Origin: Dehalococcoidia bacterium
Lineage (GTDB): Bacteria; Chloroflexota; Dehalococcoidia; Plut-88900
Direction of reading: 5' to 3'
Assembly (NCBI GenBank): GCA_965197645.1
Contig: OZ240219.1
Coordinates: 1,024,001 to 1,088,000, forward strand
DNA: 64,000 bases
Shown here one piece after another: positions 1 through 64,000 of this stretch (positions are counted from its first letter, which is position 1; each line of letters opens with the position of its first letter). The translations under genes and the position numbers were made by a program. The notes beneath the pieces were generated by a model. That model was not told where the DNA came from. It ran no database searches and was given only the letters and a program-made list of their open reading frames with translations.

Positions 1-430
1 GGCCGCGTACCCACTCCGATATCATCCTCTGCCCTTGGTACTCCGCCTCCTCGCCGGCGAGGAACTTCCTGACGAACATGGTCGCTTCTCTAAGCTCCTT
101 ATGAGGGATGGGCTTCATGATCTTGCCGAAGGGGCCGCCGGCGCCCATTCCCAGGAAGAACCGGCCGCCCGTCAGCTCGTTGAGGGTGGCGGAGGCGTTG
201 GCAAGAACGGAGGGATGATAGGTCCGCGGGTCCACCACGGCCTGCCCGATACGGATGCGGCTGGTGCTCATGGCGGCGATGGTGGCCATGACGTGCGCGT
301 CCCGGGCGAGGTAAGGCTCGTCGACCAGGGTCATATGGGAAAAACCGGCCTCTTCGGCGGTGCGCGCCAGATCGGCCATTTCGTCAATCCTCTCGTTGCG
401 GCCCATGCCGACGCCAAAGTTTACTTTCAC
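1..430 (-). CDS. LLM class flavin/F420-dependent oxidoreductase (partial, runs off window start)
   Basis: Not in ORF track. Manual translation from GTG at 430: MKVNFGVGMGRNERIDEMADLARTAEEAGFSHMTLVDEPYLARDAHVMATIAAMSTSRIRIGQAVVDPRTYHPSVLANASATLNELTGGRFFLGMGAG. Clear paralog of 20598..21632. Confidence 0.85.
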   Translation of the reverse strand, partial: MKVNFGVGMGRNERIDEMADLARTAEEAGFSHMTLVDEPYLARDAHVMATIAAMSTSRIRIGQAVVDPRTYHPSVLANASATLNELTGGRFFLGMGAGGPFGKIMKPIPHKELREATMFVRKFLAGEEAEYQGQRMISEWVRG

Positions 431-555
431 TGTAACTCTCCTTCGGGATACGCTCCCGTTCTTATGGTAGGCCCAATGCTAACACGGTATCGCCGGAGGG
501 TGTAGACTAAGCGCCGAATACTCGGATTTACCGGGCCCCGATGAAGGAGGACGCC

Positions 556-2475
556 ATGGCCGACGACGGGCTGCGCATCGAGAGGAACCTGCAGATCCAG
601 CTCAGCGACGGCGTGTCGCTGGTTGGCGACGTGTACATGCCCGATAGCGGCGGCCCGTTTCCGGCGTTGCTCGGCTTCACTCCCTATCGAAAAGACGATA
701 TGGGAGGCTCCTTTTCCGACTACGGTCGGCGTTGGTTTGCCAGGCACGGCTACGCCTGCGTCCTGGTGGATTTTCGTGGGCTGGGAGGCTCGGAGGGGGT
801 AGCGGAGGGAGCGATGCACCCCCAGGAGAGCAAGGATGTAGCCGAGGTGGTGGAATGGGTCGCCGCCCAGTCCTGGTGCGATGGAGGAGTGGGGATGTGG
901 GGCGTCTCCTACGAAGCGATCACGTCTCTGGAGGCCGCCGCCCAGAACCCGCCCCATCTCAAGGCTATCGTCCCCATTCAGGGAGCCTTCGACATCTACG
1001 ACGACTGGTTCTATCCTGGGGGATGCGCCAACATGCTGGGCGCACCGGGCATGTGGGGCTCCTTCATGCTTGGCCTCAGTCTCATGCCCCCGACCCTGCA
1101 GGACAATGAGGGTAGATGGTACAGGATATGGCGAGAGCGGCTGGAGACCAACGAACCGATGATGCTCTCATGGCCGGCCCATCCCGATAAGGATGAGTTC
1201 TGGCGCTCCCGGATACTCGAAGTGGAGAAGATCACGGTGCCGACCTACGCCATCGGGAGCTGGTGGGATATTTTCCCCGAGGCGATGACGGCAGTCTACG
1301 GCAAGCTCTCGGGGCCCAAGAAGCTGTTGATGGGGCCGTGGATGCACGGCAATCCCGATGACTCCGCCTTCGAGCCGCTGGATGTCCTCAGGGAGCTGCT
1401 TCGGTGGTGGGACCACTGGCTCAAGGGCGAGGACACGGGAATAATGGACGAACCTCCCGTAACCATCTACGTCCAGGGAGGTGGATGGAGGCATGAGACC
1501 GATTGGCCCAGCCCCGTGGCCGATGATACGAACCTGTTCCTGGGCGGCGAAGGCAGCTTGGTCGAAGAGGCGCCGCCAACTCAGACCACCGATGGGTACG
1601 AAGCGGACCCGACTGTGGGGACCACTTCCACCCTGTGGGACCCCATGGCCATAGGTGTGGGAAAGCCCCTGGACCAGGGGCCCGACGACCTGTTATCCCT
1701 CACATACACTACCCGTCCACTGACCGAAGATATGGAGATAACGGGGTCGCCTGAGGCGGTGGTATACGCGGCAATAGACGGTGCCGAAGACGTAAACCTG
1801 GTGGCCAAGCTGTGCGACATCGATGGAGACGGCGGGTCATCCCTGGTGACCACCGGCTGGCTGAAGGGAGGCCATCACAGGTCCCACGAGACGCCCGAGA
1901 AGCTGGAACCGGGCCGGGTCTACGAATTCCACGTACCCATGTGGGCCACCTCCTACATCATCCCGAAGGGCCACCGGCTCCGGCTGAGCCTATCTTGTTC
2001 AGACTTTCCCCGGATATGGCCAACGCCATCGAACTCGACGGTAACGGTACACATCGGGAACTCTCGAGTCTGCCTGCCGGTGGTCAAGAGAGCTTCGGAC
2101 CTGCCCGCTCCTACCATCCTCCGTCCCGAGACGGACCCTGAGAGAAGTGAAGGGATGCTGGCCTCGGTACCTACGTGGACCATCGAGCACGACCTGGCCA
2201 ACGATACGAAGACGGTGCGGGTCGGGCAACATTCGGACACGATGCTCAAAAACGGGGGCAGGTTCAAGTACAGCCATGTCGCCGTCACGAGCACGAGCCG
2301 ATCACGGCCCGACGGCGCAAGCCTGAAGTCGGAGTCGAAGATCAGCTTCGAGTCGCCGTTGTCAGGGCTGATCGAAATGGAGTCCGATACCTGGTCTTCC
2401 CACCAAGCGATGGCATTGAACGTCCGCATCACGATGGACGGGCACGAGATGTTTCGCAAGAGCTGGCATCGCTAG
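556..2475 (+). CDS. CocE/NonD family serine hydrolase (peptidase S15 + PepX C-terminal domain)
   Basis: TPYRK, VDFRGLGGSEG, nucleophile G-V-S-Y, GPWMH; AAGGAGG RBS favours ATG 556 over 541. Confidence 0.88.
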   Translation: MADDGLRIERNLQIQLSDGVSLVGDVYMPDSGGPFPALLGFTPYRKDDMGGSFSDYGRRWFARHGYACVLVDFRGLGGSEGVAEGAMHPQESKDVAEVVEWVAAQSWCDGGVGMWGVSYEAITSLEAAAQNPPHLKAIVPIQGAFDIYDDWFYPGGCANMLGAPGMWGSFMLGLSLMPPTLQDNEGRWYRIWRERLETNEPMMLSWPAHPDKDEFWRSRILEVEKITVPTYAIGSWWDIFPEAMTAVYGKLSGPKKLLMGPWMHGNPDDSAFEPLDVLRELLRWWDHWLKGEDTGIMDEPPVTIYVQGGGWRHETDWPSPVADDTNLFLGGEGSLVEEAPPTQTTDGYEADPTVGTTSTLWDPMAIGVGKPLDQGPDDLLSLTYTTRPLTEDMEITGSPEAVVYAAIDGAEDVNLVAKLCDIDGDGGSSLVTTGWLKGGHHRSHETPEKLEPGRVYEFHVPMWATSYIIPKGHRLRLSLSCSDFPRIWPTPSNSTVTVHIGNSRVCLPVVKRASDLPAPTILRPETDPERSEGMLASVPTWTIEHDLANDTKTVRVGQHSDTMLKNGGRFKYSHVAVTSTSRSRPDGASLKSESKISFESPLSGLIEMESDTWSSHQAMALNVRITMDGHEMFRKSWHR

Positions 2476-2526
2476 CGAGGCAGAAGGTTTCATAAACCGA
2501 CGGGCCTACCGGACCGACAACGCACC

Positions 2527-4332
2527 ATGGTTACAAGAGAGGAAGAGGAACAGGCTCTCGAGGAGCATGACTCGGTATTTGGGAAGCACCGCAACTACGC
2601 TCCTCCCCAGTACGAGAGCTACACCAACAAAGCTATATACCTTGCCATGAGCGAAGGTCACCGGATAGCGATCGATGTTACGCTGCCCGCACCGCTGCCA
2701 TCCGACTCCAGAATCCCCACCGTGCTCTACGTTACACGATACTGGCGGGCGAAGAAGAGTGACCCCGTCGACGACCTGGACCTCTTCTTCACAAGTCACG
2801 GCTATGCATTCGTTCGAGCGGATGAACGGGGCACCGGGGCATCCTCCGGCACGTGGCCCCATATGTGGCCTCGAGACGCCCTCTCGGACTATCGGCAGAT
2901 AATCGACTGGATCGTAGCCCAACCCTGGTCAAACGGTAAGGTTGGTGGGATTGGGGTCTCCTATTGTGGCACCACCGCCCAGATGCTGGCGGCCACCGGA
3001 CACCCAGCTGTCAAGGCGGTGATCCCAAAGTTCATCGAGCTGGATGTATACACGGATATCATCTTCCCAGGCGGAATTCTACTGGGCCCGCTGTGGAAGG
3101 AGTATGTCGAAAGATGTCGGCAGCTGGACTTGAACCGGGACATGGACGCGAGCTCCGGCGAGTCCCTCGGCACGGTCAAACCGGTGGATGCGGATGCCGA
3201 TGGGTCGATGTTGGCTGCGGCCATCGACGAGCATAGGGCCACAAACCCCGACTTTCTGGCCAGCACGTTGGTGACCTTTCGTGATGACGTGATTCCAGGC
3301 ATTGGCGTGACGATAGACGACTTCAGTGTGCATGAACTGCGTGACGAGATAGAGCGTTCCCGGGTGGCAATTTACGGCTGGGGCAGCTGGAACGACGCTT
3401 GCACCGCCGGCACGGTGCTCAGGCGCTTCACCACATTCACCAACCCACAGAGGGCGGTCATCGGCGCTTGGAACCACGGCGGCGACAAGAACGCCAACCA
3501 GTACCGACCGGACTATTCTCCCCCCGTGCCCAGCTACCTCGCGCAGTGGTTGGAGGACCTCCGATTCTTCGACTATCACCTGGACGGTGTGGACACCGGA
3601 ATAGCGGACGAGGATCTGTTGATATACCTGACGATGGGGGAGGAGAGGTGGAAGCGCACCTCGGTCTGGCCTCCGCCCACCAGCTACCAGCGATGGTATG
3701 CTCACCCCGAAGGCGTGCTCCAGTCCGGCCCCTCTCCGTCGAAAACGGGCGCCGATCGATATGAGGTGGACTTCGAGGCAAGCTCGGGGAGCGAGACCAT
3801 CTGGCATACCGAGTTCTCCACCGAGGATGTCGTCTACGGGGATAGGGCCGGGGCCGATTCGCGCTTGCTGACCTACACTTCGAGACCGCTGGAAGCCGAC
3901 GTTGAGGTCACCGGACATCCCGTGGTGACTTTATACGTGACCTCCAACCGGGAGGACGGCGCCTTCTTCGTCTACCTGGAGGACGTGTTCCCAGACGGCG
4001 AGGTGAAGTACGTGACCGAGGGACAGCTGCGAGCACTGCACGGAAAGGTATCCAAGGACGAACCCCCGTATAGGATGTTTGCGCCTCATCATAGCTACAA
4101 ACGGGCCGACGCTGCCCCATTTGTCCCCGGCGAGGTGAAGGAGCTCGTGATCGGCCTTCAGCCCACCTCGGTCCTATTTCGCAAGGGGCACTGCATCCGG
4201 ATCGCTATTGCGGGCCATGACAAGGGTGCTTTTGAGCGAGTACCCCACGACGCAGAGTCCGGCGTAGTCATCCAGGTACAATGTAACGAGACCCATTCCT
4301 CCCACGTAGATTTACCCATCATCGCCAGGTAA
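2527..4332 (+). CDS. CocE/NonD family serine hydrolase
   Basis: TRYWR, DERGTGASSG, G-V-S-Y-C-G, GAWNHGG, C-terminal LLTYTS..L...EVTGHP. Confidence 0.88.
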   Translation: MVTREEEEQALEEHDSVFGKHRNYAPPQYESYTNKAIYLAMSEGHRIAIDVTLPAPLPSDSRIPTVLYVTRYWRAKKSDPVDDLDLFFTSHGYAFVRADERGTGASSGTWPHMWPRDALSDYRQIIDWIVAQPWSNGKVGGIGVSYCGTTAQMLAATGHPAVKAVIPKFIELDVYTDIIFPGGILLGPLWKEYVERCRQLDLNRDMDASSGESLGTVKPVDADADGSMLAAAIDEHRATNPDFLASTLVTFRDDVIPGIGVTIDDFSVHELRDEIERSRVAIYGWGSWNDACTAGTVLRRFTTFTNPQRAVIGAWNHGGDKNANQYRPDYSPPVPSYLAQWLEDLRFFDYHLDGVDTGIADEDLLIYLTMGEERWKRTSVWPPPTSYQRWYAHPEGVLQSGPSPSKTGADRYEVDFEASSGSETIWHTEFSTEDVVYGDRAGADSRLLTYTSRPLEADVEVTGHPVVTLYVTSNREDGAFFVYLEDVFPDGEVKYVTEGQLRALHGKVSKDEPPYRMFAPHHSYKRADAAPFVPGEVKELVIGLQPTSVLFRKGHCIRIAIAGHDKGAFERVPHDAESGVVIQVQCNETHSSHVDLPIIAR

Positions 4333-4401
4333 ATCAGGGGGAGATTCGGCTATACTAGGCTGGCTTGAAAGGACATAACCGGCGCTGTAAAGGACTGAGC
4401 A

Positions 4402-5382
4402 ATGAAGTTCGATATATGTCTTCCCAACGGGATGGAGGGCCTACTGGTACCCGCCCCCTTCGCCGGCCCCGAGGAGATCACCAAGTTCGCCAGGGAGGCC
4501 GAGCGCTTGGGGTACAACGCCATATGGGCCTTTGATTTCATCGTTCCGGCTGCCGGCTTGCCCATCCCCGATGGTGAGACGCCCAACTGGTACGAGATGT
4601 TGACCACGCTAGCTTACGTCTCCGGGGTGACGGACCGGCTCAGGCTGGTCGCGGGGGTGGTGGTGCTGCCCAACCGGGAGCCGGTGCTGCTGGCCAAACA
4701 GGCGGCCACCATCGATCAGTTCAGCAACGGGCGGCTTGACCTGGGTATAGGATTGGGAGGCCGGCAGGAGTTCGAATCGATACAGCCTCGGGAGCGGGGC
4801 GCTTATCGAGGAGACATGGTCGATGAGAAGCTGGAGGCCCTCAAGCTCCTGCTGAGCCAAAGCAACGAGCCGGCCAGCTACAAGGGCAAGTACGTCGAGT
4901 TCGAGGATATCAACCTCGACCCCAAGCCGGTGCAGGATCCGCTGCCCATGTTCACCGCGGCGGAGACTCCGGCCCCGTTGAGGCGTGCAGTCAAGTGGGG
5001 CCTCACCCCGATCATACGGGACAAGGACCTGGTGGAGAGGAAGAAGCAGCTGGAGCCGCTGCTGGAGGAGCACGGCAAATCGCTGCAGGACATACAGATT
5101 GCGGTCTGGGCCGACATCAGTATCGAGCCGACCACCAAGGCAGCCGCCGACCGGTACATGAACAGCAGAATGGGGCTCTTCCGCAACCAGGACGCCGAAA
5201 GCCTGACCCGGGAACACTGGATCGGCACCGTGGAAGAGGTGGCGGAAAAGCTGGTCAGGATCAAGAACGAGGGCGTCGATCACGTGGTGGCCATGCATAC
5301 AGCCACCAATACCTTCGAGGAGATGATGGAACAGGCCCAGCTCTTCGCCGAAGACGTCAAGCCCCTGGTAGACAAGGCCTGA
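4402..5382 (+). CDS. LLM class (probably F420-dependent) oxidoreductase
   Basis: AERLGYNAIW, VLPNREPVLLAKQAATIDQFSNGRLDLGIG, PKPVQDPLP. Confidence 0.88.
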   Translation: MKFDICLPNGMEGLLVPAPFAGPEEITKFAREAERLGYNAIWAFDFIVPAAGLPIPDGETPNWYEMLTTLAYVSGVTDRLRLVAGVVVLPNREPVLLAKQAATIDQFSNGRLDLGIGLGGRQEFESIQPRERGAYRGDMVDEKLEALKLLLSQSNEPASYKGKYVEFEDINLDPKPVQDPLPMFTAAETPAPLRRAVKWGLTPIIRDKDLVERKKQLEPLLEEHGKSLQDIQIAVWADISIEPTTKAAADRYMNSRMGLFRNQDAESLTREHWIGTVEEVAEKLVRIKNEGVDHVVAMHTATNTFEEMMEQAQLFAEDVKPLVDKA

Positions 5383-5404
5383 TTGTAGAACCCGAGGAGC
5401 GAAA

Positions 5405-6442
5405 ATGGCAGACGCAGGCCCTACACCCAACGCTTTCGAGTTGCCGGACACCGTCGAGGCGATCGAGTACTACTACGAGCAAGGCCTCACCGATGGACTT
5501 CCGGTGGTGCCGCCCACTGAGCAAAGGGTGATTCAGTTCCTGGAGCAGGGTGGCGTCGAGCCCGACGAGGTGCTGGGTACCCGGCCCAGCCGCAACTGGG
5601 TGGTGACCGCAGATAAGGTGGCCATCAACGCCATAATGGCCGGGTGCCTTCCCGAATACGCTCCGGTTGTCCTGGCCGCGGTCAGAGCTATGATGAAGCC
5701 CGCGTTCAACGCCTCGGCAATAACCGAGACCACCGGGGGGATGTCGACGCCGATGGTACTGGTCAACGGACCGATCAGCCGAGAGCTGGACATCAACTCG
5801 GGCTGGAACCTCTTTGGGCCGGGCTGGAGGGCCAACTCGACCATCGGCCGGAGCCTGCGGCTGGTCCTCATCAATGTCTGCAACGAGGTCCCGGGCATCA
5901 GGGACAAGTCGGCCTTCGGCAGCCCCGCCCGTTACACCTGTTGCATCGCCGAAGCCGAGGAGACCAGCCCCTGGGAACCGTGGCACGTGGAAAAGGGATA
6001 CCCGCTGGACTCCAACGCGGTCACCCTCTTCGCCGCCTTTCCTCCCATGAGCGTCTCCAACTACGTCGACAACACCCCCGAGGGGATTCTGGACACGATA
6101 AGCCAGAACATCGCTGCCAACAACACGTGCCACGGCGAGGTGATACTCATCATGAGTGGCGAGCACCTGGCCACTATAGGGCCGGCGGGCTGGAGCAAGA
6201 GACGGGTGAAAGAGTACATCGCAAACAAGGTCGATGAGCTCAAGCCGGTCTTATACCTTGATCAGGGGCGTGGTTACGAAATGGGAGGATCGACTCCTCA
6301 GCCTTCCAAACCCCCGGCGAGACCCACTTCGCCGGACGACATCGACCTGCTGGTGGGTGGAGGGCCGGGAGGCGGGGTATCTGCACTGCTGCCCCTCTTC
6401 GGCATCGGCGATACGGTAATGGAACCGATTGTAGAGCCCTAA
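5405..6442 (+). CDS. Conserved hypothetical protein (TDGLPVVPPT family, recalled as often near UGSC/thioredoxin-like genes)
   Basis: TDGLPVVPPT, KVAINAIMAGCLPEY, RANSTIGR, CCIAEAEE..PWEP; GAGG RBS. Confidence 0.7.
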   Translation: MADAGPTPNAFELPDTVEAIEYYYEQGLTDGLPVVPPTEQRVIQFLEQGGVEPDEVLGTRPSRNWVVTADKVAINAIMAGCLPEYAPVVLAAVRAMMKPAFNASAITETTGGMSTPMVLVNGPISRELDINSGWNLFGPGWRANSTIGRSLRLVLINVCNEVPGIRDKSAFGSPARYTCCIAEAEETSPWEPWHVEKGYPLDSNAVTLFAAFPPMSVSNYVDNTPEGILDTISQNIAANNTCHGEVILIMSGEHLATIGPAGWSKRRVKEYIANKVDELKPVLYLDQGRGYEMGGSTPQPSKPPARPTSPDDIDLLVGGGPGGGVSALLPLFGIGDTVMEPIVEP

Positions 6443-6459
6443 AGGGTGGTGAAAAACTA

Positions 6460-6570
6460 CTTCGACCATCCCCCTGGCCCCCTTCCTGGCCAGGAAGGGG
6501 GGAAGAAATAAAGATAGTTTCTGAGGGACACCCTCAGACTCCTGGCAAAGGGGCTTCGCCCCTCTGCACA
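6460..6570. repeat. Palindromic intergenic repeat module (REP/MITE-like left arm)
   Basis: 24-bp perfect palindrome 6478..6501, then CTGAGGGACACCCTCAG hairpin and GGGGCTTCGCCCC hairpin; related copies near 21643, 25776, 26065, 48504, 50030. Confidence 0.8.
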
Positions 6571-6862
6571 CCCCACGGATTGCCCCCACAGGCTGCCCTA
6601 CACCCATAACATGAGAGAAGAGAGGGCGAAGCCCCTTTGCACACCTCACGGATTGCCCCTACAGGCTGCCCTGCACCCATAACATGAGAGAAGAGAGGGC
6701 GAAGCCCCTTTGCACACCCCAGGGATTGCCCCCACAAGCTGCCCTGCACCCATAACATGAGAGAAGAGAGGGCGAAGCCCCTCTGCACACCTCACGGATT
6801 GCCCTTACAGGCTGCCCTGCACCCATAGCATGAGAGAAGAAAGGGCGAAGCCCCTCTGCACG
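6558..6862. repeat. 73-bp tandem repeat, about 4.1 copies
   Basis: TGCAC anchor recurs at 6565, 6638, 6711, 6784, 6857; units near-identical; no unique spacers. Confidence 0.95.
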
Positions 6863-6909
6863 TCCCATGTTTCATCGGCTTGCGGCAGGCGTGTAGGTGG
6901 CCTGCTTGC

Positions 6910-9648
6910 TTAGGCCAGATTCCGGGGGACGAAACTCATCTTGTGTTTGATCTCGGACTCCCCGGTCTTTCGCACTCGGCCCTTGCCCAGCTTGTATCGG
7001 TACCGGTTGTTGATGGGGTCGGTCTGGCCGGGCGACACGCTGTTTACCGCCGTCGACAGCTGGCCCTGGAGGAAGTTGAAATACCCGCAAGTGACCCCCG
7101 GAGGCACCTGGGGAGTAACGAAGGCCACCGCCTCGAAGCTGGCGGAGTCGTATCCGCCCGACTGGGTGAGGACCCGATCGTTCTCCACCACCACGGTATC
7201 GCCGCTTTCGATGCCTCGCGCCGCGGCGTCCGCCGGATTGATCTCCAGGAAATTGGCCGGGAATAGGTCCCACCGGTAGGGTATGCGCACGTCGTCGAAC
7301 TGGGACTGCCAGTGCTCGTTGATGCGGGTGTTGGTCACCCACAGCTCGCCTCCCGTGGGCGCGAATTCCTCCTGAAACGGCTTGACCTCATTCCAGTCCC
7401 CGTTCACGAAGATGGCTTTCCTGCTCGCGGTCCCGAACCCATCTTCATGCAGCCGGACCGTCCCCCGAAGCTGGTCCCCGACCCTGGTAATGGGACACTG
7501 GATGCCCGTGGTGCCCAGCTCTCGCAGGACCTCGTGGGCACGCCGGCCCCGGTCCCGAGCCAGCTCGACCAGTGCGGAGTAGTCATGGACGCTGCCCCTG
7601 GACGCCTCCGAGGCCTCCTCGAACACTTCGTTGGGTGCGTCCCAGTCGAACCCTTCGAACCCCATGCGTTTGGCCACCTGGGCTATGATCCACCAATCGG
7701 GCTTCGCCTCTCCGGGCGGGTCCATGAACTTGGAGTAGAGTCGCAGGCGGCGCTCACCCTGCATTCGTGAAACGTCCACCTCCCCCCACGTGGCAGCGGG
7801 AAGGAGCAGGTCGGCGAACTCGGTGAGGGCATTTTCGTATATCTCCTGCTGGACCAGCGCCATCCCGCCGTTGTCGATCCGGGCTCTGAGTAGATCGAAG
7901 ACGTTCTGGTAGTTGAACCGGCCGGAGGCACTGCCTCCCTCGAATGCATCCTGGAGCGTCAACTGCGGCTCCGTTTCTCGAGTCAGTCTCCGGACCTGCT
8001 TGGCCAGGTGTTGGGATGCGCCCATGGCTGCCATCCAGGTAGACCCGATGACCCACATGAAGCGCACGTTGTCCTCGGCGACCCACCTGTCCAGGTTCAA
8101 CTCGATGTTGTTGCCCTTGAAGTTATCAGCCGACTTTTCCTTGGGGTACTTCCCTCCTTTGATCATGCCTCGCTGGTGGCCGCCGCCCCGAGAGATCATT
8201 CTGCCCGGCCGATTACCGGCGCCGGTCAGCAGTCCCAGGCTGACGAAAGAGGCGGTGTTCTCGTAGTTGTGGCCCCAGTAGTTGCCCTTCTCCACCATCA
8301 GGGAAGTAAGGGGACGGACGCCATCGTCCTTGGGTTTCGACAGCATTTCAGCGGCCTGGCGGATCTTCTCGGCGGGGACGCCCGTTATCGCTTCTGCATT
8401 CTCCGGGGTGTAACTCGGCTCGCCCAGGACGGTGTCCCTGTATTGATCGAAGGTCATGCCGAACATGCTTCGTCGCCACGAGGTCTCCCTCCCAAGCTCC
8501 TCGCTGCCGGCGGTGTGCTGGGCGATAAACTCCCCGTCTTCCCAGCCATTCTCCAGGATGACCCTGGCGATGGCGTTGTTCAGCACGGTATCGGTGCCGG
8601 GTACGAGCTGCAGATGGAGACCTCCCCTTTTCTCGGCGAAGCTGGCCGTGTAGTCCTTACGAGGGTTCACCACGACCAGCTTGGCCCCACCCGGTGATAT
8701 CCACTGCTGGAACAAGATGGACTTGGTCTCGTACAGCGTGACCCCGGAGACGTATATGACCTCGGCATCCTTCCAGTCCTGGTAGGAGGCGCTGAAGGCG
8801 TTGACTCCGGCGTCGCTGAGCCCGGGTGTGTCCGCGCCGTCGGCGGGTTTATCGTGAGGCGCCCAACAGGGAGTGTTGATGGCGTCCAGAGCCAGCTTGG
8901 TAAGGGCGTAGGTATTCTCGTAGTAAGCGTACGAGTACATCTTCATGCCCCATGCCATCTCGGAATACCTATCGATAACATATCGGGATAGGTCGGCCAC
9001 CAGGTTCAGGGCGTCCTCCCAGGGGATGGGCACCAGCTGGTCACCGACCCTGATCTGCGGATGCTGGAGCCGGTCTTTGGTGGGCTTGCCGGCGTGGTAG
9101 AGCTTTTGAGAGAGGGTCCCGCCCCGGACGCTGTGGTCTCCGGATACGTTCACCACCTTCGTATCGCCGTCGGGGATGATCAGCACGTGGTGAGACTCCT
9201 GCCCGATCATAACGATGTTCTGCATGTTGGGTGATATCCACTTGCCGGAGAGGGTGGCAACGGGGAAATCGACGCCGAGGGCGTTCCCGGCGGCGCTGGC
9301 ATCTCCAGACGTTCCTACAGGCCAGGTATAGACCTTGTAGCCGCACCCAACCACGCAGTAGTCGCAGGCGGTTGTGGTGACCCTGGCGTTCCTGGGCGGT
9401 ATAACAACCTCGCCGGCCCCCTCGGGCGGTGGAGGTGAAATGGTAGAGGCTGGCGCCGGACCCGCCGTAGGAACAGCGGTGGGAGTGACGTCGGCGCCAC
9501 AGGCGGCAAGGACGGCGGCGGCACCGCCGACACCCAGTAGGGCCACAAAGGTCCGCCTGGACATACCTGCGGCCTTGGCCCTCACCCAGAGCGGCCCATT
9601 GTCGTTATCGGGCTGATGGTGTGGGAATCGGTTGACGGAGTCGGTCAT
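6910..9648 (-). CDS. DMSO-reductase-family molybdopterin oxidoreductase large subunit, AioA/IdrA clade (IdrA-like motifs), with Tat-lipoprotein signal
   Basis: [3Fe-4S] motif CDYCVVGC...HSVRGG, YSYAYYENT, HDKP, EKGNYW, SRGGGHQRG, LPAATWGE, ERRLRLYSKFMDPPGEAKPDW; N-terminal SRRTF...LAAC. Confidence 0.9.
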   Translation of the reverse strand: MTDSVNRFPHHQPDNDNGPLWVRAKAAGMSRRTFVALLGVGGAAAVLAACGADVTPTAVPTAGPAPASTISPPPPEGAGEVVIPPRNARVTTTACDYCVVGCGYKVYTWPVGTSGDASAAGNALGVDFPVATLSGKWISPNMQNIVMIGQESHHVLIIPDGDTKVVNVSGDHSVRGGTLSQKLYHAGKPTKDRLQHPQIRVGDQLVPIPWEDALNLVADLSRYVIDRYSEMAWGMKMYSYAYYENTYALTKLALDAINTPCWAPHDKPADGADTPGLSDAGVNAFSASYQDWKDAEVIYVSGVTLYETKSILFQQWISPGGAKLVVVNPRKDYTASFAEKRGGLHLQLVPGTDTVLNNAIARVILENGWEDGEFIAQHTAGSEELGRETSWRRSMFGMTFDQYRDTVLGEPSYTPENAEAITGVPAEKIRQAAEMLSKPKDDGVRPLTSLMVEKGNYWGHNYENTASFVSLGLLTGAGNRPGRMISRGGGHQRGMIKGGKYPKEKSADNFKGNNIELNLDRWVAEDNVRFMWVIGSTWMAAMGASQHLAKQVRRLTRETEPQLTLQDAFEGGSASGRFNYQNVFDLLRARIDNGGMALVQQEIYENALTEFADLLLPAATWGEVDVSRMQGERRLRLYSKFMDPPGEAKPDWWIIAQVAKRMGFEGFDWDAPNEVFEEASEASRGSVHDYSALVELARDRGRRAHEVLRELGTTGIQCPITRVGDQLRGTVRLHEDGFGTASRKAIFVNGDWNEVKPFQEEFAPTGGELWVTNTRINEHWQSQFDDVRIPYRWDLFPANFLEINPADAAARGIESGDTVVVENDRVLTQSGGYDSASFEAVAFVTPQVPPGVTCGYFNFLQGQLSTAVNSVSPGQTDPINNRYRYKLGKGRVRKTGESEIKHKMSFVPRNLA

Positions 9649-9675
9649 AGCACTGCTTCCCTGTATGTGAATCGA

Positions 9676-10233
9676 TTAGCCGGACGCCGGAGTAACTCCC
9701 TGCAGGTTGTCATGGAAGCCGTAGATGAGCCCGGTGACTCCCATGGCATAGACCTCGTTGCCCTCCACCTCCAGCATGATCTGGGGCAGACTCTGGGTGG
9801 CCTGGCCGAGAATCATGATCCCGTTCTTCGACAGATCAAACCGGCTGTAGTGGAAGGGGCATGGTCCCAGCATCTTGAAATCGTGTCGATAGGTGGTCTG
9901 CATGGGGCTTCCCAGGTGCGGACAAAAGTAGCTGAAGGCGACCACGTCCCCGCTTGGGCCCACACCATCGTTGGCCGCGGTCCCGAGCTTTACAACGAAG
10001 TTCCGTTGCTCTTGACCCGGATACCGGAATTCCAAGGGCTCGCCCTCGATCAGGTCGGAGAGCTTGGCGACGCTGCTCCGAGGGTAGGAGCGGGTGATGC
10101 GGGCGGCGTTCGGTCCCGCCGCCGCCACCTTTTCGATTCCCTTGGGGAAGGCGTAGATGCCAACCGCGGCCGTACCCGCCACTGCGGCCGATGCAGTCAA
10201 GAACCGTCTACGGGAAATCTTGCTTTGGCGCAT
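9676..10233 (-). CDS. Rieske [2Fe-2S] small subunit (AioB/IdrB-like) with Tat signal
   Basis: SRRRFL Tat motif; CPHLG...CPFHYSRFD; GQATQSLPQIML; GLIYG; ATG 10233 preferred to TTG 10248. Confidence 0.9.
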   Translation of the reverse strand: MRQSKISRRRFLTASAAVAGTAAVGIYAFPKGIEKVAAAGPNAARITRSYPRSSVAKLSDLIEGEPLEFRYPGQEQRNFVVKLGTAANDGVGPSGDVVAFSYFCPHLGSPMQTTYRHDFKMLGPCPFHYSRFDLSKNGIMILGQATQSLPQIMLEVEGNEVYAMGVTGLIYGFHDNLQGVTPASG

Positions 10234-10266
10234 GAGAGTCCTATCCAAACATCAGAATTTGAAACC

Positions 10267-11043
10267 TCAGACCAGTGAGTGCCCACCATCGACGACGATG
10301 GTGTGGCCGGTCACCATAGACGAAAGATCGCTGGCTAGGTAGGCCACGGCGCCGGCCATGTCCTTGGCCTCCATCATCTTGCCCATCGGGATCCCATAGT
10401 CCTCCTCGGACCAGGTCTTCTCCTCCGGATCGAAGGTCGAGGACATCTGGGTCTTGGTGGGGCCGGGGGCGATGGCGTTAACCCGGATGTTGTACTCGGC
10501 CCACTCGACGGCCAGCGCCCGGGTCAGGTTGACCACTCCTCCCTTGCTGGCCGAATAGGCGGCTGAGTTCCCATGAGGAAGCACGACGAAGGCCAGCTGG
10601 GATGCCGTGTTGATGATGCTGCCTCCACCGGCCTTGACCATCTCTCGACCGGCGGCCTGACAGCCGAAGAAGACGCCCTTCAGGTTGACGTCCAGCACCT
10701 CGTCCCACGTATCCGGAGAGAGCTCCAGGGCGGTCCCAGGGAGCAGAACGCCGGCGTTGTTGACCATGACATCCAGCTTGCCCTGCTCCTGTACTACCCG
10801 GGATACCGCCTCCGATATCGAGGCCGGTTCTCGCACGTCCCCTTCGAGGAACTGCGCCGTCCCACCGGCGTAGACGATGGACGTGACGAGGCCGGCGGCA
10901 TCCCCATTCGTATCGGGGAGATCGAAGATGGTCACCTTTGCACCGCAGGAGGCTAGGCCGCGTGCAATAGCTTCGCCGATGCCCCGGCTGCCGCCGGTCA
11001 CCATCGCTACCCGTCCGCTCAGATCTATCTCCATGCCCGTCAT
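10267..11043 (-). CDS. SDR family NAD(P)-dependent oxidoreductase
   Basis: TGGSRGIG, NNAG, YSASK, VNAIAPG. Confidence 0.92.
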   Translation of the reverse strand: MTGMEIDLSGRVAMVTGGSRGIGEAIARGLASCGAKVTIFDLPDTNGDAAGLVTSIVYAGGTAQFLEGDVREPASISEAVSRVVQEQGKLDVMVNNAGVLLPGTALELSPDTWDEVLDVNLKGVFFGCQAAGREMVKAGGGSIINTASQLAFVVLPHGNSAAYSASKGGVVNLTRALAVEWAEYNIRVNAIAPGPTKTQMSSTFDPEEKTWSEEDYGIPMGKMMEAKDMAGAVAYLASDLSSMVTGHTIVVDGGHSLV

Positions 11044-11168
11044 ATGGCGTAGACCCCCTAAGTAATTGATGAGGAAATGCTATCACAGTTCAAGCCCCAG
11101 GGTGGTCAAGAACGGCGCTGGGCGCGATAATTCAGGTTCAGTCGGTACGTGGGCCAAGGAGGTAAGAG

Positions 11169-12296
11169 ATGGCAGAAGAGCTGATCGTATCTTCGGATTC
11201 GCACGTGTTCGAACCGCCCGATCTGTGGACCAACAGGATTGATCCCAAGTTCCGGGGCCGTGAGCCTCGCATGAAGCGGGTGGGAGAGGTGGACCACCTG
11301 GTGATCGAAGACGACCAGACCATCAGCGGAATAGGCCTGATATCCAACGCCGGGGCCAGGTTCGATGCACCGGAGACGATCTCTGACCACGGCAAGTTCG
11401 ATGACGTGCTTGTCGGGGGTTACGAACCGGAGGAGCACATCCGGGACATGAAGATAGACGGGGTATCGGGCGAGGTGCTGTACCCGTCTCAAGGCCTCTT
11501 CTACTTCGGCATCGAGGACTCCGACCTCACCTCGGCGGTGTTCCGGACCTACAACGACTGGCTGTCCGAGTTCTGCAGCACCAATCCGCAGCGTCTGAAA
11601 GGCATAGCGATGATCAACTTGGACGATGTCCAGGAGGGCATCGCCGAGCTGGAGCGGGCCGCGGGCCTGGGCCTGGTGGGGGCGATGATCTGCGAGTATC
11701 CCGCTGAAGAGCGACGCTACTACAGCCCCGAGTACGAGCCTTTCTGGGCCGCCGCAGAGCAGCTTCGGATGCCGCTGAGCCTACACACGGCGACGAAACG
11801 GTATCAGAGCAACTTTGCAACCGGGGCGATAAGCGATGCCACCGGGCGGGCCAACAAGGTGTTCTGGCCTTCGGCATCAATGTGCGACATGATCTTTTCC
11901 GGCGTGTTCGAAAGATACCCGGGCCTGAACATCGTAATCGTCGAGTTCGAGATCGCCTGGGCGGCACATCTGCTCGGCACCATGGACTACACCTACCACG
12001 AGCGCCACGAGGAAGCCACCTACCGATACAGGGACGGCAAGATGCCCTCCGATTTCTTCCGCGAAAACGTTTTCATCAGCTTCCAGGAGGACGGCATCGG
12101 AATCCGCCTGAGGGACGTGATAGGGGTTGACTGCATGATGTGGGGTTCCGACTATCCCCACTCGGAAGCGACCTTTCCCAGGTCCCGGGAGATCATCAAC
12201 GAAATCCTGGAGGGCGTAGCCAAGGACGATAGGGCGAAAATCATCGGCGGCAACGTGGCCAGGCTCTACAACATGGATATCGATATCCTGAACTGA
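11169..12296 (+). CDS. Amidohydrolase family protein (amidohydro_2 type)
   Basis: SSDSHVFEPPDLW, YNDWLSEFCS, LSLH, WGSDYPH. Confidence 0.9.
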   Translation: MAEELIVSSDSHVFEPPDLWTNRIDPKFRGREPRMKRVGEVDHLVIEDDQTISGIGLISNAGARFDAPETISDHGKFDDVLVGGYEPEEHIRDMKIDGVSGEVLYPSQGLFYFGIEDSDLTSAVFRTYNDWLSEFCSTNPQRLKGIAMINLDDVQEGIAELERAAGLGLVGAMICEYPAEERRYYSPEYEPFWAAAEQLRMPLSLHTATKRYQSNFATGAISDATGRANKVFWPSASMCDMIFSGVFERYPGLNIVIVEFEIAWAAHLLGTMDYTYHERHEEATYRYRDGKMPSDFFRENVFISFQEDGIGIRLRDVIGVDCMMWGSDYPHSEATFPRSREIINEILEGVAKDDRAKIIGGNVARLYNMDIDILN

Positions 12297-12312
12297 GACC
12301 GAGGAGGACCAC

Positions 12313-13878
12313 ATGTACAGCCCGATCAGATTTCCCGACGAGGTGGAGACCCTGGTTCGTTTCATCGAGGAGACGGACGCGGACCGGATAATCGGCGAGA
12401 CCGTGGAGAAGCTTCGCGGCGGCGTTTCGGCCAGGGAGATGCTAAGGGCCGCCGCTCTGGCCGTGGTGCGCAGCACCGAGCTGCCCGCCGTTCATCACGG
12501 TGGTGCAGTCCATCCCATATGCGGCCTCCACGGCTGCTACGGCACTTCCCAGCGACTTCGCGGCGAGATGGCCTTCCTGCCTATAGTGCAGCACGTGGCG
12601 TTGTGCAATCACCACATCCAGTCCCGCCACATGGGGCCCTATATCATGCCTGAACTGGAGCCGATGGACGGCTCGGTGGACAGGCCCTACGAGATCTACA
12701 AGGACCGGGAGTCCAGCATAGTGCACCTGGGCGGCAAATCCGACAACGGCAGCAACGGCGATGCTCTCGAGATGACCAAGACGGCCTTCTTGAACAATAT
12801 CCAGTCCCACAGGCCGGTGGCCGCCGAGCAGCTGTACCTGTGGCTGGCGGAGCGCCAGTCCCCGGGCGAGGTCATGGATCTGCTGTTGCCCGGCTTCATT
12901 ACCAGAAACTACCGGGACGATCACAATATCCTGTATCCAGTGTTCACGGCTCGAGCGCTGGATGACATAGGTTGGGAGTGGGCGCCGGTGCTGATGCGGC
13001 CCATCGTTCGCTACCAGGCTAGGAGCGGAGGCGATCTGTCCGACGGATCGACTTCCGGGTTCCAGGCCGTCGAGGACGTGGTGGAGGAGTTCGGCCTGCT
13101 GGATATGGACATCCCCTTCCACACGACGGAGGATGAGACCGAGACGGTCCGGGACCTTGGCGAAGCCATCGGGTCCAACCGCACTTTCTTCGACAACATA
13201 GAGATGATGGGTCGGGCGTTGGCGGAAGGTCTATCGCTGGAGGGCACCGGCGAGGCCCTCTCCGTCGGCACCTCGATGATCTTCTCCAGCACCAACTACG
13301 GCAACCCCATGGACTCTCACCCCCATACTGGCGTGAACACCCGCCGCTACATCGTCCAGATGGAGGGAGTCAGCGTTAAGAACAAGCTGCTGGCCCTTCT
13401 CACCGGGCTAACCGGGCCCGAGTGCACCATCAGCGAGCGCAAGATGGTTTGGCCGCCGCGCACCGATCCGGAGGTCCTGGCCGGGTTGCCCCATCGCAGC
13501 CAGGGCGATCTGCTGGCCGCCGTCGTCGAGACCGTGGAGAACCAGCCACCGGCCGACTGGAGGAACACCTCCGAGCTGGACAGTGTGGTAGCGCCCGACG
13601 AGGTGCAGCACACCAAGGCGCTGGCCGAGCAGTACATCGACTCCGGCTACGAACCCTCGGAGCTGATCGTACGGTTGGGCGAGCTGATCTGCCGGGACGA
13701 CTTCACCGAGCTTCACGCGGTCAAGCAGCACCAGGCCATCATCGACGAGTACAACACTACCCGGGAATCGCTGAGATCGATACACCTGGTGGCGGCAGCC
13801 AAGTCGGCGGCCGTGGTGCACGCGGGCAGGGAGCAGCGGGTGTACACCGAGTTCCTCCAACAGTCCAAAGTAGCCTAG
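12313..13878 (+). CDS. Hypothetical helical protein with four spaced His motifs (putative metalloenzyme)
   Basis: 521-aa ORF with GAGG RBS, 16 bp after the amidohydrolase; motifs GGAVHP, DDHNILY, MDSHPHT, TELHAVK. Confidence 0.7.
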   Translation: MYSPIRFPDEVETLVRFIEETDADRIIGETVEKLRGGVSAREMLRAAALAVVRSTELPAVHHGGAVHPICGLHGCYGTSQRLRGEMAFLPIVQHVALCNHHIQSRHMGPYIMPELEPMDGSVDRPYEIYKDRESSIVHLGGKSDNGSNGDALEMTKTAFLNNIQSHRPVAAEQLYLWLAERQSPGEVMDLLLPGFITRNYRDDHNILYPVFTARALDDIGWEWAPVLMRPIVRYQARSGGDLSDGSTSGFQAVEDVVEEFGLLDMDIPFHTTEDETETVRDLGEAIGSNRTFFDNIEMMGRALAEGLSLEGTGEALSVGTSMIFSSTNYGNPMDSHPHTGVNTRRYIVQMEGVSVKNKLLALLTGLTGPECTISERKMVWPPRTDPEVLAGLPHRSQGDLLAAVVETVENQPPADWRNTSELDSVVAPDEVQHTKALAEQYIDSGYEPSELIVRLGELICRDDFTELHAVKQHQAIIDEYNTTRESLRSIHLVAAAKSAAVVHAGREQRVYTEFLQQSKVA

Positions 13879-13992
13879 CCGGGGGTGGAGCCCACCTCGT
13901 TTGTGGTCTCCGGCAGGCTGACGAAATATGGGGAGTGTGGAGTACCCTTGCCGGGCGACAGCGGTGTCCCTCACACGGGCAAAGCCTAGCCA

Positions 13993-14580
13993 GTGAAGAT
14001 CGATGGTTATGGCATCGAGCCGCTGACCACCGATAGGTGGGCGGACCTGGAAACCGTGCTGGGCCCGAGCGGACATGGCGGCTGCTGGTGCACCTACTGG
14101 GTTCATCCCAACACCGTCGTCTGGGGAGAGGGCGCCAAGGGCGGCAAGAACGGTGCCAACAAGGGGCTCTTTCAGCGGATCGTAGACCAGGGGCCTCCGC
14201 CCGGCCTCCTCGCCTACCATGAAGGCACGCCGGCAGGCTGGTGCAGGATCATGCCGCGGGCGAGCCAGCCTGGTCTCGCCAATATCCGCTTCTTCAAGAT
14301 GGGCCTGGCAATCGAGGGTGTCTGGTCCATCCCGTGCTTCGTGGTGCGCCCCAAGTATCGTGGGCGAGGTCTTACGAGTGTATTGATCAAGGCGGCAATG
14401 CGATACGCCCGTTCCCAGGGCGCCCGGTCCATCGAGGCCTATCCATGGGATACCAACGAGAGAAAGGGCGCCGGGACCATTTTCACCGGTGTAGCTTCCA
14501 CGTTTCATCGTCTCGGGTTCGAGGTGGTGCAGCGAAAAGTGGCCCACAGACCGATGATGAGATTGGAACTGGACACGTAG
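13993..14580 (+). CDS. GNAT family N-acetyltransferase
   Basis: GCWC N-terminus, WSIPCFVVRPKYRGRGL, IEAYP, F..LGF. Confidence 0.85.
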   Translation: MKIDGYGIEPLTTDRWADLETVLGPSGHGGCWCTYWVHPNTVVWGEGAKGGKNGANKGLFQRIVDQGPPPGLLAYHEGTPAGWCRIMPRASQPGLANIRFFKMGLAIEGVWSIPCFVVRPKYRGRGLTSVLIKAAMRYARSQGARSIEAYPWDTNERKGAGTIFTGVASTFHRLGFEVVQRKVAHRPMMRLELDT

Positions 14581-14646
14581 GCCTCTCTCGAACGTCGGCC
14601 ATATCTGCTATCATCTTCCAACCTGACTACACCCGCGGAGGAGACC

Positions 14647-16104
14647 ATGGTAACTGTACAGATGGACTTGTTCTCGTCGGCTACGGACATGCTGACGGCA
14701 TTGGAACAGCGCAAGATATCCTCGGTGGAGCTGCTGGAGCTGCACCTGGAGCGCATCGAGAAGTACAACCCCAAGCTGAACGCGATCGTGATTCCCAACT
14801 ACGAAAACGCCCGCAAGGTCGCAGCGGCAGCTGACGATGCCCGCTCCAAGGGCGAAACCGGTCCCTTCCTGGGGCTACCCCTGACCATCAAGGACTGCAT
14901 CGACGTCAATGGATTGGCCGCTACCGGGGGCCTGAAGGAGTTCGCCGAGCGCATCGCAGACTCCGACTCCAGGCTCGCCGGACGGGTGCTGGGGGCGGGG
15001 GGCGTGCTGATGGGCAAGACGAACGTGCCGCCCGGTGCGGCGGACTGGCAATCGGCCAACCCGATATTCGGTCGGACCAACAACCCGTGGGACCTGTCGA
15101 AGTCGCCGGGAGGCAGCACGGGGGGCGGTTCGGCAGCCCTGGCTGCGGGGCTGACCCCTCTGGAGTTCGGCAGCGACGTTGGTGGCTCGATAAGGATTCC
15201 CGCCGCCTTCTGCGGCGTCTTCGGCCACAAGCCCAGCGAGACCGCTCTTCCCAAGAGCGGACACTTCCCCGGATCGGCCCTGCCCAACCTGTTCAACGTG
15301 ATGTCGGTACAGGGACCGCTGGCCCGCACCGCAGGGGACCTGATGCTGGCGATGGACGTGGTAATCGGCCCCGACGTGGGCGAAGACACGGCTTGGCGAC
15401 TGGAGCTTCCCCCTGCCCGGCATGAGCGACTGGCCGATTTCAGGGTGGCTATCCTCCCGCTAATCGACTGGCTTCCCGTCGATGCCGAGATATCGGAATC
15501 GCTGGAGGAGCTGGTCGGCAGCCTGCGCAAGGTGGGAGCGAAGGTCCAGGAGGCCCAGCCCGAAGCCTTGGAAAACATGCGCCGTCACCACGAGCTCTAC
15601 TCCTCCATCCTGTCCGCCGCAAGCGCCCTTGGCATGTCGGAAGGCGACCGGAAGCGCAGGGCCGAGAAGATGCGTAAGGGTGAGGACCCCTTCGGCGATG
15701 CGTTAGCAAAGGGTCTCGAGGCCAGCGCCTCGGACTACAACCTGTGGTTGCAGGACCGGGAACACGTGCGAAAGTCCTATAGAGAGTTCTTCCAAGATTG
15801 GGACATTCTCCTTGCTCCCAACGACATAACGGTAGCCTTCCCTCATACGGAGGAGCCATGGCCCAAGCGCCGGCTCAATATCAACGGAGAGCCGGTCTTC
15901 TATGGCCTACAGACGGTGTATCCCGCAACGGCTACACTGAGCGGCCAGCCCTCGACGTCCTTTCCCACCAGGTTGACCAGAGCCGGATTGCCCATCGGGA
16001 TGCAGGCCGTGGGGCCTTACCTGGAAGACCGAACGCCGATACGGTTCGCCGGCCTGGTAGAGCAGGAGTTTGGGGGATTCCAACCGCCCCCAGGGTATGA
16101 GTAG
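14647..16104 (+). CDS. Amidase signature family enzyme
   Basis: GLPLTIKD, GKTNVP, PGGSTGG, GSDVGGSIRIPA. Confidence 0.92.
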   Translation: MVTVQMDLFSSATDMLTALEQRKISSVELLELHLERIEKYNPKLNAIVIPNYENARKVAAAADDARSKGETGPFLGLPLTIKDCIDVNGLAATGGLKEFAERIADSDSRLAGRVLGAGGVLMGKTNVPPGAADWQSANPIFGRTNNPWDLSKSPGGSTGGGSAALAAGLTPLEFGSDVGGSIRIPAAFCGVFGHKPSETALPKSGHFPGSALPNLFNVMSVQGPLARTAGDLMLAMDVVIGPDVGEDTAWRLELPPARHERLADFRVAILPLIDWLPVDAEISESLEELVGSLRKVGAKVQEAQPEALENMRRHHELYSSILSAASALGMSEGDRKRRAEKMRKGEDPFGDALAKGLEASASDYNLWLQDREHVRKSYREFFQDWDILLAPNDITVAFPHTEEPWPKRRLNINGEPVFYGLQTVYPATATLSGQPSTSFPTRLTRAGLPIGMQAVGPYLEDRTPIRFAGLVEQEFGGFQPPPGYE

Positions 16105-16111
16105 GGGTGGT

Positions 16112-16249
16112 ATGGGTAGTCAGACCAGGGGAGAGAAACGGGAACAACGGCGCCGTAACAGGCGCAAGATGAAGGTATCGGGCCGCAGCCTCAAGCAGCT
16201 TCTTCAGCACATAGGCCGGAAAGCGAAGAGGATCAGGGAAGTAGGGTAG
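16112..16249 (+). CDS. Small basic protein (45 aa)
   Basis: MGSQTRGEKREQRRRNRRKMKVSGRSLKQLLQHIGRKAKRIREVG; GGGGTGG upstream; fills the gap between amidase and PIG-L genes; below ORF-track cutoff. Confidence 0.6.
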   Translation: MGSQTRGEKREQRRRNRRKMKVSGRSLKQLLQHIGRKAKRIREVG

Positions 16250-16262
16250 CCGGCTACATCTG

Positions 16263-16979
16263 CTATCCGAACTGGAAGGACTTGAAGGCCTCGGCGTACT
16301 CGACGCCGTTTGATTCGCCCGTCTCGCCGCGCCAGCGACGCATGCTTTTCTCAGCATCCTCGGGGTCAACCTGGCTCTCGTGCTGCTTCAGGGCATGTAT
16401 CGCCGTGCTCAGGGAGTCGGTCACGTCGATCCACTTGTCCGCCGCCTGGTGCCGGCTGGGTATCAGCAGCTCTCTCACCTTGTGGGGCTCCAGCCCCTCC
16501 TCCTCGATCAGCTCGGGAAAGGTGTGGCGGTCTCGGGAGGCGGGATAGACGGCCGAGAGAGTAGCTTCGCCCGCGGCGATGTGGTCCGGGTGGCCGATGT
16601 AGCCAGAGCCCTCCAGGTATCGAACGGGCTGGGGAGCTATGAGCACGTCGGGCTGATGCTTTCTTATCTGCCGGACGATGTCCTTCCTCAGTTCCAGTGT
16701 AGGTTCGAGCATGGCGTCCTCGTAGTCCAGGAACACCACCTCTTTAACTCCCAGCACCTTGCAGGCGTTGCGCTGCTCCCCTTTTCGCATCTTCGTCAGC
16801 TGCTGCGGCGAGATGTTGGGGTCGTCGGTGCCCTTGCTGCCGTCGGTGCAGATGACATAGACCATCTCCATACCGTCTTTGCACCATTTGGCTACGGTGC
16901 CCGAGCAACCCCACTCGGCGTCGTCGGGGTGGGCCACTACCACCATGCCTTTTCTGTGGCTGTTCTCCTGTTCAGTCAT
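16263..16979 (-). CDS. PIG-L/LmbE family deacetylase
   Basis: AHPDDAE, TDGSKG, GHPDH, HESQ, AEAF. Confidence 0.92.
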   Translation of the reverse strand: MTEQENSHRKGMVVVAHPDDAEWGCSGTVAKWCKDGMEMVYVICTDGSKGTDDPNISPQQLTKMRKGEQRNACKVLGVKEVVFLDYEDAMLEPTLELRKDIVRQIRKHQPDVLIAPQPVRYLEGSGYIGHPDHIAAGEATLSAVYPASRDRHTFPELIEEEGLEPHKVRELLIPSRHQAADKWIDVTDSLSTAIHALKQHESQVDPEDAEKSMRRWRGETGESNGVEYAEAFKSFQFG

Positions 16980-17052
16980 GCTACTCCCACTTCAATAATG
17001 AGCGACCCGAAGTCAGGTCGCTGTAATATAAGATTTTCGCTTGGTATCGAGC

Positions 17053-18249
17053 TTACCACCACAGGGAAGGGGCGTTGGTGAGAAGCTCGGCGCCGTCCGG
17101 CCCGACCAGTATGTTCTGCTCGTAGCCGGCCAGGCCGACACCCGCCCTGGACAAGAAGGCTTCGATGCCGAAGGTCATCCCCTCCTGGAACGTGTCGTCC
17201 TGCTCCAGGCCGATCCGCAGGGACGGCCGCTCCCAGAAGAGGCCGATGCCGTGGCCGAAGAGGGGAAACATGTCGGCGACCTGGTTCTCCTCGCTGCCCG
17301 CCTGCTCGGTCAGCCGCTCGCCAAGCTTCACTACCTCATCGACTCGAGCGCCGGGCTTTATTGCGTTGATGATGCCGTCGACGATACCGTTGCACTTCTC
17401 GATCAGGTCTCGCTGCTCGGGGGTGCCCTTGCCGCCGGCGACGGCGGTGCGGCCCGGGTCCAGCCAGTACCCCTGGTAGATGGGCCCGTAGACCCAGCCC
17501 CGGACCATCTCTCCCGGCTGGGCCGCATCCTGGCTGAAACCCGATATCGGAGAGCGGGTGAAGTACTGAATCGAGTCGCCGTGGGACACGGGGATCATGT
17601 GGAACCGGCCGCCGGACCTGACCACCTCGTGCGCGGCGTCTGCGGCGGCCTCCGCCTCGGTCTTGCCCTGTATCAGGCCCTCCATCAGCCGGTTGATAGC
17701 CCGGCTTGCAGTCTCGCCCGCCTGCCGATAGAGATCGATCTCCGGCTGGCTCTTCACCCTGCGGGCCACCTGGACCGCGTCGTCCTCGGGTACCCATTCG
17801 ATGGCCGGGGTCGCCTCCTCGAGCTGACGGGCGTACTTCACGGGGAAGAAATCGGACCCGACCATTGCCACCTTCCCCTCGACGCCCAGCCGCTTCATGG
17901 CGTCGGCCACACCCTTGATGGGGTCGGCGCCGTCGCCGTAGACGTCGTCGGTGGAGAGCTGGGCCAGCTCATAGGAGGGCATGTCCATGTGCAGCTCCGG
18001 CTCCCGGTTCCGGTGCAGGACCACGCCGGCGTGGGCCTTGGCGTTCTGATGGCCGTCAACATCCAATGACTGGCCCGACTGGTTGGAGTAGTAGTTGGTG
18101 AGGTAGAGCACGTCTCCGCAGCGTTCGTAACCGCCGGCAGAGCGGCCCCATACCACGGTGGTCTCGTAGCCCCTTCGTTCCATTTCGTCGTATACCGCCT
18201 GCCAGCGTCTAGCGTACTCGTCCTGGGGAAAGTAGGTCTTCTTCGCCAT
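17053..18249 (-). CDS. M24 family (Xaa-Pro peptidase/creatinase-like) protein
   Basis: Creatinase-like N-terminus, RRVKSQPEI, GYWLDPGRT, GHGIGL, YEQNILV. Confidence 0.85.
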   Translation of the reverse strand: MAKKTYFPQDEYARRWQAVYDEMERRGYETTVVWGRSAGGYERCGDVLYLTNYYSNQSGQSLDVDGHQNAKAHAGVVLHRNREPELHMDMPSYELAQLSTDDVYGDGADPIKGVADAMKRLGVEGKVAMVGSDFFPVKYARQLEEATPAIEWVPEDDAVQVARRVKSQPEIDLYRQAGETASRAINRLMEGLIQGKTEAEAAADAAHEVVRSGGRFHMIPVSHGDSIQYFTRSPISGFSQDAAQPGEMVRGWVYGPIYQGYWLDPGRTAVAGGKGTPEQRDLIEKCNGIVDGIINAIKPGARVDEVVKLGERLTEQAGSEENQVADMFPLFGHGIGLFWERPSLRIGLEQDDTFQEGMTFGIEAFLSRAGVGLAGYEQNILVGPDGAELLTNAPSLWW

Positions 18250-18365
18250 GGGCTTGCCTCCTGTTGATGCGGGTCAATTATACTTGGTTTCCAGCTTGCC
18301 TTGCCCATCGATTAGGCCTATTTTATATCCATAGCGGTCAACCGGTCAGCGGAAGGAGGAGAGAG

Positions 18366-18725
18366 ATGAATCTGGACCACACCATAGTGCCCTCCAAGGA
18401 TAAGGTGGCAGCGGCCAAGTGGTTCGCCAGGGTCTTCGGTAGGAACTACGACGGCGCCGACGGCCACTTCGCCCCGGTAACGGTGGACGATGCCCTGACC
18501 CTGGACTTCGACAACTCGGACAGCTTCGAGAGTCACCATTACGCCTTCCTGGTAAGCGAAGGGGAGTTCGACGACATCTTCGGGCGAGTGAAGGAAGAGG
18601 GCCTTGCCTACGGCGCCGAGCCCTATGAGCATCAGAACATGCAGATCAACCACCGGCTGGGTGGACGAGGGGTCTACTTCGCGGACCCGGACGGCCACCT
18701 GCTGGAGCTGATGACCCGGAAGTAA
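18366..18725 (+). CDS. VOC family (glyoxalase/bleomycin resistance) protein
   Basis: MNLDHTIV, HYAFLVSE, GRGVYFADPDGHLLELMT; GGAGG RBS before ATG 18366. Confidence 0.9.
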   Translation: MNLDHTIVPSKDKVAAAKWFARVFGRNYDGADGHFAPVTVDDALTLDFDNSDSFESHHYAFLVSEGEFDDIFGRVKEEGLAYGAEPYEHQNMQINHRLGGRGVYFADPDGHLLELMTRK

Positions 18726-18762
18726 GGGCGCACGCCGGGGGTCTAGGAGAGACAGCCCTGGG

Positions 18763-20454
18763 CTAGACTCTCATGCTGTCCGGTATGAAGGCTGGGCCGC
18801 CGCTAATGCCCAGCGGCGCGCCATCGGCCCGCCAGCATGCAGCACCGCGTATCAGACCCAACTCCTGATCGTACATGATGCCGTTCATGCCATCGGCGAC
18901 TGTGGGCACCTCTTCCACCTTATGCCCCTTGGAGCCCAGTGAATCACGTATCGGTAGCGGGACGCCCTCTTCGGCTTCCACCTCGTCTCCCTGGGTCCAT
19001 ACCCGGGGCGCCTCCATAGCCTCCTGGAAGCTCATCCCGTGGTCTATGACGTTCAGAATCGCCTGAAGCACGGCGGCGAAAATCCTGGTCCCACCCGGTG
19101 TCCCTAGCGCGAACCAGGGCTTGTCATTCTTGAACACGATAGTGGGCGACATGCTGCTCAGCATCCGTTTCCCCGGGCCTACCGAATTGGGGCGGCCGGG
19201 GTGGGGATCGAACAGGGACATGCAGTCGTTGAGGAACAGTCCTGTGCCCGGCACCACCACTCGAGCGCCGAACGCTTCGTTGATGGTCTGGGTGGCGGTC
19301 ACCACGTTGCCGTCGGCGTCGGCGACGGTGAGATGGGTCGTATTGCGGGACTCGCCGGAGCCAACCGGAATCTGACCTGCGGCGTAGCTCCCCGCCCTGT
19401 GCAGGTCCAGCTCCGAGCGCCGGCCATCCGAGTACTCCTTGGAGGTAAGCCAGCCCACCGGCACGTCGACAACATCGGGGTCGCCCAGGTACTCGAAGCG
19501 GTCAGCCCAGCACACCCGGAGTACCTCCAGCAACAGGTGGAAGTATTCCGCCGTCCCGTAGCCCATACCCCGAAGGTCGAACCCCTCCAGCAGGTTCAGC
19601 GCCTGGATGATGTGAACTCCTCCTGAGCTTGTCGGCCCCATCGACACTATCTCGTGACCCCGGTAGTCCCCGCGGACAGGCTCACGCAATCGCAACTGGT
19701 AGCTGGAGAGATCGTCCATGGTGAGCAGGCCGCCATTGCTGGCAACATCGTCTACCAGGGCCCGGCCTAGGCCGCCGTTGTAGAGGACGTCCGAGCCGCC
19801 CGCTGCGATGAGCCTCAGCGAGTTGGCCGCATCCGACTGTACCAGGACCTCACCCGGTTGGATGGGCCGGTCGTTGGGAAGGAGCAGCGAGGAAGATTCG
19901 GGGAACTTGGCGATGTGCTCCGCCTCCTCGTTTATCCAATGGCACAGATACGGACTGGCCTGGAACCCGTCCTCCGCGTAGCGTATGGCGGGCGCCATGA
20001 CCTGGGCCAGGTCCATCGTGCCGTACTGCTCCAATGCGAAACACCACGCCTTCAACGAGCCCGGCGTCCCCACCGATAGGTACCCGACCCGGTTGGCCAT
20101 TCCCAAGGCCTCCATCGGGCCCGCGGTATCGTCGGGCGTATACATGTCGGCCGAGGCGGCCTTGGGAGCGACGGAGTAGTTATCGATGGTCGTTACCTCT
20201 CCTGTAGAGGCCTGGTAGTAAAGGAGGAAGCCGCCGGCAAGAACGCCCACCATCATTGGCTCGACTACCGTCAGAGCGAAGGCCGAGGCGATGGCCGCAT
20301 CGATGGCGTTGCCGCGACGAGCCAGCATCTCGGCCCCGGCAACCGAGGCCAGCGGATGGTTGGTGCTCACCATCCCCCGAGAGCCTATCGCTTCATGCTT
20401 GGCGCACTCGAACTGCAGGCCTGCCTTGCTCCGCCAATCTTCCCGGTTGGACAC
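18763..20454 (-). CDS. ggt: Gamma-glutamyltransferase family protein
   Basis: GNAIDAAIA, VVEPMM, NTTHL (nucleophile Thr), KRMLSSMSP, GTPGG; GTG 20454 with GGAGG. Confidence 0.9.
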   Translation of the reverse strand: MSNREDWRSKAGLQFECAKHEAIGSRGMVSTNHPLASVAGAEMLARRGNAIDAAIASAFALTVVEPMMVGVLAGGFLLYYQASTGEVTTIDNYSVAPKAASADMYTPDDTAGPMEALGMANRVGYLSVGTPGSLKAWCFALEQYGTMDLAQVMAPAIRYAEDGFQASPYLCHWINEEAEHIAKFPESSSLLLPNDRPIQPGEVLVQSDAANSLRLIAAGGSDVLYNGGLGRALVDDVASNGGLLTMDDLSSYQLRLREPVRGDYRGHEIVSMGPTSSGGVHIIQALNLLEGFDLRGMGYGTAEYFHLLLEVLRVCWADRFEYLGDPDVVDVPVGWLTSKEYSDGRRSELDLHRAGSYAAGQIPVGSGESRNTTHLTVADADGNVVTATQTINEAFGARVVVPGTGLFLNDCMSLFDPHPGRPNSVGPGKRMLSSMSPTIVFKNDKPWFALGTPGGTRIFAAVLQAILNVIDHGMSFQEAMEAPRVWTQGDEVEAEEGVPLPIRDSLGSKGHKVEEVPTVADGMNGIMYDQELGLIRGAACWRADGAPLGISGGPAFIPDSMRV

Positions 20455-20597
20455 TTTGACCTCCTCCGCGCCGTCCCCGTGAGGGTTTCGCAATTGGACG
20501 CGGTCAATATATCACATCGGCCTTCCGTTCCCGCTTATGCTACTATCCCGTCGGAGATGTACCGTATGCAGGGCGGTCAATCAGAGAGGTCTTTATC

Positions 20598-21632
20598 ATG
20601 AAGATGAAATTTAGCGTCGGCATGGGCAGCGGGCTGAGGACCGACGAGGTTGCCGACCTCGCCAAAGTGGTCGAAGGCAGCGGCTTCGACTATCTGACAC
20701 TGGTCGATTCCCCGTCAAGCTCCCGGGACGTCCACGTCATGATGACCCTCGCGGCGATGGCTACCAACCGAATCCGCATTGGCCAGGGGGTGGTCGACCC
20801 GATGACGGTCCACCCGTCGGTATTGGCCAACATGTCGGCGAGCATCGACGAGCTGTCCGGGGGAAGGGCTTTCATCGGCCTGGGCACCGGCAACCCGCTC
20901 AGCAAGCACCGAAAGCCCGCCAGGTTAGCGGAGCTGAGGGAAGCGGTCCGGTTCATCAGGAGCTACATGTCCGGGCAGGAGGCGGAGTTCGACGGGGTAC
21001 GGTCCCACTCCCGGTGGATAACCTCACCTCTGCCCATATACATATCGGCCCACGGCCCCAAGGCGATGCAGCTGGCCGGGGAGGTGGCCGACGGCGTCAT
21101 ATCCCTCTGCGTCCACCCGGAGTACGTGAAGTGGCAGCTGAGGCAGGTGGAGAAGGGGGCGCAGAGGGCGGGACGGGACATGTCCGAGATCGATACGTGG
21201 GCCCGTTGCATGGTCTACGTCGCCGAGTCTAAGGAAGCTGCTCGGCGGGAGACATCTGCCTACCCCTCCAGCTACAAAGACCTTCACCGGCTTCTGTCCC
21301 GGGACGCCCCGGACGTCGAGGACCTGAGAGCGTCCCTGGAGCGAAGCGAGCCGGGCCTCGTGGAGGAGTTGAAGCGGGACTCGAAACGCTTCGCCGATGC
21401 AATGGATCCCGAGCTGGCCGAGACGGTGGACGCGCCCCACTCCAAGGTAGTGACTCAGCGTCTCATCGACTTCTATCACCTGTCGGGTACGCCCGACGAG
21501 ATCTGCGAACGAATTCAGCTGCTGGGCGAGCTGGGCGTCAAGACGATCTCCATGACCGTATACACCATCATCGATAAGCCGGGCATGATCCGAGAGGTGG
21601 GCGACAAGATCATCCCCCGGTTCGGAGGGTAA
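20598..21632 (+). CDS. LLM class flavin-dependent oxidoreductase
   Basis: ATNRIRIGQGV, HPSVLAN, ELSGGRAFIGLG, PIYISAHGPK..LAGEVADG. Confidence 0.9.
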   Translation: MKMKFSVGMGSGLRTDEVADLAKVVEGSGFDYLTLVDSPSSSRDVHVMMTLAAMATNRIRIGQGVVDPMTVHPSVLANMSASIDELSGGRAFIGLGTGNPLSKHRKPARLAELREAVRFIRSYMSGQEAEFDGVRSHSRWITSPLPIYISAHGPKAMQLAGEVADGVISLCVHPEYVKWQLRQVEKGAQRAGRDMSEIDTWARCMVYVAESKEAARRETSAYPSSYKDLHRLLSRDAPDVEDLRASLERSEPGLVEELKRDSKRFADAMDPELAETVDAPHSKVVTQRLIDFYHLSGTPDEICERIQLLGELGVKTISMTVYTIIDKPGMIREVGDKIIPRFGG

Positions 21633-21642
21633 GCAGGGCGAG

Positions 21643-21700
21643 GCCCTGCACCCATAACATGACGGAAGACAAGGCAAAGCCCATTTGCCGGGAGTCTGAG
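21643..21700. repeat. Degenerate copy of the 73-bp unit joined to the inverted arm of the repeat element
   Basis: GCCCTGCACCCATAACATGA matches the array unit; TTTGCCGGGAGTCTGA is the reverse complement of the TCAGACTCCCGGCAAA arm. Confidence 0.75.
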
Positions 21701-21717
21701 ACAGGCTCACCATTATC

Positions 21718-22290
21718 TCATTTGGGAGCCCGGAAGCAGGTGGAAACGTGGTCGTCGACCATGGCTATCGACTGCATGAACGCGTAGCAGATGGTGCTCC
21801 CAATGAACTTGAATCCCCGCTTCTTGAGGTCCTTGGACATGGCGTCCGATTCGGGGCTGGTGGCGGGAATGCGGTCCCAGGTCAAGACTCCAGGAGCACG
21901 CAAGGTCTTGTGGCCGGTGAACTGCCAGATGTAGTTATCGAAGGTGCCGAACTCCTTCTGGGCCTCCAGGAACCGGTTGGCGTTGTTGATCATAGCGTTG
22001 ATCTTCAGCCGGTTTCGGATGATCCCGGCATTGTCCAGCAGCCGCTTCACGTCAGCATCACCGTACTTGGAGACCTTGAGAACGTCGAAGTTGTCGCAGG
22101 CCTCACGGTAGGCCTGACGCTTGTGCAGCACCGTGCGCCATGACAGGCCCGCCTGCGCTCCCTCCAAACAGAGCATCTCGAACAGGTCGCGTTCGTCATG
22201 GGTCGGGGTGCCCCACTCCTCGTCGTGGTAGCTCATCATCAACGGGTCATCTTCGTCCCCGAAGCACCGAATGACCTGCTCTTCGGCCAC
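21718..22290 (-). CDS. tag: DNA-3-methyladenine glycosylase I
   Basis: RC...YHDEEWG, LEGAQAGLSW, IIRNRLKI, GFKFIGSTICYAFMQ, DDHVSTC; GTG 22290. Confidence 0.93.
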   Translation of the reverse strand: MAEEQVIRCFGDEDDPLMMSYHDEEWGTPTHDERDLFEMLCLEGAQAGLSWRTVLHKRQAYREACDNFDVLKVSKYGDADVKRLLDNAGIIRNRLKINAMINNANRFLEAQKEFGTFDNYIWQFTGHKTLRAPGVLTWDRIPATSPESDAMSKDLKKRGFKFIGSTICYAFMQSIAMVDDHVSTCFRAPK

Positions 22291-22316
22291 GGTCCACCTG
22301 CCTTTCGATCTAGCTG

Positions 22317-23102
22317 TTACCGGTCCGGGCTGGCAAGGGTCACGCCGCCATCCACCGGCAGCAGCACCCCGGTGACCCATCGGGCCTCGTCGCTGGCAAG
22401 ATAGACGGCCGCCCAGGCGATATCCCAGGCGTTGCCCTCGATCTTCAGCGGCGATGCCAGCCGCCGCCTCTCCCTCAGCTCTGCGTCCATGCCGGGAGCG
22501 ACCATCGAGGTGTAGGCGGGCCCGGGCATTATGCAGTTCACCCTGACCCCGTCACCGGCGTGATCGATGGCCATCGCCTGGGTGAGTGCAGCAACACCGG
22601 CCTTCGACACGCTATAGGAGGTCAGCCCCCGGGGCCTGATCGCCGAGATAGATGAGATGTTGATCACCGAACCGCCGCCACCTTCGATCATTTTCGGGAT
22701 GGCGTACTTGCCCGTGAGGACCATGCTCTTCAGGTTGACGCGCATCACCCGGTCCCATTCCTCTTCATCCACCTCCACCACTGTTCCGGCGCCGCCAATA
22801 CCGACGTTGTTGTGCAGGATGTCCAATCTGCTGTATCGCAGGACTGCGGCCTCGACCATTGCTTGGCAGTCGGCTGCTAGGCTAACGTCGGCTCGGAAGG
22901 GGGACGCTTCGCCACCCTCGGAGGCTATCTGTTCGACGGTCTCCTCGGCCCGTTCGAAGACCGCGTCCACCACCAGCACCTCGGCGCCCTCACGAGCGAA
23001 GAGGATGGCGGCGGCCTTTCCGTTGCCCATAACCGAAGCCTGGGAGCCGCCGCCCGTGACGATGGCTACCTTCTCCTCCAGGCGGGATCTACGCTGCTCC
23101 AT
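22317..23102 (-). CDS. SDR family oxidoreductase
   Basis: VTGGGS...GNG, HNNVG, YSVSK, VNCIMPG, PVDGG. Confidence 0.92.
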   Translation of the reverse strand: MEQRRSRLEEKVAIVTGGGSQASVMGNGKAAAILFAREGAEVLVVDAVFERAEETVEQIASEGGEASPFRADVSLAADCQAMVEAAVLRYSRLDILHNNVGIGGAGTVVEVDEEEWDRVMRVNLKSMVLTGKYAIPKMIEGGGGSVINISSISAIRPRGLTSYSVSKAGVAALTQAMAIDHAGDGVRVNCIMPGPAYTSMVAPGMDAELRERRRLASPLKIEGNAWDIAWAAVYLASDEARWVTGVLLPVDGGVTLASPDR

Positions 23103-23126
23103 TCGCCTTACCCTCGATACCGGTCT

Positions 23127-25664
23127 CTATCTTCCACTATCGAGCCTGGACTGGACAGCCTCCCGCGCTTGGAGAAGGGGCCGCTGGAGGTAGGCCATGT
23201 GGTCGTCCTCACTGTGGTGATGGGTAACCGTGCCCGGCTGGTAGTGCCGGGCGATCTCCTGCATGTAGGTCAGGCTGCCATCGATGAGGGTAAGCATGTA
23301 CTGCGCTACGTCCTCGTCGTACATGGCCCACTCGCCTCCACAGGCCAGGTATACCGGCGAGGTGTGAGCGAAAACGCCCCTGGTCCACGCGTCATGATGA
23401 AGGGTACTTTCGTAGTAGTTGGGGCCGCCGCACCGGGCCGCCAGCCACGAGTGACCGTCTATCACGATCTTTTCCTTCAACTCCAGCCTTCGAGCGCCCT
23501 GAGGGTTTTCAGTCGAGGCCACGACCTGGCCGTTTCGGACGATCTCCAGTGTGTGGATGGGGAAGATGCTCTCGGCCCACGCCTCCACCTCGACGGCGCC
23601 GGGGCTGGACATCTCCAACGTATCGCCGATGGAGCGCCCGTCCACGGTGATGTTGATCATCGGACCGCCGGTGGCGAAGGTCCTGCCGGCGGCGACACTG
23701 TGGCGCCAGTTATCGTAGGTGAACTCCTGGTCATCGGGCACGTAGGCGTATGTTCGGTACATTCCCACCGCCACGTCGCTGGACATCTTGTCCGTCCCGC
23801 CCAGAAGGGGGATTCGATAGCCGCAGTTCAGGTACCGATAGTACTCTATGTGGTTGTACTCCATGTGGTGAATCATCTCGACGCCATCGATGCGTCCGGT
23901 GGCGATGAGGGCGGCAGGCTCACCGTTGGGAGAGGGGAAGTGGGGCAGGATGACGGTGCCGCCCTGCTCGTGGGCCTGGTCCGCCCAGTAGCTCAGGGCG
24001 GTCTGCATGGTGCCGGACAGCTCGGCTTCTACGGGGCCGTCGCTGCACCAGGGCATGATCGGCTCCTTGAGACCCCAGAGGATGGTGTGGCCCAGCATAT
24101 GCTGCCGGTTCTCCTGGGATACGTAGACGATGTTGTCGCCGGACTGGGAGATGCTGGGTGAGCCGGTAAAGTCCTCGGTGTTGGTGAACAGGGCGCCCCA
24201 CTGGGACTGGAGCAGGTTGACTACGTTCAGGTCCTCGGCCTGAGACTCCCGGTGGCTGCCCTGGGGCGATAGGAAATGGACGTGGGAGTCGCCGCTGAAC
24301 CAGCGTTGCCGGTTCATGTTGGTCCAGCGTTTGATGCGTAGGACCAGCTCCTGCTGACCCGGTTCGATGTGGACATTCGTGCGCAGCGGGTCGTACTCGA
24401 ATCCCCGGGCCACGTCGACGATGACCTCGCCGCGGGGCAGCCATCCCTGGCAGGTACCGTCTATGCAGGCGTAGGTTATCTGGCCCAGCTTCACGTCTCC
24501 GCCGTTATCGAAATGCCAGGTATCCAGGCCCGAGTTGAGGTGGTTGTGGTGTCCATGCGGCTGGTAGGGCACCCCTTCCGGCGAGCGAAAATGGACGCGG
24601 CAGGGGACCGGCTGGCCGGTGTCGTCGTCAAGGACCCGGGTACGGACCCAGTTCCTTCCCCTGTCCAGTAGCCGGACCTGCATAGCCCCCGAGGCCACAG
24701 CACCCTTGTCCTCCAGCTCGCCCCAGTTGAAGGAGCCGACCTCTCGGCCGTTCTGGCTCACGTTCACCGTGGCCGATGGCGTAGCCGAGACCTCGACGTA
24801 AGTGGGGCTGGCTTGCCGATTAGGTCTCTCTCCCCAGCCTTTGAGTGGGTCGTCGATGAACCGGTCCGCCGGATCCCTGGGCAGGGGTTGCGGATAGGTG
24901 GCCTCCCCCCGGTCCACCGCAACCTCAATGTCGAACTTTTCGTCGGCGGTTTCCCGAGCGGTCAGGGTCAGCTCAACCTCTCGAGTGCCCTGCCTGGGAA
25001 AGGGGTGCTCATCGAGGAGCCCCAGCGTTATGCCGGCCACCAGGAACCGGGGGCCTTTGGGCACAAGCTCGATGTACTCGATACGCCGGTCGGGATGGGG
25101 ATTGTTCCAACACCAGAGGTAGTAGCTGATGGGATAGTCTTCCCCGGTGCCCGTTTGCCGCAGACCCGCAAGCTCCCAGGGCCCCTCGTAGCGGGGCATC
25201 AGTTCATCTTTCACGTTCGGCAGGGCAAGGAAGGGGAAGCCCATCCCCCATTCGTTTGGTAGATAGACCAGCTCGAACCGCTCCCGTATCGGAGCGACTA
25301 TTCGCAGCCCACCCTCCATGTGGAACACGTAGTGGGCGACCAGCTCGCCCATCTTGCCGCCGCGCATAAGCTCCGACTCCAGCAGTCGATGCGCAACGAT
25401 TATCTTGGGCGCTGGTTGGCCAACGGGAATGGTCACCGGGGCGTCCCCAGCCGTTAGCTCGATGAAGCAGGCATCATCGGGCCCCGGTTCCGGTTTGCCT
25501 ACGAGGAAGGGGAGGCCGCGGAAGGACTGGCTGCCTACAGGCGCCTCCAGGAGGGGCTTGCCGCCCGGGAAAGAGCCGCCGGACGGCGATGCCTGCCTGC
25601 GGCTCGCTTCGGCCCTGCTGCTGTTGCAGAGTGAGGACAGTTCCAGGGGTTGGTAACCGTTCAT
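23127..25664 (-). CDS. CehA/McbA family (PHP-like) metallohydrolase
   Basis: PVPCRVHF, VARGFEY, WFSGDSHVHF, ENRQHMLGH, YYRYLNCG..GGTD, HTSPVY. Confidence 0.8.
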   Translation of the reverse strand: MNGYQPLELSSLCNSSRAEASRRQASPSGGSFPGGKPLLEAPVGSQSFRGLPFLVGKPEPGPDDACFIELTAGDAPVTIPVGQPAPKIIVAHRLLESELMRGGKMGELVAHYVFHMEGGLRIVAPIRERFELVYLPNEWGMGFPFLALPNVKDELMPRYEGPWELAGLRQTGTGEDYPISYYLWCWNNPHPDRRIEYIELVPKGPRFLVAGITLGLLDEHPFPRQGTREVELTLTARETADEKFDIEVAVDRGEATYPQPLPRDPADRFIDDPLKGWGERPNRQASPTYVEVSATPSATVNVSQNGREVGSFNWGELEDKGAVASGAMQVRLLDRGRNWVRTRVLDDDTGQPVPCRVHFRSPEGVPYQPHGHHNHLNSGLDTWHFDNGGDVKLGQITYACIDGTCQGWLPRGEVIVDVARGFEYDPLRTNVHIEPGQQELVLRIKRWTNMNRQRWFSGDSHVHFLSPQGSHRESQAEDLNVVNLLQSQWGALFTNTEDFTGSPSISQSGDNIVYVSQENRQHMLGHTILWGLKEPIMPWCSDGPVEAELSGTMQTALSYWADQAHEQGGTVILPHFPSPNGEPAALIATGRIDGVEMIHHMEYNHIEYYRYLNCGYRIPLLGGTDKMSSDVAVGMYRTYAYVPDDQEFTYDNWRHSVAAGRTFATGGPMINITVDGRSIGDTLEMSSPGAVEVEAWAESIFPIHTLEIVRNGQVVASTENPQGARRLELKEKIVIDGHSWLAARCGGPNYYESTLHHDAWTRGVFAHTSPVYLACGGEWAMYDEDVAQYMLTLIDGSLTYMQEIARHYQPGTVTHHHSEDDHMAYLQRPLLQAREAVQSRLDSGR

Positions 25665-25775
25665 ACGAGGACCTCCCTTGGGCCGGTTGTGCTGCTACCC
25701 GATACTGCCCATTGTATCTCAATAGCAGGAACGGGTTGCTCAGATTCGCAGCGAAATTATGTTACCGACGCATCG

Positions 25776-26110
25776 GGGGCTCGCCCCTCTGCACACTCCG
25801 TGTTCCATCGGCCTGTTAGTGGCGGCTCTGATGGGTGTCTGCGGATGCAATTCGGGAGGGTGGCACATTCCGCTTAGGATGGGGTACCTTCAATCTACAC
25901 AGGCCCTGGTCACTTGGAAGAAGGCCTGCCCTAAGATTGCCACGCTCCGACGTTGTCGGGGCTCGCAATGACGAGGGTATGTACCCAGTCGAACGATCGT
26001 GGTCGTTGCGAGCGAGGGGGAGTTCGTCCTGAGGAGGTCGAAGGAAGCGAAGCAATCTGGTCGGCTTCGACCATCCCTCCGGCCCTCTTCCTGGCCAGGA
26101 AGAGGGCCGG
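25776..26110. repeat. Cluster of palindromic REP-like repeats
   Basis: GCCCCTCTGCACA arm (~25783); GATTGCCACG..GCTCGCAATGAC unit (25935..); GTCGTTGCGAGC..GCGAAGCAATC unit; 32-bp perfect palindrome 26079..26110. Confidence 0.8.
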
Positions 26111-26213
26111 GCCTCGCCCTGCCCCTAGCACAGAGTTTGGGGGACGTGCCCCCAAAATCCAAATCGTCCCAGGGTGGGTGGGTGGAAGAACAAACGCGGG
26201 GGAGGGGGGCGGG

Positions 26214-27842
26214 CTACTCCGCCCCGTGGACGATCTCGCCGTCCAGTACCGTCATCGCCACCGACAGGTTTCTTATCTCTTCGCCCTGGGCCGAAAGAAG
26301 GTCTCCATCGATGACCGCCAGGTCGGCGGCCTTACCCACCTCGATGGACCCCTTTTCCTTCTCCTGGAAAACGCTGTAGGCGGCGTTGATCGTGTACCCC
26401 CTTATCGCCTCCTCCACCGTGATGCGTTCCGCCTTGCCACAGTCCTGCCCCTCCATCGTGACCCGAGACACCGCCGTGGCGATGTTGTCCAGCGGCCGGA
26501 ACGTGACCACGGACCAATCGGTGCTGAGCACTATGGGCATACCCAGGTCCAGCTCCGACCGCAGGGGTATCAACCCCTTGGCCCGCTCCTCGCCAAGGCT
26601 GGAGAGGAACCCGGCCCCGTTGGCGTAGATGTAGTGGGGTTGGGAGATGGGGATGATGCCCAGCCTGGCGATCCGCTCCAGCTGGCTGGAGGTCGGGTAG
26701 CCGGCGTGCTCGATCCTGTGGCGATGGTCCTCGCGAGGGTGGTCCTTGAGTATCTCCTCGTAGGACCGGATCAGCATCTCCATCGCCCTGTCCCCCTGGG
26801 TGTGGGTGCCAGTCTGAAGCCCGGCGGTGTGGGCATCCTCCAGCAGGTCCTTCAACTCGTCCTGGGTCCAGAAGGTGTAGCCCCGCTCCCCGGTGTTGTG
26901 GTAGGGCTCTTCGAAGGCGGCGGTGCACCCGATGAGCGTACCATCCGAGTAGCACTTGATCGGCCCTATTGAGAGCCACTCATCGCCCATCATGCCGGTC
27001 AGACCCAGCTTCTTGACGTCCTGAAGGTGGTTGGAAAGGTACATGCAGCGGGTCTTGATTCGCAGCAGCCCCCGCCTTTTTGCCTCGATATAGCCGGGCA
27101 TCTCCCGGGAAGTGACCTGAGGGTCGACCACCGAGGTCAGACCCTCCTTGTGGAACTCCTTACACGCGATGTCTACGGCCCTGAGCATCTCGTCCATGGT
27201 TAGAGGAATACCGCCCGATGGGCCGTGGCTGCCGACGTCAACCGTATCCTTGACCAGCACCTGCTGGGCCGAATCCTGGAGCATTCCCGTCAACCGGCCC
27301 TTATCGTCTCGAACGAAGACCCCGCCCTTCGGGTCGGGTATGGTGTCGGGAATCTCCTGCATCTCCAGCGCCTTGGAGTTGACCAGGGCAAAGTGGCCCG
27401 ACGTGTGGGTGATGTAGACGGGATGGCTCCTGGACACCTCATCGATGTCCCAGCGGGTGGGCATGCGGCCCTCGGGATACTTGGCGTAGTCCATTCCCCA
27501 GCCCTTGATCCACTCGCCTTCGGGGGTGTTCTCGGCGGCTTGTGCGATGGTGGAGGCCAGCTCTTCTATGGAGCCTACAGCCGGGTACTTGACGTCTGCC
27601 TGCTCCAATGTCGATCCGCCGAGGAGCATATGATTGTGGGCGTCCATGAACCCCGGGATCAGGGTCTTCCCCTCGATATCGATTACCCTGGTGTCCTGGG
27701 GAAGCCGTTTGCGGACCTCCTCGGCGGGCCCAACGGCGCTGATCCTGTTGTCCTCCACGTAGACGCCGCTGGTGATTGTATTCTTATCGTCGGCCGTAAA
27801 GACCTTGCCGCCAAGAAAAGCGAGTCTGGTTTGCGCCGGCAT
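26214..27842 (-). CDS. Amidohydrolase 3 family (YtcJ-like) metallohydrolase
   Basis: PGFMDAHNH, IKCYSDG, HTQGDRA, HRIEHA, STDW, YTINAA, GSIEVGKAADL. Confidence 0.92.
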   Translation of the reverse strand: MPAQTRLAFLGGKVFTADDKNTITSGVYVEDNRISAVGPAEEVRKRLPQDTRVIDIEGKTLIPGFMDAHNHMLLGGSTLEQADVKYPAVGSIEELASTIAQAAENTPEGEWIKGWGMDYAKYPEGRMPTRWDIDEVSRSHPVYITHTSGHFALVNSKALEMQEIPDTIPDPKGGVFVRDDKGRLTGMLQDSAQQVLVKDTVDVGSHGPSGGIPLTMDEMLRAVDIACKEFHKEGLTSVVDPQVTSREMPGYIEAKRRGLLRIKTRCMYLSNHLQDVKKLGLTGMMGDEWLSIGPIKCYSDGTLIGCTAAFEEPYHNTGERGYTFWTQDELKDLLEDAHTAGLQTGTHTQGDRAMEMLIRSYEEILKDHPREDHRHRIEHAGYPTSSQLERIARLGIIPISQPHYIYANGAGFLSSLGEERAKGLIPLRSELDLGMPIVLSTDWSVVTFRPLDNIATAVSRVTMEGQDCGKAERITVEEAIRGYTINAAYSVFQEKEKGSIEVGKAADLAVIDGDLLSAQGEEIRNLSVAMTVLDGEIVHGAE

Positions 27843-27878
27843 GTTCTCCTCCGGGAGCGGACTTGGAAGCTGGGCCTG

Positions 27879-29303
27879 CTACGAAACGGGAGGGCGCTTG
27901 TCGGCCCAGGGATAGGCCTTCTCGTAAGCCGCCGAGGCCCGGAGCACGGTGGCTTCGTCCCCCTTGGCGCCGATGATGTGCAGGCCCACGGGCAACCCGT
28001 CGGAGTCGAAGCCGCAGGGCACGCTGGACGCCGGCTGTCCGCTCATGTTGATAGGGAAGGTGAAGGGCAGGAAGCCGAACATCGGGTCGACCCTCTGGCC
28101 GGCGATTGTCTCCGGCCGGTCGCCGATGGTCCAAGCGACGGTGGGCATGGTGGGCGATAGAAGCAAATCGTACTTCTGCAGCAGCTCGCCGAGCTTGATC
28201 TGGACCAAGTGCACACCCATCAGCGCCTGGGCGTAGTCGGCGGCGGACCGGCTTCGGCCGTGCTCCATGGAGTATCTGCCGTAGGAAGTCAGCTCCTCGA
28301 TGTTCTCCTCAAGCAAGAACCCGTAGGAGTTGAAGGCGGTGCTGCTAAAGATAGTCCAGAAGTGGCGCCACGGGTTCTCCAGGCCGATGTCCACCTCCTC
28401 GACCGTCGCTCCCAGCTCCTGAAACCTCTCGGCGGCAGCCTCGGTGATGCGTGCGACCTCGGCATCGACAGTAGCGTACCCGTAGTCGGGCGTCCACCCC
28501 AGCTTCATCCCTTCCACCCCATCGTCGAGACGGGAGACGAAGTCGGGCACCTCATCTTTGAGGGAGGTTGGGTCCCGGGGATCGTGGCCCGCTAGGACCT
28601 GAAGCATGATGGCCGCGTCCCTGACGTTGCCGGTCATAGGCCCCGATTGGGATGTCAGATTGGCCGCAGGAGCGCCGCGCCCGACACTGCCGTAGCGAGG
28701 CACCCTCAGTTGGGTGGGTTTGATGCCGAAGACGCTGCAGTAACTGGATGGAATGCGTATGGAGCCTCCGCCATCGCTGCCACTGGCCAGAGAACACAGG
28801 CCCGCGGCCATGGCCGCTCCCGCGCCGCCGCTGGACCCGCCGCTGGTTCGATCAGTGTGCCACGGGTTTCGACAGGGATCGCCCAGCCGATTTTCCGTCG
28901 AGCCCGAAAGTCCGAACTCCGGCGTGTTGGTCTTGCCCAGAATTATCCCCCCGGCCTTGCGTATCCGCTCCACCACTACCGAGTCCTCGTCGGGGACGTG
29001 GTCCTTAAACACCGCGCAGCCGATGGTGCTGCGGATGCCCTTGGAGAACTCCAGGTCTTTGATGGAGGTGGGCACGCCCTGCAACGGGCCCAGGTCCTCG
29101 CCCCGGGCCACCGCCTCGTCCACCCTCTTGGCATCGGCCCGTGCCTCATCGGCGGAGACGGTGAGGTAGGCGTTCAGCTTCGGGTTGAGGTCTTCGATCC
29201 GGTTGAGAAACAGGTCCGTAATCTCGGTTGCCGATACCTCTTTGGACGCGATTAACTCCCGCACGCGCCACGCCGGAGCAAAGGCCAGATCATTGTCGCT
29301 CAT
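27879..29303 (-). CDS. Amidase signature family enzyme
   Basis: GVPTSIKDL, GKTNTPEFG, GGSSGG, GSDGGGSIRIPS. Confidence 0.92.
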   Translation of the reverse strand: MSDNDLAFAPAWRVRELIASKEVSATEITDLFLNRIEDLNPKLNAYLTVSADEARADAKRVDEAVARGEDLGPLQGVPTSIKDLEFSKGIRSTIGCAVFKDHVPDEDSVVVERIRKAGGIILGKTNTPEFGLSGSTENRLGDPCRNPWHTDRTSGGSSGGAGAAMAAGLCSLASGSDGGGSIRIPSSYCSVFGIKPTQLRVPRYGSVGRGAPAANLTSQSGPMTGNVRDAAIMLQVLAGHDPRDPTSLKDEVPDFVSRLDDGVEGMKLGWTPDYGYATVDAEVARITEAAAERFQELGATVEEVDIGLENPWRHFWTIFSSTAFNSYGFLLEENIEELTSYGRYSMEHGRSRSAADYAQALMGVHLVQIKLGELLQKYDLLLSPTMPTVAWTIGDRPETIAGQRVDPMFGFLPFTFPINMSGQPASSVPCGFDSDGLPVGLHIIGAKGDEATVLRASAAYEKAYPWADKRPPVS

Positions 29304-29409
29304 TCAGTCCCTCCCAGGTTGTAGGTACGCTCCCAATCGCATTCTAAGGCATGCGGGGCGTTATTAGAAGGTGTGGCCCAGCTTCGCCGGGTACAGGATG
29401 GGGACGGGG

Positions 29410-30402
29410 CTAGGGTGCCAGTGCTCGGATCGCCTGCATAACCTGCTCTTTGGAGCTCTCACGAGGTGTGACGATAGGGAGGGTGATGCCGGCTTCTCGA
29501 TACTGTTCCAGCTGTTCCCGGCACTGTTCCACGGTACCCAGGACGGCCACGGTTTCCACCACCCTGTCCGGCACCAGCGTCGCCAGCTCTGCGCCCCGTT
29601 TACCGTCCAGATATGCCCGGCGAAGAGCTGCCGCCTCATCGGGGAAGCCGCTCTCAGCCAGGTGCCGGTTGTATCGAGGGAAGAATCCGCCGTAGAAACC
29701 CAGGGTGCTCTTGAGACTTTCGGTCTCCGGCGGGCCGTTTGTAGAGATGCTGACGGACATCAGACTGGCCACCTCCACGTCGCCGGGGTCCCGGCCCGCC
29801 TGCATGGCGCCCTCGGCCACCAGCCGGGCGGCGTTGCGAGCGTTGTCCAGGGTGGCCCAGGTCAGGATAGTGCCCTGGGAAATCTCGCCGCACAACCGGA
29901 GCATCTTGGGGAAGACGGCGGCCAGATAGATGGGTATCTCGCTTCGTAGAGGTCTGAACCAGAGATCGAACCTCTCGATATCGAATATCTCTCCCTTGTA
30001 GCCGGCCTCGCCATCCCGCAGGAGGGCCCGGATGATCTCTACCGACTCCTTCAGCCGCTGGACGGGCTTGGAGTACTCCAGGCCATGCTCGCCGACCACC
30101 TGGACCCGGTGGCTGGAGCCGAGGCCAAGGATGAACCGGCCGTTGGAGAAGTGGTCCACGCAGGCCGAACCCAGAGCTATGGTCGGGGCGCTCCGGACGA
30201 ATACGCTGGTGATGCTGGTGCCCAGCAGGATGTTCTTGGTACCCAGGGCGCAGGCCGTAAGGGTGGAGAAGGGGTCTCCGCCGTGTCCCTCGGATAGCCA
30301 AGCAGAGTGGTAGCCCAGATCGTCGGCCAGCTTGACGCACTCGACAACCTCCGGCGGGGTCATGCCACTGCCGCTGAGTCCCAGTCCTACTTTAGCGGGC
30401 AT
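29410..30402 (-). CDS. LLM class flavin-dependent oxidoreductase
   Basis: GYHSAWLSE, LGTSI, SNGRFILGLG, PIYLAA. Confidence 0.9.
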   Translation of the reverse strand: MPAKVGLGLSGSGMTPPEVVECVKLADDLGYHSAWLSEGHGGDPFSTLTACALGTKNILLGTSITSVFVRSAPTIALGSACVDHFSNGRFILGLGSSHRVQVVGEHGLEYSKPVQRLKESVEIIRALLRDGEAGYKGEIFDIERFDLWFRPLRSEIPIYLAAVFPKMLRLCGEISQGTILTWATLDNARNAARLVAEGAMQAGRDPGDVEVASLMSVSISTNGPPETESLKSTLGFYGGFFPRYNRHLAESGFPDEAAALRRAYLDGKRGAELATLVPDRVVETVAVLGTVEQCREQLEQYREAGITLPIVTPRESSKEQVMQAIRALAP

Positions 30403-30482
30403 CGGTTACTTCCTGGGTGGCCTTACTGCCACTGTGATCTACATCGTCAGCCTGGCGTTGCTGTTCACCCTGGTTGGTTAGC

Positions 30483-31151
30483 CTACCTTTTGGGCAGCTG
30501 GGGTAGTAACCAGGAGAGGAAGGCGTCCGAGCTGCGGGACTGAAGATAGATCTTGCCTGGTCCCGTAAGCTCAACCACCAGTCCCTCACCGCTGAACAGA
30601 GTGGACTTCAGTCCCCCTACACGGGTAACGCGATAATCGACGTTCTGGTCGAAGGCCACCATGTGCCCCGTATCGACGATGTAGGTCTCTCCGTGTTTCA
30701 GCTCCTTCTCGTGGATTGCGCCGTAGCTGGAGACGAACAGGTCGCCTCGACCCTGTACCCGGAGCAGGAACAGCCCCTCTTTGGAGAAGAAGGTCTTAGC
30801 CCCACCCCAGGTGGTATCGACATCGACGCTGGATGAGCAGGCCATATAGGACCCCGACTGGACCAGCAGGGTGTCATCGTTCATGTCCATGTGCGCGATG
30901 TCTCCGGGCAACGAGGGTGCGAGGGTAATCTCACCTGCTTCCTCGGCACGGAAGGTGTTGAGGAAGAAGCTCTCGCCACCCATGAAGGTCCTGGCAAGTC
31001 CGCCCAGGATACCGCCCCTGGTGTGGGTCTTGATGCTGATGTTGGGGGACATGCTGACCATCGCACCGGCCTCGGCCACTATCTCCTCGCTTCGATGCAG
31101 ATTGAGCACGGCCAGCGAGTAGGAAGGTTTGTAAAGGATGTCGTAGTCCAC
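30483..31151 (-). CDS. TIGR00266/AIM24 family protein
   Basis: AEAGAMVSM, GGESFFLNTF, EGLFLL, VDTGHMVAF, GPGKIYLQSR. Confidence 0.92.
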   Translation of the reverse strand: MDYDILYKPSYSLAVLNLHRSEEIVAEAGAMVSMSPNISIKTHTRGGILGGLARTFMGGESFFLNTFRAEEAGEITLAPSLPGDIAHMDMNDDTLLVQSGSYMACSSSVDVDTTWGGAKTFFSKEGLFLLRVQGRGDLFVSSYGAIHEKELKHGETYIVDTGHMVAFDQNVDYRVTRVGGLKSTLFSGEGLVVELTGPGKIYLQSRSSDAFLSWLLPQLPKR

Positions 31152-31200
31152 GCAGATGCCTCCTGTGTCGGCTAGTTGTCTCGAACGTTAATCTATTTTA

Positions 31201-31229
31201 AGGTTAGGATGCAGGGTAAAGGCTGTCAA
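31201..31229 (-). promoter_or_regulatory. Putative sigma70 promoter for the TIGR00266 gene
   Basis: TTGACA-17 nt-TAACCT on the minus strand, about 50 bp upstream of the start. Confidence 0.5.
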
Positions 31230-31411
31230 GGAGGCTGGGCTGTACCCCGTTCATGGCACAGCAACGCTCCGCCCTTATTGGAGGTCTCTTCCGATTGTAA
31301 ACTCAACAGAGCCTCTATCCTTCGGATAGCTATCCAATACCCCTGGTACAGTGGGCGCAGACGGTTGCCGCGCGTGGTACGATTTATCGTGCCTGGACAG
31401 AGGATGGAGTC

Positions 31412-31579
31412 ATGGCATACGATCTGACATTCGTAATCAACCCCGAAACCGAGTCCGCTTCCTTCGGCCTTCTAATCAAATCGCTGGAGGACATCAGTCG
31501 GCTACTGCGTGACGTAGATCGATCGATCTATGGCGCCAAGTCTCGAAACCAGTGGTTGGTTCGCAAGCTGCGAGTCTGA
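31412..31579 (+). pseudogene. Probable 5' fragment of a truncated gene (55 aa)
   Basis: GGAG RBS then MAYDLTFVINPETESASFGLLIKSLEDISRLLRDVDRSIYGAKSRNQWLVRKLRV*; protein-like but ends abruptly. Confidence 0.4.
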
Positions 31580-31618
31580 ACTATTGGATGTAGGGCAAAG
31601 GTAAGAGGGAGATTGGGA

Positions 31619-31975
31619 ATGGGAACATTCTCAGTGCACATCGGTGTGAGTGACGGAAACGGCGGGTCTATTCGATGGGTTGATGTGCTGGCAGACTCAG
31701 GCGCCACTTACACGGTATTGCCGGATTCCTTACTACGGGAGCTGATAGGGGTACAACCTCAAGAACACCTGAACTTCACCTTGGCCGACGGCAGACAGAA
31801 GCTGTTGCCGGTTGGAGAGGCACGCCTCTCGGTTGAGGACAGGGAGGCTACAAATCGGGTCGTGTTTGGAGAAGAGGGCCAATACTTACTTGGTGCTACT
31901 ACGCTCCAGGTGTTCGGATTGATTCCCGATACCACTAATCACAAATTGATCCCCGCCCCGAAACTGCTCATTTAG
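31619..31975 (+). CDS. Clan AA (retropepsin-like) aspartic protease
   Basis: MGTFSV, LADSGATYTVLP, LADGR, LLGATTLQ. Confidence 0.85.
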   Translation: MGTFSVHIGVSDGNGGSIRWVDVLADSGATYTVLPDSLLRELIGVQPQEHLNFTLADGRQKLLPVGEARLSVEDREATNRVVFGEEGQYLLGATTLQVFGLIPDTTNHKLIPAPKLLI

Positions 31976-32059
31976 CACACCGGCGGGCTCCCGTCTCAGA
32001 ATTTTACGTTTACTGGTCGGTCTACCCTAGCTCGGAAATCCACAGCAAAGGAGCGATCC

Positions 32060-32842
32060 ATGGCTGATCAGTCGGTCCTGTTCGAAAAGAAGGGCGGCAT
32101 CGGGACCATCACCCTGAACCGGCCAGACAAGCTCAACGCCATCAACTTCGAGATGATCGACAGTATCCTGGAGATCATCGAGGAAACGGCCGGGGACGAA
32201 ACAATACGAGTACTGGTGCTGAAGAGCGCGGGCCGGGCCTTCAGCGCCGGCGACGACCTGAAAGGCATGGGGCGTAGCTCTCGTAACATCCCAAAGGACT
32301 CACTGACCGAGCAGGAGGAAGGCCCCTTTCGGGTGGTGAAAGCGTTGAGGTATCTGATGAAGCCGGTGATAGCCTCGGTACACGGGTACGCCATGGCCGC
32401 GGCCTGTGAGCTGGTCCTGGCCTGCGACCTGATCATCGCCGCTGAGGATGCCCGGATCGGGGTTCCCTTCGTCCAACGAGGCCTGGCTTCGGGCACCTAC
32501 TTGATTCCCCTGACCGTGGGCTATCACAAGGCCTGCGAGCTGCTGTTCCTGGGCGATTGGATCACAGGCAAGGAGGCCGAACGCATCGGGATGATCAACC
32601 GGGCAGTCCCTACCGACGAGCTAGACCAAGAGGTCGGCAGGATGGCGGAAAGGCTTGCCAACTCGGCCACCCTGGCCATCGGGCACATGAAACGAGCGAT
32701 GAACAACGGCCCGCTGACGGACTTCGACGCCGGTTTTACGCTGGAGTCGCTGATGCACCTGCCGGTGATGAACAGCGAGGACGCTCAGGAGGGCCACCAG
32801 GCCTTCATCGAGAAGCGGGAACCCCGGTACAAGGGCCGGTAG
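32060..32842 (+). CDS. Enoyl-CoA hydratase/isomerase (crotonase) family
   Basis: LNRPDKLNA, AFSAGDDL, KPVIASVHG, AFIEKREP. Confidence 0.92.
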   Translation: MADQSVLFEKKGGIGTITLNRPDKLNAINFEMIDSILEIIEETAGDETIRVLVLKSAGRAFSAGDDLKGMGRSSRNIPKDSLTEQEEGPFRVVKALRYLMKPVIASVHGYAMAAACELVLACDLIIAAEDARIGVPFVQRGLASGTYLIPLTVGYHKACELLFLGDWITGKEAERIGMINRAVPTDELDQEVGRMAERLANSATLAIGHMKRAMNNGPLTDFDAGFTLESLMHLPVMNSEDAQEGHQAFIEKREPRYKGR

Positions 32843-32894
32843 GAGACCAGGCCGGCGTAGCGAAGGATCATCTAGTTGCTGCCGTTCGGCACAG

Positions 32895-33731
32895 CTACGA
32901 CTTGGGGGAATGCAGCGGGCTGACTCGCCCCTCCATCATCAGCTCTTCCAACAGATCGGCGACACCGTCCTCGGAGACCGGTCCGGCGATCATATCCGCC
33001 GCACCCTGGACCTCCGCCGAGCTGGCGGCCATGGCGACCCCCAGCCCCGCCCACCGGATCATATCGATGTCGTTGGGGCTGTCGCCCACGGCTACCGTCT
33101 CCTCCCTGCTCACCCCCAGAATGCGAGCCAGGTAGCTGAGGGCACTGCCTTTGTTCCCTTCGGGATGGCCCATCTCGCATAGGTGGTCGTATGTCCTGAC
33201 GATGGGCATCCTGGACCCAAAGGCGCCGTCTATCTGCCGTACTACCTCGGTCATGGCACACTCGTCGCCAACAGCCACCAGCTTCGTTGGGTCCTCCCCC
33301 AGGTGGCCAGCGAGGTCCCCAACCTCCTCGGCCGTTATCTCCAGCACCTCCTCGTACTCCACCACCCTTGGGGTGCGCTCCCGCACATAGAAGCGGTCCC
33401 GAACGAAGACGTAGGGCGCTACGCCCACCCGCTCCATAAGCCGGATAGCCTCGCGGGCCAGCTTGACGGGAATCGGCCTCTCCCAGATCACGTCCCGGCT
33501 GACGGGATCAGCGATCAGAGCGCCCTGAAAGGCAATTATGGGGATCGATAGGCCCAGGTGTGAGCTGAACCTGAGAGTGGAGGTGAACATGCGCCCGGTG
33601 GCGATGGTGACCTCGGCGCCCAACTCCCGGACCCGGCACACCGCCTCACTGGTCCTATCCGAAATGTCGACGCCGGCCCGCCTGTCGAAGAGAGTGCCAT
33701 CCAGATCGAAGGCGAACAGTTTGTATCCCAT
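32895..33731 (-). CDS. Cof-type HAD-IIB phosphatase
   Basis: FDLDGTL, IATGR, NKG, GDSPNDIDM. Confidence 0.92.
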   Translation of the reverse strand: MGYKLFAFDLDGTLFDRRAGVDISDRTSEAVCRVRELGAEVTIATGRMFTSTLRFSSHLGLSIPIIAFQGALIADPVSRDVIWERPIPVKLAREAIRLMERVGVAPYVFVRDRFYVRERTPRVVEYEEVLEITAEEVGDLAGHLGEDPTKLVAVGDECAMTEVVRQIDGAFGSRMPIVRTYDHLCEMGHPEGNKGSALSYLARILGVSREETVAVGDSPNDIDMIRWAGLGVAMAASSAEVQGAADMIAGPVSEDGVADLLEELMMEGRVSPLHSPKS

Positions 33732-33740
33732 CGGAGGTGA

Positions 33741-34760
33741 TCAGTCCGGCCGCTGAGAGGAGAAGAATCTGGCCAACTCATCCCTATCGAAGGTGGGCAT
33801 CTCCCTCTCTCCCGTTGCCGTCAGGAGCGTTCGACCATCCGAGGCGTGGACCACCTCGCCGATGTCGTAGGCGCTGATTCCCTTGGCCTCCATGCCCCGG
33901 AGCAGCGGGCGCGCCTCTTTCTCCGGAACGGTCATCACCAGCGCCCCCGACGCCAGTAGTCCCAACGGGTCCAATGCCAGGGCATCGCAGAACTGCCGGG
34001 TCTGGGTCAAGACGGGTATCTTGGTCTCGTTGATACGTATTCCCACTCCCGCGGCCACCGCTATCTCCTGTAGGCCGGTGATCAGGCCTCCTTCGGTCGG
34101 GTCGTGCATGCAATGGACCGTGGCCGAGGCCCTCGCCGTGTTGGCGTCGGCCACCACGCTTATACCCGGGTCGTACAAGTACTCCCGCGCCTGCTCGATT
34201 GTCTCTCGCGTCACGCCCCGGCGTATCAGAGCATCGGAAGCATCTCTCGCCAGCACGGAGGTGCCCTCTATGGCGATCCCCTTGGTGAGTATGATCCGGT
34301 CGCCCGGTTCGGCGGCGCCCGTGGCCGTAATATCGGACTTGCGAGCCTCGCCCAGCATCATCCCTACGATAATGGGCCGCTCCAGGTCGTAGGTGATCTC
34401 CGTATGCCCGCCGATTAGAGTAACCCCCAACGCCCGGCAGGCGTCCGTAATCTGGCCGAATATCGTGGCGATCTGCTCGCTGGTCACCGATTCGGGTGCC
34501 AGCAGCGTAGCCAGGAACCATCTAGGCGTCGCTCCGCTGGCTGCAACGTCGTTGGCGTTGACGTGGACTGCGTACCAGCCGATTTCGCCGGTGGCGAAGG
34601 TTATCGGGTCGGTCTTTGCCACCAACACCCTATCGTCCCCCATGTCCAGCACGGCGGCATCCTCACCAACTCCCGGGCCGATCAGCACGCGGCTGTCCTC
34701 GGTACGGACCTTGGCCAGGAGCTCCGCCAGCAGCTCGGGTGGCAGCTTTCCTACTTCCAT
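33741..34760 (-). CDS. AIR synthase-related (PurM/HypE/SelD fold) protein
   Basis: GKLPP, GPGVGEDAAV, TDPIT, NANDVA, GGHTE, MHDPTEGG. Confidence 0.88.
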   Translation of the reverse strand: MEVGKLPPELLAELLAKVRTEDSRVLIGPGVGEDAAVLDMGDDRVLVAKTDPITFATGEIGWYAVHVNANDVAASGATPRWFLATLLAPESVTSEQIATIFGQITDACRALGVTLIGGHTEITYDLERPIIVGMMLGEARKSDITATGAAEPGDRIILTKGIAIEGTSVLARDASDALIRRGVTRETIEQAREYLYDPGISVVADANTARASATVHCMHDPTEGGLITGLQEIAVAAGVGIRINETKIPVLTQTRQFCDALALDPLGLLASGALVMTVPEKEARPLLRGMEAKGISAYDIGEVVHASDGRTLLTATGEREMPTFDRDELARFFSSQRPD

Positions 34761-37040
34761 CTAAACGAAGGGCGATGGGCGGTCGGCCGTACGAGGGTTT
34801 CGTATCGCTGCCTGTGCCGCCATCAGCTTGGCGACCGGTATCCGATAGGGGCTGCAGCTGACGTAGGTGACACCGATATCGTGGAAGAAGCTTACGGACC
34901 TGGGCTCGCCGGCGTGCTCACCGCAGACGCCGATCTCCAGGCTGGGCTCCTCAAGCCTGGCCCAGTGGATGGCCGTCTCCATAAGCCGGCCCACGCCTTT
35001 GACGTCTATGACCTCGAAGGGGTTGTCGTCGAGGAGCTTGTCGTCGAGATAGGTGGACAGAAACTTCTTCTCGGCGTCCTCTCTGCTGAAAGAGTAGACT
35101 GCCTGGGTCAGATCGTTGGTGCCGAAGGAGAAGAAACCGGCCTCCTGGGCCAGCTTGCCTGCCCTCATGCACGCCCTGACAGTCTCCATCATCACTCCCA
35201 CCCTCAGTCCCTGGGCTTCGATGTGACGCTTGACCCATAACAGCTCCTGGAGGGTGATCACCTGGGGGACCATGACGTTTACGTTGGCCTGCACCTCGGC
35301 CATCGCCTCGGATATCGCTTCCACCTGCATGAGATAGATATCCGGCGCCGTTACCGCCACGCGTACTCCCCGATGCCCCAGCATGGGGTTTATCTCCTTA
35401 AGCTCTTCGAGCCTTTTGCTCAACGCCCGGTCCGACGATTCTCCGTCTTGGGGCAGGAACTCGTGAAGAGGCAGGTCCAGTAGTCGTATGATCACCGGCA
35501 TCCCGGCCAGGGCGTGAAACAGGGCGACGAAGTCCTCTTTCTGGAGCCGCTTCAGGGCGGCGAGAGACTGCTCCCGCTCTTCGTCGGTATCGCTGAGTAT
35601 GAACCTCCTGATGGCTTTGAGCCGCTCGGCGCCGCTGAACTGGCGCTCGGTACGGCACAGGCCGATGCCCTGGGCCCCGTACCTACGGGCCAGCGCCACT
35701 CCTTCGGGAGTCTCGGCGTTACCCCAGACCCCCATCTCTTTGATATCATCGGCCCACTCCAGCAGCTGGGCCAGCTCCGGGGTGGCCTCGGCCTCCAGCA
35801 GGGGCAGGACACCGAGGTAGACGTTCCCGGAAGTACCGTCGATGGTAATCGAATCTCCTCTTTGAACCACCCGCTCCCCTACGGTGAACCGAGCCTTTTC
35901 CAAGTCCACCTTCATATCCTCGGCCCCGCATACGCAGGACTTTCCCATGGCCCTGGTGACGATGGCTGCGTGGGACGTCAGGCCGCCTTTGGAAGTCAGG
36001 ACTCCCTGCGCGGCGGCGATGCCTCGGATATCATCGGGGCTGGTCTCGGGCCGCACCAGGATGACCGCCTCGCCCCTCTTCGCCTCTACTACCGCCTCGT
36101 CCGGGTCGAACACCACGTTGCCGCTAATCGCTCCCGGCGCCGCGTTCAATCCCCGGGCGAGGGGCTCGTACCGCTCCGGCAAGCGGATCCGGTTGTGAAG
36201 CATGGCCCTCAGGTCATCGGGGCTGACCCGTGAAATGGCCTCTTCTCGAGCTATCAGTCCTTCGACCACCATGTCCACGGCTATCTTAATCGTCGCCGGG
36301 CCGCTGCGCTTTCCGGCCCTGGTCTGCAGCAGGTAAAGCCGGCCCGACTCCACCGTGAACTCCACGTCCTGCATATCCGTGAAGTGGCCCTCCAGCCTTC
36401 TCACCAACTCCTCCAGCTGGGTGTAGATCTCAGGTGACTGGGCCCGGAGGGAGTTGATGTTTTCGGGTGTGCGTACGCCCGAGACCAGGTCCTCGCCCTG
36501 GGCCTGTCTCAGGTACTCTCCGAATAGTCCCTTATCGCCGGTGTTGGGATTCCTGCTGAAGACAACCCCTGTTCCGGACTGGGGGTCCCTATCGCCCAGG
36601 ACCATGAGCTGGACCACCGCCGATGTGCCCAGATCTGCGGATATGCCGTTGAGCTCTCGGTACTCCCGGGCCCGAGAGCTGTTCCAGGAGGCGAAGACCT
36701 GGGCGATGCATTCCAGCATGTGCTCCCGGCTCTGCACGTTGAGGATGGTATCCATCATGCCCGGCATGGAGACGGGAGCAGAGGACCGAACCGACACCAG
36801 CAGTCCGTTACCGAAGTCTCTTCCTGTCTGATCGATCAGTCGCGAGAGGGCCTGGTCCATCTCCCCTTCGGGCAGCCGCCCCGTGCTCCGGTGCTCCTCG
36901 AACGATTCTATGGTGAATATGAAGCCCGGCGGCACGGGCAGGCCCAGCCCGTACATCGTGACCAGGTTGGCGCCCTTGTTCCCGAGCAGCTCCTTGTCCA
37001 CCACCCCATCTTCGAAGAGCACAACCCTCTTCATCTGCAT
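34761..37040 (-). CDS. ppdK: Pyruvate phosphate dikinase (compact, 759 aa)
   Basis: LGNKGANL, SVRSSAPVSMPGMMDTILN, AQGEDLVSG, GGLTSHAAIV (phospho-His), FSFGTNDLTQ, GVCGEH. Confidence 0.92.
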   Translation of the reverse strand: MQMKRVVLFEDGVVDKELLGNKGANLVTMYGLGLPVPPGFIFTIESFEEHRSTGRLPEGEMDQALSRLIDQTGRDFGNGLLVSVRSSAPVSMPGMMDTILNVQSREHMLECIAQVFASWNSSRAREYRELNGISADLGTSAVVQLMVLGDRDPQSGTGVVFSRNPNTGDKGLFGEYLRQAQGEDLVSGVRTPENINSLRAQSPEIYTQLEELVRRLEGHFTDMQDVEFTVESGRLYLLQTRAGKRSGPATIKIAVDMVVEGLIAREEAISRVSPDDLRAMLHNRIRLPERYEPLARGLNAAPGAISGNVVFDPDEAVVEAKRGEAVILVRPETSPDDIRGIAAAQGVLTSKGGLTSHAAIVTRAMGKSCVCGAEDMKVDLEKARFTVGERVVQRGDSITIDGTSGNVYLGVLPLLEAEATPELAQLLEWADDIKEMGVWGNAETPEGVALARRYGAQGIGLCRTERQFSGAERLKAIRRFILSDTDEEREQSLAALKRLQKEDFVALFHALAGMPVIIRLLDLPLHEFLPQDGESSDRALSKRLEELKEINPMLGHRGVRVAVTAPDIYLMQVEAISEAMAEVQANVNVMVPQVITLQELLWVKRHIEAQGLRVGVMMETVRACMRAGKLAQEAGFFSFGTNDLTQAVYSFSREDAEKKFLSTYLDDKLLDDNPFEVIDVKGVGRLMETAIHWARLEEPSLEIGVCGEHAGEPRSVSFFHDIGVTYVSCSPYRIPVAKLMAAQAAIRNPRTADRPSPFV

Positions 37041-37129
37041 TTCCTCAATTTATTGGTCCCCATACGCTCGGGCTCCTGTTGCCTAGGCTAGCACCGAGGT
37101 GTGAGGGGGTCAAATGATGCCGATGAGGG

Positions 37130-37945
37130 TCAGCCGGGTCTGAGACGTCGTGACGCCACCGCACGGACAGGCCGATACAACGCCTTGACGTGCAACGGTA
37201 TGCCCTTCCTGACCATGAAGGCGTTCAACAGGAAGGCTATAGTCATCACTGCGGCCCCACCTATCGCGTCCAGGAAGTAGTGGTTGGCCGTGATGACGAT
37301 GGCGAACAGGGTGAGGGACGGGTACAGGACGCCCAGCACCCTGAGCCATGTTATCCCGGTCCTGAAGTAGATGACCCCGAACAGCACCGTCCACCCAAAG
37401 TGGAGGCTGGGCATGGCTGCGAAGGCGTTGTAGAAGACCTGAGTCTCTCTGCTGTTGTACTCCGCGGGCCCCAGGAACTGGATCGTATCGATGAAGCCGG
37501 CGTAGCTAATCATGCGAGGTGGGGCTAGAGGGAAGACGGCAAACACCAGAAGCGCGATGACGTAGCTCAGCAGGGCCACGTTCCGGTAGTAGATGTATCT
37601 CTCGAAGTCCAGCTTGTAGATGACTATGGCCGAAGGGATGATTATCGGCCAGTAGGTGATTATGTAGCTCCAGTTGAAGAAGAGGACGGCATCCTTGGCC
37701 TTCTCCAGCAGCCACCGCTGGATCTCCCACTCCCAGAAAAGACCCAGAGAGGCCTCGAAGGAGATTATCTTCTCAGCATTCTCGAAAGCGATGACCTCCA
37801 CGTCCTGGAAGATCAGCTTCCTGGTGATCATGTAGAGAAAATAGGCGGTAACCATCAGCAGCGCCTCCCTAAGGAACCGTTGCCGGCTGATGGTAGCTGA
37901 GATCTTATGTACCGCTTCAGTCACGTCCGGCCTTGGACACGTCAA
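37130..37945 (-). CDS. PAP2-superfamily membrane protein (inositol-phosphorylceramide-synthase/Aur1-like)
   Basis: FPLAPPR, AAMPSLHFGW, TANHYFLDA; multiple hydrophobic helices. Confidence 0.88.
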   Translation of the reverse strand: MTCPRPDVTEAVHKISATISRQRFLREALLMVTAYFLYMITRKLIFQDVEVIAFENAEKIISFEASLGLFWEWEIQRWLLEKAKDAVLFFNWSYIITYWPIIIPSAIVIYKLDFERYIYYRNVALLSYVIALLVFAVFPLAPPRMISYAGFIDTIQFLGPAEYNSRETQVFYNAFAAMPSLHFGWTVLFGVIYFRTGITWLRVLGVLYPSLTLFAIVITANHYFLDAIGGAAVMTIAFLLNAFMVRKGIPLHVKALYRPVRAVASRRLRPG

Positions 37946-38083
37946 TGCCCCGAAACGACATTCTTACATCGCTTCGAGGCATCTGTATGCTCACTACTCT
38001 CCGCATCTTCCAGGACCCCGTCTGCAAGCGTCCACCTCACCAAATACTCTATGTTCTGCGCCGTGCTATGTCAACGTGATTTT

Positions 38084-39400
38084 CTACTTTCGAAGAGCTG
38101 TTTCCGTGGGTTCAACCCCATCTTCCTCTTTCTTGTTCGAGGCCAAGTTGGCCATTTTGAGGAAAGTCTGCCCGTGTTTGAGGCCTTCGGGGCTGTTCAG
38201 ATAGACGTCGCAGGTCAGGCAGCCGACGCGGGCTTCGGGCCTATCGCCATTCTTGAACAGGTTCCGAGCCGTCCTGTAATGAACGCCGTTCCATATCGAT
38301 TTGATGGAGCTTTCCTTGACGTTGCCAAAGTCGTCGTCGGCATCGGTGAGATAGCAGCAGGGGGCGTAGCCCCCGTCCCAGTTGACGACGGCGCTCCTCC
38401 ATAGCCTCCAGCACCTAGTGCCGTTCTCGTTGTAGGGCTTGTTCTGGGGGTTCTCCCGGCGGAACTCGGGAGTGTCGGTAGGCAGCCACTTTCTCGCCAA
38501 CTGGTCATCGCCCATGCCGTGGGGGAAATCTACCTTTTTGAAGACTATCTGATCGACCCCAACCTCTTTGGCCGCCCGCCGGGCATCGGCTATCTGCCCC
38601 TCGTTCTGCTTCATCACGATGAACTGCCATTCGATGTACGGCGTCTTGGACTTCAGCTCCTTCTTCTTCTCGACGAACATGCGGAGGTTACTCATCACCA
38701 TGGACAGATTGCCCTTGACCCGGTACTGCTCATACACCTCCTGGGTAACGCCGTCCAGCGAAACTATCATCACGTCCAGACCGGACTTTATGATCTCCTC
38801 GACCCGCTCGGGCTTGAGAGGCAGGCTCAGGTTGGTACTGATCATTGTGGCTATCTTCGCTTTGTGCGCGTAAGCGATGAACTTGGAGATCTGCTTGTTC
38901 AACAGGGGTTCCCCCCAGCTGTACAGGCTCAGCCACAGCACGTAGTCCTTGATCTCGTCGATGGTCTTGCGGAAGGTATCGAAGTGCATGATGCCCTTCA
39001 CTCTCCGGATGTTGTCCAGACCCGTGTGGCAAAGGGGGCACTTTAGCTGGCAGATGTTGGTGGTATCGATTTCCCATTCGTAGGGATATCCCCATACTCT
39101 GGCCATGCCCAGGAAAAGCTGAAGCTCTATGAGCCAGAAATTGATGAACCTGGACAGGGTGAGATGCTTGAATCCCAGCACCATGCGATGGGTGAACCTG
39201 CCTTCGGAAACGGACAGGGTCGTTTCTATCTTCTCGGGAATGAAGGAGGAGAGTCCGCGCCCTCTGACGATGGCCGCTATCGAGCGGATGAGGTTCAGGA
39301 GCGGCTTGAAGGGATCGACGTAGGTCCTTTGGATGTTCCGGGCTTTGGAGCCGGACTTTTTGCCGTTGACCGAGATCAAGGTATTTCCAGAGCCAAGCAC
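38084..39400 (-). CDS. Radical SAM protein with SPASM/twitch domain
   Basis: CQLKCPLC, WGEPLL, STN, SLDG, C-terminal CWRLW...PCC...CLTC. Confidence 0.9.
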   Translation of the reverse strand: MLGSGNTLISVNGKKSGSKARNIQRTYVDPFKPLLNLIRSIAAIVRGRGLSSFIPEKIETTLSVSEGRFTHRMVLGFKHLTLSRFINFWLIELQLFLGMARVWGYPYEWEIDTTNICQLKCPLCHTGLDNIRRVKGIMHFDTFRKTIDEIKDYVLWLSLYSWGEPLLNKQISKFIAYAHKAKIATMISTNLSLPLKPERVEEIIKSGLDVMIVSLDGVTQEVYEQYRVKGNLSMVMSNLRMFVEKKKELKSKTPYIEWQFIVMKQNEGQIADARRAAKEVGVDQIVFKKVDFPHGMGDDQLARKWLPTDTPEFRRENPQNKPYNENGTRCWRLWRSAVVNWDGGYAPCCYLTDADDDFGNVKESSIKSIWNGVHYRTARNLFKNGDRPEARVGCLTCDVYLNSPEGLKHGQTFLKMANLASNKKEEDGVEPTETALRK

Positions 39401-39465
39401 TCTACATTAGAGCGATCAGGAAGGGTCGACAGGAGGCGCTTAACGCTTTTGCCATCCGCGGGGCT

Positions 39466-39494
39466 ATGGTAATTCAGGGGTTGGGGGCTGTCAA
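39466..39494 (-). promoter_or_regulatory. Putative sigma70 promoter for the radical SAM gene
   Basis: TTGACA-17 nt-TACCAT on the minus strand. Confidence 0.5.
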
Positions 39495-39606
39495 GAAACG
39501 TCCCGGGGCTTGAGGCAGGTGCAAACCTAGCTGACCGCTACTTTGACAAATTGAACATGGCTACCATAGACTGGACGCCTGTACTACTGGGAGGTACAGG
39601 AAAAGG

Positions 39607-39816
39607 GTGAACATGCAGGAACGGATGGAGCACCTGGAAACCCTGTCCAACAACCACGAGAGGATGATCAACCTTCTCATCACCCTTAATGAACGGGTTG
39701 TCGACATGATCGAAGAACTTAGGGAAGAGGTCAAGAAGGTTACACGGACAGCCGACGCTGCGCAAAGGCTGTGGGTCAAAATGGCCGAAAAGCACGGTTG
39801 GCTGGACGAGGACTAG
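39607..39816 (+). CDS. Small coiled-coil hypothetical protein
   Basis: 69 aa amphipathic, heptad-like pattern; purine-rich leader; TTGACA at 39543. Confidence 0.6.
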   Translation: MNMQERMEHLETLSNNHERMINLLITLNERVVDMIEELREEVKKVTRTADAAQRLWVKMAEKHGWLDED

Positions 39817-40200
39817 GCTATCTTCCTAACCATCCACCGTATCTCCTGAAACTGCCCACTCAGCACCCTTGCCAGGGCCGTTGCCTGGAAGCTCAGCGCC
39901 GACATAAGAGCCTGCGGTGTGATCTGCCTGAGGCCCTGACACCGTACCGTTCCAGACGACGGGACTCCTTGAGGCTCTTGAATACCCGCTCGATTGTCGG
40001 GCGCTTGGAGTAGATGACCTTCCACTCAGGGCTGTCCCGCCGGAGGCGCCGAACAGCCGGATGTTCCGGCTCGGGTCCTCCTACAACCCGGAGTCGCAAT
40101 GGCGCACCCCACCCTTTACTGACCCTGCCAGGTGACAACCTCGGCACCGGTACAGGCGGCCCTTCCCAGGGTTGCTCCTGATGTACTTTACCAGGGCCGG
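39813..40200 (-). pseudogene. Degenerate transposase C-terminal fragment (DDE, IS4/IS5/IS1182-like)
   Basis: YSKRPTIERVFKSLKESRRLE (Y-x2-R-x3-E-x6-K signature); continuation GLRQITPQALMS in another frame; upstream LYRC..CHL..HCD in a third frame with an in-frame stop. Confidence 0.75.
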
Positions 40201-40264
40201 CCCACGTGGGATCGAACACGATTCTTCACACCCGCCCAACCGATTTGGAGAGAGCACAATTTCG

Positions 40265-40293
40265 TTGACGCCGTTTCCCGCGATTGGTAGAAT
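40265..40293 (+). promoter_or_regulatory. Putative sigma70 promoter for guaB3
   Basis: TTGACG-17 nt-TAGAAT with extended -10 TG. Confidence 0.6.
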
Positions 40294-40371
40294 TTCTTAT
40301 GGAGTCCCCCACTCCGATTCTCCGGCGCACCTACTATTGCACAGGACTTTTTCACGCCTCAGGAGGGCTTT

Positions 40372-41517
40372 GTGTACAACTCCAGCGTTAACGGTTTGCG
40401 GCATGCTTATGGCTTCGAAGACGTGGCCATCGTTCCCGGCGAAGTGACCATCAATCCCGACCTGACCAACACCGATTTCACCCTGGGTCAGCATACATTC
40501 TCCATACCCGTTCTGGCCTCGGCCATGGACGGCGCCGTCGACCCGAAGATGGCCATCAAGATGAACGATCTGGGTGGTCTGGCAGTTCTGAACCTGGAGG
40601 GTGTGCACGGGCGATACGAAAACCCCTACGAAGTCCTCGAGGAGATTTCGCAGGCTTCCGACGACTCTGTAACCGAGCTGATGCAGAAGGTCTACTCTCC
40701 TCCCGTAAACGACGATTTGGTGGCCCGTTCCGTCGAAACCTTCAAGAACGGCGGCGCCACCTGCGCCGTCTCGGTGACGCCACAGAACACCAAGCGGCTG
40801 GCTCCCGTAGTAGTCGAGGCCGGCGCCGACATTCTGGTCGTCCAGTCCACAGTGACCACGGCCAGACACGTATCCCGCAGTTACCGGGGTCTCATCTTTT
40901 CCGAGCTGTGCCAGCAGGTGCCCATCCCTGTGCTGGTCGGCAACTCCGTCGGATACAAGACTGCCCTCGAGCTTATGGAAACGGGTATAGCCGGGCTTCT
41001 CGTAGGCGTGGGGCCAGGAGCCGCCTGCACCAGCCGGGAGGTCCTCGGTGTCGGAGTGCCTCAGATAACAGCGACTATCGATTGTGCCGCAGCCCGGGAC
41101 GAGTACGCCCGGCGCACCGGCAGGTACGTAGCCGTCATCACGGATGGAGGCATAAGGACCGGCGGCGAGCTCTGTAAGGCGATGGTCGCCGGCGCCGACG
41201 CCGTGATGCTGGGCACCCCCTTCGCCCAGGCGGAAGAAGCCCCCGGAGGCGGATACAACTGGGGAATGGCTACCCCCCACGCCGCCCTCCCCCGAGGCAC
41301 CCGCATAAAAGTGGGTACCAGGGGCACGCTGGAGCAGCTGCTCTTCGGCCCCAGCTCCGTTACAGACGGCACCCAGAACCTGGTCGGAGCCCTCAAGACT
41401 ACCATGGGCATGTGCGGCGCGCTTACAGTCAAGGACCTGCACCGGGCCGAGATGATCGTCGCCCCGGCCATCAAGACCGAGGGCAAGATCTTCCAGATGC
41501 GCCAAGCCCTCGGCTAG
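40372..41517 (+). CDS. guaB3: GuaB3 family IMP dehydrogenase-related protein
   Basis: AYGFEDVAIVP, ASAMDG, VLNLEG, GVGPGAACTSREVLGVGVPQ, DGG, NWGMAT. Confidence 0.92.
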   Translation: MYNSSVNGLRHAYGFEDVAIVPGEVTINPDLTNTDFTLGQHTFSIPVLASAMDGAVDPKMAIKMNDLGGLAVLNLEGVHGRYENPYEVLEEISQASDDSVTELMQKVYSPPVNDDLVARSVETFKNGGATCAVSVTPQNTKRLAPVVVEAGADILVVQSTVTTARHVSRSYRGLIFSELCQQVPIPVLVGNSVGYKTALELMETGIAGLLVGVGPGAACTSREVLGVGVPQITATIDCAAARDEYARRTGRYVAVITDGGIRTGGELCKAMVAGADAVMLGTPFAQAEEAPGGGYNWGMATPHAALPRGTRIKVGTRGTLEQLLFGPSSVTDGTQNLVGALKTTMGMCGALTVKDLHRAEMIVAPAIKTEGKIFQMRQALG

Positions 41518-41663
41518 ACCGCTCCCGCCCTATCATTTCGATTCCTACGGGAAGCCCATGCCGAGCGCCTGCCCTACTGCTGAGAGGCCAGTAGAAGCTG
41601 ATTGACGGGACCGCGAAACAGAGGTGACGCCGGGAGGACGAAATGAACGCCTAGGCTTCGGGC

Positions 41664-42488
41664 CTATTTCTTCGGCCTGGCGGTGTAGTCCCCGAAGGGG
41701 CTGTCTCTCTTCATCAGCGCCGCCCTCAGTCCTTCATTCTCCGCCGTCTCCCGGAAGTTCCTGTTGGCGTTGGAGTGGTTCGTGATCAGCACCGTATCGA
41801 AGGCCATCTGCTGCGCCACCCGGTGTCCCATCAGGTCCATGACCTTGTTAATCAGCGACTTGTGAGGCATCAGCAGCTCCAGGGGCACGTTGGCTATGCG
41901 ACCTGCCAGCGTCTTCACCTCGGACTCCAGCTCCTCCGGCGGCGCCGCTTTCAAGACGAGTCCAATCCGTTCCGCCGTCTTTCCGTCGATGGGGTCGCCG
42001 GTAAGCATCATCCGCTTGGCCCACTGGGGCCCGACCAGGTAGGTCCACATATGGTTCTGCACCGATTCGATGCCCCGTACGTCGGGCAGGCCGAAGGTGG
42101 CGTTCTCGGCGGCAACGACGATGTCGCACGATAGGGCAAGGTCCGTCCCTCCGGCGAGACAGTAGCCGTGCACCTGGGCCACTATCGGCTTGGGACTGTT
42201 CCATATCTTCAGCCACTGGTTCGTGTTGACCCGAAACGCTAGAAACTTGGTGCCGAGGTTCTCGTCCCAGGGCTCCGCGCCCGGCGAGATATCGTATCCG
42301 GCCGAGAAGGCCCGGCCTGCAGCCTTCAAGATGACGGCTCGAACATCGTTGTCCGCGCTGGCCTCTTCGACGGCCGCAACTATGTCCGATACCAGGCCTT
42401 CGCTGAGGGCGTTCAGCTTGTCGGGTCGGTTCATGGTTATGGAGGCCACGTGGCCGTCCACTTCGTAGATCACGTTCTCGTATGGCAA
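41664..42488 (-). CDS. Enoyl-CoA hydratase/crotonase family
   Basis: MNRPDKLNAL, AFSAGYD, KPIVAQVHGYCLAGG; GGAGG before TTG. Confidence 0.9.
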   Translation of the reverse strand: MPYENVIYEVDGHVASITMNRPDKLNALSEGLVSDIVAAVEEASADNDVRAVILKAAGRAFSAGYDISPGAEPWDENLGTKFLAFRVNTNQWLKIWNSPKPIVAQVHGYCLAGGTDLALSCDIVVAAENATFGLPDVRGIESVQNHMWTYLVGPQWAKRMMLTGDPIDGKTAERIGLVLKAAPPEELESEVKTLAGRIANVPLELLMPHKSLINKVMDLMGHRVAQQMAFDTVLITNHSNANRNFRETAENEGLRAALMKRDSPFGDYTARPKK

Positions 42489-42630
42489 AACATACCTCCG
42501 TTGTAAGCGACTGGAAACGTCGTGAAATGGGAAATGGAAGATCAGGAGAGCGTCGGTAGTCTACACCTTGGGCCTCACCGGGAGAAGAGAGGACCGGCTG
42601 TTGGAGAAAGCTCTAGGGTGGAAACCCGTC

Positions 42631-43617
42631 CTACCTCGCCACTGCCCTCTTGTGCCTCTCCTGCAGAGTGAACGGCGTCTGCAGCGGCGCGATCACCTCT
42701 CGAGCCAGCAGCTCCACCTGCCGGTGCCACTCCTCGCCGTAGCACGCCGGATGCATCACAAACTTGGTGGCCCCGCCCGCAATATACTCCTCGATCCTGC
42801 TGCGAATCTGCTCGCCGGAACCGACGGCGCAGAACTCCGAGGCCGGAGCATCGTCGCGGAGATGCAGATGAGGTCCCGCCCGTTCCAGCCCCTCGCCCGG
42901 ATCAGTGGCGAACAGGAAGGGCAGATAGACGCCGTAGTGGTCTTCGGGCACGTGCCTGCCCTCTTCTGCGGCGTACCTCCTGATGGACTTTACCCCCTCG
43001 GTCACGTCCTTGACCGTCGCTCCCGATACCAGCCAGCCGTCACCGACGCGACCGACGCGGCGAAGAGCGGCGTCGGACCGGCCCCCTATCCACAACGGGG
43101 GCCCTTCCGGTCGATGCGGCTTCGGGGTCAGGGTAACATTCGACATCGAGTAGAACTCACCCTGGAAGGTGACGTTATCCTCGGTCCACAGCCTCCGCAT
43201 CAGCCTGATGGACTCGTCCGTTCGACGCCCCCGCTGCTCTTTTGGGACGCCCGTCGCGGCGAAGTCCCCAGAAATGGCGGGGCCAAGGCCCACCGCGGGC
43301 AGCAGCCGGCCACCCGATAGGAGGTCGAGGGTCGCCAGCTGTTTCGCCAGGACCACTGGGTTCCGCACCGGCAGCACCAGCACACTGGTGCCCAACAGCA
43401 TGTTCCGCATCCGGGAAGCAACGAAGGACATGAACACCACCGGCTCCAAGATGTTATCGGCCGAGGTGATGTGGTCGCTGAGCCACAGGGAATCGATGTC
43501 CAACTCCTCCCATCGTTCGATCATGTCCAGTATGGCGCCCGTGCTGATGTCGGGGAAGGGCCAAGCCCCCATGCCAATCCCGATGCGTATCTTCAAGTCT
43601 TCGTTGTCCAGCGACAT
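42631..43617 (-). CDS. LLM class flavin-dependent oxidoreductase
   Basis: DSLWLSDH, VLPVRNPVVLAKQLATLDLLSGGRL, PLWIGG..AALRRVGRVGDGW; ATG 43617. Confidence 0.9.
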   Translation of the reverse strand: MSLDNEDLKIRIGIGMGAWPFPDISTGAILDMIERWEELDIDSLWLSDHITSADNILEPVVFMSFVASRMRNMLLGTSVLVLPVRNPVVLAKQLATLDLLSGGRLLPAVGLGPAISGDFAATGVPKEQRGRRTDESIRLMRRLWTEDNVTFQGEFYSMSNVTLTPKPHRPEGPPLWIGGRSDAALRRVGRVGDGWLVSGATVKDVTEGVKSIRRYAAEEGRHVPEDHYGVYLPFLFATDPGEGLERAGPHLHLRDDAPASEFCAVGSGEQIRSRIEEYIAGGATKFVMHPACYGEEWHRQVELLAREVIAPLQTPFTLQERHKRAVAR

Positions 43618-43737
43618 CTCTGCTCCCGTACTCAATACCTGTGGCTTTCTCCTCCCGCGCCCGCCCATTATACAAGACTTTCGCGATAGCTCCCCCTTAC
43701 CTCCCACACCGTCACCTCATATACTTGTCCCGAGCTC

Positions 43738-44955
43738 ATGCGACCGGCAACTCTAGCCCTCATCGTCATGCTGGCAGCCTTCCTGTCTCTTGCAAGTTGC
43801 CGGCGAAGTGACGATTCGACGCCTCTCCCCACAAACGTGCCCGTAACGGAAGAGGCAGCCCAGACCGCGCCTGCAGCCACCCCCACGTCCACGCCTTCTC
43901 CCACTCCTACTCCCACACCAACGTCTACCGTGGCCCCATCCCCACCGGACCTCGTGCCCGCCGAGTTTGGGTTGCAGCTGCCCGAGGGATTCCACGTCCA
44001 GGTCTACACCTCCCGGGTTCCGAGACCCACCAGCCTGGCCTTCGCGCCCGACGGCACCCTGTACGTCAGCTCGGAGACCGGCCTGGTGATGAAGCTCGCC
44101 GACACAGATTCCGATGGAAAGCCGGATATCGTCGATCCCCTCAACCAGCGTTTCGTACTGCCTCTGGGGTTGGCGTTCTACGATGGCGCCCTCTACGTGT
44201 CGAGTCGCGGCAGGGTCCACACTTTGCGAGACACCGACGAAGACGGCGAATTCGATGAGGTGGAGGAGATCATATCGGACCTGCCGGTGGTTGGAGGCCA
44301 TCAGAACAACGGTCTCGCCTTCGGGCTTGATAGCAAGCTCTATATGAACCTCGGCTCCACCTGCAACGCCTGCATCGAGGTGGATGAACGCAACGCCACC
44401 ATCATGCGGTTCAACGCCGACGGCACGGATGGCACGGTTTACGCCAGCGGCCTCCGGAACGTCTACGATCTCGCCTTCCACCCCGAGGACGGCACACTGT
44501 GGGCCGCCGACAACGGCCGGGACGACCGGCCCAACCTGGTTCCGGAGGAGCTCAACCTGATAGTGGAAGGCGGAGACTACGGCTGGCCCCCCTGCTGGGG
44601 AGATGGGGGTGGGACGGGCTGTGAGGGTACCCTCCCGCCCATCGCCGAGATGGAGGCCCATGGCTCGGCCAACGGCCTGGCCTTCTACACCGGCGACATG
44701 TTCCCCGACGAGTACCGCAACAACATCTTCATCGCGCTGTGGGGTTCGCTATCCGGGGTGCATGGTCGTAAGGTCATGCGAATAGAGCTGACGAAACGGG
44801 ACGACACCTACGACGCCCGCGTCTCCGAGTTCATCCTCGGTCTGGACCGCCCGTTGGACGTGGTCGTGGCGCCCGACGGAGCACTTCTCATCGCCGACCA
44901 CCTTGCCAATGCCATATATCGAGTTTTCTACACAGACCCAACCGAAGGTGGGTAG
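43738..44955 (+). CDS. PQQ-dependent sugar/sorbosone dehydrogenase-like beta-propeller lipoprotein
   Basis: Lipobox LASC, Pro/Thr linker, GSTCNAC, SGLRNVY, DNGRD, PEELN, YGWP, RPLDV. Confidence 0.88.
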   Translation: MRPATLALIVMLAAFLSLASCRRSDDSTPLPTNVPVTEEAAQTAPAATPTSTPSPTPTPTPTSTVAPSPPDLVPAEFGLQLPEGFHVQVYTSRVPRPTSLAFAPDGTLYVSSETGLVMKLADTDSDGKPDIVDPLNQRFVLPLGLAFYDGALYVSSRGRVHTLRDTDEDGEFDEVEEIISDLPVVGGHQNNGLAFGLDSKLYMNLGSTCNACIEVDERNATIMRFNADGTDGTVYASGLRNVYDLAFHPEDGTLWAADNGRDDRPNLVPEELNLIVEGGDYGWPPCWGDGGGTGCEGTLPPIAEMEAHGSANGLAFYTGDMFPDEYRNNIFIALWGSLSGVHGRKVMRIELTKRDDTYDARVSEFILGLDRPLDVVVAPDGALLIADHLANAIYRVFYTDPTEGG

Positions 44956-44978
44956 GTGCTCCGGACCCGCCATCGACG

Positions 44979-45332
44979 TCACCCCTGCTGCAGCGCCACC
45001 GTCTCCTTCAAAATCGTCGCTACGACGTCCAGCGGCAGCTTCTCAAGCCTCGTGAAGCGGACACAGCTCTTGCCGATGCTCAGGTCCCCAAGCTCCTTCC
45101 GATGCTTGTCCACGAGGTCGACGTTCATGTACAGGCTCATGTAGCTCTTCTGCGACGCCATGGCGCACACTACGTGGTCGCCCAGCTCAAAGGTTGGCAT
45201 GCCGTACCGCATGGTCTCGGTGACGCCGGCGGCCGAACTCAGTATCAACTCTCTCACGGCTTCCAATGCTGCTTTGCGCTTCGGTCCCAGGCTGTTTATG
45301 TACTCAACCGCCGAGCCGGCTTTCGCAGACAC
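44979..45332 (-). CDS. DUF1801 family protein
   Basis: EYINSL, ETMRYGMPTF, ASQKSYMSLY, GKSCVRF; AAGGAG before GTG 45332. Confidence 0.85.
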   Translation of the reverse strand: MSAKAGSAVEYINSLGPKRKAALEAVRELILSSAAGVTETMRYGMPTFELGDHVVCAMASQKSYMSLYMNVDLVDKHRKELGDLSIGKSCVRFTRLEKLPLDVVATILKETVALQQG

Positions 45333-45461
45333 GCGTCTTCTCCTTGGCTCCCTCCAAATGCCGGGCAGTATAGCATCCAGCGCCCTCGAAGGCGCCTGGG
45401 GCATGGTATAATCAACTACAGTAACATCCACAGCCTGAAGCGGGCCCTGGGAGCGAAAGCC

Positions 45462-46583
45462 ATGCTAGAGATATTTCGAGAGGTGGACCAGATACTGAGT
45501 CGGGACGAGCCCTTCGCCCTGGCCACGGTCGTGAGGACCAAAGGCTCGACGCCCCAGAAGCCGGGCTCCAAGCTGCTGGTCCGGAAGGACGGCACCTTTA
45601 CCGGCACCCTGGGTGGCGGCTGCGTGGAAGCCGATGCCTTTACCGCCGCCAAGCTGGCCATGGAGGAGAAGGCCGCACCCGAGGTGCACAACTTCACCCT
45701 CAGCGACGAGTTGGCGCGACAGGACGGGCTGGTCTGCGGCGGCTCCATGGAGATTCTTATCGATAGGCCGGAAGAGGACCCGTTGTTCAACCAGTACACG
45801 ACCGATATCAACAACGCATACAGGGGTGGGCAGCCCGTGGCCCTGGCCGTGCTGACCGATCCCGGCAACACGGCAGCAACGGTGGGTTCCAAGCTGTTGA
45901 TCAGGGAAGACGGCTCCACCCTGGGCACATTGGGCGGCCCAACCCTCGATCTGTCCGCCCTGGACACGGCTCGAGAGATGATGGACTTCGGCCGAAGCGG
46001 TTTCATAGCCGGGCCCGATAAGTCGGAGATGTTTATCGAGGCCTTCACCCGGCCGCCAACGATAGTCATCGCCGGCGCGGGCCACGTCGCCCTCTCCATC
46101 TACCGGCTGGCCAGGTTCCTCAACTACCAGGTGGTCATAGTCGACGATAGACCCGAGTTCGCCAACCGGGACCGGTTCCCCGAGGCCCACGACATCGTCC
46201 CCAAGGACTTCGCCGAGGGTATCCGAGAGCTCAACATCACCCCCAACACCTTCATCATAGTGGCCACCAGGGGTCACAAGTGGGACGACATCGCCCTGCT
46301 GGAGGCGGCCCGGACCCCTGCACGGTACGTGGGACTGCTGGGCAGTAAGCGAAAGGCGATACTGATCTATCAACGCCTCTACGAGGAGGGCATCCCCCAC
46401 GACAGGATCCAGGAGATCCGCTCCCCAGTGGGCTTGAACTTCGGCGGCCGGTCCATCGAGGAGATCGCCCTCAGCATCGTGGCGGAGATCGAGATGCTGC
46501 GTCACGGCGGCGATGGTTCGATCATGAAAATGAGCGACAAGCTGGTCAACAAGGCAAGGGACAAGGCAGGTATCCCCGTCTGA
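45462..46583 (+). CDS. xdhC: XdhC/CoxI family Moco maturation factor
   Basis: LATVVRTKGSTP, GTLGGGCVE, LVCGG, GAGHV, ATRGH, YVGLLGS, SPVGL; duplicated CoxI domain. Confidence 0.92.
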   Translation: MLEIFREVDQILSRDEPFALATVVRTKGSTPQKPGSKLLVRKDGTFTGTLGGGCVEADAFTAAKLAMEEKAAPEVHNFTLSDELARQDGLVCGGSMEILIDRPEEDPLFNQYTTDINNAYRGGQPVALAVLTDPGNTAATVGSKLLIREDGSTLGTLGGPTLDLSALDTAREMMDFGRSGFIAGPDKSEMFIEAFTRPPTIVIAGAGHVALSIYRLARFLNYQVVIVDDRPEFANRDRFPEAHDIVPKDFAEGIRELNITPNTFIIVATRGHKWDDIALLEAARTPARYVGLLGSKRKAILIYQRLYEEGIPHDRIQEIRSPVGLNFGGRSIEEIALSIVAEIEMLRHGGDGSIMKMSDKLVNKARDKAGIPV

Positions 46584-47233
46584 CGACGATACCCCCTGGG
46601 CCCCATACGACGGCCATCCTGCTGGCTGCCGGCCTCTCGACCCGCATGGGCCGCAGCAAGGCGTTGCTTCCCTGGATTGACTCCACCCTCCTCGAGTACC
46701 AGCTTTGCCAGCTTATAGAATCCCGGGTCGAAGACATCATTCTGGTCCTTGGCCACAAGGCAGGCGAGCTCCGGGCCGTGGCGGCAAAGTTCCCCGAAGC
46801 GCTGATGGTCTTCAATCCGCTCTACCGCACCGGGCGAACATCGTCCCTGCTGGCCGGCATCTCGAAGGTAGCCCCTGAAACGGACGCGGTGCTGGTCTAT
46901 GGCGTCGATCAGCCCCGGCCGGCCTCCCTCATAGATGAGGTCATACAGGCCCATGCCGGCAATCCAACACCCATCACCATACCCACCTTCGAGGGCAAAC
47001 GGGGACATCCCGTCCTCTTCAGCTCCGCTATCTTGGACGAGCTTCGGCAGATTTCGGAGGAGAACCAGGGACTGAAACAGGTGGTCCGCCGAGACCCCGC
47101 CCGTGTCAGGGAGGTCGCAGTCTCCTCGCCAATGACCGTTCTGGACCTCAACACCCCGGAGGACTACCAACGGGGGCTGGAGATGGTCAAGGGATCCGGT
47201 CTCGACGTTGACAAACCTTCAGGCCGGACATAA
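46580..47233 (+). CDS. mocA: Molybdenum cofactor cytidylyltransferase-like nucleotidyltransferase (probable CTG start)
   Basis: AILLAAGLSTRMG lies upstream of the first ATG (46646); DQP, GHPV, DLNTPEDY; follows xdhC. Confidence 0.8.
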   Translation: MTTIPPGPHTTAILLAAGLSTRMGRSKALLPWIDSTLLEYQLCQLIESRVEDIILVLGHKAGELRAVAAKFPEALMVFNPLYRTGRTSSLLAGISKVAPETDAVLVYGVDQPRPASLIDEVIQAHAGNPTPITIPTFEGKRGHPVLFSSAILDELRQISEENQGLKQVVRRDPARVREVAVSSPMTVLDLNTPEDYQRGLEMVKGSGLDVDKPSGRT

Positions 47234-47277
47234 TGTAACTCCTACCGTCCCTTCTTGCACCGAAAGGAGTACCCGCT

Positions 47278-48492
47278 ATGACCATGGCTATGGCAGGCAT
47301 CAGAATCATCGATATGACCATCTGGCAGCACGGCCCCGTGTCAACCTGCATGCTGGCCGACATGGGGGCCGAGGTCATCAAGGTCGAGACTCGAGACACC
47401 GGCGACCCCGGCCGCTACCTCACCACCTGGACCTTCGACGACCCGGAGGACGATGACGAAGTACGCCTCAACTACTACTGGGAGAACAACAACCGGAACA
47501 AGAAGAGCCTCGCCATCGATCTCAAGACCGAGGAAGGCATGGAGGTCATGTACCGCCTCATCGAGAAGTCGGACGCCTTCGTATCCAACTTCCGGGAAAA
47601 GTCGTTGGTCAAGCTCGGCCTGGGCTACGAAAAGGTCCACGAGATAAACCCCAAGCTGGTCTACTCGCTGGGCTACGGTTTCGGCGCCCAGGGCCCGGAC
47701 GCGAGTCGTCCTTCCGCGGACCTGGGCGCCCAGGCCCGGGGAGGGATAATGAGCCAGTCCTTCTCCCCCGCGCCAAGATTGGTATGGGGCGGACTGGCCG
47801 ATCAGACCGGCGCCTTCATGCTTTGCCTCGGCACCACCATGGGACTACTCACCAGGGAGCGGACGGGGATCGGGCAGAAGGTGGAGGAGTCCCTCTTCGG
47901 CACCCAGCTGGCAGTGGGCGCTCTCATGGCCCAGGGCACACTGTTCTCCGGGCAGGTGCCGACGGAGTACACCAGGAAGGCTCTGAGTCCCTTCTGGAAC
48001 GTCTACAAGTGCAAGGACGATAAGTGGCTGGCTTTCTCGGTCCTGGAGCTGGACCGTTACTGGCCTATCCTCTGCAAGGTACTGGACCTGGAGTGGCTGC
48101 TGGAGGACCCCAGGTTCAAGGAGGGGAAAGACAGGGTAGAGACCCGCGCCAACGAGCTAATCGACATCCTCGACGACGCCATGGCCAAGAAGACACGGGC
48201 TGAATGGACCGATATCCTTAACGGTACCGACATCATCTGGGCCCCGGTCCAGGACTATGCTGAGGCCTTGAACGATCCCCAAGCAATCGAGAACGAGTAC
48301 GTGGTCGAGTACGATCACCCCAACGCGGGCAAGGTGAAGGTCCTGGGGCTGCCCCTCAGGTTCAGCGAAACTCCGGGCAAGGTGAGGAACCTGGCGCCGG
48401 AGCTAGGCCAGCACACCGAGGAGCTCCTGACCGAGACCCTCGGGTACACCTGGGACCAGGTGGAGTCCCTCAAGGGCAAAAAGGTTATCTAG
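47278..48492 (+). CDS. CoA-transferase family III (CaiB/BaiF)
   Basis: LADMGAEVIKVE, NRNKKS, GFGAQGP, ADQTG, APELGQHT. Confidence 0.92.
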   Translation: MTMAMAGIRIIDMTIWQHGPVSTCMLADMGAEVIKVETRDTGDPGRYLTTWTFDDPEDDDEVRLNYYWENNNRNKKSLAIDLKTEEGMEVMYRLIEKSDAFVSNFREKSLVKLGLGYEKVHEINPKLVYSLGYGFGAQGPDASRPSADLGAQARGGIMSQSFSPAPRLVWGGLADQTGAFMLCLGTTMGLLTRERTGIGQKVEESLFGTQLAVGALMAQGTLFSGQVPTEYTRKALSPFWNVYKCKDDKWLAFSVLELDRYWPILCKVLDLEWLLEDPRFKEGKDRVETRANELIDILDDAMAKKTRAEWTDILNGTDIIWAPVQDYAEALNDPQAIENEYVVEYDHPNAGKVKVLGLPLRFSETPGKVRNLAPELGQHTEELLTETLGYTWDQVESLKGKKVI

Positions 48493-48503
48493 GAGGGTAT
48501 CGT

Positions 48504-48810
48504 ATCTGAGGGACACCCCTTCGGCGGGCTCAGGGCAGGCCCTCAGACTCCCAGCAAAGGGGCTTCGCCCCTCTGCACATCCCGTAGCACGAACTTTCCC
48601 TCACTCGCAACGACCTCGGTTGTTCGACTGAGTACGTATTCTCGTCATTGCGAGCCACGACAATGTCGGGGCGTGGCAATCCAGCGAGGACGGTTAGGGC
48701 CGTCTTTCAATAGGAATAGGCTTTGTTCCTAGCGAGCGGGGCCTGGGTTGATGGAAGGGTGCCTCCAAGGTGGTTCTTCCCTCCCACCCCGGATTGCATC
48801 CGACGGCGTC
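48504..48810. repeat. Composite palindromic repeat cluster
   Basis: CTGAGGGACAC[24-nt insert]CCTCAG..GGGGCTTCGCCCCTCTGCACA (48506..48579); 48589..48681 is an inverted copy of 25935..26027. Confidence 0.82.
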
Positions 48811-48875
48811 CCACTCCTGAGCCTGTTTGCCATCGAGTACCTTGGATTGGCAGAGGGACGTATCCGGTGGCCTAG

Positions 48876-49957
48876 CTAATCAACAAACACCGATAACTCG
48901 ACGAGTCGCTCACTCAGCCACACCTCTCCCGTATCTCGCCAGATGATAACGGTGTAGACTCCGGGTCTTCGCACGAACTTACTCACGTCTGCGGATAACC
49001 TGAAACCACTATTAGTCTCAATCCAGGTATCGGCTACAACATCATTATGGTCTAGATCTGTGTAGTAGCGATTAGCGCCCGGCGGTTTGAGCATGTCTAC
49101 GACTGACTCGCCACACCTTGTCGTTTGTCCACCTCCGACACAGTAACTGTCGAGGGCGTCTATCTGTTTGACGGACATCCGTACAGGTGTCGGGTCGTAG
49201 TAAAGACTCACCACCTGGCCAATGTCGATATCTGGCTCCCGCTTCTGTAATCTCATTGCGAGAACTCCGTCCCGAGTGAGGATCGGTCTCGATAGAGCGG
49301 TGACCGCTCCTCCCTCGAAGTGCTGTACGAACGCCACCCTCTTCTTGTTCCAAAAAATGCCTATATTGACCCGCCTATGACTCTCCGTAAGTATGTTGTC
49401 CCGATGACCCCAATCCGCGTGGGCGTCGTCATACATCATTGACCACTGATGCTGGGTTACCGCCTCTAGTGGGTCGGGTCTATCACACCTTACTAGCCAA
49501 GAATCGCAATCTTGGTTCTCCCATTCTCGGTCGGTCCAGCCGCGAAACGACGCATTCTCACTTACGTAGCTAGTACCGCCAGTCTGTGTGTAGACCGCCC
49601 CATATATGGCTTGCGCCCATCCATCCACCAGTGTCCCAGGTAGCCATGCGCAACCATTTCTTGAGCATGCAATTGGGCGGCTGGGTTGGAACCCAGTGAA
49701 ACTGGCGGAAAGCCGTACTTTGCCCTATCGGCGTTAATCAAGTTAAGGGCATGTTTTCTCAAGCACGTCAGACTTGCATTGCATGGAAGTGGGGTTGGTG
49801 AGGGTGAGGAGGTGGGCTCGGGCGTGAGTGAAGAATTTGGCGCGGGCGTTGCCCTCACATTTGGGGTCTCGGGAGATTCGGTATCAGGGGTGGCCGCATC
49901 GATGACAACTGAGATCCCTACCAAAATAACCAGGCCAATTACAATCTTTTTTGCCAT
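48876..49957 (-). pseudogene. CAP (SCP/PR-1) domain secreted protein, frameshifted near 49600
   Basis: Frame 1: signal helix, PT linker, LNLINADR..AAQLHAQEM..GH..DGRKPYM; frame 2 continues VYTQTGGTSYVSEN..WGHRDNIL..VNIGI..VQHF. Confidence 0.8.
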
Positions 49958-50029
49958 CTCCTCATGACTCTTCTCCCGGTAAGATCCATGCCAGCCCTAT
50001 CCGCCCACCGCGGATTTCATCTAGCGGCT

Positions 50030-50133
50030 CCCCGCCCCTGGGAAAAGGGGAAGAAAAGTATCTAAGGGACACCCCTTCGGCGGGCTCAGGGCAGGCTTTC
50101 AGACTCCCGGCAAAGGGTCTTCGCCCCTCTCCA
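50030..50133. repeat. Second copy of the repeat arm with the same 24-nt nested insert
   Basis: TCTAAGGGACAC CCCTTCGGCGGGCTCAGGGCAGGC TTTCAGACTCCCGGCAAAGGGTCTTCGCCCCTCT. Confidence 0.82.
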
Positions 50134-50204
50134 CTCTCCACAACTCATCGCCGTTACTAGAGGTGGCTATGAAGGGGCAGATAGTTGCTGACAGACGCTG
50201 CCGC

Positions 50205-51125
50205 CTATCCCTTGGCGGAGGATTCCACTCTGCCTCGTTTAACAGCTTGGCCCACAACGTCCATTCCCACCAGCTCGCTCCAGGCGGCCAGCAGCTGTTG
50301 GGTGACCGGCCCGGGAATATCCTCCGATACCGTCCGGCTGTCCACCCTGCCCACCGGCAGGATGCTGTAGGGTGTGCTGGAGAGGAAAACCTCGTCCGCG
50401 GTGTATGCGTCGTAGGGTTGCAGTGCGTCCTCGACGGCCGGAATCCCCAGCTGCTCGGCAAGCTCGAAGATTACCTTGCGTGAGACCCCTTGAAGAAGGG
50501 AGCTGTCTCCCGCCGTCCTCAGCGTACCGTCGGTCACGATGAAGAAGTTGTACCCGATCCCCTCGGTGATGTTTCCCTGTACATCCAGCAGCACCGGAAA
50601 CGCGTTGACATCTACGTCCTGGGCCTCCAGCTCGGCCAGTACGAAGTTGAGTCGACTGTAGTGTTTCACCTTGGGGTCCAGCGCCTCGGAGGAGTAGCTT
50701 CGGACCTTGGGTATGACGGCGTGAGCCCCCTCAGTGTAGAGCGGGCCGTAGCGGGGAAAATCGATGGGGTCGATCCAGATCGCCACGTTGGCCTTCATAT
50801 CTCCGTGTCCCAGGGCAGCTTCACCCCGGGTCACGAACTGGGTGATCATGTAGTCGTTGCCCGGCTCCCGGACAGACTCGTTCCTCTGCACTACATCCAG
50901 CGTCAGCTCCTCCAGCTCTTCGAGGGAGTAGCCGGGGTCCATCCGGGTGTAGGTAAGGGACCGAAACAAGCGGTCCAGATGGTCTCTGAGGCGAAACACG
51001 GTGCCGTTGAAGGTACGAGAGGTATCGAACACCACGTCACCCAGACGCAGTCCCCTGTCCTGGAGGCCAACCTTTGCCTCGCTGGCCGGTACGAATTCGC
51101 CGTTCAACCAAACGGTGTACTCCAT
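50205..51125 (-). CDS. Class IV PLP aminotransferase (branched-chain/D-amino acid type)
   Basis: WLNGEFV, DRGLRLGD, HLDRL, KVKHYSR, EGIGYNFF, LQGVSR, ADEVFL. Confidence 0.92.
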   Translation of the reverse strand: MEYTVWLNGEFVPASEAKVGLQDRGLRLGDVVFDTSRTFNGTVFRLRDHLDRLFRSLTYTRMDPGYSLEELEELTLDVVQRNESVREPGNDYMITQFVTRGEAALGHGDMKANVAIWIDPIDFPRYGPLYTEGAHAVIPKVRSYSSEALDPKVKHYSRLNFVLAELEAQDVDVNAFPVLLDVQGNITEGIGYNFFIVTDGTLRTAGDSSLLQGVSRKVIFELAEQLGIPAVEDALQPYDAYTADEVFLSSTPYSILPVGRVDSRTVSEDIPGPVTQQLLAAWSELVGMDVVGQAVKRGRVESSAKG

Positions 51126-51140
51126 CGTCTTCTCCCTTCT

Positions 51141-51983
51141 CTAGCTGGCTCTAGAGACCAACTCCCTGACGTGCACTATGTACTGACCTATCTTCTTGGC
51201 GTCGTCGGCCTCCTTGTTGAACTCCAAGTAGGTTTCCAGATCGGCTAACGAGTTCTCGTAGTCCTTCAGCTGGTAGTGTATCTTGCCCCGGTCCCTGATC
51301 TCGTCCACGTCCCAAGGGCTGACGGCCAGCAGCATCTCCACCGCCGAAAGGGCGAATCCATACTCCGAGCCGTTCAGATACGCTCCCTTGAGGTTGGTGA
51401 GCACCCTTCGCAGAGTCTGCTTCTTCGTAATCGCCGATAGGTAGTGTTCCCGGAACGGCGCCTGCCCGCCCGATAGCACCCGCAGCCGGTTGGCGCAGTC
51501 CTCGCGGGTCAGCACCAGTCCTTTGCTGAACGGGTCTACGATAATCTCCTCTTGCTCGCTCTGGTACTTGACCAGGAAGTGCCCGGGGAATCCCACCCCC
51601 GACATGGGAAGCCCGGCGTTGGCGGCTACCTCCAGGTAAAGGATAGATAGCGTAATCGGGATGCCCTTTCTTCGGTCTATCACCTCGTTTAGGAAGCTGT
51701 TTCGAGGATCGTAGTAGTCGTCCTCATTGCCCGCGAACCTCTCGCCATTGAACAGGTGGTTGTTGATCGCCTCGATCGCCTCCTTGGGCGCCGGAGAATC
51801 TCCGAGTCGTAACCGGACAACGTTGGCCATTAGCTTCATCCGGTTGAGGTACTTCTCCACGGGCAGGTCTGGACAGTATTCACGGGCGATGAGCAACGCC
51901 GCGGCCGCCAGGTTCATCTCGTCTTCGCGACGGGATGCCATTTCCCGAAAGGTGGTCTTGTAAGGGGCCGATTCCTGGTCCAT
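51141..51983 (-). CDS. SirB1/transglutaminase-like protein with TPR
   Basis: FAGNEDDYYDPRNSFL, RRKGIPITLS, GFPGHFLV, VDPF, EIRDRG. Confidence 0.9.
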   Translation of the reverse strand: MDQESAPYKTTFREMASRREDEMNLAAAALLIAREYCPDLPVEKYLNRMKLMANVVRLRLGDSPAPKEAIEAINNHLFNGERFAGNEDDYYDPRNSFLNEVIDRRKGIPITLSILYLEVAANAGLPMSGVGFPGHFLVKYQSEQEEIIVDPFSKGLVLTREDCANRLRVLSGGQAPFREHYLSAITKKQTLRRVLTNLKGAYLNGSEYGFALSAVEMLLAVSPWDVDEIRDRGKIHYQLKDYENSLADLETYLEFNKEADDAKKIGQYIVHVRELVSRAS

Positions 51984-52079
51984 CGTCTGAAGTACACCCA
52001 GTGTAGCAGTGAACCTCGAAGGCTAGCAAATGGGATAGACCGCAGTTACAATATCGCCACCACTTCGAGGGAGACAGCC

Positions 52080-53081
52080 ATGGCAAAGCCAAAGGTATAC
52101 GTGACTCGACTCATCGCCGATGAAGCCCTGGACGTTGTTAGAGAAGCCACCGACATGAAGCTTCACGACAGCGATCTTCCGCCCTCGCGGGACGTGCTGC
52201 TGCGAGAGGTGCAGGGCATGGACGGGCTGCTCTGTCTCTTGACCGAGCGGATAGACGCCGAGGTCATGGACGCCGCTCCCACCATCAAGGTGATCAGCAA
52301 CATGGCAGTGGGCTTTGACAACATCAGCCTGGACGAGGCCACCAAGCGGGGCATTCCCGTCGGCAACACGCCCGGCGTGCTCACCGAGACCACGGCGGAC
52401 TTCGCCTTCGCCCTGCTGATGTCGGCGGGCCGGCGCGTCGCCGAGGGTGATCGATACACCCGTACCGGCAAGTGGCTTACCTGGGGTCCCAAGGTACTTC
52501 TTGGGCAAGACATCCACGGCGCAACCCTGGGCATCGTGGGGATGGGACGCATAGGGATCGAGATGGCCAAGCGGGCCCAGGGCTTCCATATGAATGTGAT
52601 CTACTACGATGCCGTAGTCAGAAATGAGGACGCCGAGCGAGAGTATGGCATCGAGTACTACCCAGACCTAGACCGTCTCCTGGCCGACTCCGATTTCGTC
52701 ACCCTACATGTCCCTCTAACCCCCGATACCAAGCACCTGATAGGCGCCGAAGAGCTGACGACTATGAAGTCGACGGCCACCCTGATCAACACTTCCAGGG
52801 GCCCGGTGGTGGATGGGGCCGCCCTTTACGAAGCGCTGAAGAACGGCGTCATAGCCTCGGCCGGCCTGGATGTCACCGAGGTGGAGCCCATACCCAACGA
52901 TGACCCGCTGCTGACCCTGGAAAACTGCATCATCGCGCCCCATATTGCCAGTGGCAGCGTGGCCACCCGCACGAAGATGGGAATGATGGCCGCCGACAAC
53001 CTGCTGGCCGGCCTACGAGGCGAGCAGCCGCCCAACTGCCCCAACCCGGAGGCTCTAGAGGTACGAAAAAGAGGTCGATGA
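52080..53081 (+). CDS. D-2-hydroxyacid dehydrogenase (glyoxylate reductase/D-glycerate dehydrogenase)
   Basis: AVGFDNI, NTPGVLTETTAD, GMGRIG, NTSRG, LDVTEVEP, PHIAS. Confidence 0.93.
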   Translation: MAKPKVYVTRLIADEALDVVREATDMKLHDSDLPPSRDVLLREVQGMDGLLCLLTERIDAEVMDAAPTIKVISNMAVGFDNISLDEATKRGIPVGNTPGVLTETTADFAFALLMSAGRRVAEGDRYTRTGKWLTWGPKVLLGQDIHGATLGIVGMGRIGIEMAKRAQGFHMNVIYYDAVVRNEDAEREYGIEYYPDLDRLLADSDFVTLHVPLTPDTKHLIGAEELTTMKSTATLINTSRGPVVDGAALYEALKNGVIASAGLDVTEVEPIPNDDPLLTLENCIIAPHIASGSVATRTKMGMMAADNLLAGLRGEQPPNCPNPEALEVRKRGR

Positions 53082-53371
53082 CGGGTTCCGGCGTTCCTCT
53101 CTCCTCCCCTCGGTGACTGCTCGATGGGTCCTTTTTGTGGGAGTGTCTCTCCTGCCGGCCACAGCGAAAGTTGGCGGCGCCAGAGTCCGCCCTGCCCGCT
53201 GAGCTAGTCCCTATGCTTGTCGGTGTAACATAACAAGCGGTACAACTATCAGGGGTAGGTCAGTACTAGAAGCGTCAAATGAGCCTGCTGGAAGGATGCC
53301 CACGGCATAGTCGTGCGGTATAAGATTTCAGCGGATTCTAGATGCCTTCCATAGGACTGAGGAACTTTCTC

Positions 53372-54043
53372 ATGGCGCGCCATGATTATATATTTGTCGA
53401 CGAGTCCGGTGATCCGGCATTCAAGGTAGACCCGAGCAGTCATCAACCGCTCAGTAGCAATTTCTATACCGCCGCTGCTCTGCATTTGTGCGATGATTCC
53501 TTTCGAGACCTGAACAAGCACATGGCGGCGTTCAGGTACTACTCGGGACTCAATCGCGAGTTGAAGATACCTTCTGAGAAGGAGGAGTACACCCGACTTT
53601 TGGATCCGATTCGAGCCTTGTCAGAGGCAGGCAGAAACATCTGGGCCTCTGTCGTTTATCTCGATAAGCTGAAATACAACGGAAGCTACCTAAAGCCTGG
53701 GGGGAAGAGGCCGGTCAATCCGGTCAAATTCCGCAATTACATACTACGGCGTCTACTGGAACACCACTTTCAAAAGTACAGCCTGCAGTCTAGTCAATAC
53801 GATTTGGTTCTCGACCGCATCGACTTGTCCAGAGAGGAATCAGAGAACCTGAGACAATACATCTCGGGAAACCGGAGTATTCCTACACCTACCCACATCA
53901 CTCACGCTTCATCCATATACGTGGAGGGGTTACAGATCGTTCATCATATTGCGAACGGTTACAAGGCCGCGGCGACTGGCAGGCCTGTGCCAATTGAACT
54001 ATCGTTTGTTAACCCGCGGGACTTGACTACTATTGGTCGGTAA
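53372..54043 (+). CDS. DUF3800 domain protein (RNase H-like fold)
   Basis: YIFVDESGD, ELK, LVLD, SS..EGLQIV (canonical QxAD appears as QIVH); GAGG before ATG 53372; AT-richer than flanks. Confidence 0.78.
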   Translation: MARHDYIFVDESGDPAFKVDPSSHQPLSSNFYTAAALHLCDDSFRDLNKHMAAFRYYSGLNRELKIPSEKEEYTRLLDPIRALSEAGRNIWASVVYLDKLKYNGSYLKPGGKRPVNPVKFRNYILRRLLEHHFQKYSLQSSQYDLVLDRIDLSREESENLRQYISGNRSIPTPTHITHASSIYVEGLQIVHHIANGYKAAATGRPVPIELSFVNPRDLTTIGR

Positions 54044-54050
54044 GTGACTT

Positions 54051-54097
54051 GTGGGCTAGGCCGGGCCCCCTTGTTTCGGGAGGCCCGCCTAGCCCAC
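54051..54097. ncRNA. Candidate structured RNA 3' of the DUF3800 gene
   Basis: GTGGGCTAGG/CCTAGCCCAC plus CGGGCC/GGCCCG plus CCC/GGG stem, 19 bp with two bulges; no U-tract on either side. Confidence 0.4.
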
Positions 54098-54219
54098 GTA
54101 TTAGCAGGTGAAGCCGACAACGGATCTTTGTGCCCTTGCATTTTGGCAAGTACTTGACCGGATGTCAACCGTCATTCTGAACGAGATCACCTCCTTAATC
54201 TCAGGACATATGGTACATC

Positions 54220-55038
54220 CTACCTGAGGCCCTCACCCTCAAAGGTTCCCCTTCCCAGAGGGGCATAACCCAACATGAACATTGCCGACTGCACAGCCAG
54301 AAGACGGCTCTCGGCTGGTACGTGGGTGAAGTCCCCGCCGGAGGTCGTCAGAGCACCTAGCAGCCACGCCGATTTAAGACACGAGTCAGCATACCTGCGT
54401 GTCTGCCCGCTCCTCAGGACGGGGAAGTTATAAGGGTTGCGATCGACCCGGCGTACCTGAGACTCCGGCACGCCTAAGCGCAGGATCTCCGGCACCTGTG
54501 CGCACGATGCCTCCTCAGCGTATATGTGTATAGATGACGTTAGGGCGCATGCGACCCGACTGTCGTAGATGGGAAGGTCATCGACGAGCAGGGTGTATAT
54601 CTTCGAGTAGCTTGCCGACATGTGGGTCACCTCACCAAGACGCAGGGTGTCGGCTGTCCTGGGGGACAGGAGACTCGCCTGTCTCAGGGTATCGGCCATG
54701 CTTGGGAGTCGAGACGGAGGGGTATTGCCCCACTTTAGAATACTGACGCACACATCCCGGAACCTACGCCACTCCTCGGCTAATGCATACTCACGTATGC
54801 ACGAACGAAGGAGGTCCAGATATCGTTCCGTGTGGTCGAACCCTCCCATCTGCACCCCCTCCACGCTAAAACTCCAGTAGTAGCACGAGAACGCATCAAA
54901 CACGGAGGTGAACCGATAGTCTCCGAGCCGATCGCTGTGCCAGGAGTGGGTGATCTCTCGTTCTCCCGACACCAGCTCTGACATCCACATTAGATACCCA
55001 CTGACGTACGGATCGGCCAGGAACTCATCTCTCTGCAT
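54220..55038 (-). CDS. Hypothetical protein, possible HhH/OGG-fold DNA glycosylase-like
   Basis: 272 aa; SILKWG, MSASYSKIY, PIYDSRVACAL, SAMFMLGY. Confidence 0.6.
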   Translation of the reverse strand: MQRDEFLADPYVSGYLMWMSELVSGEREITHSWHSDRLGDYRFTSVFDAFSCYYWSFSVEGVQMGGFDHTERYLDLLRSCIREYALAEEWRRFRDVCVSILKWGNTPPSRLPSMADTLRQASLLSPRTADTLRLGEVTHMSASYSKIYTLLVDDLPIYDSRVACALTSSIHIYAEEASCAQVPEILRLGVPESQVRRVDRNPYNFPVLRSGQTRRYADSCLKSAWLLGALTTSGGDFTHVPAESRLLAVQSAMFMLGYAPLGRGTFEGEGLR

Positions 55039-55307
55039 GAAAGACCCCCGACGTGTTCTCTCGCCAGGGCTGGCGGAAATCGATCAGTTCGTCTTGAACG
55101 ATGGGATCCGCCATCTGTAGCCTCCTTGGGGCGTGGGTTAGGCTTTTTGCCACAGTCGCCGGAGTCCCATAGGTAAGCCTCGCAAGGGGGGCACGAAGCC
55201 CATCTACACCAGACTTACGCATGGTTTCAGCGACCCGGTCCGGAGCTGTGCCGAGGATACTTTACCCCCGACCGGTACTCTCGTCAAAACTAGAGTGGAG
55301 AATTGAG

Positions 55308-55341
55308 GAACCCCCCTGCTGTGTACTAAGCAGGGGGGTTC
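55308..55341. repeat. Perfect 13-bp inverted repeat
   Basis: GAACCCCCCTGCT-8 nt-AGCAGGGGGGTTC. Confidence 0.7.
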
Positions 55342-55444
55342 TTAGGTCCAGAACAGTCGCAGAATCTTTAGTGCGAATCAAACTAACGCACTACCAGAGA
55401 TTTTCTGAGGCACACCCCGGGCTTCATCAATCTGGCAGTGCCTG

Positions 55445-55473
55445 TTGCGGGCGCGGGCCTCCCGGTCTATAAT
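55445..55473 (+). promoter_or_regulatory. Putative sigma70 promoter of the btu operon
   Basis: TTGCGG-17 nt-TATAAT just upstream of the riboswitch. Confidence 0.6.
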
Positions 55474-55507
55474 CGTCGAGTTCGCAGCTTAACAACGGAA
55501 CACAGCA

Positions 55508-55664
55508 CTCCAGGCACTATCGGAGTTTAATAGGGAAGGCGGTGAGATGCCGCCGCGGTAGCGCCACTGTAATCGGGGAGCTCCTCGACAAGTACGTCAC
55601 TGTTCTGTGGGATGGGAAGGCGTCGATGGAGCGATGATCCGTAAGCCAGGAGACCTGCCTGGAG
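55508..55664 (+). ncRNA. Cobalamin riboswitch
   Basis: AATAGGGAA..GGTG, GCCACTG, CACTG..GGGAAGG, B12 box AGCCAGGAGACCTGCC; P1 CTCCAGGCA/TGCCTGGAG; upstream of a btu-like transporter. Confidence 0.93.
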
Positions 55665-55734
55665 AGTCGGAGCTTTACTCTGCGCCATACAGGAACGCTC
55701 CACGCCCCCGGCACCGGAAGCCGGTAAGGCTTTC

Positions 55735-55770
55735 AAGCCCTGGTCAGAGTAGAGCCAGGGCTTTTTTGTT
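55735..55770 (+). terminator. Intrinsic terminator (riboswitch expression platform)
   Basis: AAGCCCTGG/CCAGGGCTT stem followed by TTTTTTGTT. Confidence 0.8.
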
Positions 55771-55829
55771 GCCCGAACCGCCGATGCCGGTTCCGTAGCA
55801 AGACGAATACACGGAAGGACGCACGAACT

Positions 55830-56927
55830 ATGTCTTCGAAGTCTTGCCGCTTGAGTCCCTTAGCAGTGGTTGGGGTGTTTCTGCTTGCCGCGGTGATGGT
55901 AATCGCAGCCGCCTGTGGCGAATCGACGCCAACGCCGGATCCCACGGCAGCATCGACGCCCCAACCAACGGTAACATCCACTCCCGATCCGATCGCTACA
56001 CCCAGCCCCGAGCCAACCGCGGTATCTACCCCCGAGCCAACCCCTACGCCCGTTCTCTCCCAGTATCCGCTGGAGGTCACCGGCTCCGACGGTCAATCGG
56101 TGACGCTGGAAGAAGCTCCGGAGCGGATCGTGGCTATAGATGGAGCGACGGTGGAGATACTCTTCGCTATCGGAGAGGAGCATCGCATCGTAGGCACCCA
56201 CGAATTCGTGACCTACCCGCCGGAGGTTGAGGAGATCGAGAAGGTCGGCAGCGCCTTCGCCCTTGATTTCGAGAAGATAGCATCGTTGGACCCGGACCTG
56301 ATCTTCATCTTCTTTGCCAGCCCGGCCGAGGACCTGAGGCGGTTGGGGGCGCCGGTTATCTATCAGGATAGCCCCGGGACTCTACAGGGCGTGGCGGACC
56401 AGATCAGGCTGTGGGGCGAAATAGTGGACGCCAGAGAGGAGGCGGAATCGGTCGCTGCGGAGTTCGAAGAGGCCGTGGCCGCCGTGGCCGCCCCTCTGGA
56501 AGGGATCATCGCCACGACACCCGTGATGGTCGTCGACCGCGCTACGGCCACCGATGTTGAAGGACCGAGGTCTCCTCCGAGAGTGTTCCACGATCTGGCC
56601 CCGGGCCTGTGGACCGCCGGTTCGGACACTCTGGAGGCCGAGATTTACGAAACCTTAAAGGCGTACAACATCTTCGAGGACGTATCAGGGTACCCGCAGA
56701 CCAGCGCTGAGGATCTGGTCGCCCGGGACCCAGAGGTAATAATCAGCGTGTACGAAGATGGGCCGGACTACTTCAGATCAGAGCCGGCGTTCCAGAATCT
56801 GTTTGCGGTCAGGAAGGACCAGCTGTACGCCATCGATGGGGCGTTGCTCAGCGTGGCGGGGCCCAGGATCATAGAGGGCCTGCAGACGTTGGCCCGCATC
56901 CTCTACCCGGACCTGTACCCTCAATAG
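55830..56927 (+). CDS. btuF: Cobalamin ABC transporter substrate-binding lipoprotein
   Basis: Lipobox AAAC, PT linker, PERIV..TVEILFAIG, EKIASLDPDLI, GPRIIEG; behind a B12 riboswitch. Confidence 0.85.
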   Translation: MSSKSCRLSPLAVVGVFLLAAVMVIAAACGESTPTPDPTAASTPQPTVTSTPDPIATPSPEPTAVSTPEPTPTPVLSQYPLEVTGSDGQSVTLEEAPERIVAIDGATVEILFAIGEEHRIVGTHEFVTYPPEVEEIEKVGSAFALDFEKIASLDPDLIFIFFASPAEDLRRLGAPVIYQDSPGTLQGVADQIRLWGEIVDAREEAESVAAEFEEAVAAVAAPLEGIIATTPVMVVDRATATDVEGPRSPPRVFHDLAPGLWTAGSDTLEAEIYETLKAYNIFEDVSGYPQTSAEDLVARDPEVIISVYEDGPDYFRSEPAFQNLFAVRKDQLYAIDGALLSVAGPRIIEGLQTLARILYPDLYPQ

Positions 56928-57007
56928 GGGCATGAAAGGCCGGCAAAGTGAACGTCGGAACTGGGCGGTTGCGCCGTTGCGGTTAGGTGCTCGAGGAGTA
57001 AGACGGG

Positions 57008-58105
57008 ATGGGACTTACGGAGCTAGATAGGTCCGGCCCCGGAATGGACCATGCCATCGAGGGGGTGCGGCTGCCCTCTATGAGCCGCCTGTGGCGGCGA
57101 ATCGGCATCGGCCTTGCGGCGGTCGTAGTCATCGCCATCGTAGCCGGAGGCATCGGATCGGTGAGCATTTCGCCGGGCAGCCTCGTGAAGATAACCCTCG
57201 ACCGGGCGCCGTTCATCGATCTGGAGCAAACGTGGCCGAGCAGCTGGGAGACCATTCTGTGGCAGATAAGGTTTCCCAGGGTCGTGCTGGCGGCATTGAT
57301 CGGGGGCGGGCTAGCGATGGCGGGAGCGACCTACCAGGGGCTGTTTCGCAACCCCCTGGCTGCTCCTTCTCTGATCGGAGTGTCGGGAGGGGCGGGGCTC
57401 GGCGCCACGATAGTGCTGGTAACCGGTGTTCCGGTATACTTCCTCGGCTTCAGCCTACTGCCGGCAGCCGCCTTCGCCGGAGCGCTGATGGCCGTCAGCG
57501 TGTCCTACGCCATAGCCAAACGACCCGGGGGCCTTCCCCTCACCACCTTGATACTGGCCGGTGTGGCCATCGCATCCATGACCAGCGCTATCACCAGCTT
57601 GTTGATGATCAGCTCGGACGAAGATGTCCGTCCCCTGCTGGCCTGGCTCTTGGGCGGTCTGTCCGGCGCCGGCTGGAGAGACGCCCAGATAATCCTGCCT
57701 TACTTACTCCTCGGCGTCATAGTTATGCTGGCCTACGGGCGCATCCTGAACCTCTTCCAGGTGGATGAACAGGAGGCGGCACAGCTGGGAGTGAATGTAG
57801 AGCGAACGAAGCTGGTGCTGGTGGTAGCCGCCTCGATGACAACGGCGGCCGCTGTATCGGTGGGTGGGCTGATCGGGTTCGTAGGACTGATATCGCCCCA
57901 CGCGGTTAGACTGATGTGGGGGCAGGACCACCGGATGTTGCTTCCCATGTCATTGATCGTCGGCGCGGGATTTCTCGTTGTGGCAGACCTGGTGGCCAGG
58001 ACTATCGTCAGTCCTACCGAGCTGCCGGTGGGGGTGGTCACCGCCTTCTGCGGAGGACCCTTTTTCCTGTACCTGCTGCGTCGGAGCCGGAGACTGGCCA
58101 TTTGA
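57008..58105 (+). CDS. btuC: FecCD/BtuC family permease
   Basis: IRFPRV, QGLFRNPLA, EAAQLGVNV, IGFVGL, ELPVG, GGPFFLYLL. Confidence 0.88.
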   Translation: MGLTELDRSGPGMDHAIEGVRLPSMSRLWRRIGIGLAAVVVIAIVAGGIGSVSISPGSLVKITLDRAPFIDLEQTWPSSWETILWQIRFPRVVLAALIGGGLAMAGATYQGLFRNPLAAPSLIGVSGGAGLGATIVLVTGVPVYFLGFSLLPAAAFAGALMAVSVSYAIAKRPGGLPLTTLILAGVAIASMTSAITSLLMISSDEDVRPLLAWLLGGLSGAGWRDAQIILPYLLLGVIVMLAYGRILNLFQVDEQEAAQLGVNVERTKLVLVVAASMTTAAAVSVGGLIGFVGLISPHAVRLMWGQDHRMLLPMSLIVGAGFLVVADLVARTIVSPTELPVGVVTAFCGGPFFLYLLRRSRRLAI

Positions 58106-58899
58106 AGAGCAGCTCGGTCCTGGACATCCTCAACGTCGGCTTCGCCTACGGCGATGCTGTGGTCCTCAAGAACGTGGACCTGAGAGTAGAGCGGGGAGAG
58201 ATCATAGGGTTGGTGGGACCGAACGGCACCGGAAAGACCACCCTGCTGGGCATCTTAGCCGGGACTTTGAAGGCCCAGCGGGGGACCGTATTGCTGGACG
58301 GACGATCGTTGCGGGACCTCAGGCCTCGAGATCGGGCTAGGCTGGTGGCGATGGTTCCCCAAACGCCGGTGGTCCCGCCGGGTTTCACCGCCGCGGAGCT
58401 AGTCATGATGGGTCGGAACCCCCACCTGCGGCTTCTGCAATGGGAGGGGCCCGAGGACCTGGAGGTGTGCCGATGGGCGATGGAGATGACCGATGCCTGG
58501 GAACTGGCGCATCGAACTGTATCGTCGCTGTCCGGCGGGGAGAAGCAGCGGGTAATCATCGCCCGGGCGCTGGCCCAGCGGACCGACCTGCTGCTGTTGG
58601 ACGAGCCGACGGCTCACCTAGACATCGGGTACCAGCCAGCCGTTCTGGACACCATACAGAGAATAGGCCGGGAGGCTGGGGTGACTATTGTGGCCGCTAT
58701 GCACGACCTGACGCTGGCGGCCCAGTACTGCCACCGCATTGCCCTGCTGCACGAAGGGGTAATCAGTGCGGTGGGCACGCCCGACGAGGTGCTGCGTCCC
58801 GAGCTAGTCGGCGAAGCCTTCGGGTCCAATGTATGCGTGACCCGGCACCCAGTGCACGGTACCCCCGTGGTACTGCCCGTTGGCGATGTGAGAAGATGA
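58102..58899 (+). CDS. btuD: ABC transporter ATP-binding protein (BtuD/FecE-like)
   Basis: GPNGTGKT, LSGGEKQR, LLLDEPT, MHDL; TTG overlaps the permease stop (TTGA). Confidence 0.88.
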   Translation: MKSSSVLDILNVGFAYGDAVVLKNVDLRVERGEIIGLVGPNGTGKTTLLGILAGTLKAQRGTVLLDGRSLRDLRPRDRARLVAMVPQTPVVPPGFTAAELVMMGRNPHLRLLQWEGPEDLEVCRWAMEMTDAWELAHRTVSSLSGGEKQRVIIARALAQRTDLLLLDEPTAHLDIGYQPAVLDTIQRIGREAGVTIVAAMHDLTLAAQYCHRIALLHEGVISAVGTPDEVLRPELVGEAFGSNVCVTRHPVHGTPVVLPVGDVRR

Positions 58900-58961
58900 T
58901 TGGCGGGCGAAGCTCCCCACTGATCTGGCGTGGGAGAGCCTCGCGATAGCCAGGAGGTATT

Positions 58962-59675
58962 GTGAAAGAGACGCACATTATAGAATTCCTCAAACAGTTT
59001 TCCGTCGATGACTTGGTCAGCAGGGGGATTCTTCGTAAGAACGCGCGGGAACTTAACAATGGGAGTGTATACCCCTTAATGGAGTTGATGGCCAGCCAAG
59101 GTGTTACTCGCTTGGAATCCCCAGAAAGAGACTGGTTCTTGACAGTTGATGGTGAATTCCAGAATCCGCGTTCAAGCGAAGAGACAACCGGTAGAGTCGA
59201 AAACTTGGGCAATCCCGGTAACGTGTTCAACTATCAGAACACCTCGATCAATCCCTGGTACGCGGGAAGTACAGGCCCTGAATCAGACCCCGAGGGGAAT
59301 GCCGAAGAGCTCAGTTTTGACTTGGAGCGGGACTTGCAGAAGGCCTTGCGTTCCAACATTCAGCAACTTGAGCCTGGCTTGAGGATCACAGACGGCGGTG
59401 TGGAGCGGACCGTTGAAGCCGGGAGAATCGATATCACAGCCGAAGACTCAGACGGCCGGTTGGTTCTCATTGAACTCAAACGTCGCAAGGCCAGCCTAGC
59501 TTCGATCGGACAGCTGCTTTCCTATATGGGTAGCCCAGACAACGACTCAAACCGCCCGGTCCGGGGGATTCTGGTCGCTAACAGCTTTGGTCCCGGTGTA
59601 GTAATGGCTGCCAAGGCAGTGCCTAACCTTTCCCTAAGAGCCTACTCGTTCCAATTCTCATTTCGTGAACCCTAA
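58962..59675 (+). CDS. NucS/DUF91-type PD-(D/E)xK endonuclease domain protein
   Basis: LERDLQ..L, GRIDITAED, LIELKR, GQLLSYM, VRGILVA; GGAGG RBS; AT-richer than flanks. Confidence 0.8.
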   Translation: MKETHIIEFLKQFSVDDLVSRGILRKNARELNNGSVYPLMELMASQGVTRLESPERDWFLTVDGEFQNPRSSEETTGRVENLGNPGNVFNYQNTSINPWYAGSTGPESDPEGNAEELSFDLERDLQKALRSNIQQLEPGLRITDGGVERTVEAGRIDITAEDSDGRLVLIELKRRKASLASIGQLLSYMGSPDNDSNRPVRGILVANSFGPGVVMAAKAVPNLSLRAYSFQFSFREP

Positions 59676-59782
59676 TCAAATCCAGCCGGTCCGATTCACC
59701 GATAAGACATTCTTATAGATCGACTGATGTATAGAGGGCTGCAGAGGAATGTGCCGATGGGCGAGCGGAGGGACGGCGGTGC

Positions 59783-60022
59783 GTGAACACGAATGAGGAT
59801 GACACCGCGACAGCAGAGGTGGTGACGGCGACGATAACGGACAATCGCGATGTGGTCAGGGAGTGGCTAAAGGACGAGCCCGGAAGCTGGGGTTACCTGG
59901 CGGGACAGGCGGTGCTGTCGCTGCGGCGGAAGCTGGGAAGAAAGCTGACCGAGGAGGAGCGTCGGCAGGTGTGGCACGCTCTTTGGGGCCGGCTAGTAGG
60001 TCTGAAGGGGCATGGCCCGTGA
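59783..60022 (+). CDS. Small hypothetical protein (79 aa)
   Basis: WLKDEPGSWGYLAGQAV..LGRKLTEEERRQVW..LW; host-like codon style. Confidence 0.65.
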   Translation: MNTNEDDTATAEVVTATITDNRDVVREWLKDEPGSWGYLAGQAVLSLRRKLGRKLTEEERRQVWHALWGRLVGLKGHGP

Positions 60023-60089
60023 GGCCCGGCGAATCGAGCCAATGGACACTACATCACATCTGGTCGGTTGCCGACCCCAAGAAGGTGAG

Positions 60090-61394
60090 ATGATTCGTAT
60101 ATCGGCGTTGGCTGCGGTGAAGAAGACAAAGTGGCTGGGCGTAGCGTTGCTCGTGGCGGCCCTTGTCGTTGCTTGCGGAAATACCGCGGCCATCCCGACT
60201 ACGACCCCAACCTCCACGCCTGATTCAACGCCAAGCCCCGAATTGACTCCAACCTCGACTCCCGATTCATCGTCTATCTCCGAATCGACTCCATCGTTTA
60301 CTCCCGGCCCCGTCCCGGACTTCGATCCTCAGGCGAGGTACGGCGGCAGCTCTCGTCCCGGCATCCCGCCCTGGAAAACGGACTTCACCAAGTACAGCAT
60401 AGATTTCAACGACATCATAACGGGCCAGGTCAGGGATGGAATACCTTCCATCGATCTACCCAAGTTCGTTGCCGTAGACCCCGGCCCCGGGTGGATCGCC
60501 GCGCTTGAACCGGTGATATCGCTGGAGATAGACGGCGATGCCAGGGCCTACCCCATTCAAATCCTGACATGGCATGAGATCGTCAACGACGTGGTCGGCG
60601 GCGTGCCCGTGATCGTGACCTTCTGTCCTCTCTGCAACACTGCGCTGGTCTTCGAGCGGACCATAAACGGCGCCGTCCACGGATTCGGGGTATCGGGGAT
60701 GCTGCGGTTCAGCGATCTCGTGATGTACGATCGCCAGACGGAGACCTGGTGGCAGCAGATAGGAGGAGAGGCGATCGTGGGGGAGCTGACGGGCACGAAG
60801 TTGAATCAGCTGCCGGCGTCTATCGTGTCCTGGCAGGACTTCCAGAACAGCTTTCCCGACGGCCAGGTCCTATCGAGGGATACGGGCTACCAGCGACAGT
60901 ACGGTATGAACCCCTACTCCGGGTATGACAACATCAACCAAGCTCCCTTCCTGTACACGGGGCCCGACGACGACCGGCTGCGCCCCGTCGAGCGGGTGAC
61001 GACCGTAGAGCTGAACGGTGAGACCGCAGCATATCCATTCCTGGAGCTGGAAAAGGCCTTGGTGGTGAACGACGTTTTGGGAGGAGAGCCCCTGGTCGTG
61101 TTCTTCTCCAAAGGAACGCTGTCCGCCCTGGACAAAAGTGCGATAGCCGCTTCGCGGGACGTGGGGTCTGGCGTTGTGTACAGCAGAGTCCTCGATGGGA
61201 CGGAGCTTACGTTTACGGCTATCGATGGGATGTTCGTGGACGACCAGACAGGGTCTACCTGGAACATCATGGGTCGGGCGCTGGACGGGGAGATGGCCGG
61301 CAAGGAGCTTACACCGGTGGTCCACGCCAACCACTTCTGGTTCGCTTGGGCGGCATTCAAACCCGAAACCAGGGTGTGGCGAGCGCCGGGCTAG
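60090..61394 (+). CDS. DUF3179 domain lipoprotein
   Basis: Lipobox VVAC, PT linker, DGIPSID.P, RAYP..L.WHEIVND, TFCPLC, SDLVMYDRQT, FWFAWAAF. Confidence 0.9.
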   Translation: MIRISALAAVKKTKWLGVALLVAALVVACGNTAAIPTTTPTSTPDSTPSPELTPTSTPDSSSISESTPSFTPGPVPDFDPQARYGGSSRPGIPPWKTDFTKYSIDFNDIITGQVRDGIPSIDLPKFVAVDPGPGWIAALEPVISLEIDGDARAYPIQILTWHEIVNDVVGGVPVIVTFCPLCNTALVFERTINGAVHGFGVSGMLRFSDLVMYDRQTETWWQQIGGEAIVGELTGTKLNQLPASIVSWQDFQNSFPDGQVLSRDTGYQRQYGMNPYSGYDNINQAPFLYTGPDDDRLRPVERVTTVELNGETAAYPFLELEKALVVNDVLGGEPLVVFFSKGTLSALDKSAIAASRDVGSGVVYSRVLDGTELTFTAIDGMFVDDQTGSTWNIMGRALDGEMAGKELTPVVHANHFWFAWAAFKPETRVWRAPG

Positions 61395-61553
61395 CATCCT
61401 GGAGTGGACGGCTAACCCGGTAGACGATGTTCAAGCAAAAGCGGTGCGACGTATCAGGCTGAGCACTGACGACCACATGGCGGTGGAGATTCGGAAGGAT
61501 ACGTTCATCCGCCTCCGGGAGACTTGCCGAAATGACGCAACCGCTAGCGCAAA

Positions 61554-62771
61554 TCAGATGATGGCGCCTTCCTGTTTCAGGGCCTCGATCTGTTCCCACG
61601 TGTAGCCTATCTCCAGCAGCTTGGCCTCGGTGTCCTGACCCGGCTCGGGGCCGGGGCCTTTGGGCTGGCCGGGGGTGCGGTGGAACGTCAAGGGAGGCGA
61701 CACCAGCTCCGTCTCCTCGCCCGTCTGATGGCGGATGGTGGTGAAGTAGCCGTTGGCGCGGGCCTGGGGATCGTCGATGACTTCGTCGGGGGTCTGGACC
61801 GGCGCCCAGGTGCAGTTTTCACTGTCCAGTAGGTCGGCCCACCCGGCTCTTGGCCTGGTGGCGAAACGCTCGTCCAGGATGGCTATCAATTCTCGGTTGT
61901 TCTCCATGCGATGCGCGAGGGTATCGAAGCGAGGGTCGTCCCGGAGGGCTTCCAGGCCCATGACCCGGCAGAAGGGGCCCCACCACCTGTCGCCCTCGAG
62001 CATGACGAGCTGCAGCCACTTGCCATCGCCGGCCTCGTAGAAGTTGAATAATGGATTGTTGGCCTGTTTACGGCGATTGCGCCGGATGGGCTTGCGTTCC
62101 TTGAGCGCCGCGTTGAGATCGTTTCCCATCACCCACAGCCCGGTGTGGAGTAGGGAGCAATCGATCTGCTGGCCCATGCCGGAGCGCTCCCGTTCGAACA
62201 GGGCCATCCCCACCGCCGATGTGATGGCCAGCGCGGTTGAGAGGTCACCCATGGCCGGACGCTCCTGGACTGGCATTTCTCCCTCCTCGCCCAGCATCGC
62301 CATCACGCCCGAACGCGCCCAGAAGGCGGTGTAATCGAACCCGGAGCGGTCCTTCTCTTCGCCTTCCATACCGTAGCCGGTCAGGGTGACGTAGACGAGG
62401 CGGGGATTGAGCCGGGAGACCGCATCGTAGGTCAAGTCGTACCGGACCTGACGGTGGGGCGTCAGATTGGTGAGCATGACGTCCGAGGCGACGGCGAGCC
62501 TCTTCACGGCCTCCCGACCGCCGTCGGCGCCCAGGTTGATGCCCACGCTGCCCTTTCCCCGGTTGAGGAACTCGAAGGCGGTGTTCACCCCACCGGTGTG
62601 ATGCACGACTCCCCGGTGAGTTACGTCCAAGCCTCGTCCCGGATCGCCGGTGTCGGGCGGCTCGACCTTCGTAACCTCGGCGCCCAGGTCTGAGAGCAGG
62701 GTGGACGCTGCGGGAACGGCAACGTAGTTGGCCACCTCCAGCACCTTGATCCCATCGAGTAATCGAGGCAT
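61554..62771 (-). CDS. CoA-transferase family III (CaiB/BaiF)
   Basis: LDGIKVLE, LSDLGAEVTKVE, NRGKGS, TGYG, MGDLST, PEPGQDT. Confidence 0.92.
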   Translation of the reverse strand: MPRLLDGIKVLEVANYVAVPAASTLLSDLGAEVTKVEPPDTGDPGRGLDVTHRGVVHHTGGVNTAFEFLNRGKGSVGINLGADGGREAVKRLAVASDVMLTNLTPHRQVRYDLTYDAVSRLNPRLVYVTLTGYGMEGEEKDRSGFDYTAFWARSGVMAMLGEEGEMPVQERPAMGDLSTALAITSAVGMALFERERSGMGQQIDCSLLHTGLWVMGNDLNAALKERKPIRRNRRKQANNPLFNFYEAGDGKWLQLVMLEGDRWWGPFCRVMGLEALRDDPRFDTLAHRMENNRELIAILDERFATRPRAGWADLLDSENCTWAPVQTPDEVIDDPQARANGYFTTIRHQTGEETELVSPPLTFHRTPGQPKGPGPEPGQDTEAKLLEIGYTWEQIEALKQEGAII

Positions 62772-62835
62772 GTTCACCTCCTGTTGCTGAGGGAGAAACC
62801 GGTCGAGGGGATGACTTTGGGGCCGAGGCTGGCGC

Positions 62836-64000
62836 CTAGCCCTGGCGAAAGCGGTTGAAGCCTACGGCCTTCCTGTAGGCGTTGGCGCTGCGCTGGAAGC
62901 TGGAGAAGCTGGGGATGTCCCTCTCCATAAGGCGGTTGCGAAGGACCACTGCTTCGGCCTCCTGGTTGATGGCCTGAATGGTCATGAAGAAGGGCTTGGC
63001 CGACCTATTCTTGTGCTCTGTCAGGTCTTCCAGCAGCTTCTGGAAGTATTCTTCGCCCATCTCCCGCCGGTCCATGATGGAGGTGGAGAGCTCCATGGTG
63101 ATGGCATCCACCTTGGGGTCCCGGTCCAGGATGTCCAGGAGCCTGGGCATGATGTTTTCCTGGGGCAGGTTGGAGCTGATGTCCAGGGGATTTCGATAGC
63201 TGGCGCCCACCAGGGTAAAGAAGGACTCCAGCTCCTGGTAGCTTTCGTCACTGAGGAGGTCTACGTTGAGACCGGCCTTGGAGAAGGCGTCGGCGGAGGC
63301 CACCGAGGGACCGCCGGTCAGGGCCATGACTCCCATTCGCGTGCCGGTGGAGGGCTTGATGTGGAGCAGGGCTTTGACCACGTCCACCATCTCCTCCATG
63401 CTGGCGACGGAGATGGCCCCGCACTGCCTGAGCATGGCCTCCCAGACGGTGAGGTTAGTGGCCAGGGAAGCGGTGTGGGATGCGATGGCCCGGTGGCCGT
63501 CCTCGCTCTGCCCGCCCTTCCAGATCACGACGGGCTTCCTGGCGGCCACGTCCTGCAGCACCTCGAAGAAGCGCCGGCCGTTCCTCACTCCCTCGATGTA
63601 GATACCTATTACCTTGGTGTCCGGGTCCTGTCCCAGGTACTCGAGGTAGTCGTGAGCATCGAGGACTATGGCGTTGCCGAAGCTGACCATCTTGCTGATC
63701 TTGATCCCGTTCTGGGCGCCGATGAGGCTGAAGTTCATGCTCTGGCTGCCGCTTTGCCCTATCCAACCCACCTGTCCGTCCTCTCCCACGTACTGATCGG
63801 AGTGGAAACGGATGCCGACGTAGGGTGAGTAGACGCCCATGCAGTTGGGGCCCACCAGCATGAAGTTGGATTCTTTGGCGCGCTCAGTGAGGGCCTTTTG
63901 CAGCTCGATGCCCTCTTCGGAGAAGGTCTCGGCGAAACCGGAGGTGAAGAAGCTGGCCCCGCCTACGTCCTTCTTGATCAGGTCCTCCAGGATGAAGGGG
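62836..64000 (-). CDS. NDP-forming acyl-CoA synthetase alpha-like CoA-binding protein (partial, 5' end outside window)
   Basis: FTSGFAE, GPNCMG, GQSG, SFGN, YIEG, ASHTASL, NPLD; frame open to the window end. Confidence 0.88.
   Translation of the reverse strand, partial: PFILEDLIKKDVGGASFFTSGFAETFSEEGIELQKALTERAKESNFMLVGPNCMGVYSPYVGIRFHSDQYVGEDGQVGWIGQSGSQSMNFSLIGAQNGIKISKMVSFGNAIVLDAHDYLEYLGQDPDTKVIGIYIEGVRNGRRFFEVLQDVAARKPVVIWKGGQSEDGHRAIASHTASLATNLTVWEAMLRQCGAISVASMEEMVDVVKALLHIKPSTGTRMGVMALTGGPSVASADAFSKAGLNVDLLSDESYQELESFFTLVGASYRNPLDISSNLPQENIMPRLLDILDRDPKVDAITMELSTSIMDRREMGEEYFQKLLEDLTEHKNRSAKPFFMTIQAINQEAEAVVLRNRLMERDIPSFSSFQRSANAYRKAVGFNRFRQG

Follow-up and report, generated by a model that had tools for sequence, protein, structure and literature searches.

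An IdrA-related molybdoenzyme without di-haem peroxidases in a Dehalococcoidia bacterium, possibly a reductase of iodate or another oxyanion

The locus lies on the minus strand of a 64-kb stretch of a Dehalococcoidia genome (hereafter the window). The gene transcribed first specifies a Rieske [2Fe-2S] protein, the small subunit B (9676–10248), of 190 residues from a TTG start or 185 from an ATG at 10233, the end coordinate used in a preliminary description of this DNA. It is followed by the gene for the catalytic molybdopterin (bis-MGD) subunit A (6910–9648; 912 residues), a member of the AioA/IdrA family. On the same strand a short-chain dehydrogenase gene (adh_short, 10267–11043) ends 18 bp upstream of the B ORF; it may be co-transcribed with BA and is probably a bystander. 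It adjoins B in closely related strains (contigs spanning 8275–10681), and among 18 relatives' loci such a gene is found nearby in three (L012, L013 and L014) and directly upstream on the same strand in none. Just 3' of the A stop codon there is a 73-bp tandem repeat (6558–6861; 4.2 copies, each with a small G+C hairpin) which may be a terminator region. The host is a sponge-associated Dehalococcoidia bacterium, its genome a single contig of 3.21 Mb with a completeness of 94.5%.

A was identified as possessing the Pfam motifs Rieske_3 (3Fe-4S) [6.4e-30], Molybdopterin and Molydop_binding, and B those of Rieske and TAT_signal. Against NCBIfam, A scores 468.9 bits with TIGR02693, the AioA equivalog (cut-off 359.05), and B scores 122.6 bits with TIGR02694 (cut-off 95.65). 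Since both values exceed the cut-offs an annotation pipeline would name the BA pair arsenite oxidase, as the preliminary description had foreseen, and relatives are so named at NCBI, including a cluster approximately 84% identical to A. The TIGR02693 cut-off is a non-discriminating test: the IdrA of the iodate respirer Azonexus hydrophilus NCP973 passes it too (425.6 bits), while NT-26 AioA reaches 1499.5. The solved structures which best match A are those of AioA (NT-26, PDB 4AAY; Alcaligenes faecalis, 1G8K; E 2e-83). The motifs quoted earlier for this protein, TTTACDYCVVGC, YSYAYYENT, WAPHDKP, EKGNYW and GGHQRG, are all present in its translation.

Subunit A has an export signal of its own. 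Residues 20–50 (9499–9591, minus strand, coordinates derived by hand from the translation) include an n-region (LW..A.AAG), the twin-arginine sequence SRRTF, a hydrophobic stretch and the lipobox L-A-A-C ending at Cys50, and this N-terminal region is kept in homologues of about 900 residues. A Tat signal plus lipobox occurs in 15 of 16 Dehalococcoidia loci, the sixteenth ending at a contig edge, versus 0/33 PPBA-clade loci. A Pro/Thr/Ala-rich linker (residues 51–80; 9409–9498, minus strand) connects the presumably lipid-anchored Cys to the first folded domain; linkers of comparable composition are found in every Dehalococcoidia-clade locus listed. In possessing Tat signal, lipobox and Pro/Thr linker A is unlike IdrA, proteobacterial AioA and Thermus AioA, and PMC8692401 describes IdrA as devoid of a signal peptide and co-exported with IdrB. 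B, like IdrB, bears a Tat signal, or possibly an N-terminal anchor (residues 12–34; 10147–10215, minus strand), in which SRRRF precedes a hydrophobic stretch and which matches TIGR01409 and PF10518.

The cofactor motifs are intact. They are the [3Fe-4S] triad C95-x2-C98-x3-C102 of A (9343–9366, minus strand; invariant alignment columns and the Rieske_3 match), Ala269 at the Mo-ligand position after H-D-K-P, and the CxH and CxxH boxes of B, C109-P-H111 and C130-P-F-H133 (9850–9924, minus strand). A [3Fe-4S] triad together with no protein ligand to Mo is a trait of AioA; A displays this combination, which AioA shares with IdrA-type enzymes. The ligand boxes of B are separated by 18 residues and no disulfide Cys pair is present; Azonexus IdrB has the same spacing of 18, NT-26 AioB one of 15 and Thermus AioB one of 13. 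Among these references B is closest to Azonexus IdrB (41.7% identity over 168 residues).

PMC10448176 lists Asp169, His199, Arg201, Glu207, Lys413, Arg447, His451 and Glu453 (NT-26 numbering) as the conserved second sphere of AioA, and reports that Asp169 and Glu453 matter for activity. We compared 11 pocket positions derived from crystal structures of AioA, these eight and three neighbours. All eight AioA rows display D-H-N-R-E-K-I/L/A-I-R-H-E (one with Ala at 415) and keep all eight second-sphere residues, whereas the Dehalococcoidia members (15/15) read S-H-D-K-D-K-N-Y-R-H-R, seven of the 11 positions being changed. The latter is also the majority pattern of clade III, the clade of the known IdrA proteins (6/6 and 28–36/36 per position). 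A matches it at 11/11, and is identical at 10 of the 11 to the Azonexus NCP973 enzyme, which has Cys rather than Arg at 453.

Within the YSYAYYENT segment of A (residues 238–246; 8911–8937, this and the following three on the minus strand), Ser239 replaces Asp169 of AioA, the position being Ser in 15/15 clade II Dehalococcoidia and Asp in 8/8 AioA. The segment is four residues shorter than in seven of the eight AioA-clade rows, Cytobacillus being the exception, as A is without the Gly-rich insert before YENT. In H-D-K-P-A...D (residues 265–273; 8830–8856) His265 corresponds to His199, Asp266 and Lys267 replace Asn200 and Arg201, Ala269 occupies the position of the absent Mo ligand and Asp273 replaces Glu207. 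EKGNYW (residues 453–458; 8275–8292) retains Lys413 as Lys454, with Asn456 in place of Ile/Leu and Tyr457 in place of Ile. Lastly, R-G-G-G-H-Q-R-G (residues 487–494; 8167–8190) contains Arg487 and His491, equivalent to Arg447 and His451, and Arg493, which replaces Glu453 and thereby reverses the charge. A thus keeps four of the eight AioA second-sphere residues (His, Lys, Arg, His), and its pocket residues are of the iodate-reductase-clade type, not the arsenite-oxidase type. The preliminary description had suggested a new oxyanion redox system; with pocket positions which are those of the IdrA clade, that was an over-reach. At 90%/85% conservation no more than seven alignment columns tell the Dehalococcoidia clade and clade III apart, and the pocket sites are not among them. 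The loop after H-D-K is P-A-x-G-A-D here and variable in clade III (P-G-P-G, C-S-A-T, P-T-A), so the pockets are not identical.

Two trees, a quick one of 93 rows and a careful one of 43 of those rows (support given as ultrafast bootstrap/SH-aLRT), were built without the IdrA of Pseudomonas sp. SCT and Denitromonas IR-12. AioA splits from the rest at 100/99 in the careful tree and 99 in the quick tree, with A outside it, and the Idr-like superclade has a support of 100/99. A is found in clade II, composed of Dehalococcoidia and Myxococcota-type sequences (99/96), which is sister to clade III (95/90; the two together 100/98). Clade III includes the product of the plasmid locus of A. hydrophilus NCP973, which PMC13455634 counts as one of five isolated iodate respirers. 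The placement borne out here is the one originally proposed, that is, IdrA-related and nested neither in AioA nor in the IdrA clade.

This clade had not gone unnoticed, since one 2021 paper (Reyes-Umana et al., PMC8692401) flagged an uncharacterised Dehalococcoidia homologue without peroxidases as an IdrA outgroup of undetermined function; the IdrA HMM cut-off described there was chosen to leave out peroxidase-less genomes. Its “unknown clade” or outgroup (Halorubrum spp. and Dehalococcoidia bacterium GCA_002730485.1) resembles A in being IdrA-related with a peroxidase-less neighbourhood, and the GCA_002730485.1 homologue very probably belongs to the present clade, matched by description and not by sequence. 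The sentence which that paper devotes to it is extended here by the pocket residues, the export signals and the genome-wide absence of peroxidases.

Pfam scans of the 48 other ORFs of the window revealed no peroxidase, cytochrome c, ars or aioXSR family, in agreement with the preliminary description, and tblastn with four di-haem peroxidases found none in the window. The absence of idrP1 and idrP2 extends to the whole genome, in which PF03150 has no match. No di-haem peroxidase gene was found genome-wide in any of 12 Dehalococcoidia carriers (the host and 11 more), while the Dehalococcoidia genomes with clade III enzymes possess two each (4/4). At the level of the locus these genes accompany 0/41 members of clades I and II versus 38/42 of clade III. 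The order B then A, previously offered as a peculiarity, is real; it is, however, common to all idr loci examined. The Rieske ORF is directly upstream of A in 42/42 related loci where one was called, and the Azonexus NCP973 locus reads ccp, ccp, B, A; being universal in the family, this order does not distinguish the locus.

We consider BA to be best read as an enzyme anchored to the membrane which reduces iodate or a different high-potential oxyanion and operates without peroxidases. On sequence evidence we would put at roughly 0.48 the probability that it is an IdrAB-type molybdoenzyme on the outer face of the cytoplasmic membrane whose substrate is a high-potential oxyanion, most likely iodate. 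As A has the pocket positions of the IdrA clade, the most economical assumption is that it acts on the same substrate as those enzymes or on a similar one, and the high-potential [3Fe-4S]/Rieske chain of the family suits acceptors such as iodate. The two twin-arginine signals and the lipobox Cys of A predict the location. Electrons would pass from quinol through the host's alternative-complex-III-like module to a lipid-anchored c-type cytochrome, for which a cupredoxin encoded directly upstream may substitute in some relatives, and thence presumably to the Rieske cluster, the [3Fe-4S] cluster and Mo. There the oxyanion, most likely iodate, would be reduced, the product in the published Idr model being hypoiodous acid. 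No carrier gene was found at the BA locus and no PF00127 cupredoxin in the host genome, which does encode two lipoproteins, one penta-haem and one mono-haem, close to a MopB paralogue, as well as one further small cytochrome c. Cupredoxin genes lie directly upstream of B in three of 18 relatives' loci.

The genome contains one COX1, with a cytochrome-c-fused subunit II. As the host is an aerobe and has only one haem-copper oxidase, the enzyme would serve as a supplementary outlet for electrons when oxygen is scarce and at the low iodate of seawater or host tissue. In marine aerobes carrying complete idr clusters iodate reduction was confined to oxygen-limited conditions (PMC11445184), and use of the enzyme by an aerobe would accordingly be conditional. 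Published models treat IdrP1P2 as detoxifiers, not core catalysts (PMC8692401); low iodate may yield few by-product oxidants, leaving dedicated peroxidases unneeded. More tentatively, at a little short of even odds, lipid-anchored, peroxidase-free, iodate-reducing IdrAB may operate in aerobic Dehalococcoidia, both host-associated and free-living, and in Myxococcota-type bacteria.

The total absence of peroxidases may signify a different reaction with different by-products. The substrate would then be another high-potential oxyanion (selenate, chlorate, bromate or nitrate), the peroxidases having been lost with a change of substrate on an IdrA-like scaffold; a bolder variant has the clade moving to a substrate not yet tied to this enzyme family. 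The contrast with clade III in loci and genomes, the differing loop beside the pocket and the well-supported separate branch all speak for such a change, and sister clades of molybdopterin enzymes often do differ in substrate. We nevertheless regard it as unlikely, though a serious contender, in that A agrees with the clade III majority at all 11 pocket positions and no accessory gene indicates another substrate. The sole chlorite-dismutase-family gene is about 270 kb away; this family also matches in the B. subtilis, Thermus and Corynebacterium controls, which suggests that the gene is of the haem-synthesis type.

Considerably less probable is oxidation of arsenite or antimonite, with electrons flowing from the metalloid through Mo, [3Fe-4S] and Rieske clusters to cytochrome c or cupredoxin and oxygen. 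The two NCBIfam matches, the retained equivalents of His199, Lys413, Arg447 and His451, and the Ala at the ligand position are as such an enzyme would have them, and the cupredoxin beside B in three relatives recalls azurin as an AioAB acceptor. In the literature, PMC8941161 lists “aoxAB” of Chloroflexi sponge symbionts as arsenite oxidase, and the “unknown clade” of PMC8692401 includes an arsenite-oxidising Halorubrum. Against this, Asp169, Arg201, Glu207 and Glu453 are changed, the last with reversal of charge; A is excluded from AioA at 100/99; the deep-branching rows with the AioA pattern (P0126, P0131) branch apart from the Dehalococcoidia clade; and the TIGR02693 score is near that of the iodate respirer's IdrA and far from that of NT-26 AioA. 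Nor does the genome offer an arsenic context: tblastn with AioS, ArsB, thioredoxin-type ArsC, ArsD and ArsR identified none of them, and acr3 is absent. Of the aioXSR genes said to be missing, aioS indeed is, while the AioX and AioR queries gave weak generic matches and no specific one. Very improbable, in our view, is that the genes, acquired horizontally as a cassette, are now decaying or silent and without a role. The spread is patchy (4/12 species genomes of the host's order), the flanks are not syntenic, one relative's copy (L020) is frameshifted and transposases are close to the copies of two relatives. Yet 15 members, diverged to 64–97% identity, have intact reading frames and all cofactor motifs, the locus is kept in near-identical strains from three studies, and an RNA-library run labelled sponge metagenome contains two exact contigs (173 and 175 nt) inside A. 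These are a weak hint of transcription, as DNA in the library is possible.

To return to the favoured oxyanion reductase, its nearest known counterpart is IdrABP1P2 of the Azonexus plasmid locus (L086). The two share a Rieske gene directly upstream of the [3Fe-4S] molybdopterin subunit, the 10 pocket positions, the IdrB box spacing and the same wrong database name. They differ in that A is 43.6% identical to Azonexus IdrA and belongs to the sister clade, that idrP1 and idrP2 are missing from locus and genome, that neither cytochrome c nor moaA adjoins BA, and that the host is an aerobic Dehalococcoidia bacterium. The Idr systems of Pseudomonas sp. SCT, Denitromonas iodatirespirans IR-12 and Azoarcus sp. 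DN11 are known from papers and lie outside this comparison. With AioAB (NT-26; Alcaligenes faecalis) there is a common fold family, cofactor set and gene order; A is, however, only about 30% identical to AioA, Asn200 is among the residues replaced, and no aioXSR-type operon is present at the BA locus or elsewhere in the genome, nor any cytochrome c gene at the locus.

Which organisms turn iodate into iodide in oxygenated seawater and animal hosts remains a matter of debate, and sea-surface iodide controls ozone deposition. To our knowledge gene surveys count only idrA homologues adjoining peroxidases. By leaving out peroxidase-less homologues by design, they would miss a guild of iodide producers, if such exists, in oxic and micro-oxic habitats such as sponges. 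Should the sister enzyme, with the same pocket and no peroxidases, be active on iodate, the set of candidate iodate reducers would be enlarged by bacteria abundant in sponges, soils and groundwater; the peroxidases would prove dispensable for the chemistry and the essential parts of Idr would be revealed. The annotation “arsenite oxidase” in sponge Chloroflexi would in that case be mistaken, and inferences on arsenic cycling would need correction. If the substrate is another, the clade would represent a new fork along the evolutionary path leading from arsenite oxidase to iodate reductase. Either way the occurrence of both kinds of enzyme, with and without peroxidases, inside one bacterial class constitutes a natural experiment. 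Among the 18 relatives' loci, MobA is encoded downstream in six and MobB in one.

The putative oxidoreductase is specified by two adjoining genes on the minus strand, one encoding a Rieske protein of 190 aa (B, 9676–10248, with an alternative ATG at 10233) and the other, an ORF, a molybdopterin protein of 912 aa (A, 6910–9648). All of the motifs quoted for A in the preliminary description were found in its translation. A possesses the Pfam AioA-type "Rieske 3Fe-4S" domain together with molybdopterin and dinucleotide-binding domains; its [3Fe-4S] triad is conserved, as is the non-ligating Ala. B contains Rieske and Tat signal motifs and is nearest to IdrB (41.7% identity), with which it has in common an 18-residue gap between the ligand boxes. 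Both pass the NCBIfam arsenite-oxidase equivalogs (A, 468.9 bits, cut-off 359.05; B, 122.6 bits, cut-off 95.65) and, as had been expected of annotation pipelines, their relatives in public databases carry the name either of arsenite oxidase or of arsenate reductase (azurin). For A this model does not discriminate between arsenite oxidase and the enzyme of an iodate respirer: the large-subunit model gives 1499.5 bits with NT-26 AioA and 425.6 with the homolog from Azonexus hydrophilus NCP973, which respires iodate. No Idr-specific model matched A in the profile search. A sponge-symbiont study gives "aoxAB" of Chloroflexi as arsenite oxidase [PMC8941161]; no arsenite-oxidase terms occur in PMC12008989.

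A word-indexed protein search with A yielded 740 proteins at E≤1e-20, among them a Chloroflexota/Dehalococcoidia block of ~900 aa which is 64–97% identical to A, and a wide further set at 45–58%. Proteins of 1,100–2,100 aa (including P0136, P0148, P0153, P0156, P0165 and P0179) match query residues ~85–497 with their N-terminal part, at 36–39% identity in two to four stretches, and are forms in which the N-terminal half of AioA/IdrA is fused or repeated. A scan of species genomes gave 559 relatives, the best 80 loci of which were used, and to these were added plasmid records of Azonexus NCP973, Vibrio, Thiothrix, NT-26, Thermus HB8, Hydrogenophaga and Cytobacillus. A Rieske ORF lies directly upstream of A in 42/42 loci where one was called, and at the Azonexus locus the genes run ccp, ccp, B, A, cytochrome c, moaA. 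The aioBA order pointed out in the preliminary description is therefore present here, but as the order of the whole family it is not distinctive.

The enzyme gene occurs in 4/12 species genomes of the order, one of which carries two. Two regulator-B-A blocks (L006 and L007, 73% and 72% identity to the query) lie ~230 kb apart in one genome. Near-identical strains are present in the DNA runs of three studies, and two short exact pieces of A in the sole RNA-library run (X11, labelled sponge metagenome and searched as contigs) hint weakly that A is expressed, the uncovered stretches being uninformative.

Trees of A were built as a quick search of 93 rows (LG+G4), leaving out frameshifted (L020, L022), partial (L026) and near-duplicate (L007, L014, L051, L075) loci, and as a careful tree of 43 rows; the two are concordant. 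Support is given as ultrafast bootstrap/SH-aLRT. AioA is split from the remaining rows at 100/99, and two deep rows (P0126, P0131) branch between it and an Idr-like superclade (100/99) which has three parts. Clade I consists of Thermoplasmata and Acidimicrobiia plus one Verrucomicrobiales MAG, and clade II (99/96) of Myxococcota-type rows and 15 Dehalococcoidia rows including the query. Clade III (95/90) joins an alpha/beta-proteobacterial group to a group having the gene order peroxidase-peroxidase-B-A; among the members of the latter are Azonexus NCP973, NC10/Rokubacteria, Planctomycetota and Dehalococcoidia enzymes of a second kind. Clade III is the sister of clade II (100/98). PMC13455634 counts Azonexus NCP973 as one of five isolated iodate respirers. 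The proposal that the query is IdrA-related and lies outside AioA is thus borne out, and it nests neither in AioA nor in the Azonexus-bearing clade III.

The catalytic pocket was assessed by alignment to residues from crystal-structure papers. The AioAB work lists eight second-sphere residues as conserved (Asp169, His199, Arg201, Glu207, Lys413, Arg447, His451 and Glu453 [PMC10448176]), whose numbering agrees with our NT-26 row; with positions 200, 415 and 416, eleven were compared. All eight AioA rows display D-H-N-R-E-K-I/L/A-I-R-H-E, with one Ala at 415, and the two deep rows keep H-N-R-E-K-L-I-R-H-E. The Dehalococcoidia rows of clade II read S-H-D-K-D-K-N-Y-R-H-R in 15/15 cases, which is the majority pattern of clade III. 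The Azonexus enzyme agrees with the query at 10/11 positions, carrying Cys instead of Arg at 453. Only seven highly conserved columns tell the Dehalococcoidia clade and clade III apart, none of them at a pocket site. The loop right after H-D-K is P-A-x-G-A-D in the query's clade and variable in clade III. Clade I reads S-H-H-A-D-K-L/V-Y-R-H-R. This third, uncharacterised branch of the superclade (L021–L024, L027, L033, L034, L042, L043, L049, L053, L055, L057 and L062–L064), with H-H-A for H-D-K and EKG(L/V)YW, has peroxidases at 0/16 loci and no signal on A.

ORF clustering and Pfam identified a cluster of 404-aa ORFs as the di-heme cytochrome c peroxidase. With four peroxidases as tblastn queries 38/87 loci matched. 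All the matches fall in clade III (38/42 loci, one miss being cut at the record start), and none was found in the 41 loci of clades I and II, the four AioA loci or the window. Genome-wide, PF03150 is absent from the source genome (one contig, 3.21 Mb, 94.5% complete), extending to the rest of the genome the lack of idrP1/P2 first seen locally, and from 11 further Dehalococcoidia genomes with a clade II enzyme, whereas 4/4 Dehalococcoidia genomes with an enzyme of clade III carry exactly two copies, each of which sits at the locus. Lack of the peroxidases therefore characterizes the clade and does not stem from a gap in the assembly.

Proteobacterial and Thermus AioA have no signal of their own and are carried out with the Rieske subunit, and the same is described for IdrA in PMC8692401. 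No signal was found on A in 33 loci of peroxidase-peroxidase-B-A order. The query A opens with a conserved n-region followed by SRRTF, a hydrophobic stretch, the lipobox L-A-A-C and a Pro/Thr linker of 30 residues, a layout present in 15/16 Dehalococcoidia loci (the 16th is cut) and in several Myxococcota-type loci. Since further extracytoplasmic proteins of the source genome likewise begin with lipoboxes, this looks like an adaptation to a cell lacking a closed periplasm. In the alpha/beta-proteobacterial IdrA group (L036, L045, L052, L061, L069, L074), A keeps a short N-terminal twin-arginine-like motif, SRR.FL.AARTP, behind which no hydrophobic region follows; it may be what is left of a Tat signal, either vestigial or chaperone-binding.

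Judged by tree, pocket and context, the enzyme is not an AioA. Arsenite oxidation, which the equivalog scores and database names would favor, is the weaker of the two rival readings; AioS, ArsB, ArsC-trx, ArsD, ArsR and acr3 are all absent from the source genome. Nor is it a canonical Idr system, because unlike the latter it lacks the peroxidases and a signal-less A and lies outside the isolate-bearing clade. Reasoning from sequence, we think its most likely mode of action is that of IdrAB, with a lipid-anchored enzyme that faces outward and reduces iodate: electrons from a c-type cytochrome or cupredoxin pool would pass to the anchored A/B reductase and from there to iodate. The main rival to iodate is another high-potential oxyanion. 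Reyes-Umana et al. treat a Dehalococcoidia homolog without peroxidases as an IdrA outgroup, calling for further work, and describe an HMM tuned to leave out peroxidase-less genomes [PMC8692401]. We found no paper on the function, pocket or export of the query's clade.

Possible partners in the source genome include penta-heme and mono-heme lipoproteins near a MopB paralog (alternative-complex-III-like), one further small cytochrome c, and one heme-copper oxidase whose subunit II is fused to cytochrome c. It contains no PF00127 cupredoxin and no TorD/NarJ-type chaperone. A single, distant chlorite-dismutase-family gene was rejected as a Cld partner, being of the kind found in heme-making monoderms. 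Among 18 relatives' loci MobA lies downstream in six and MobB in one, and a cupredoxin lies directly upstream of B in three; phmmer with these three over 1,282 called ORFs of the loci returned the same three and one weak match. Transposases occur near two of the relatives' loci. A single-polypeptide GAF-PAS-HisKA-HATPase-receiver-OmpR regulator lies divergently beside the enzyme in three of the 18 (L006, 6292–8664; L007, 6286–8664; L015, 6265–8778). It was rejected as a locus-specific sensor, being adjacent in these loci only, with at least four paralogs (58–63% identical) elsewhere in the source genome (C1:1347556–1349913, 2533783–2536149, 2966883–2969249 and 3058651–3060996) and none here. 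Divergently upstream of B, L012 (8721–9185) and L014 (8709–8921) have a peroxiredoxin (AhpC/TSA) gene, which in L012 is split into two pieces of differing frame, owing perhaps to a frameshift or sequencing error.

Pfam scans of 48 other ORFs of the window revealed peptidases, luciferase-like monooxygenases, amidases, dehydrogenases and CoA-transferases and, in keeping with the preliminary description, no peroxidase, cytochrome c, ars or aioXSR genes. The end of a short-chain dehydrogenase gene lies 18 bp upstream of B; this gene was rejected as a functional partner, since one occurs near only 3/18 relatives' loci and on varying strands. The flanks lack synteny; BLAST of window 2500–16200 against five family genomes gave scattered paralog matches only, so that insertion boundaries cannot be drawn. 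Directly past the stop of A lies a 73-bp tandem repeat (6558–6861, 4.2 copies, 93% match) with a small G+C hairpin in every copy; copies and arrays of the unit are scattered through two related genomes (G004 and G009), and a 62-base joint at which other strains' contigs go back suggests copy-number variation.

Further along, a radical SAM/SPASM gene adjoins lower-G+C ORFs of 402 and 108 aa without Pfam families (38084–41505, G+C down to 0.55), and this stretch may be a peptide-modification cassette. At 45102–47233, a 493-aa protein of the XdhC/CoxI family, which has two XdhC_CoxI stretches, precedes a MobA-like nucleotidyltransferase; both genes serve the maturation of a different molybdenum-enzyme class. 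Three large ORFs matching no Pfam family at E≤0.001, 5405–6442 (345 aa), 12313–13878 (521 aa) and 23127–25664 (845 aa), have a high third-position G+C.
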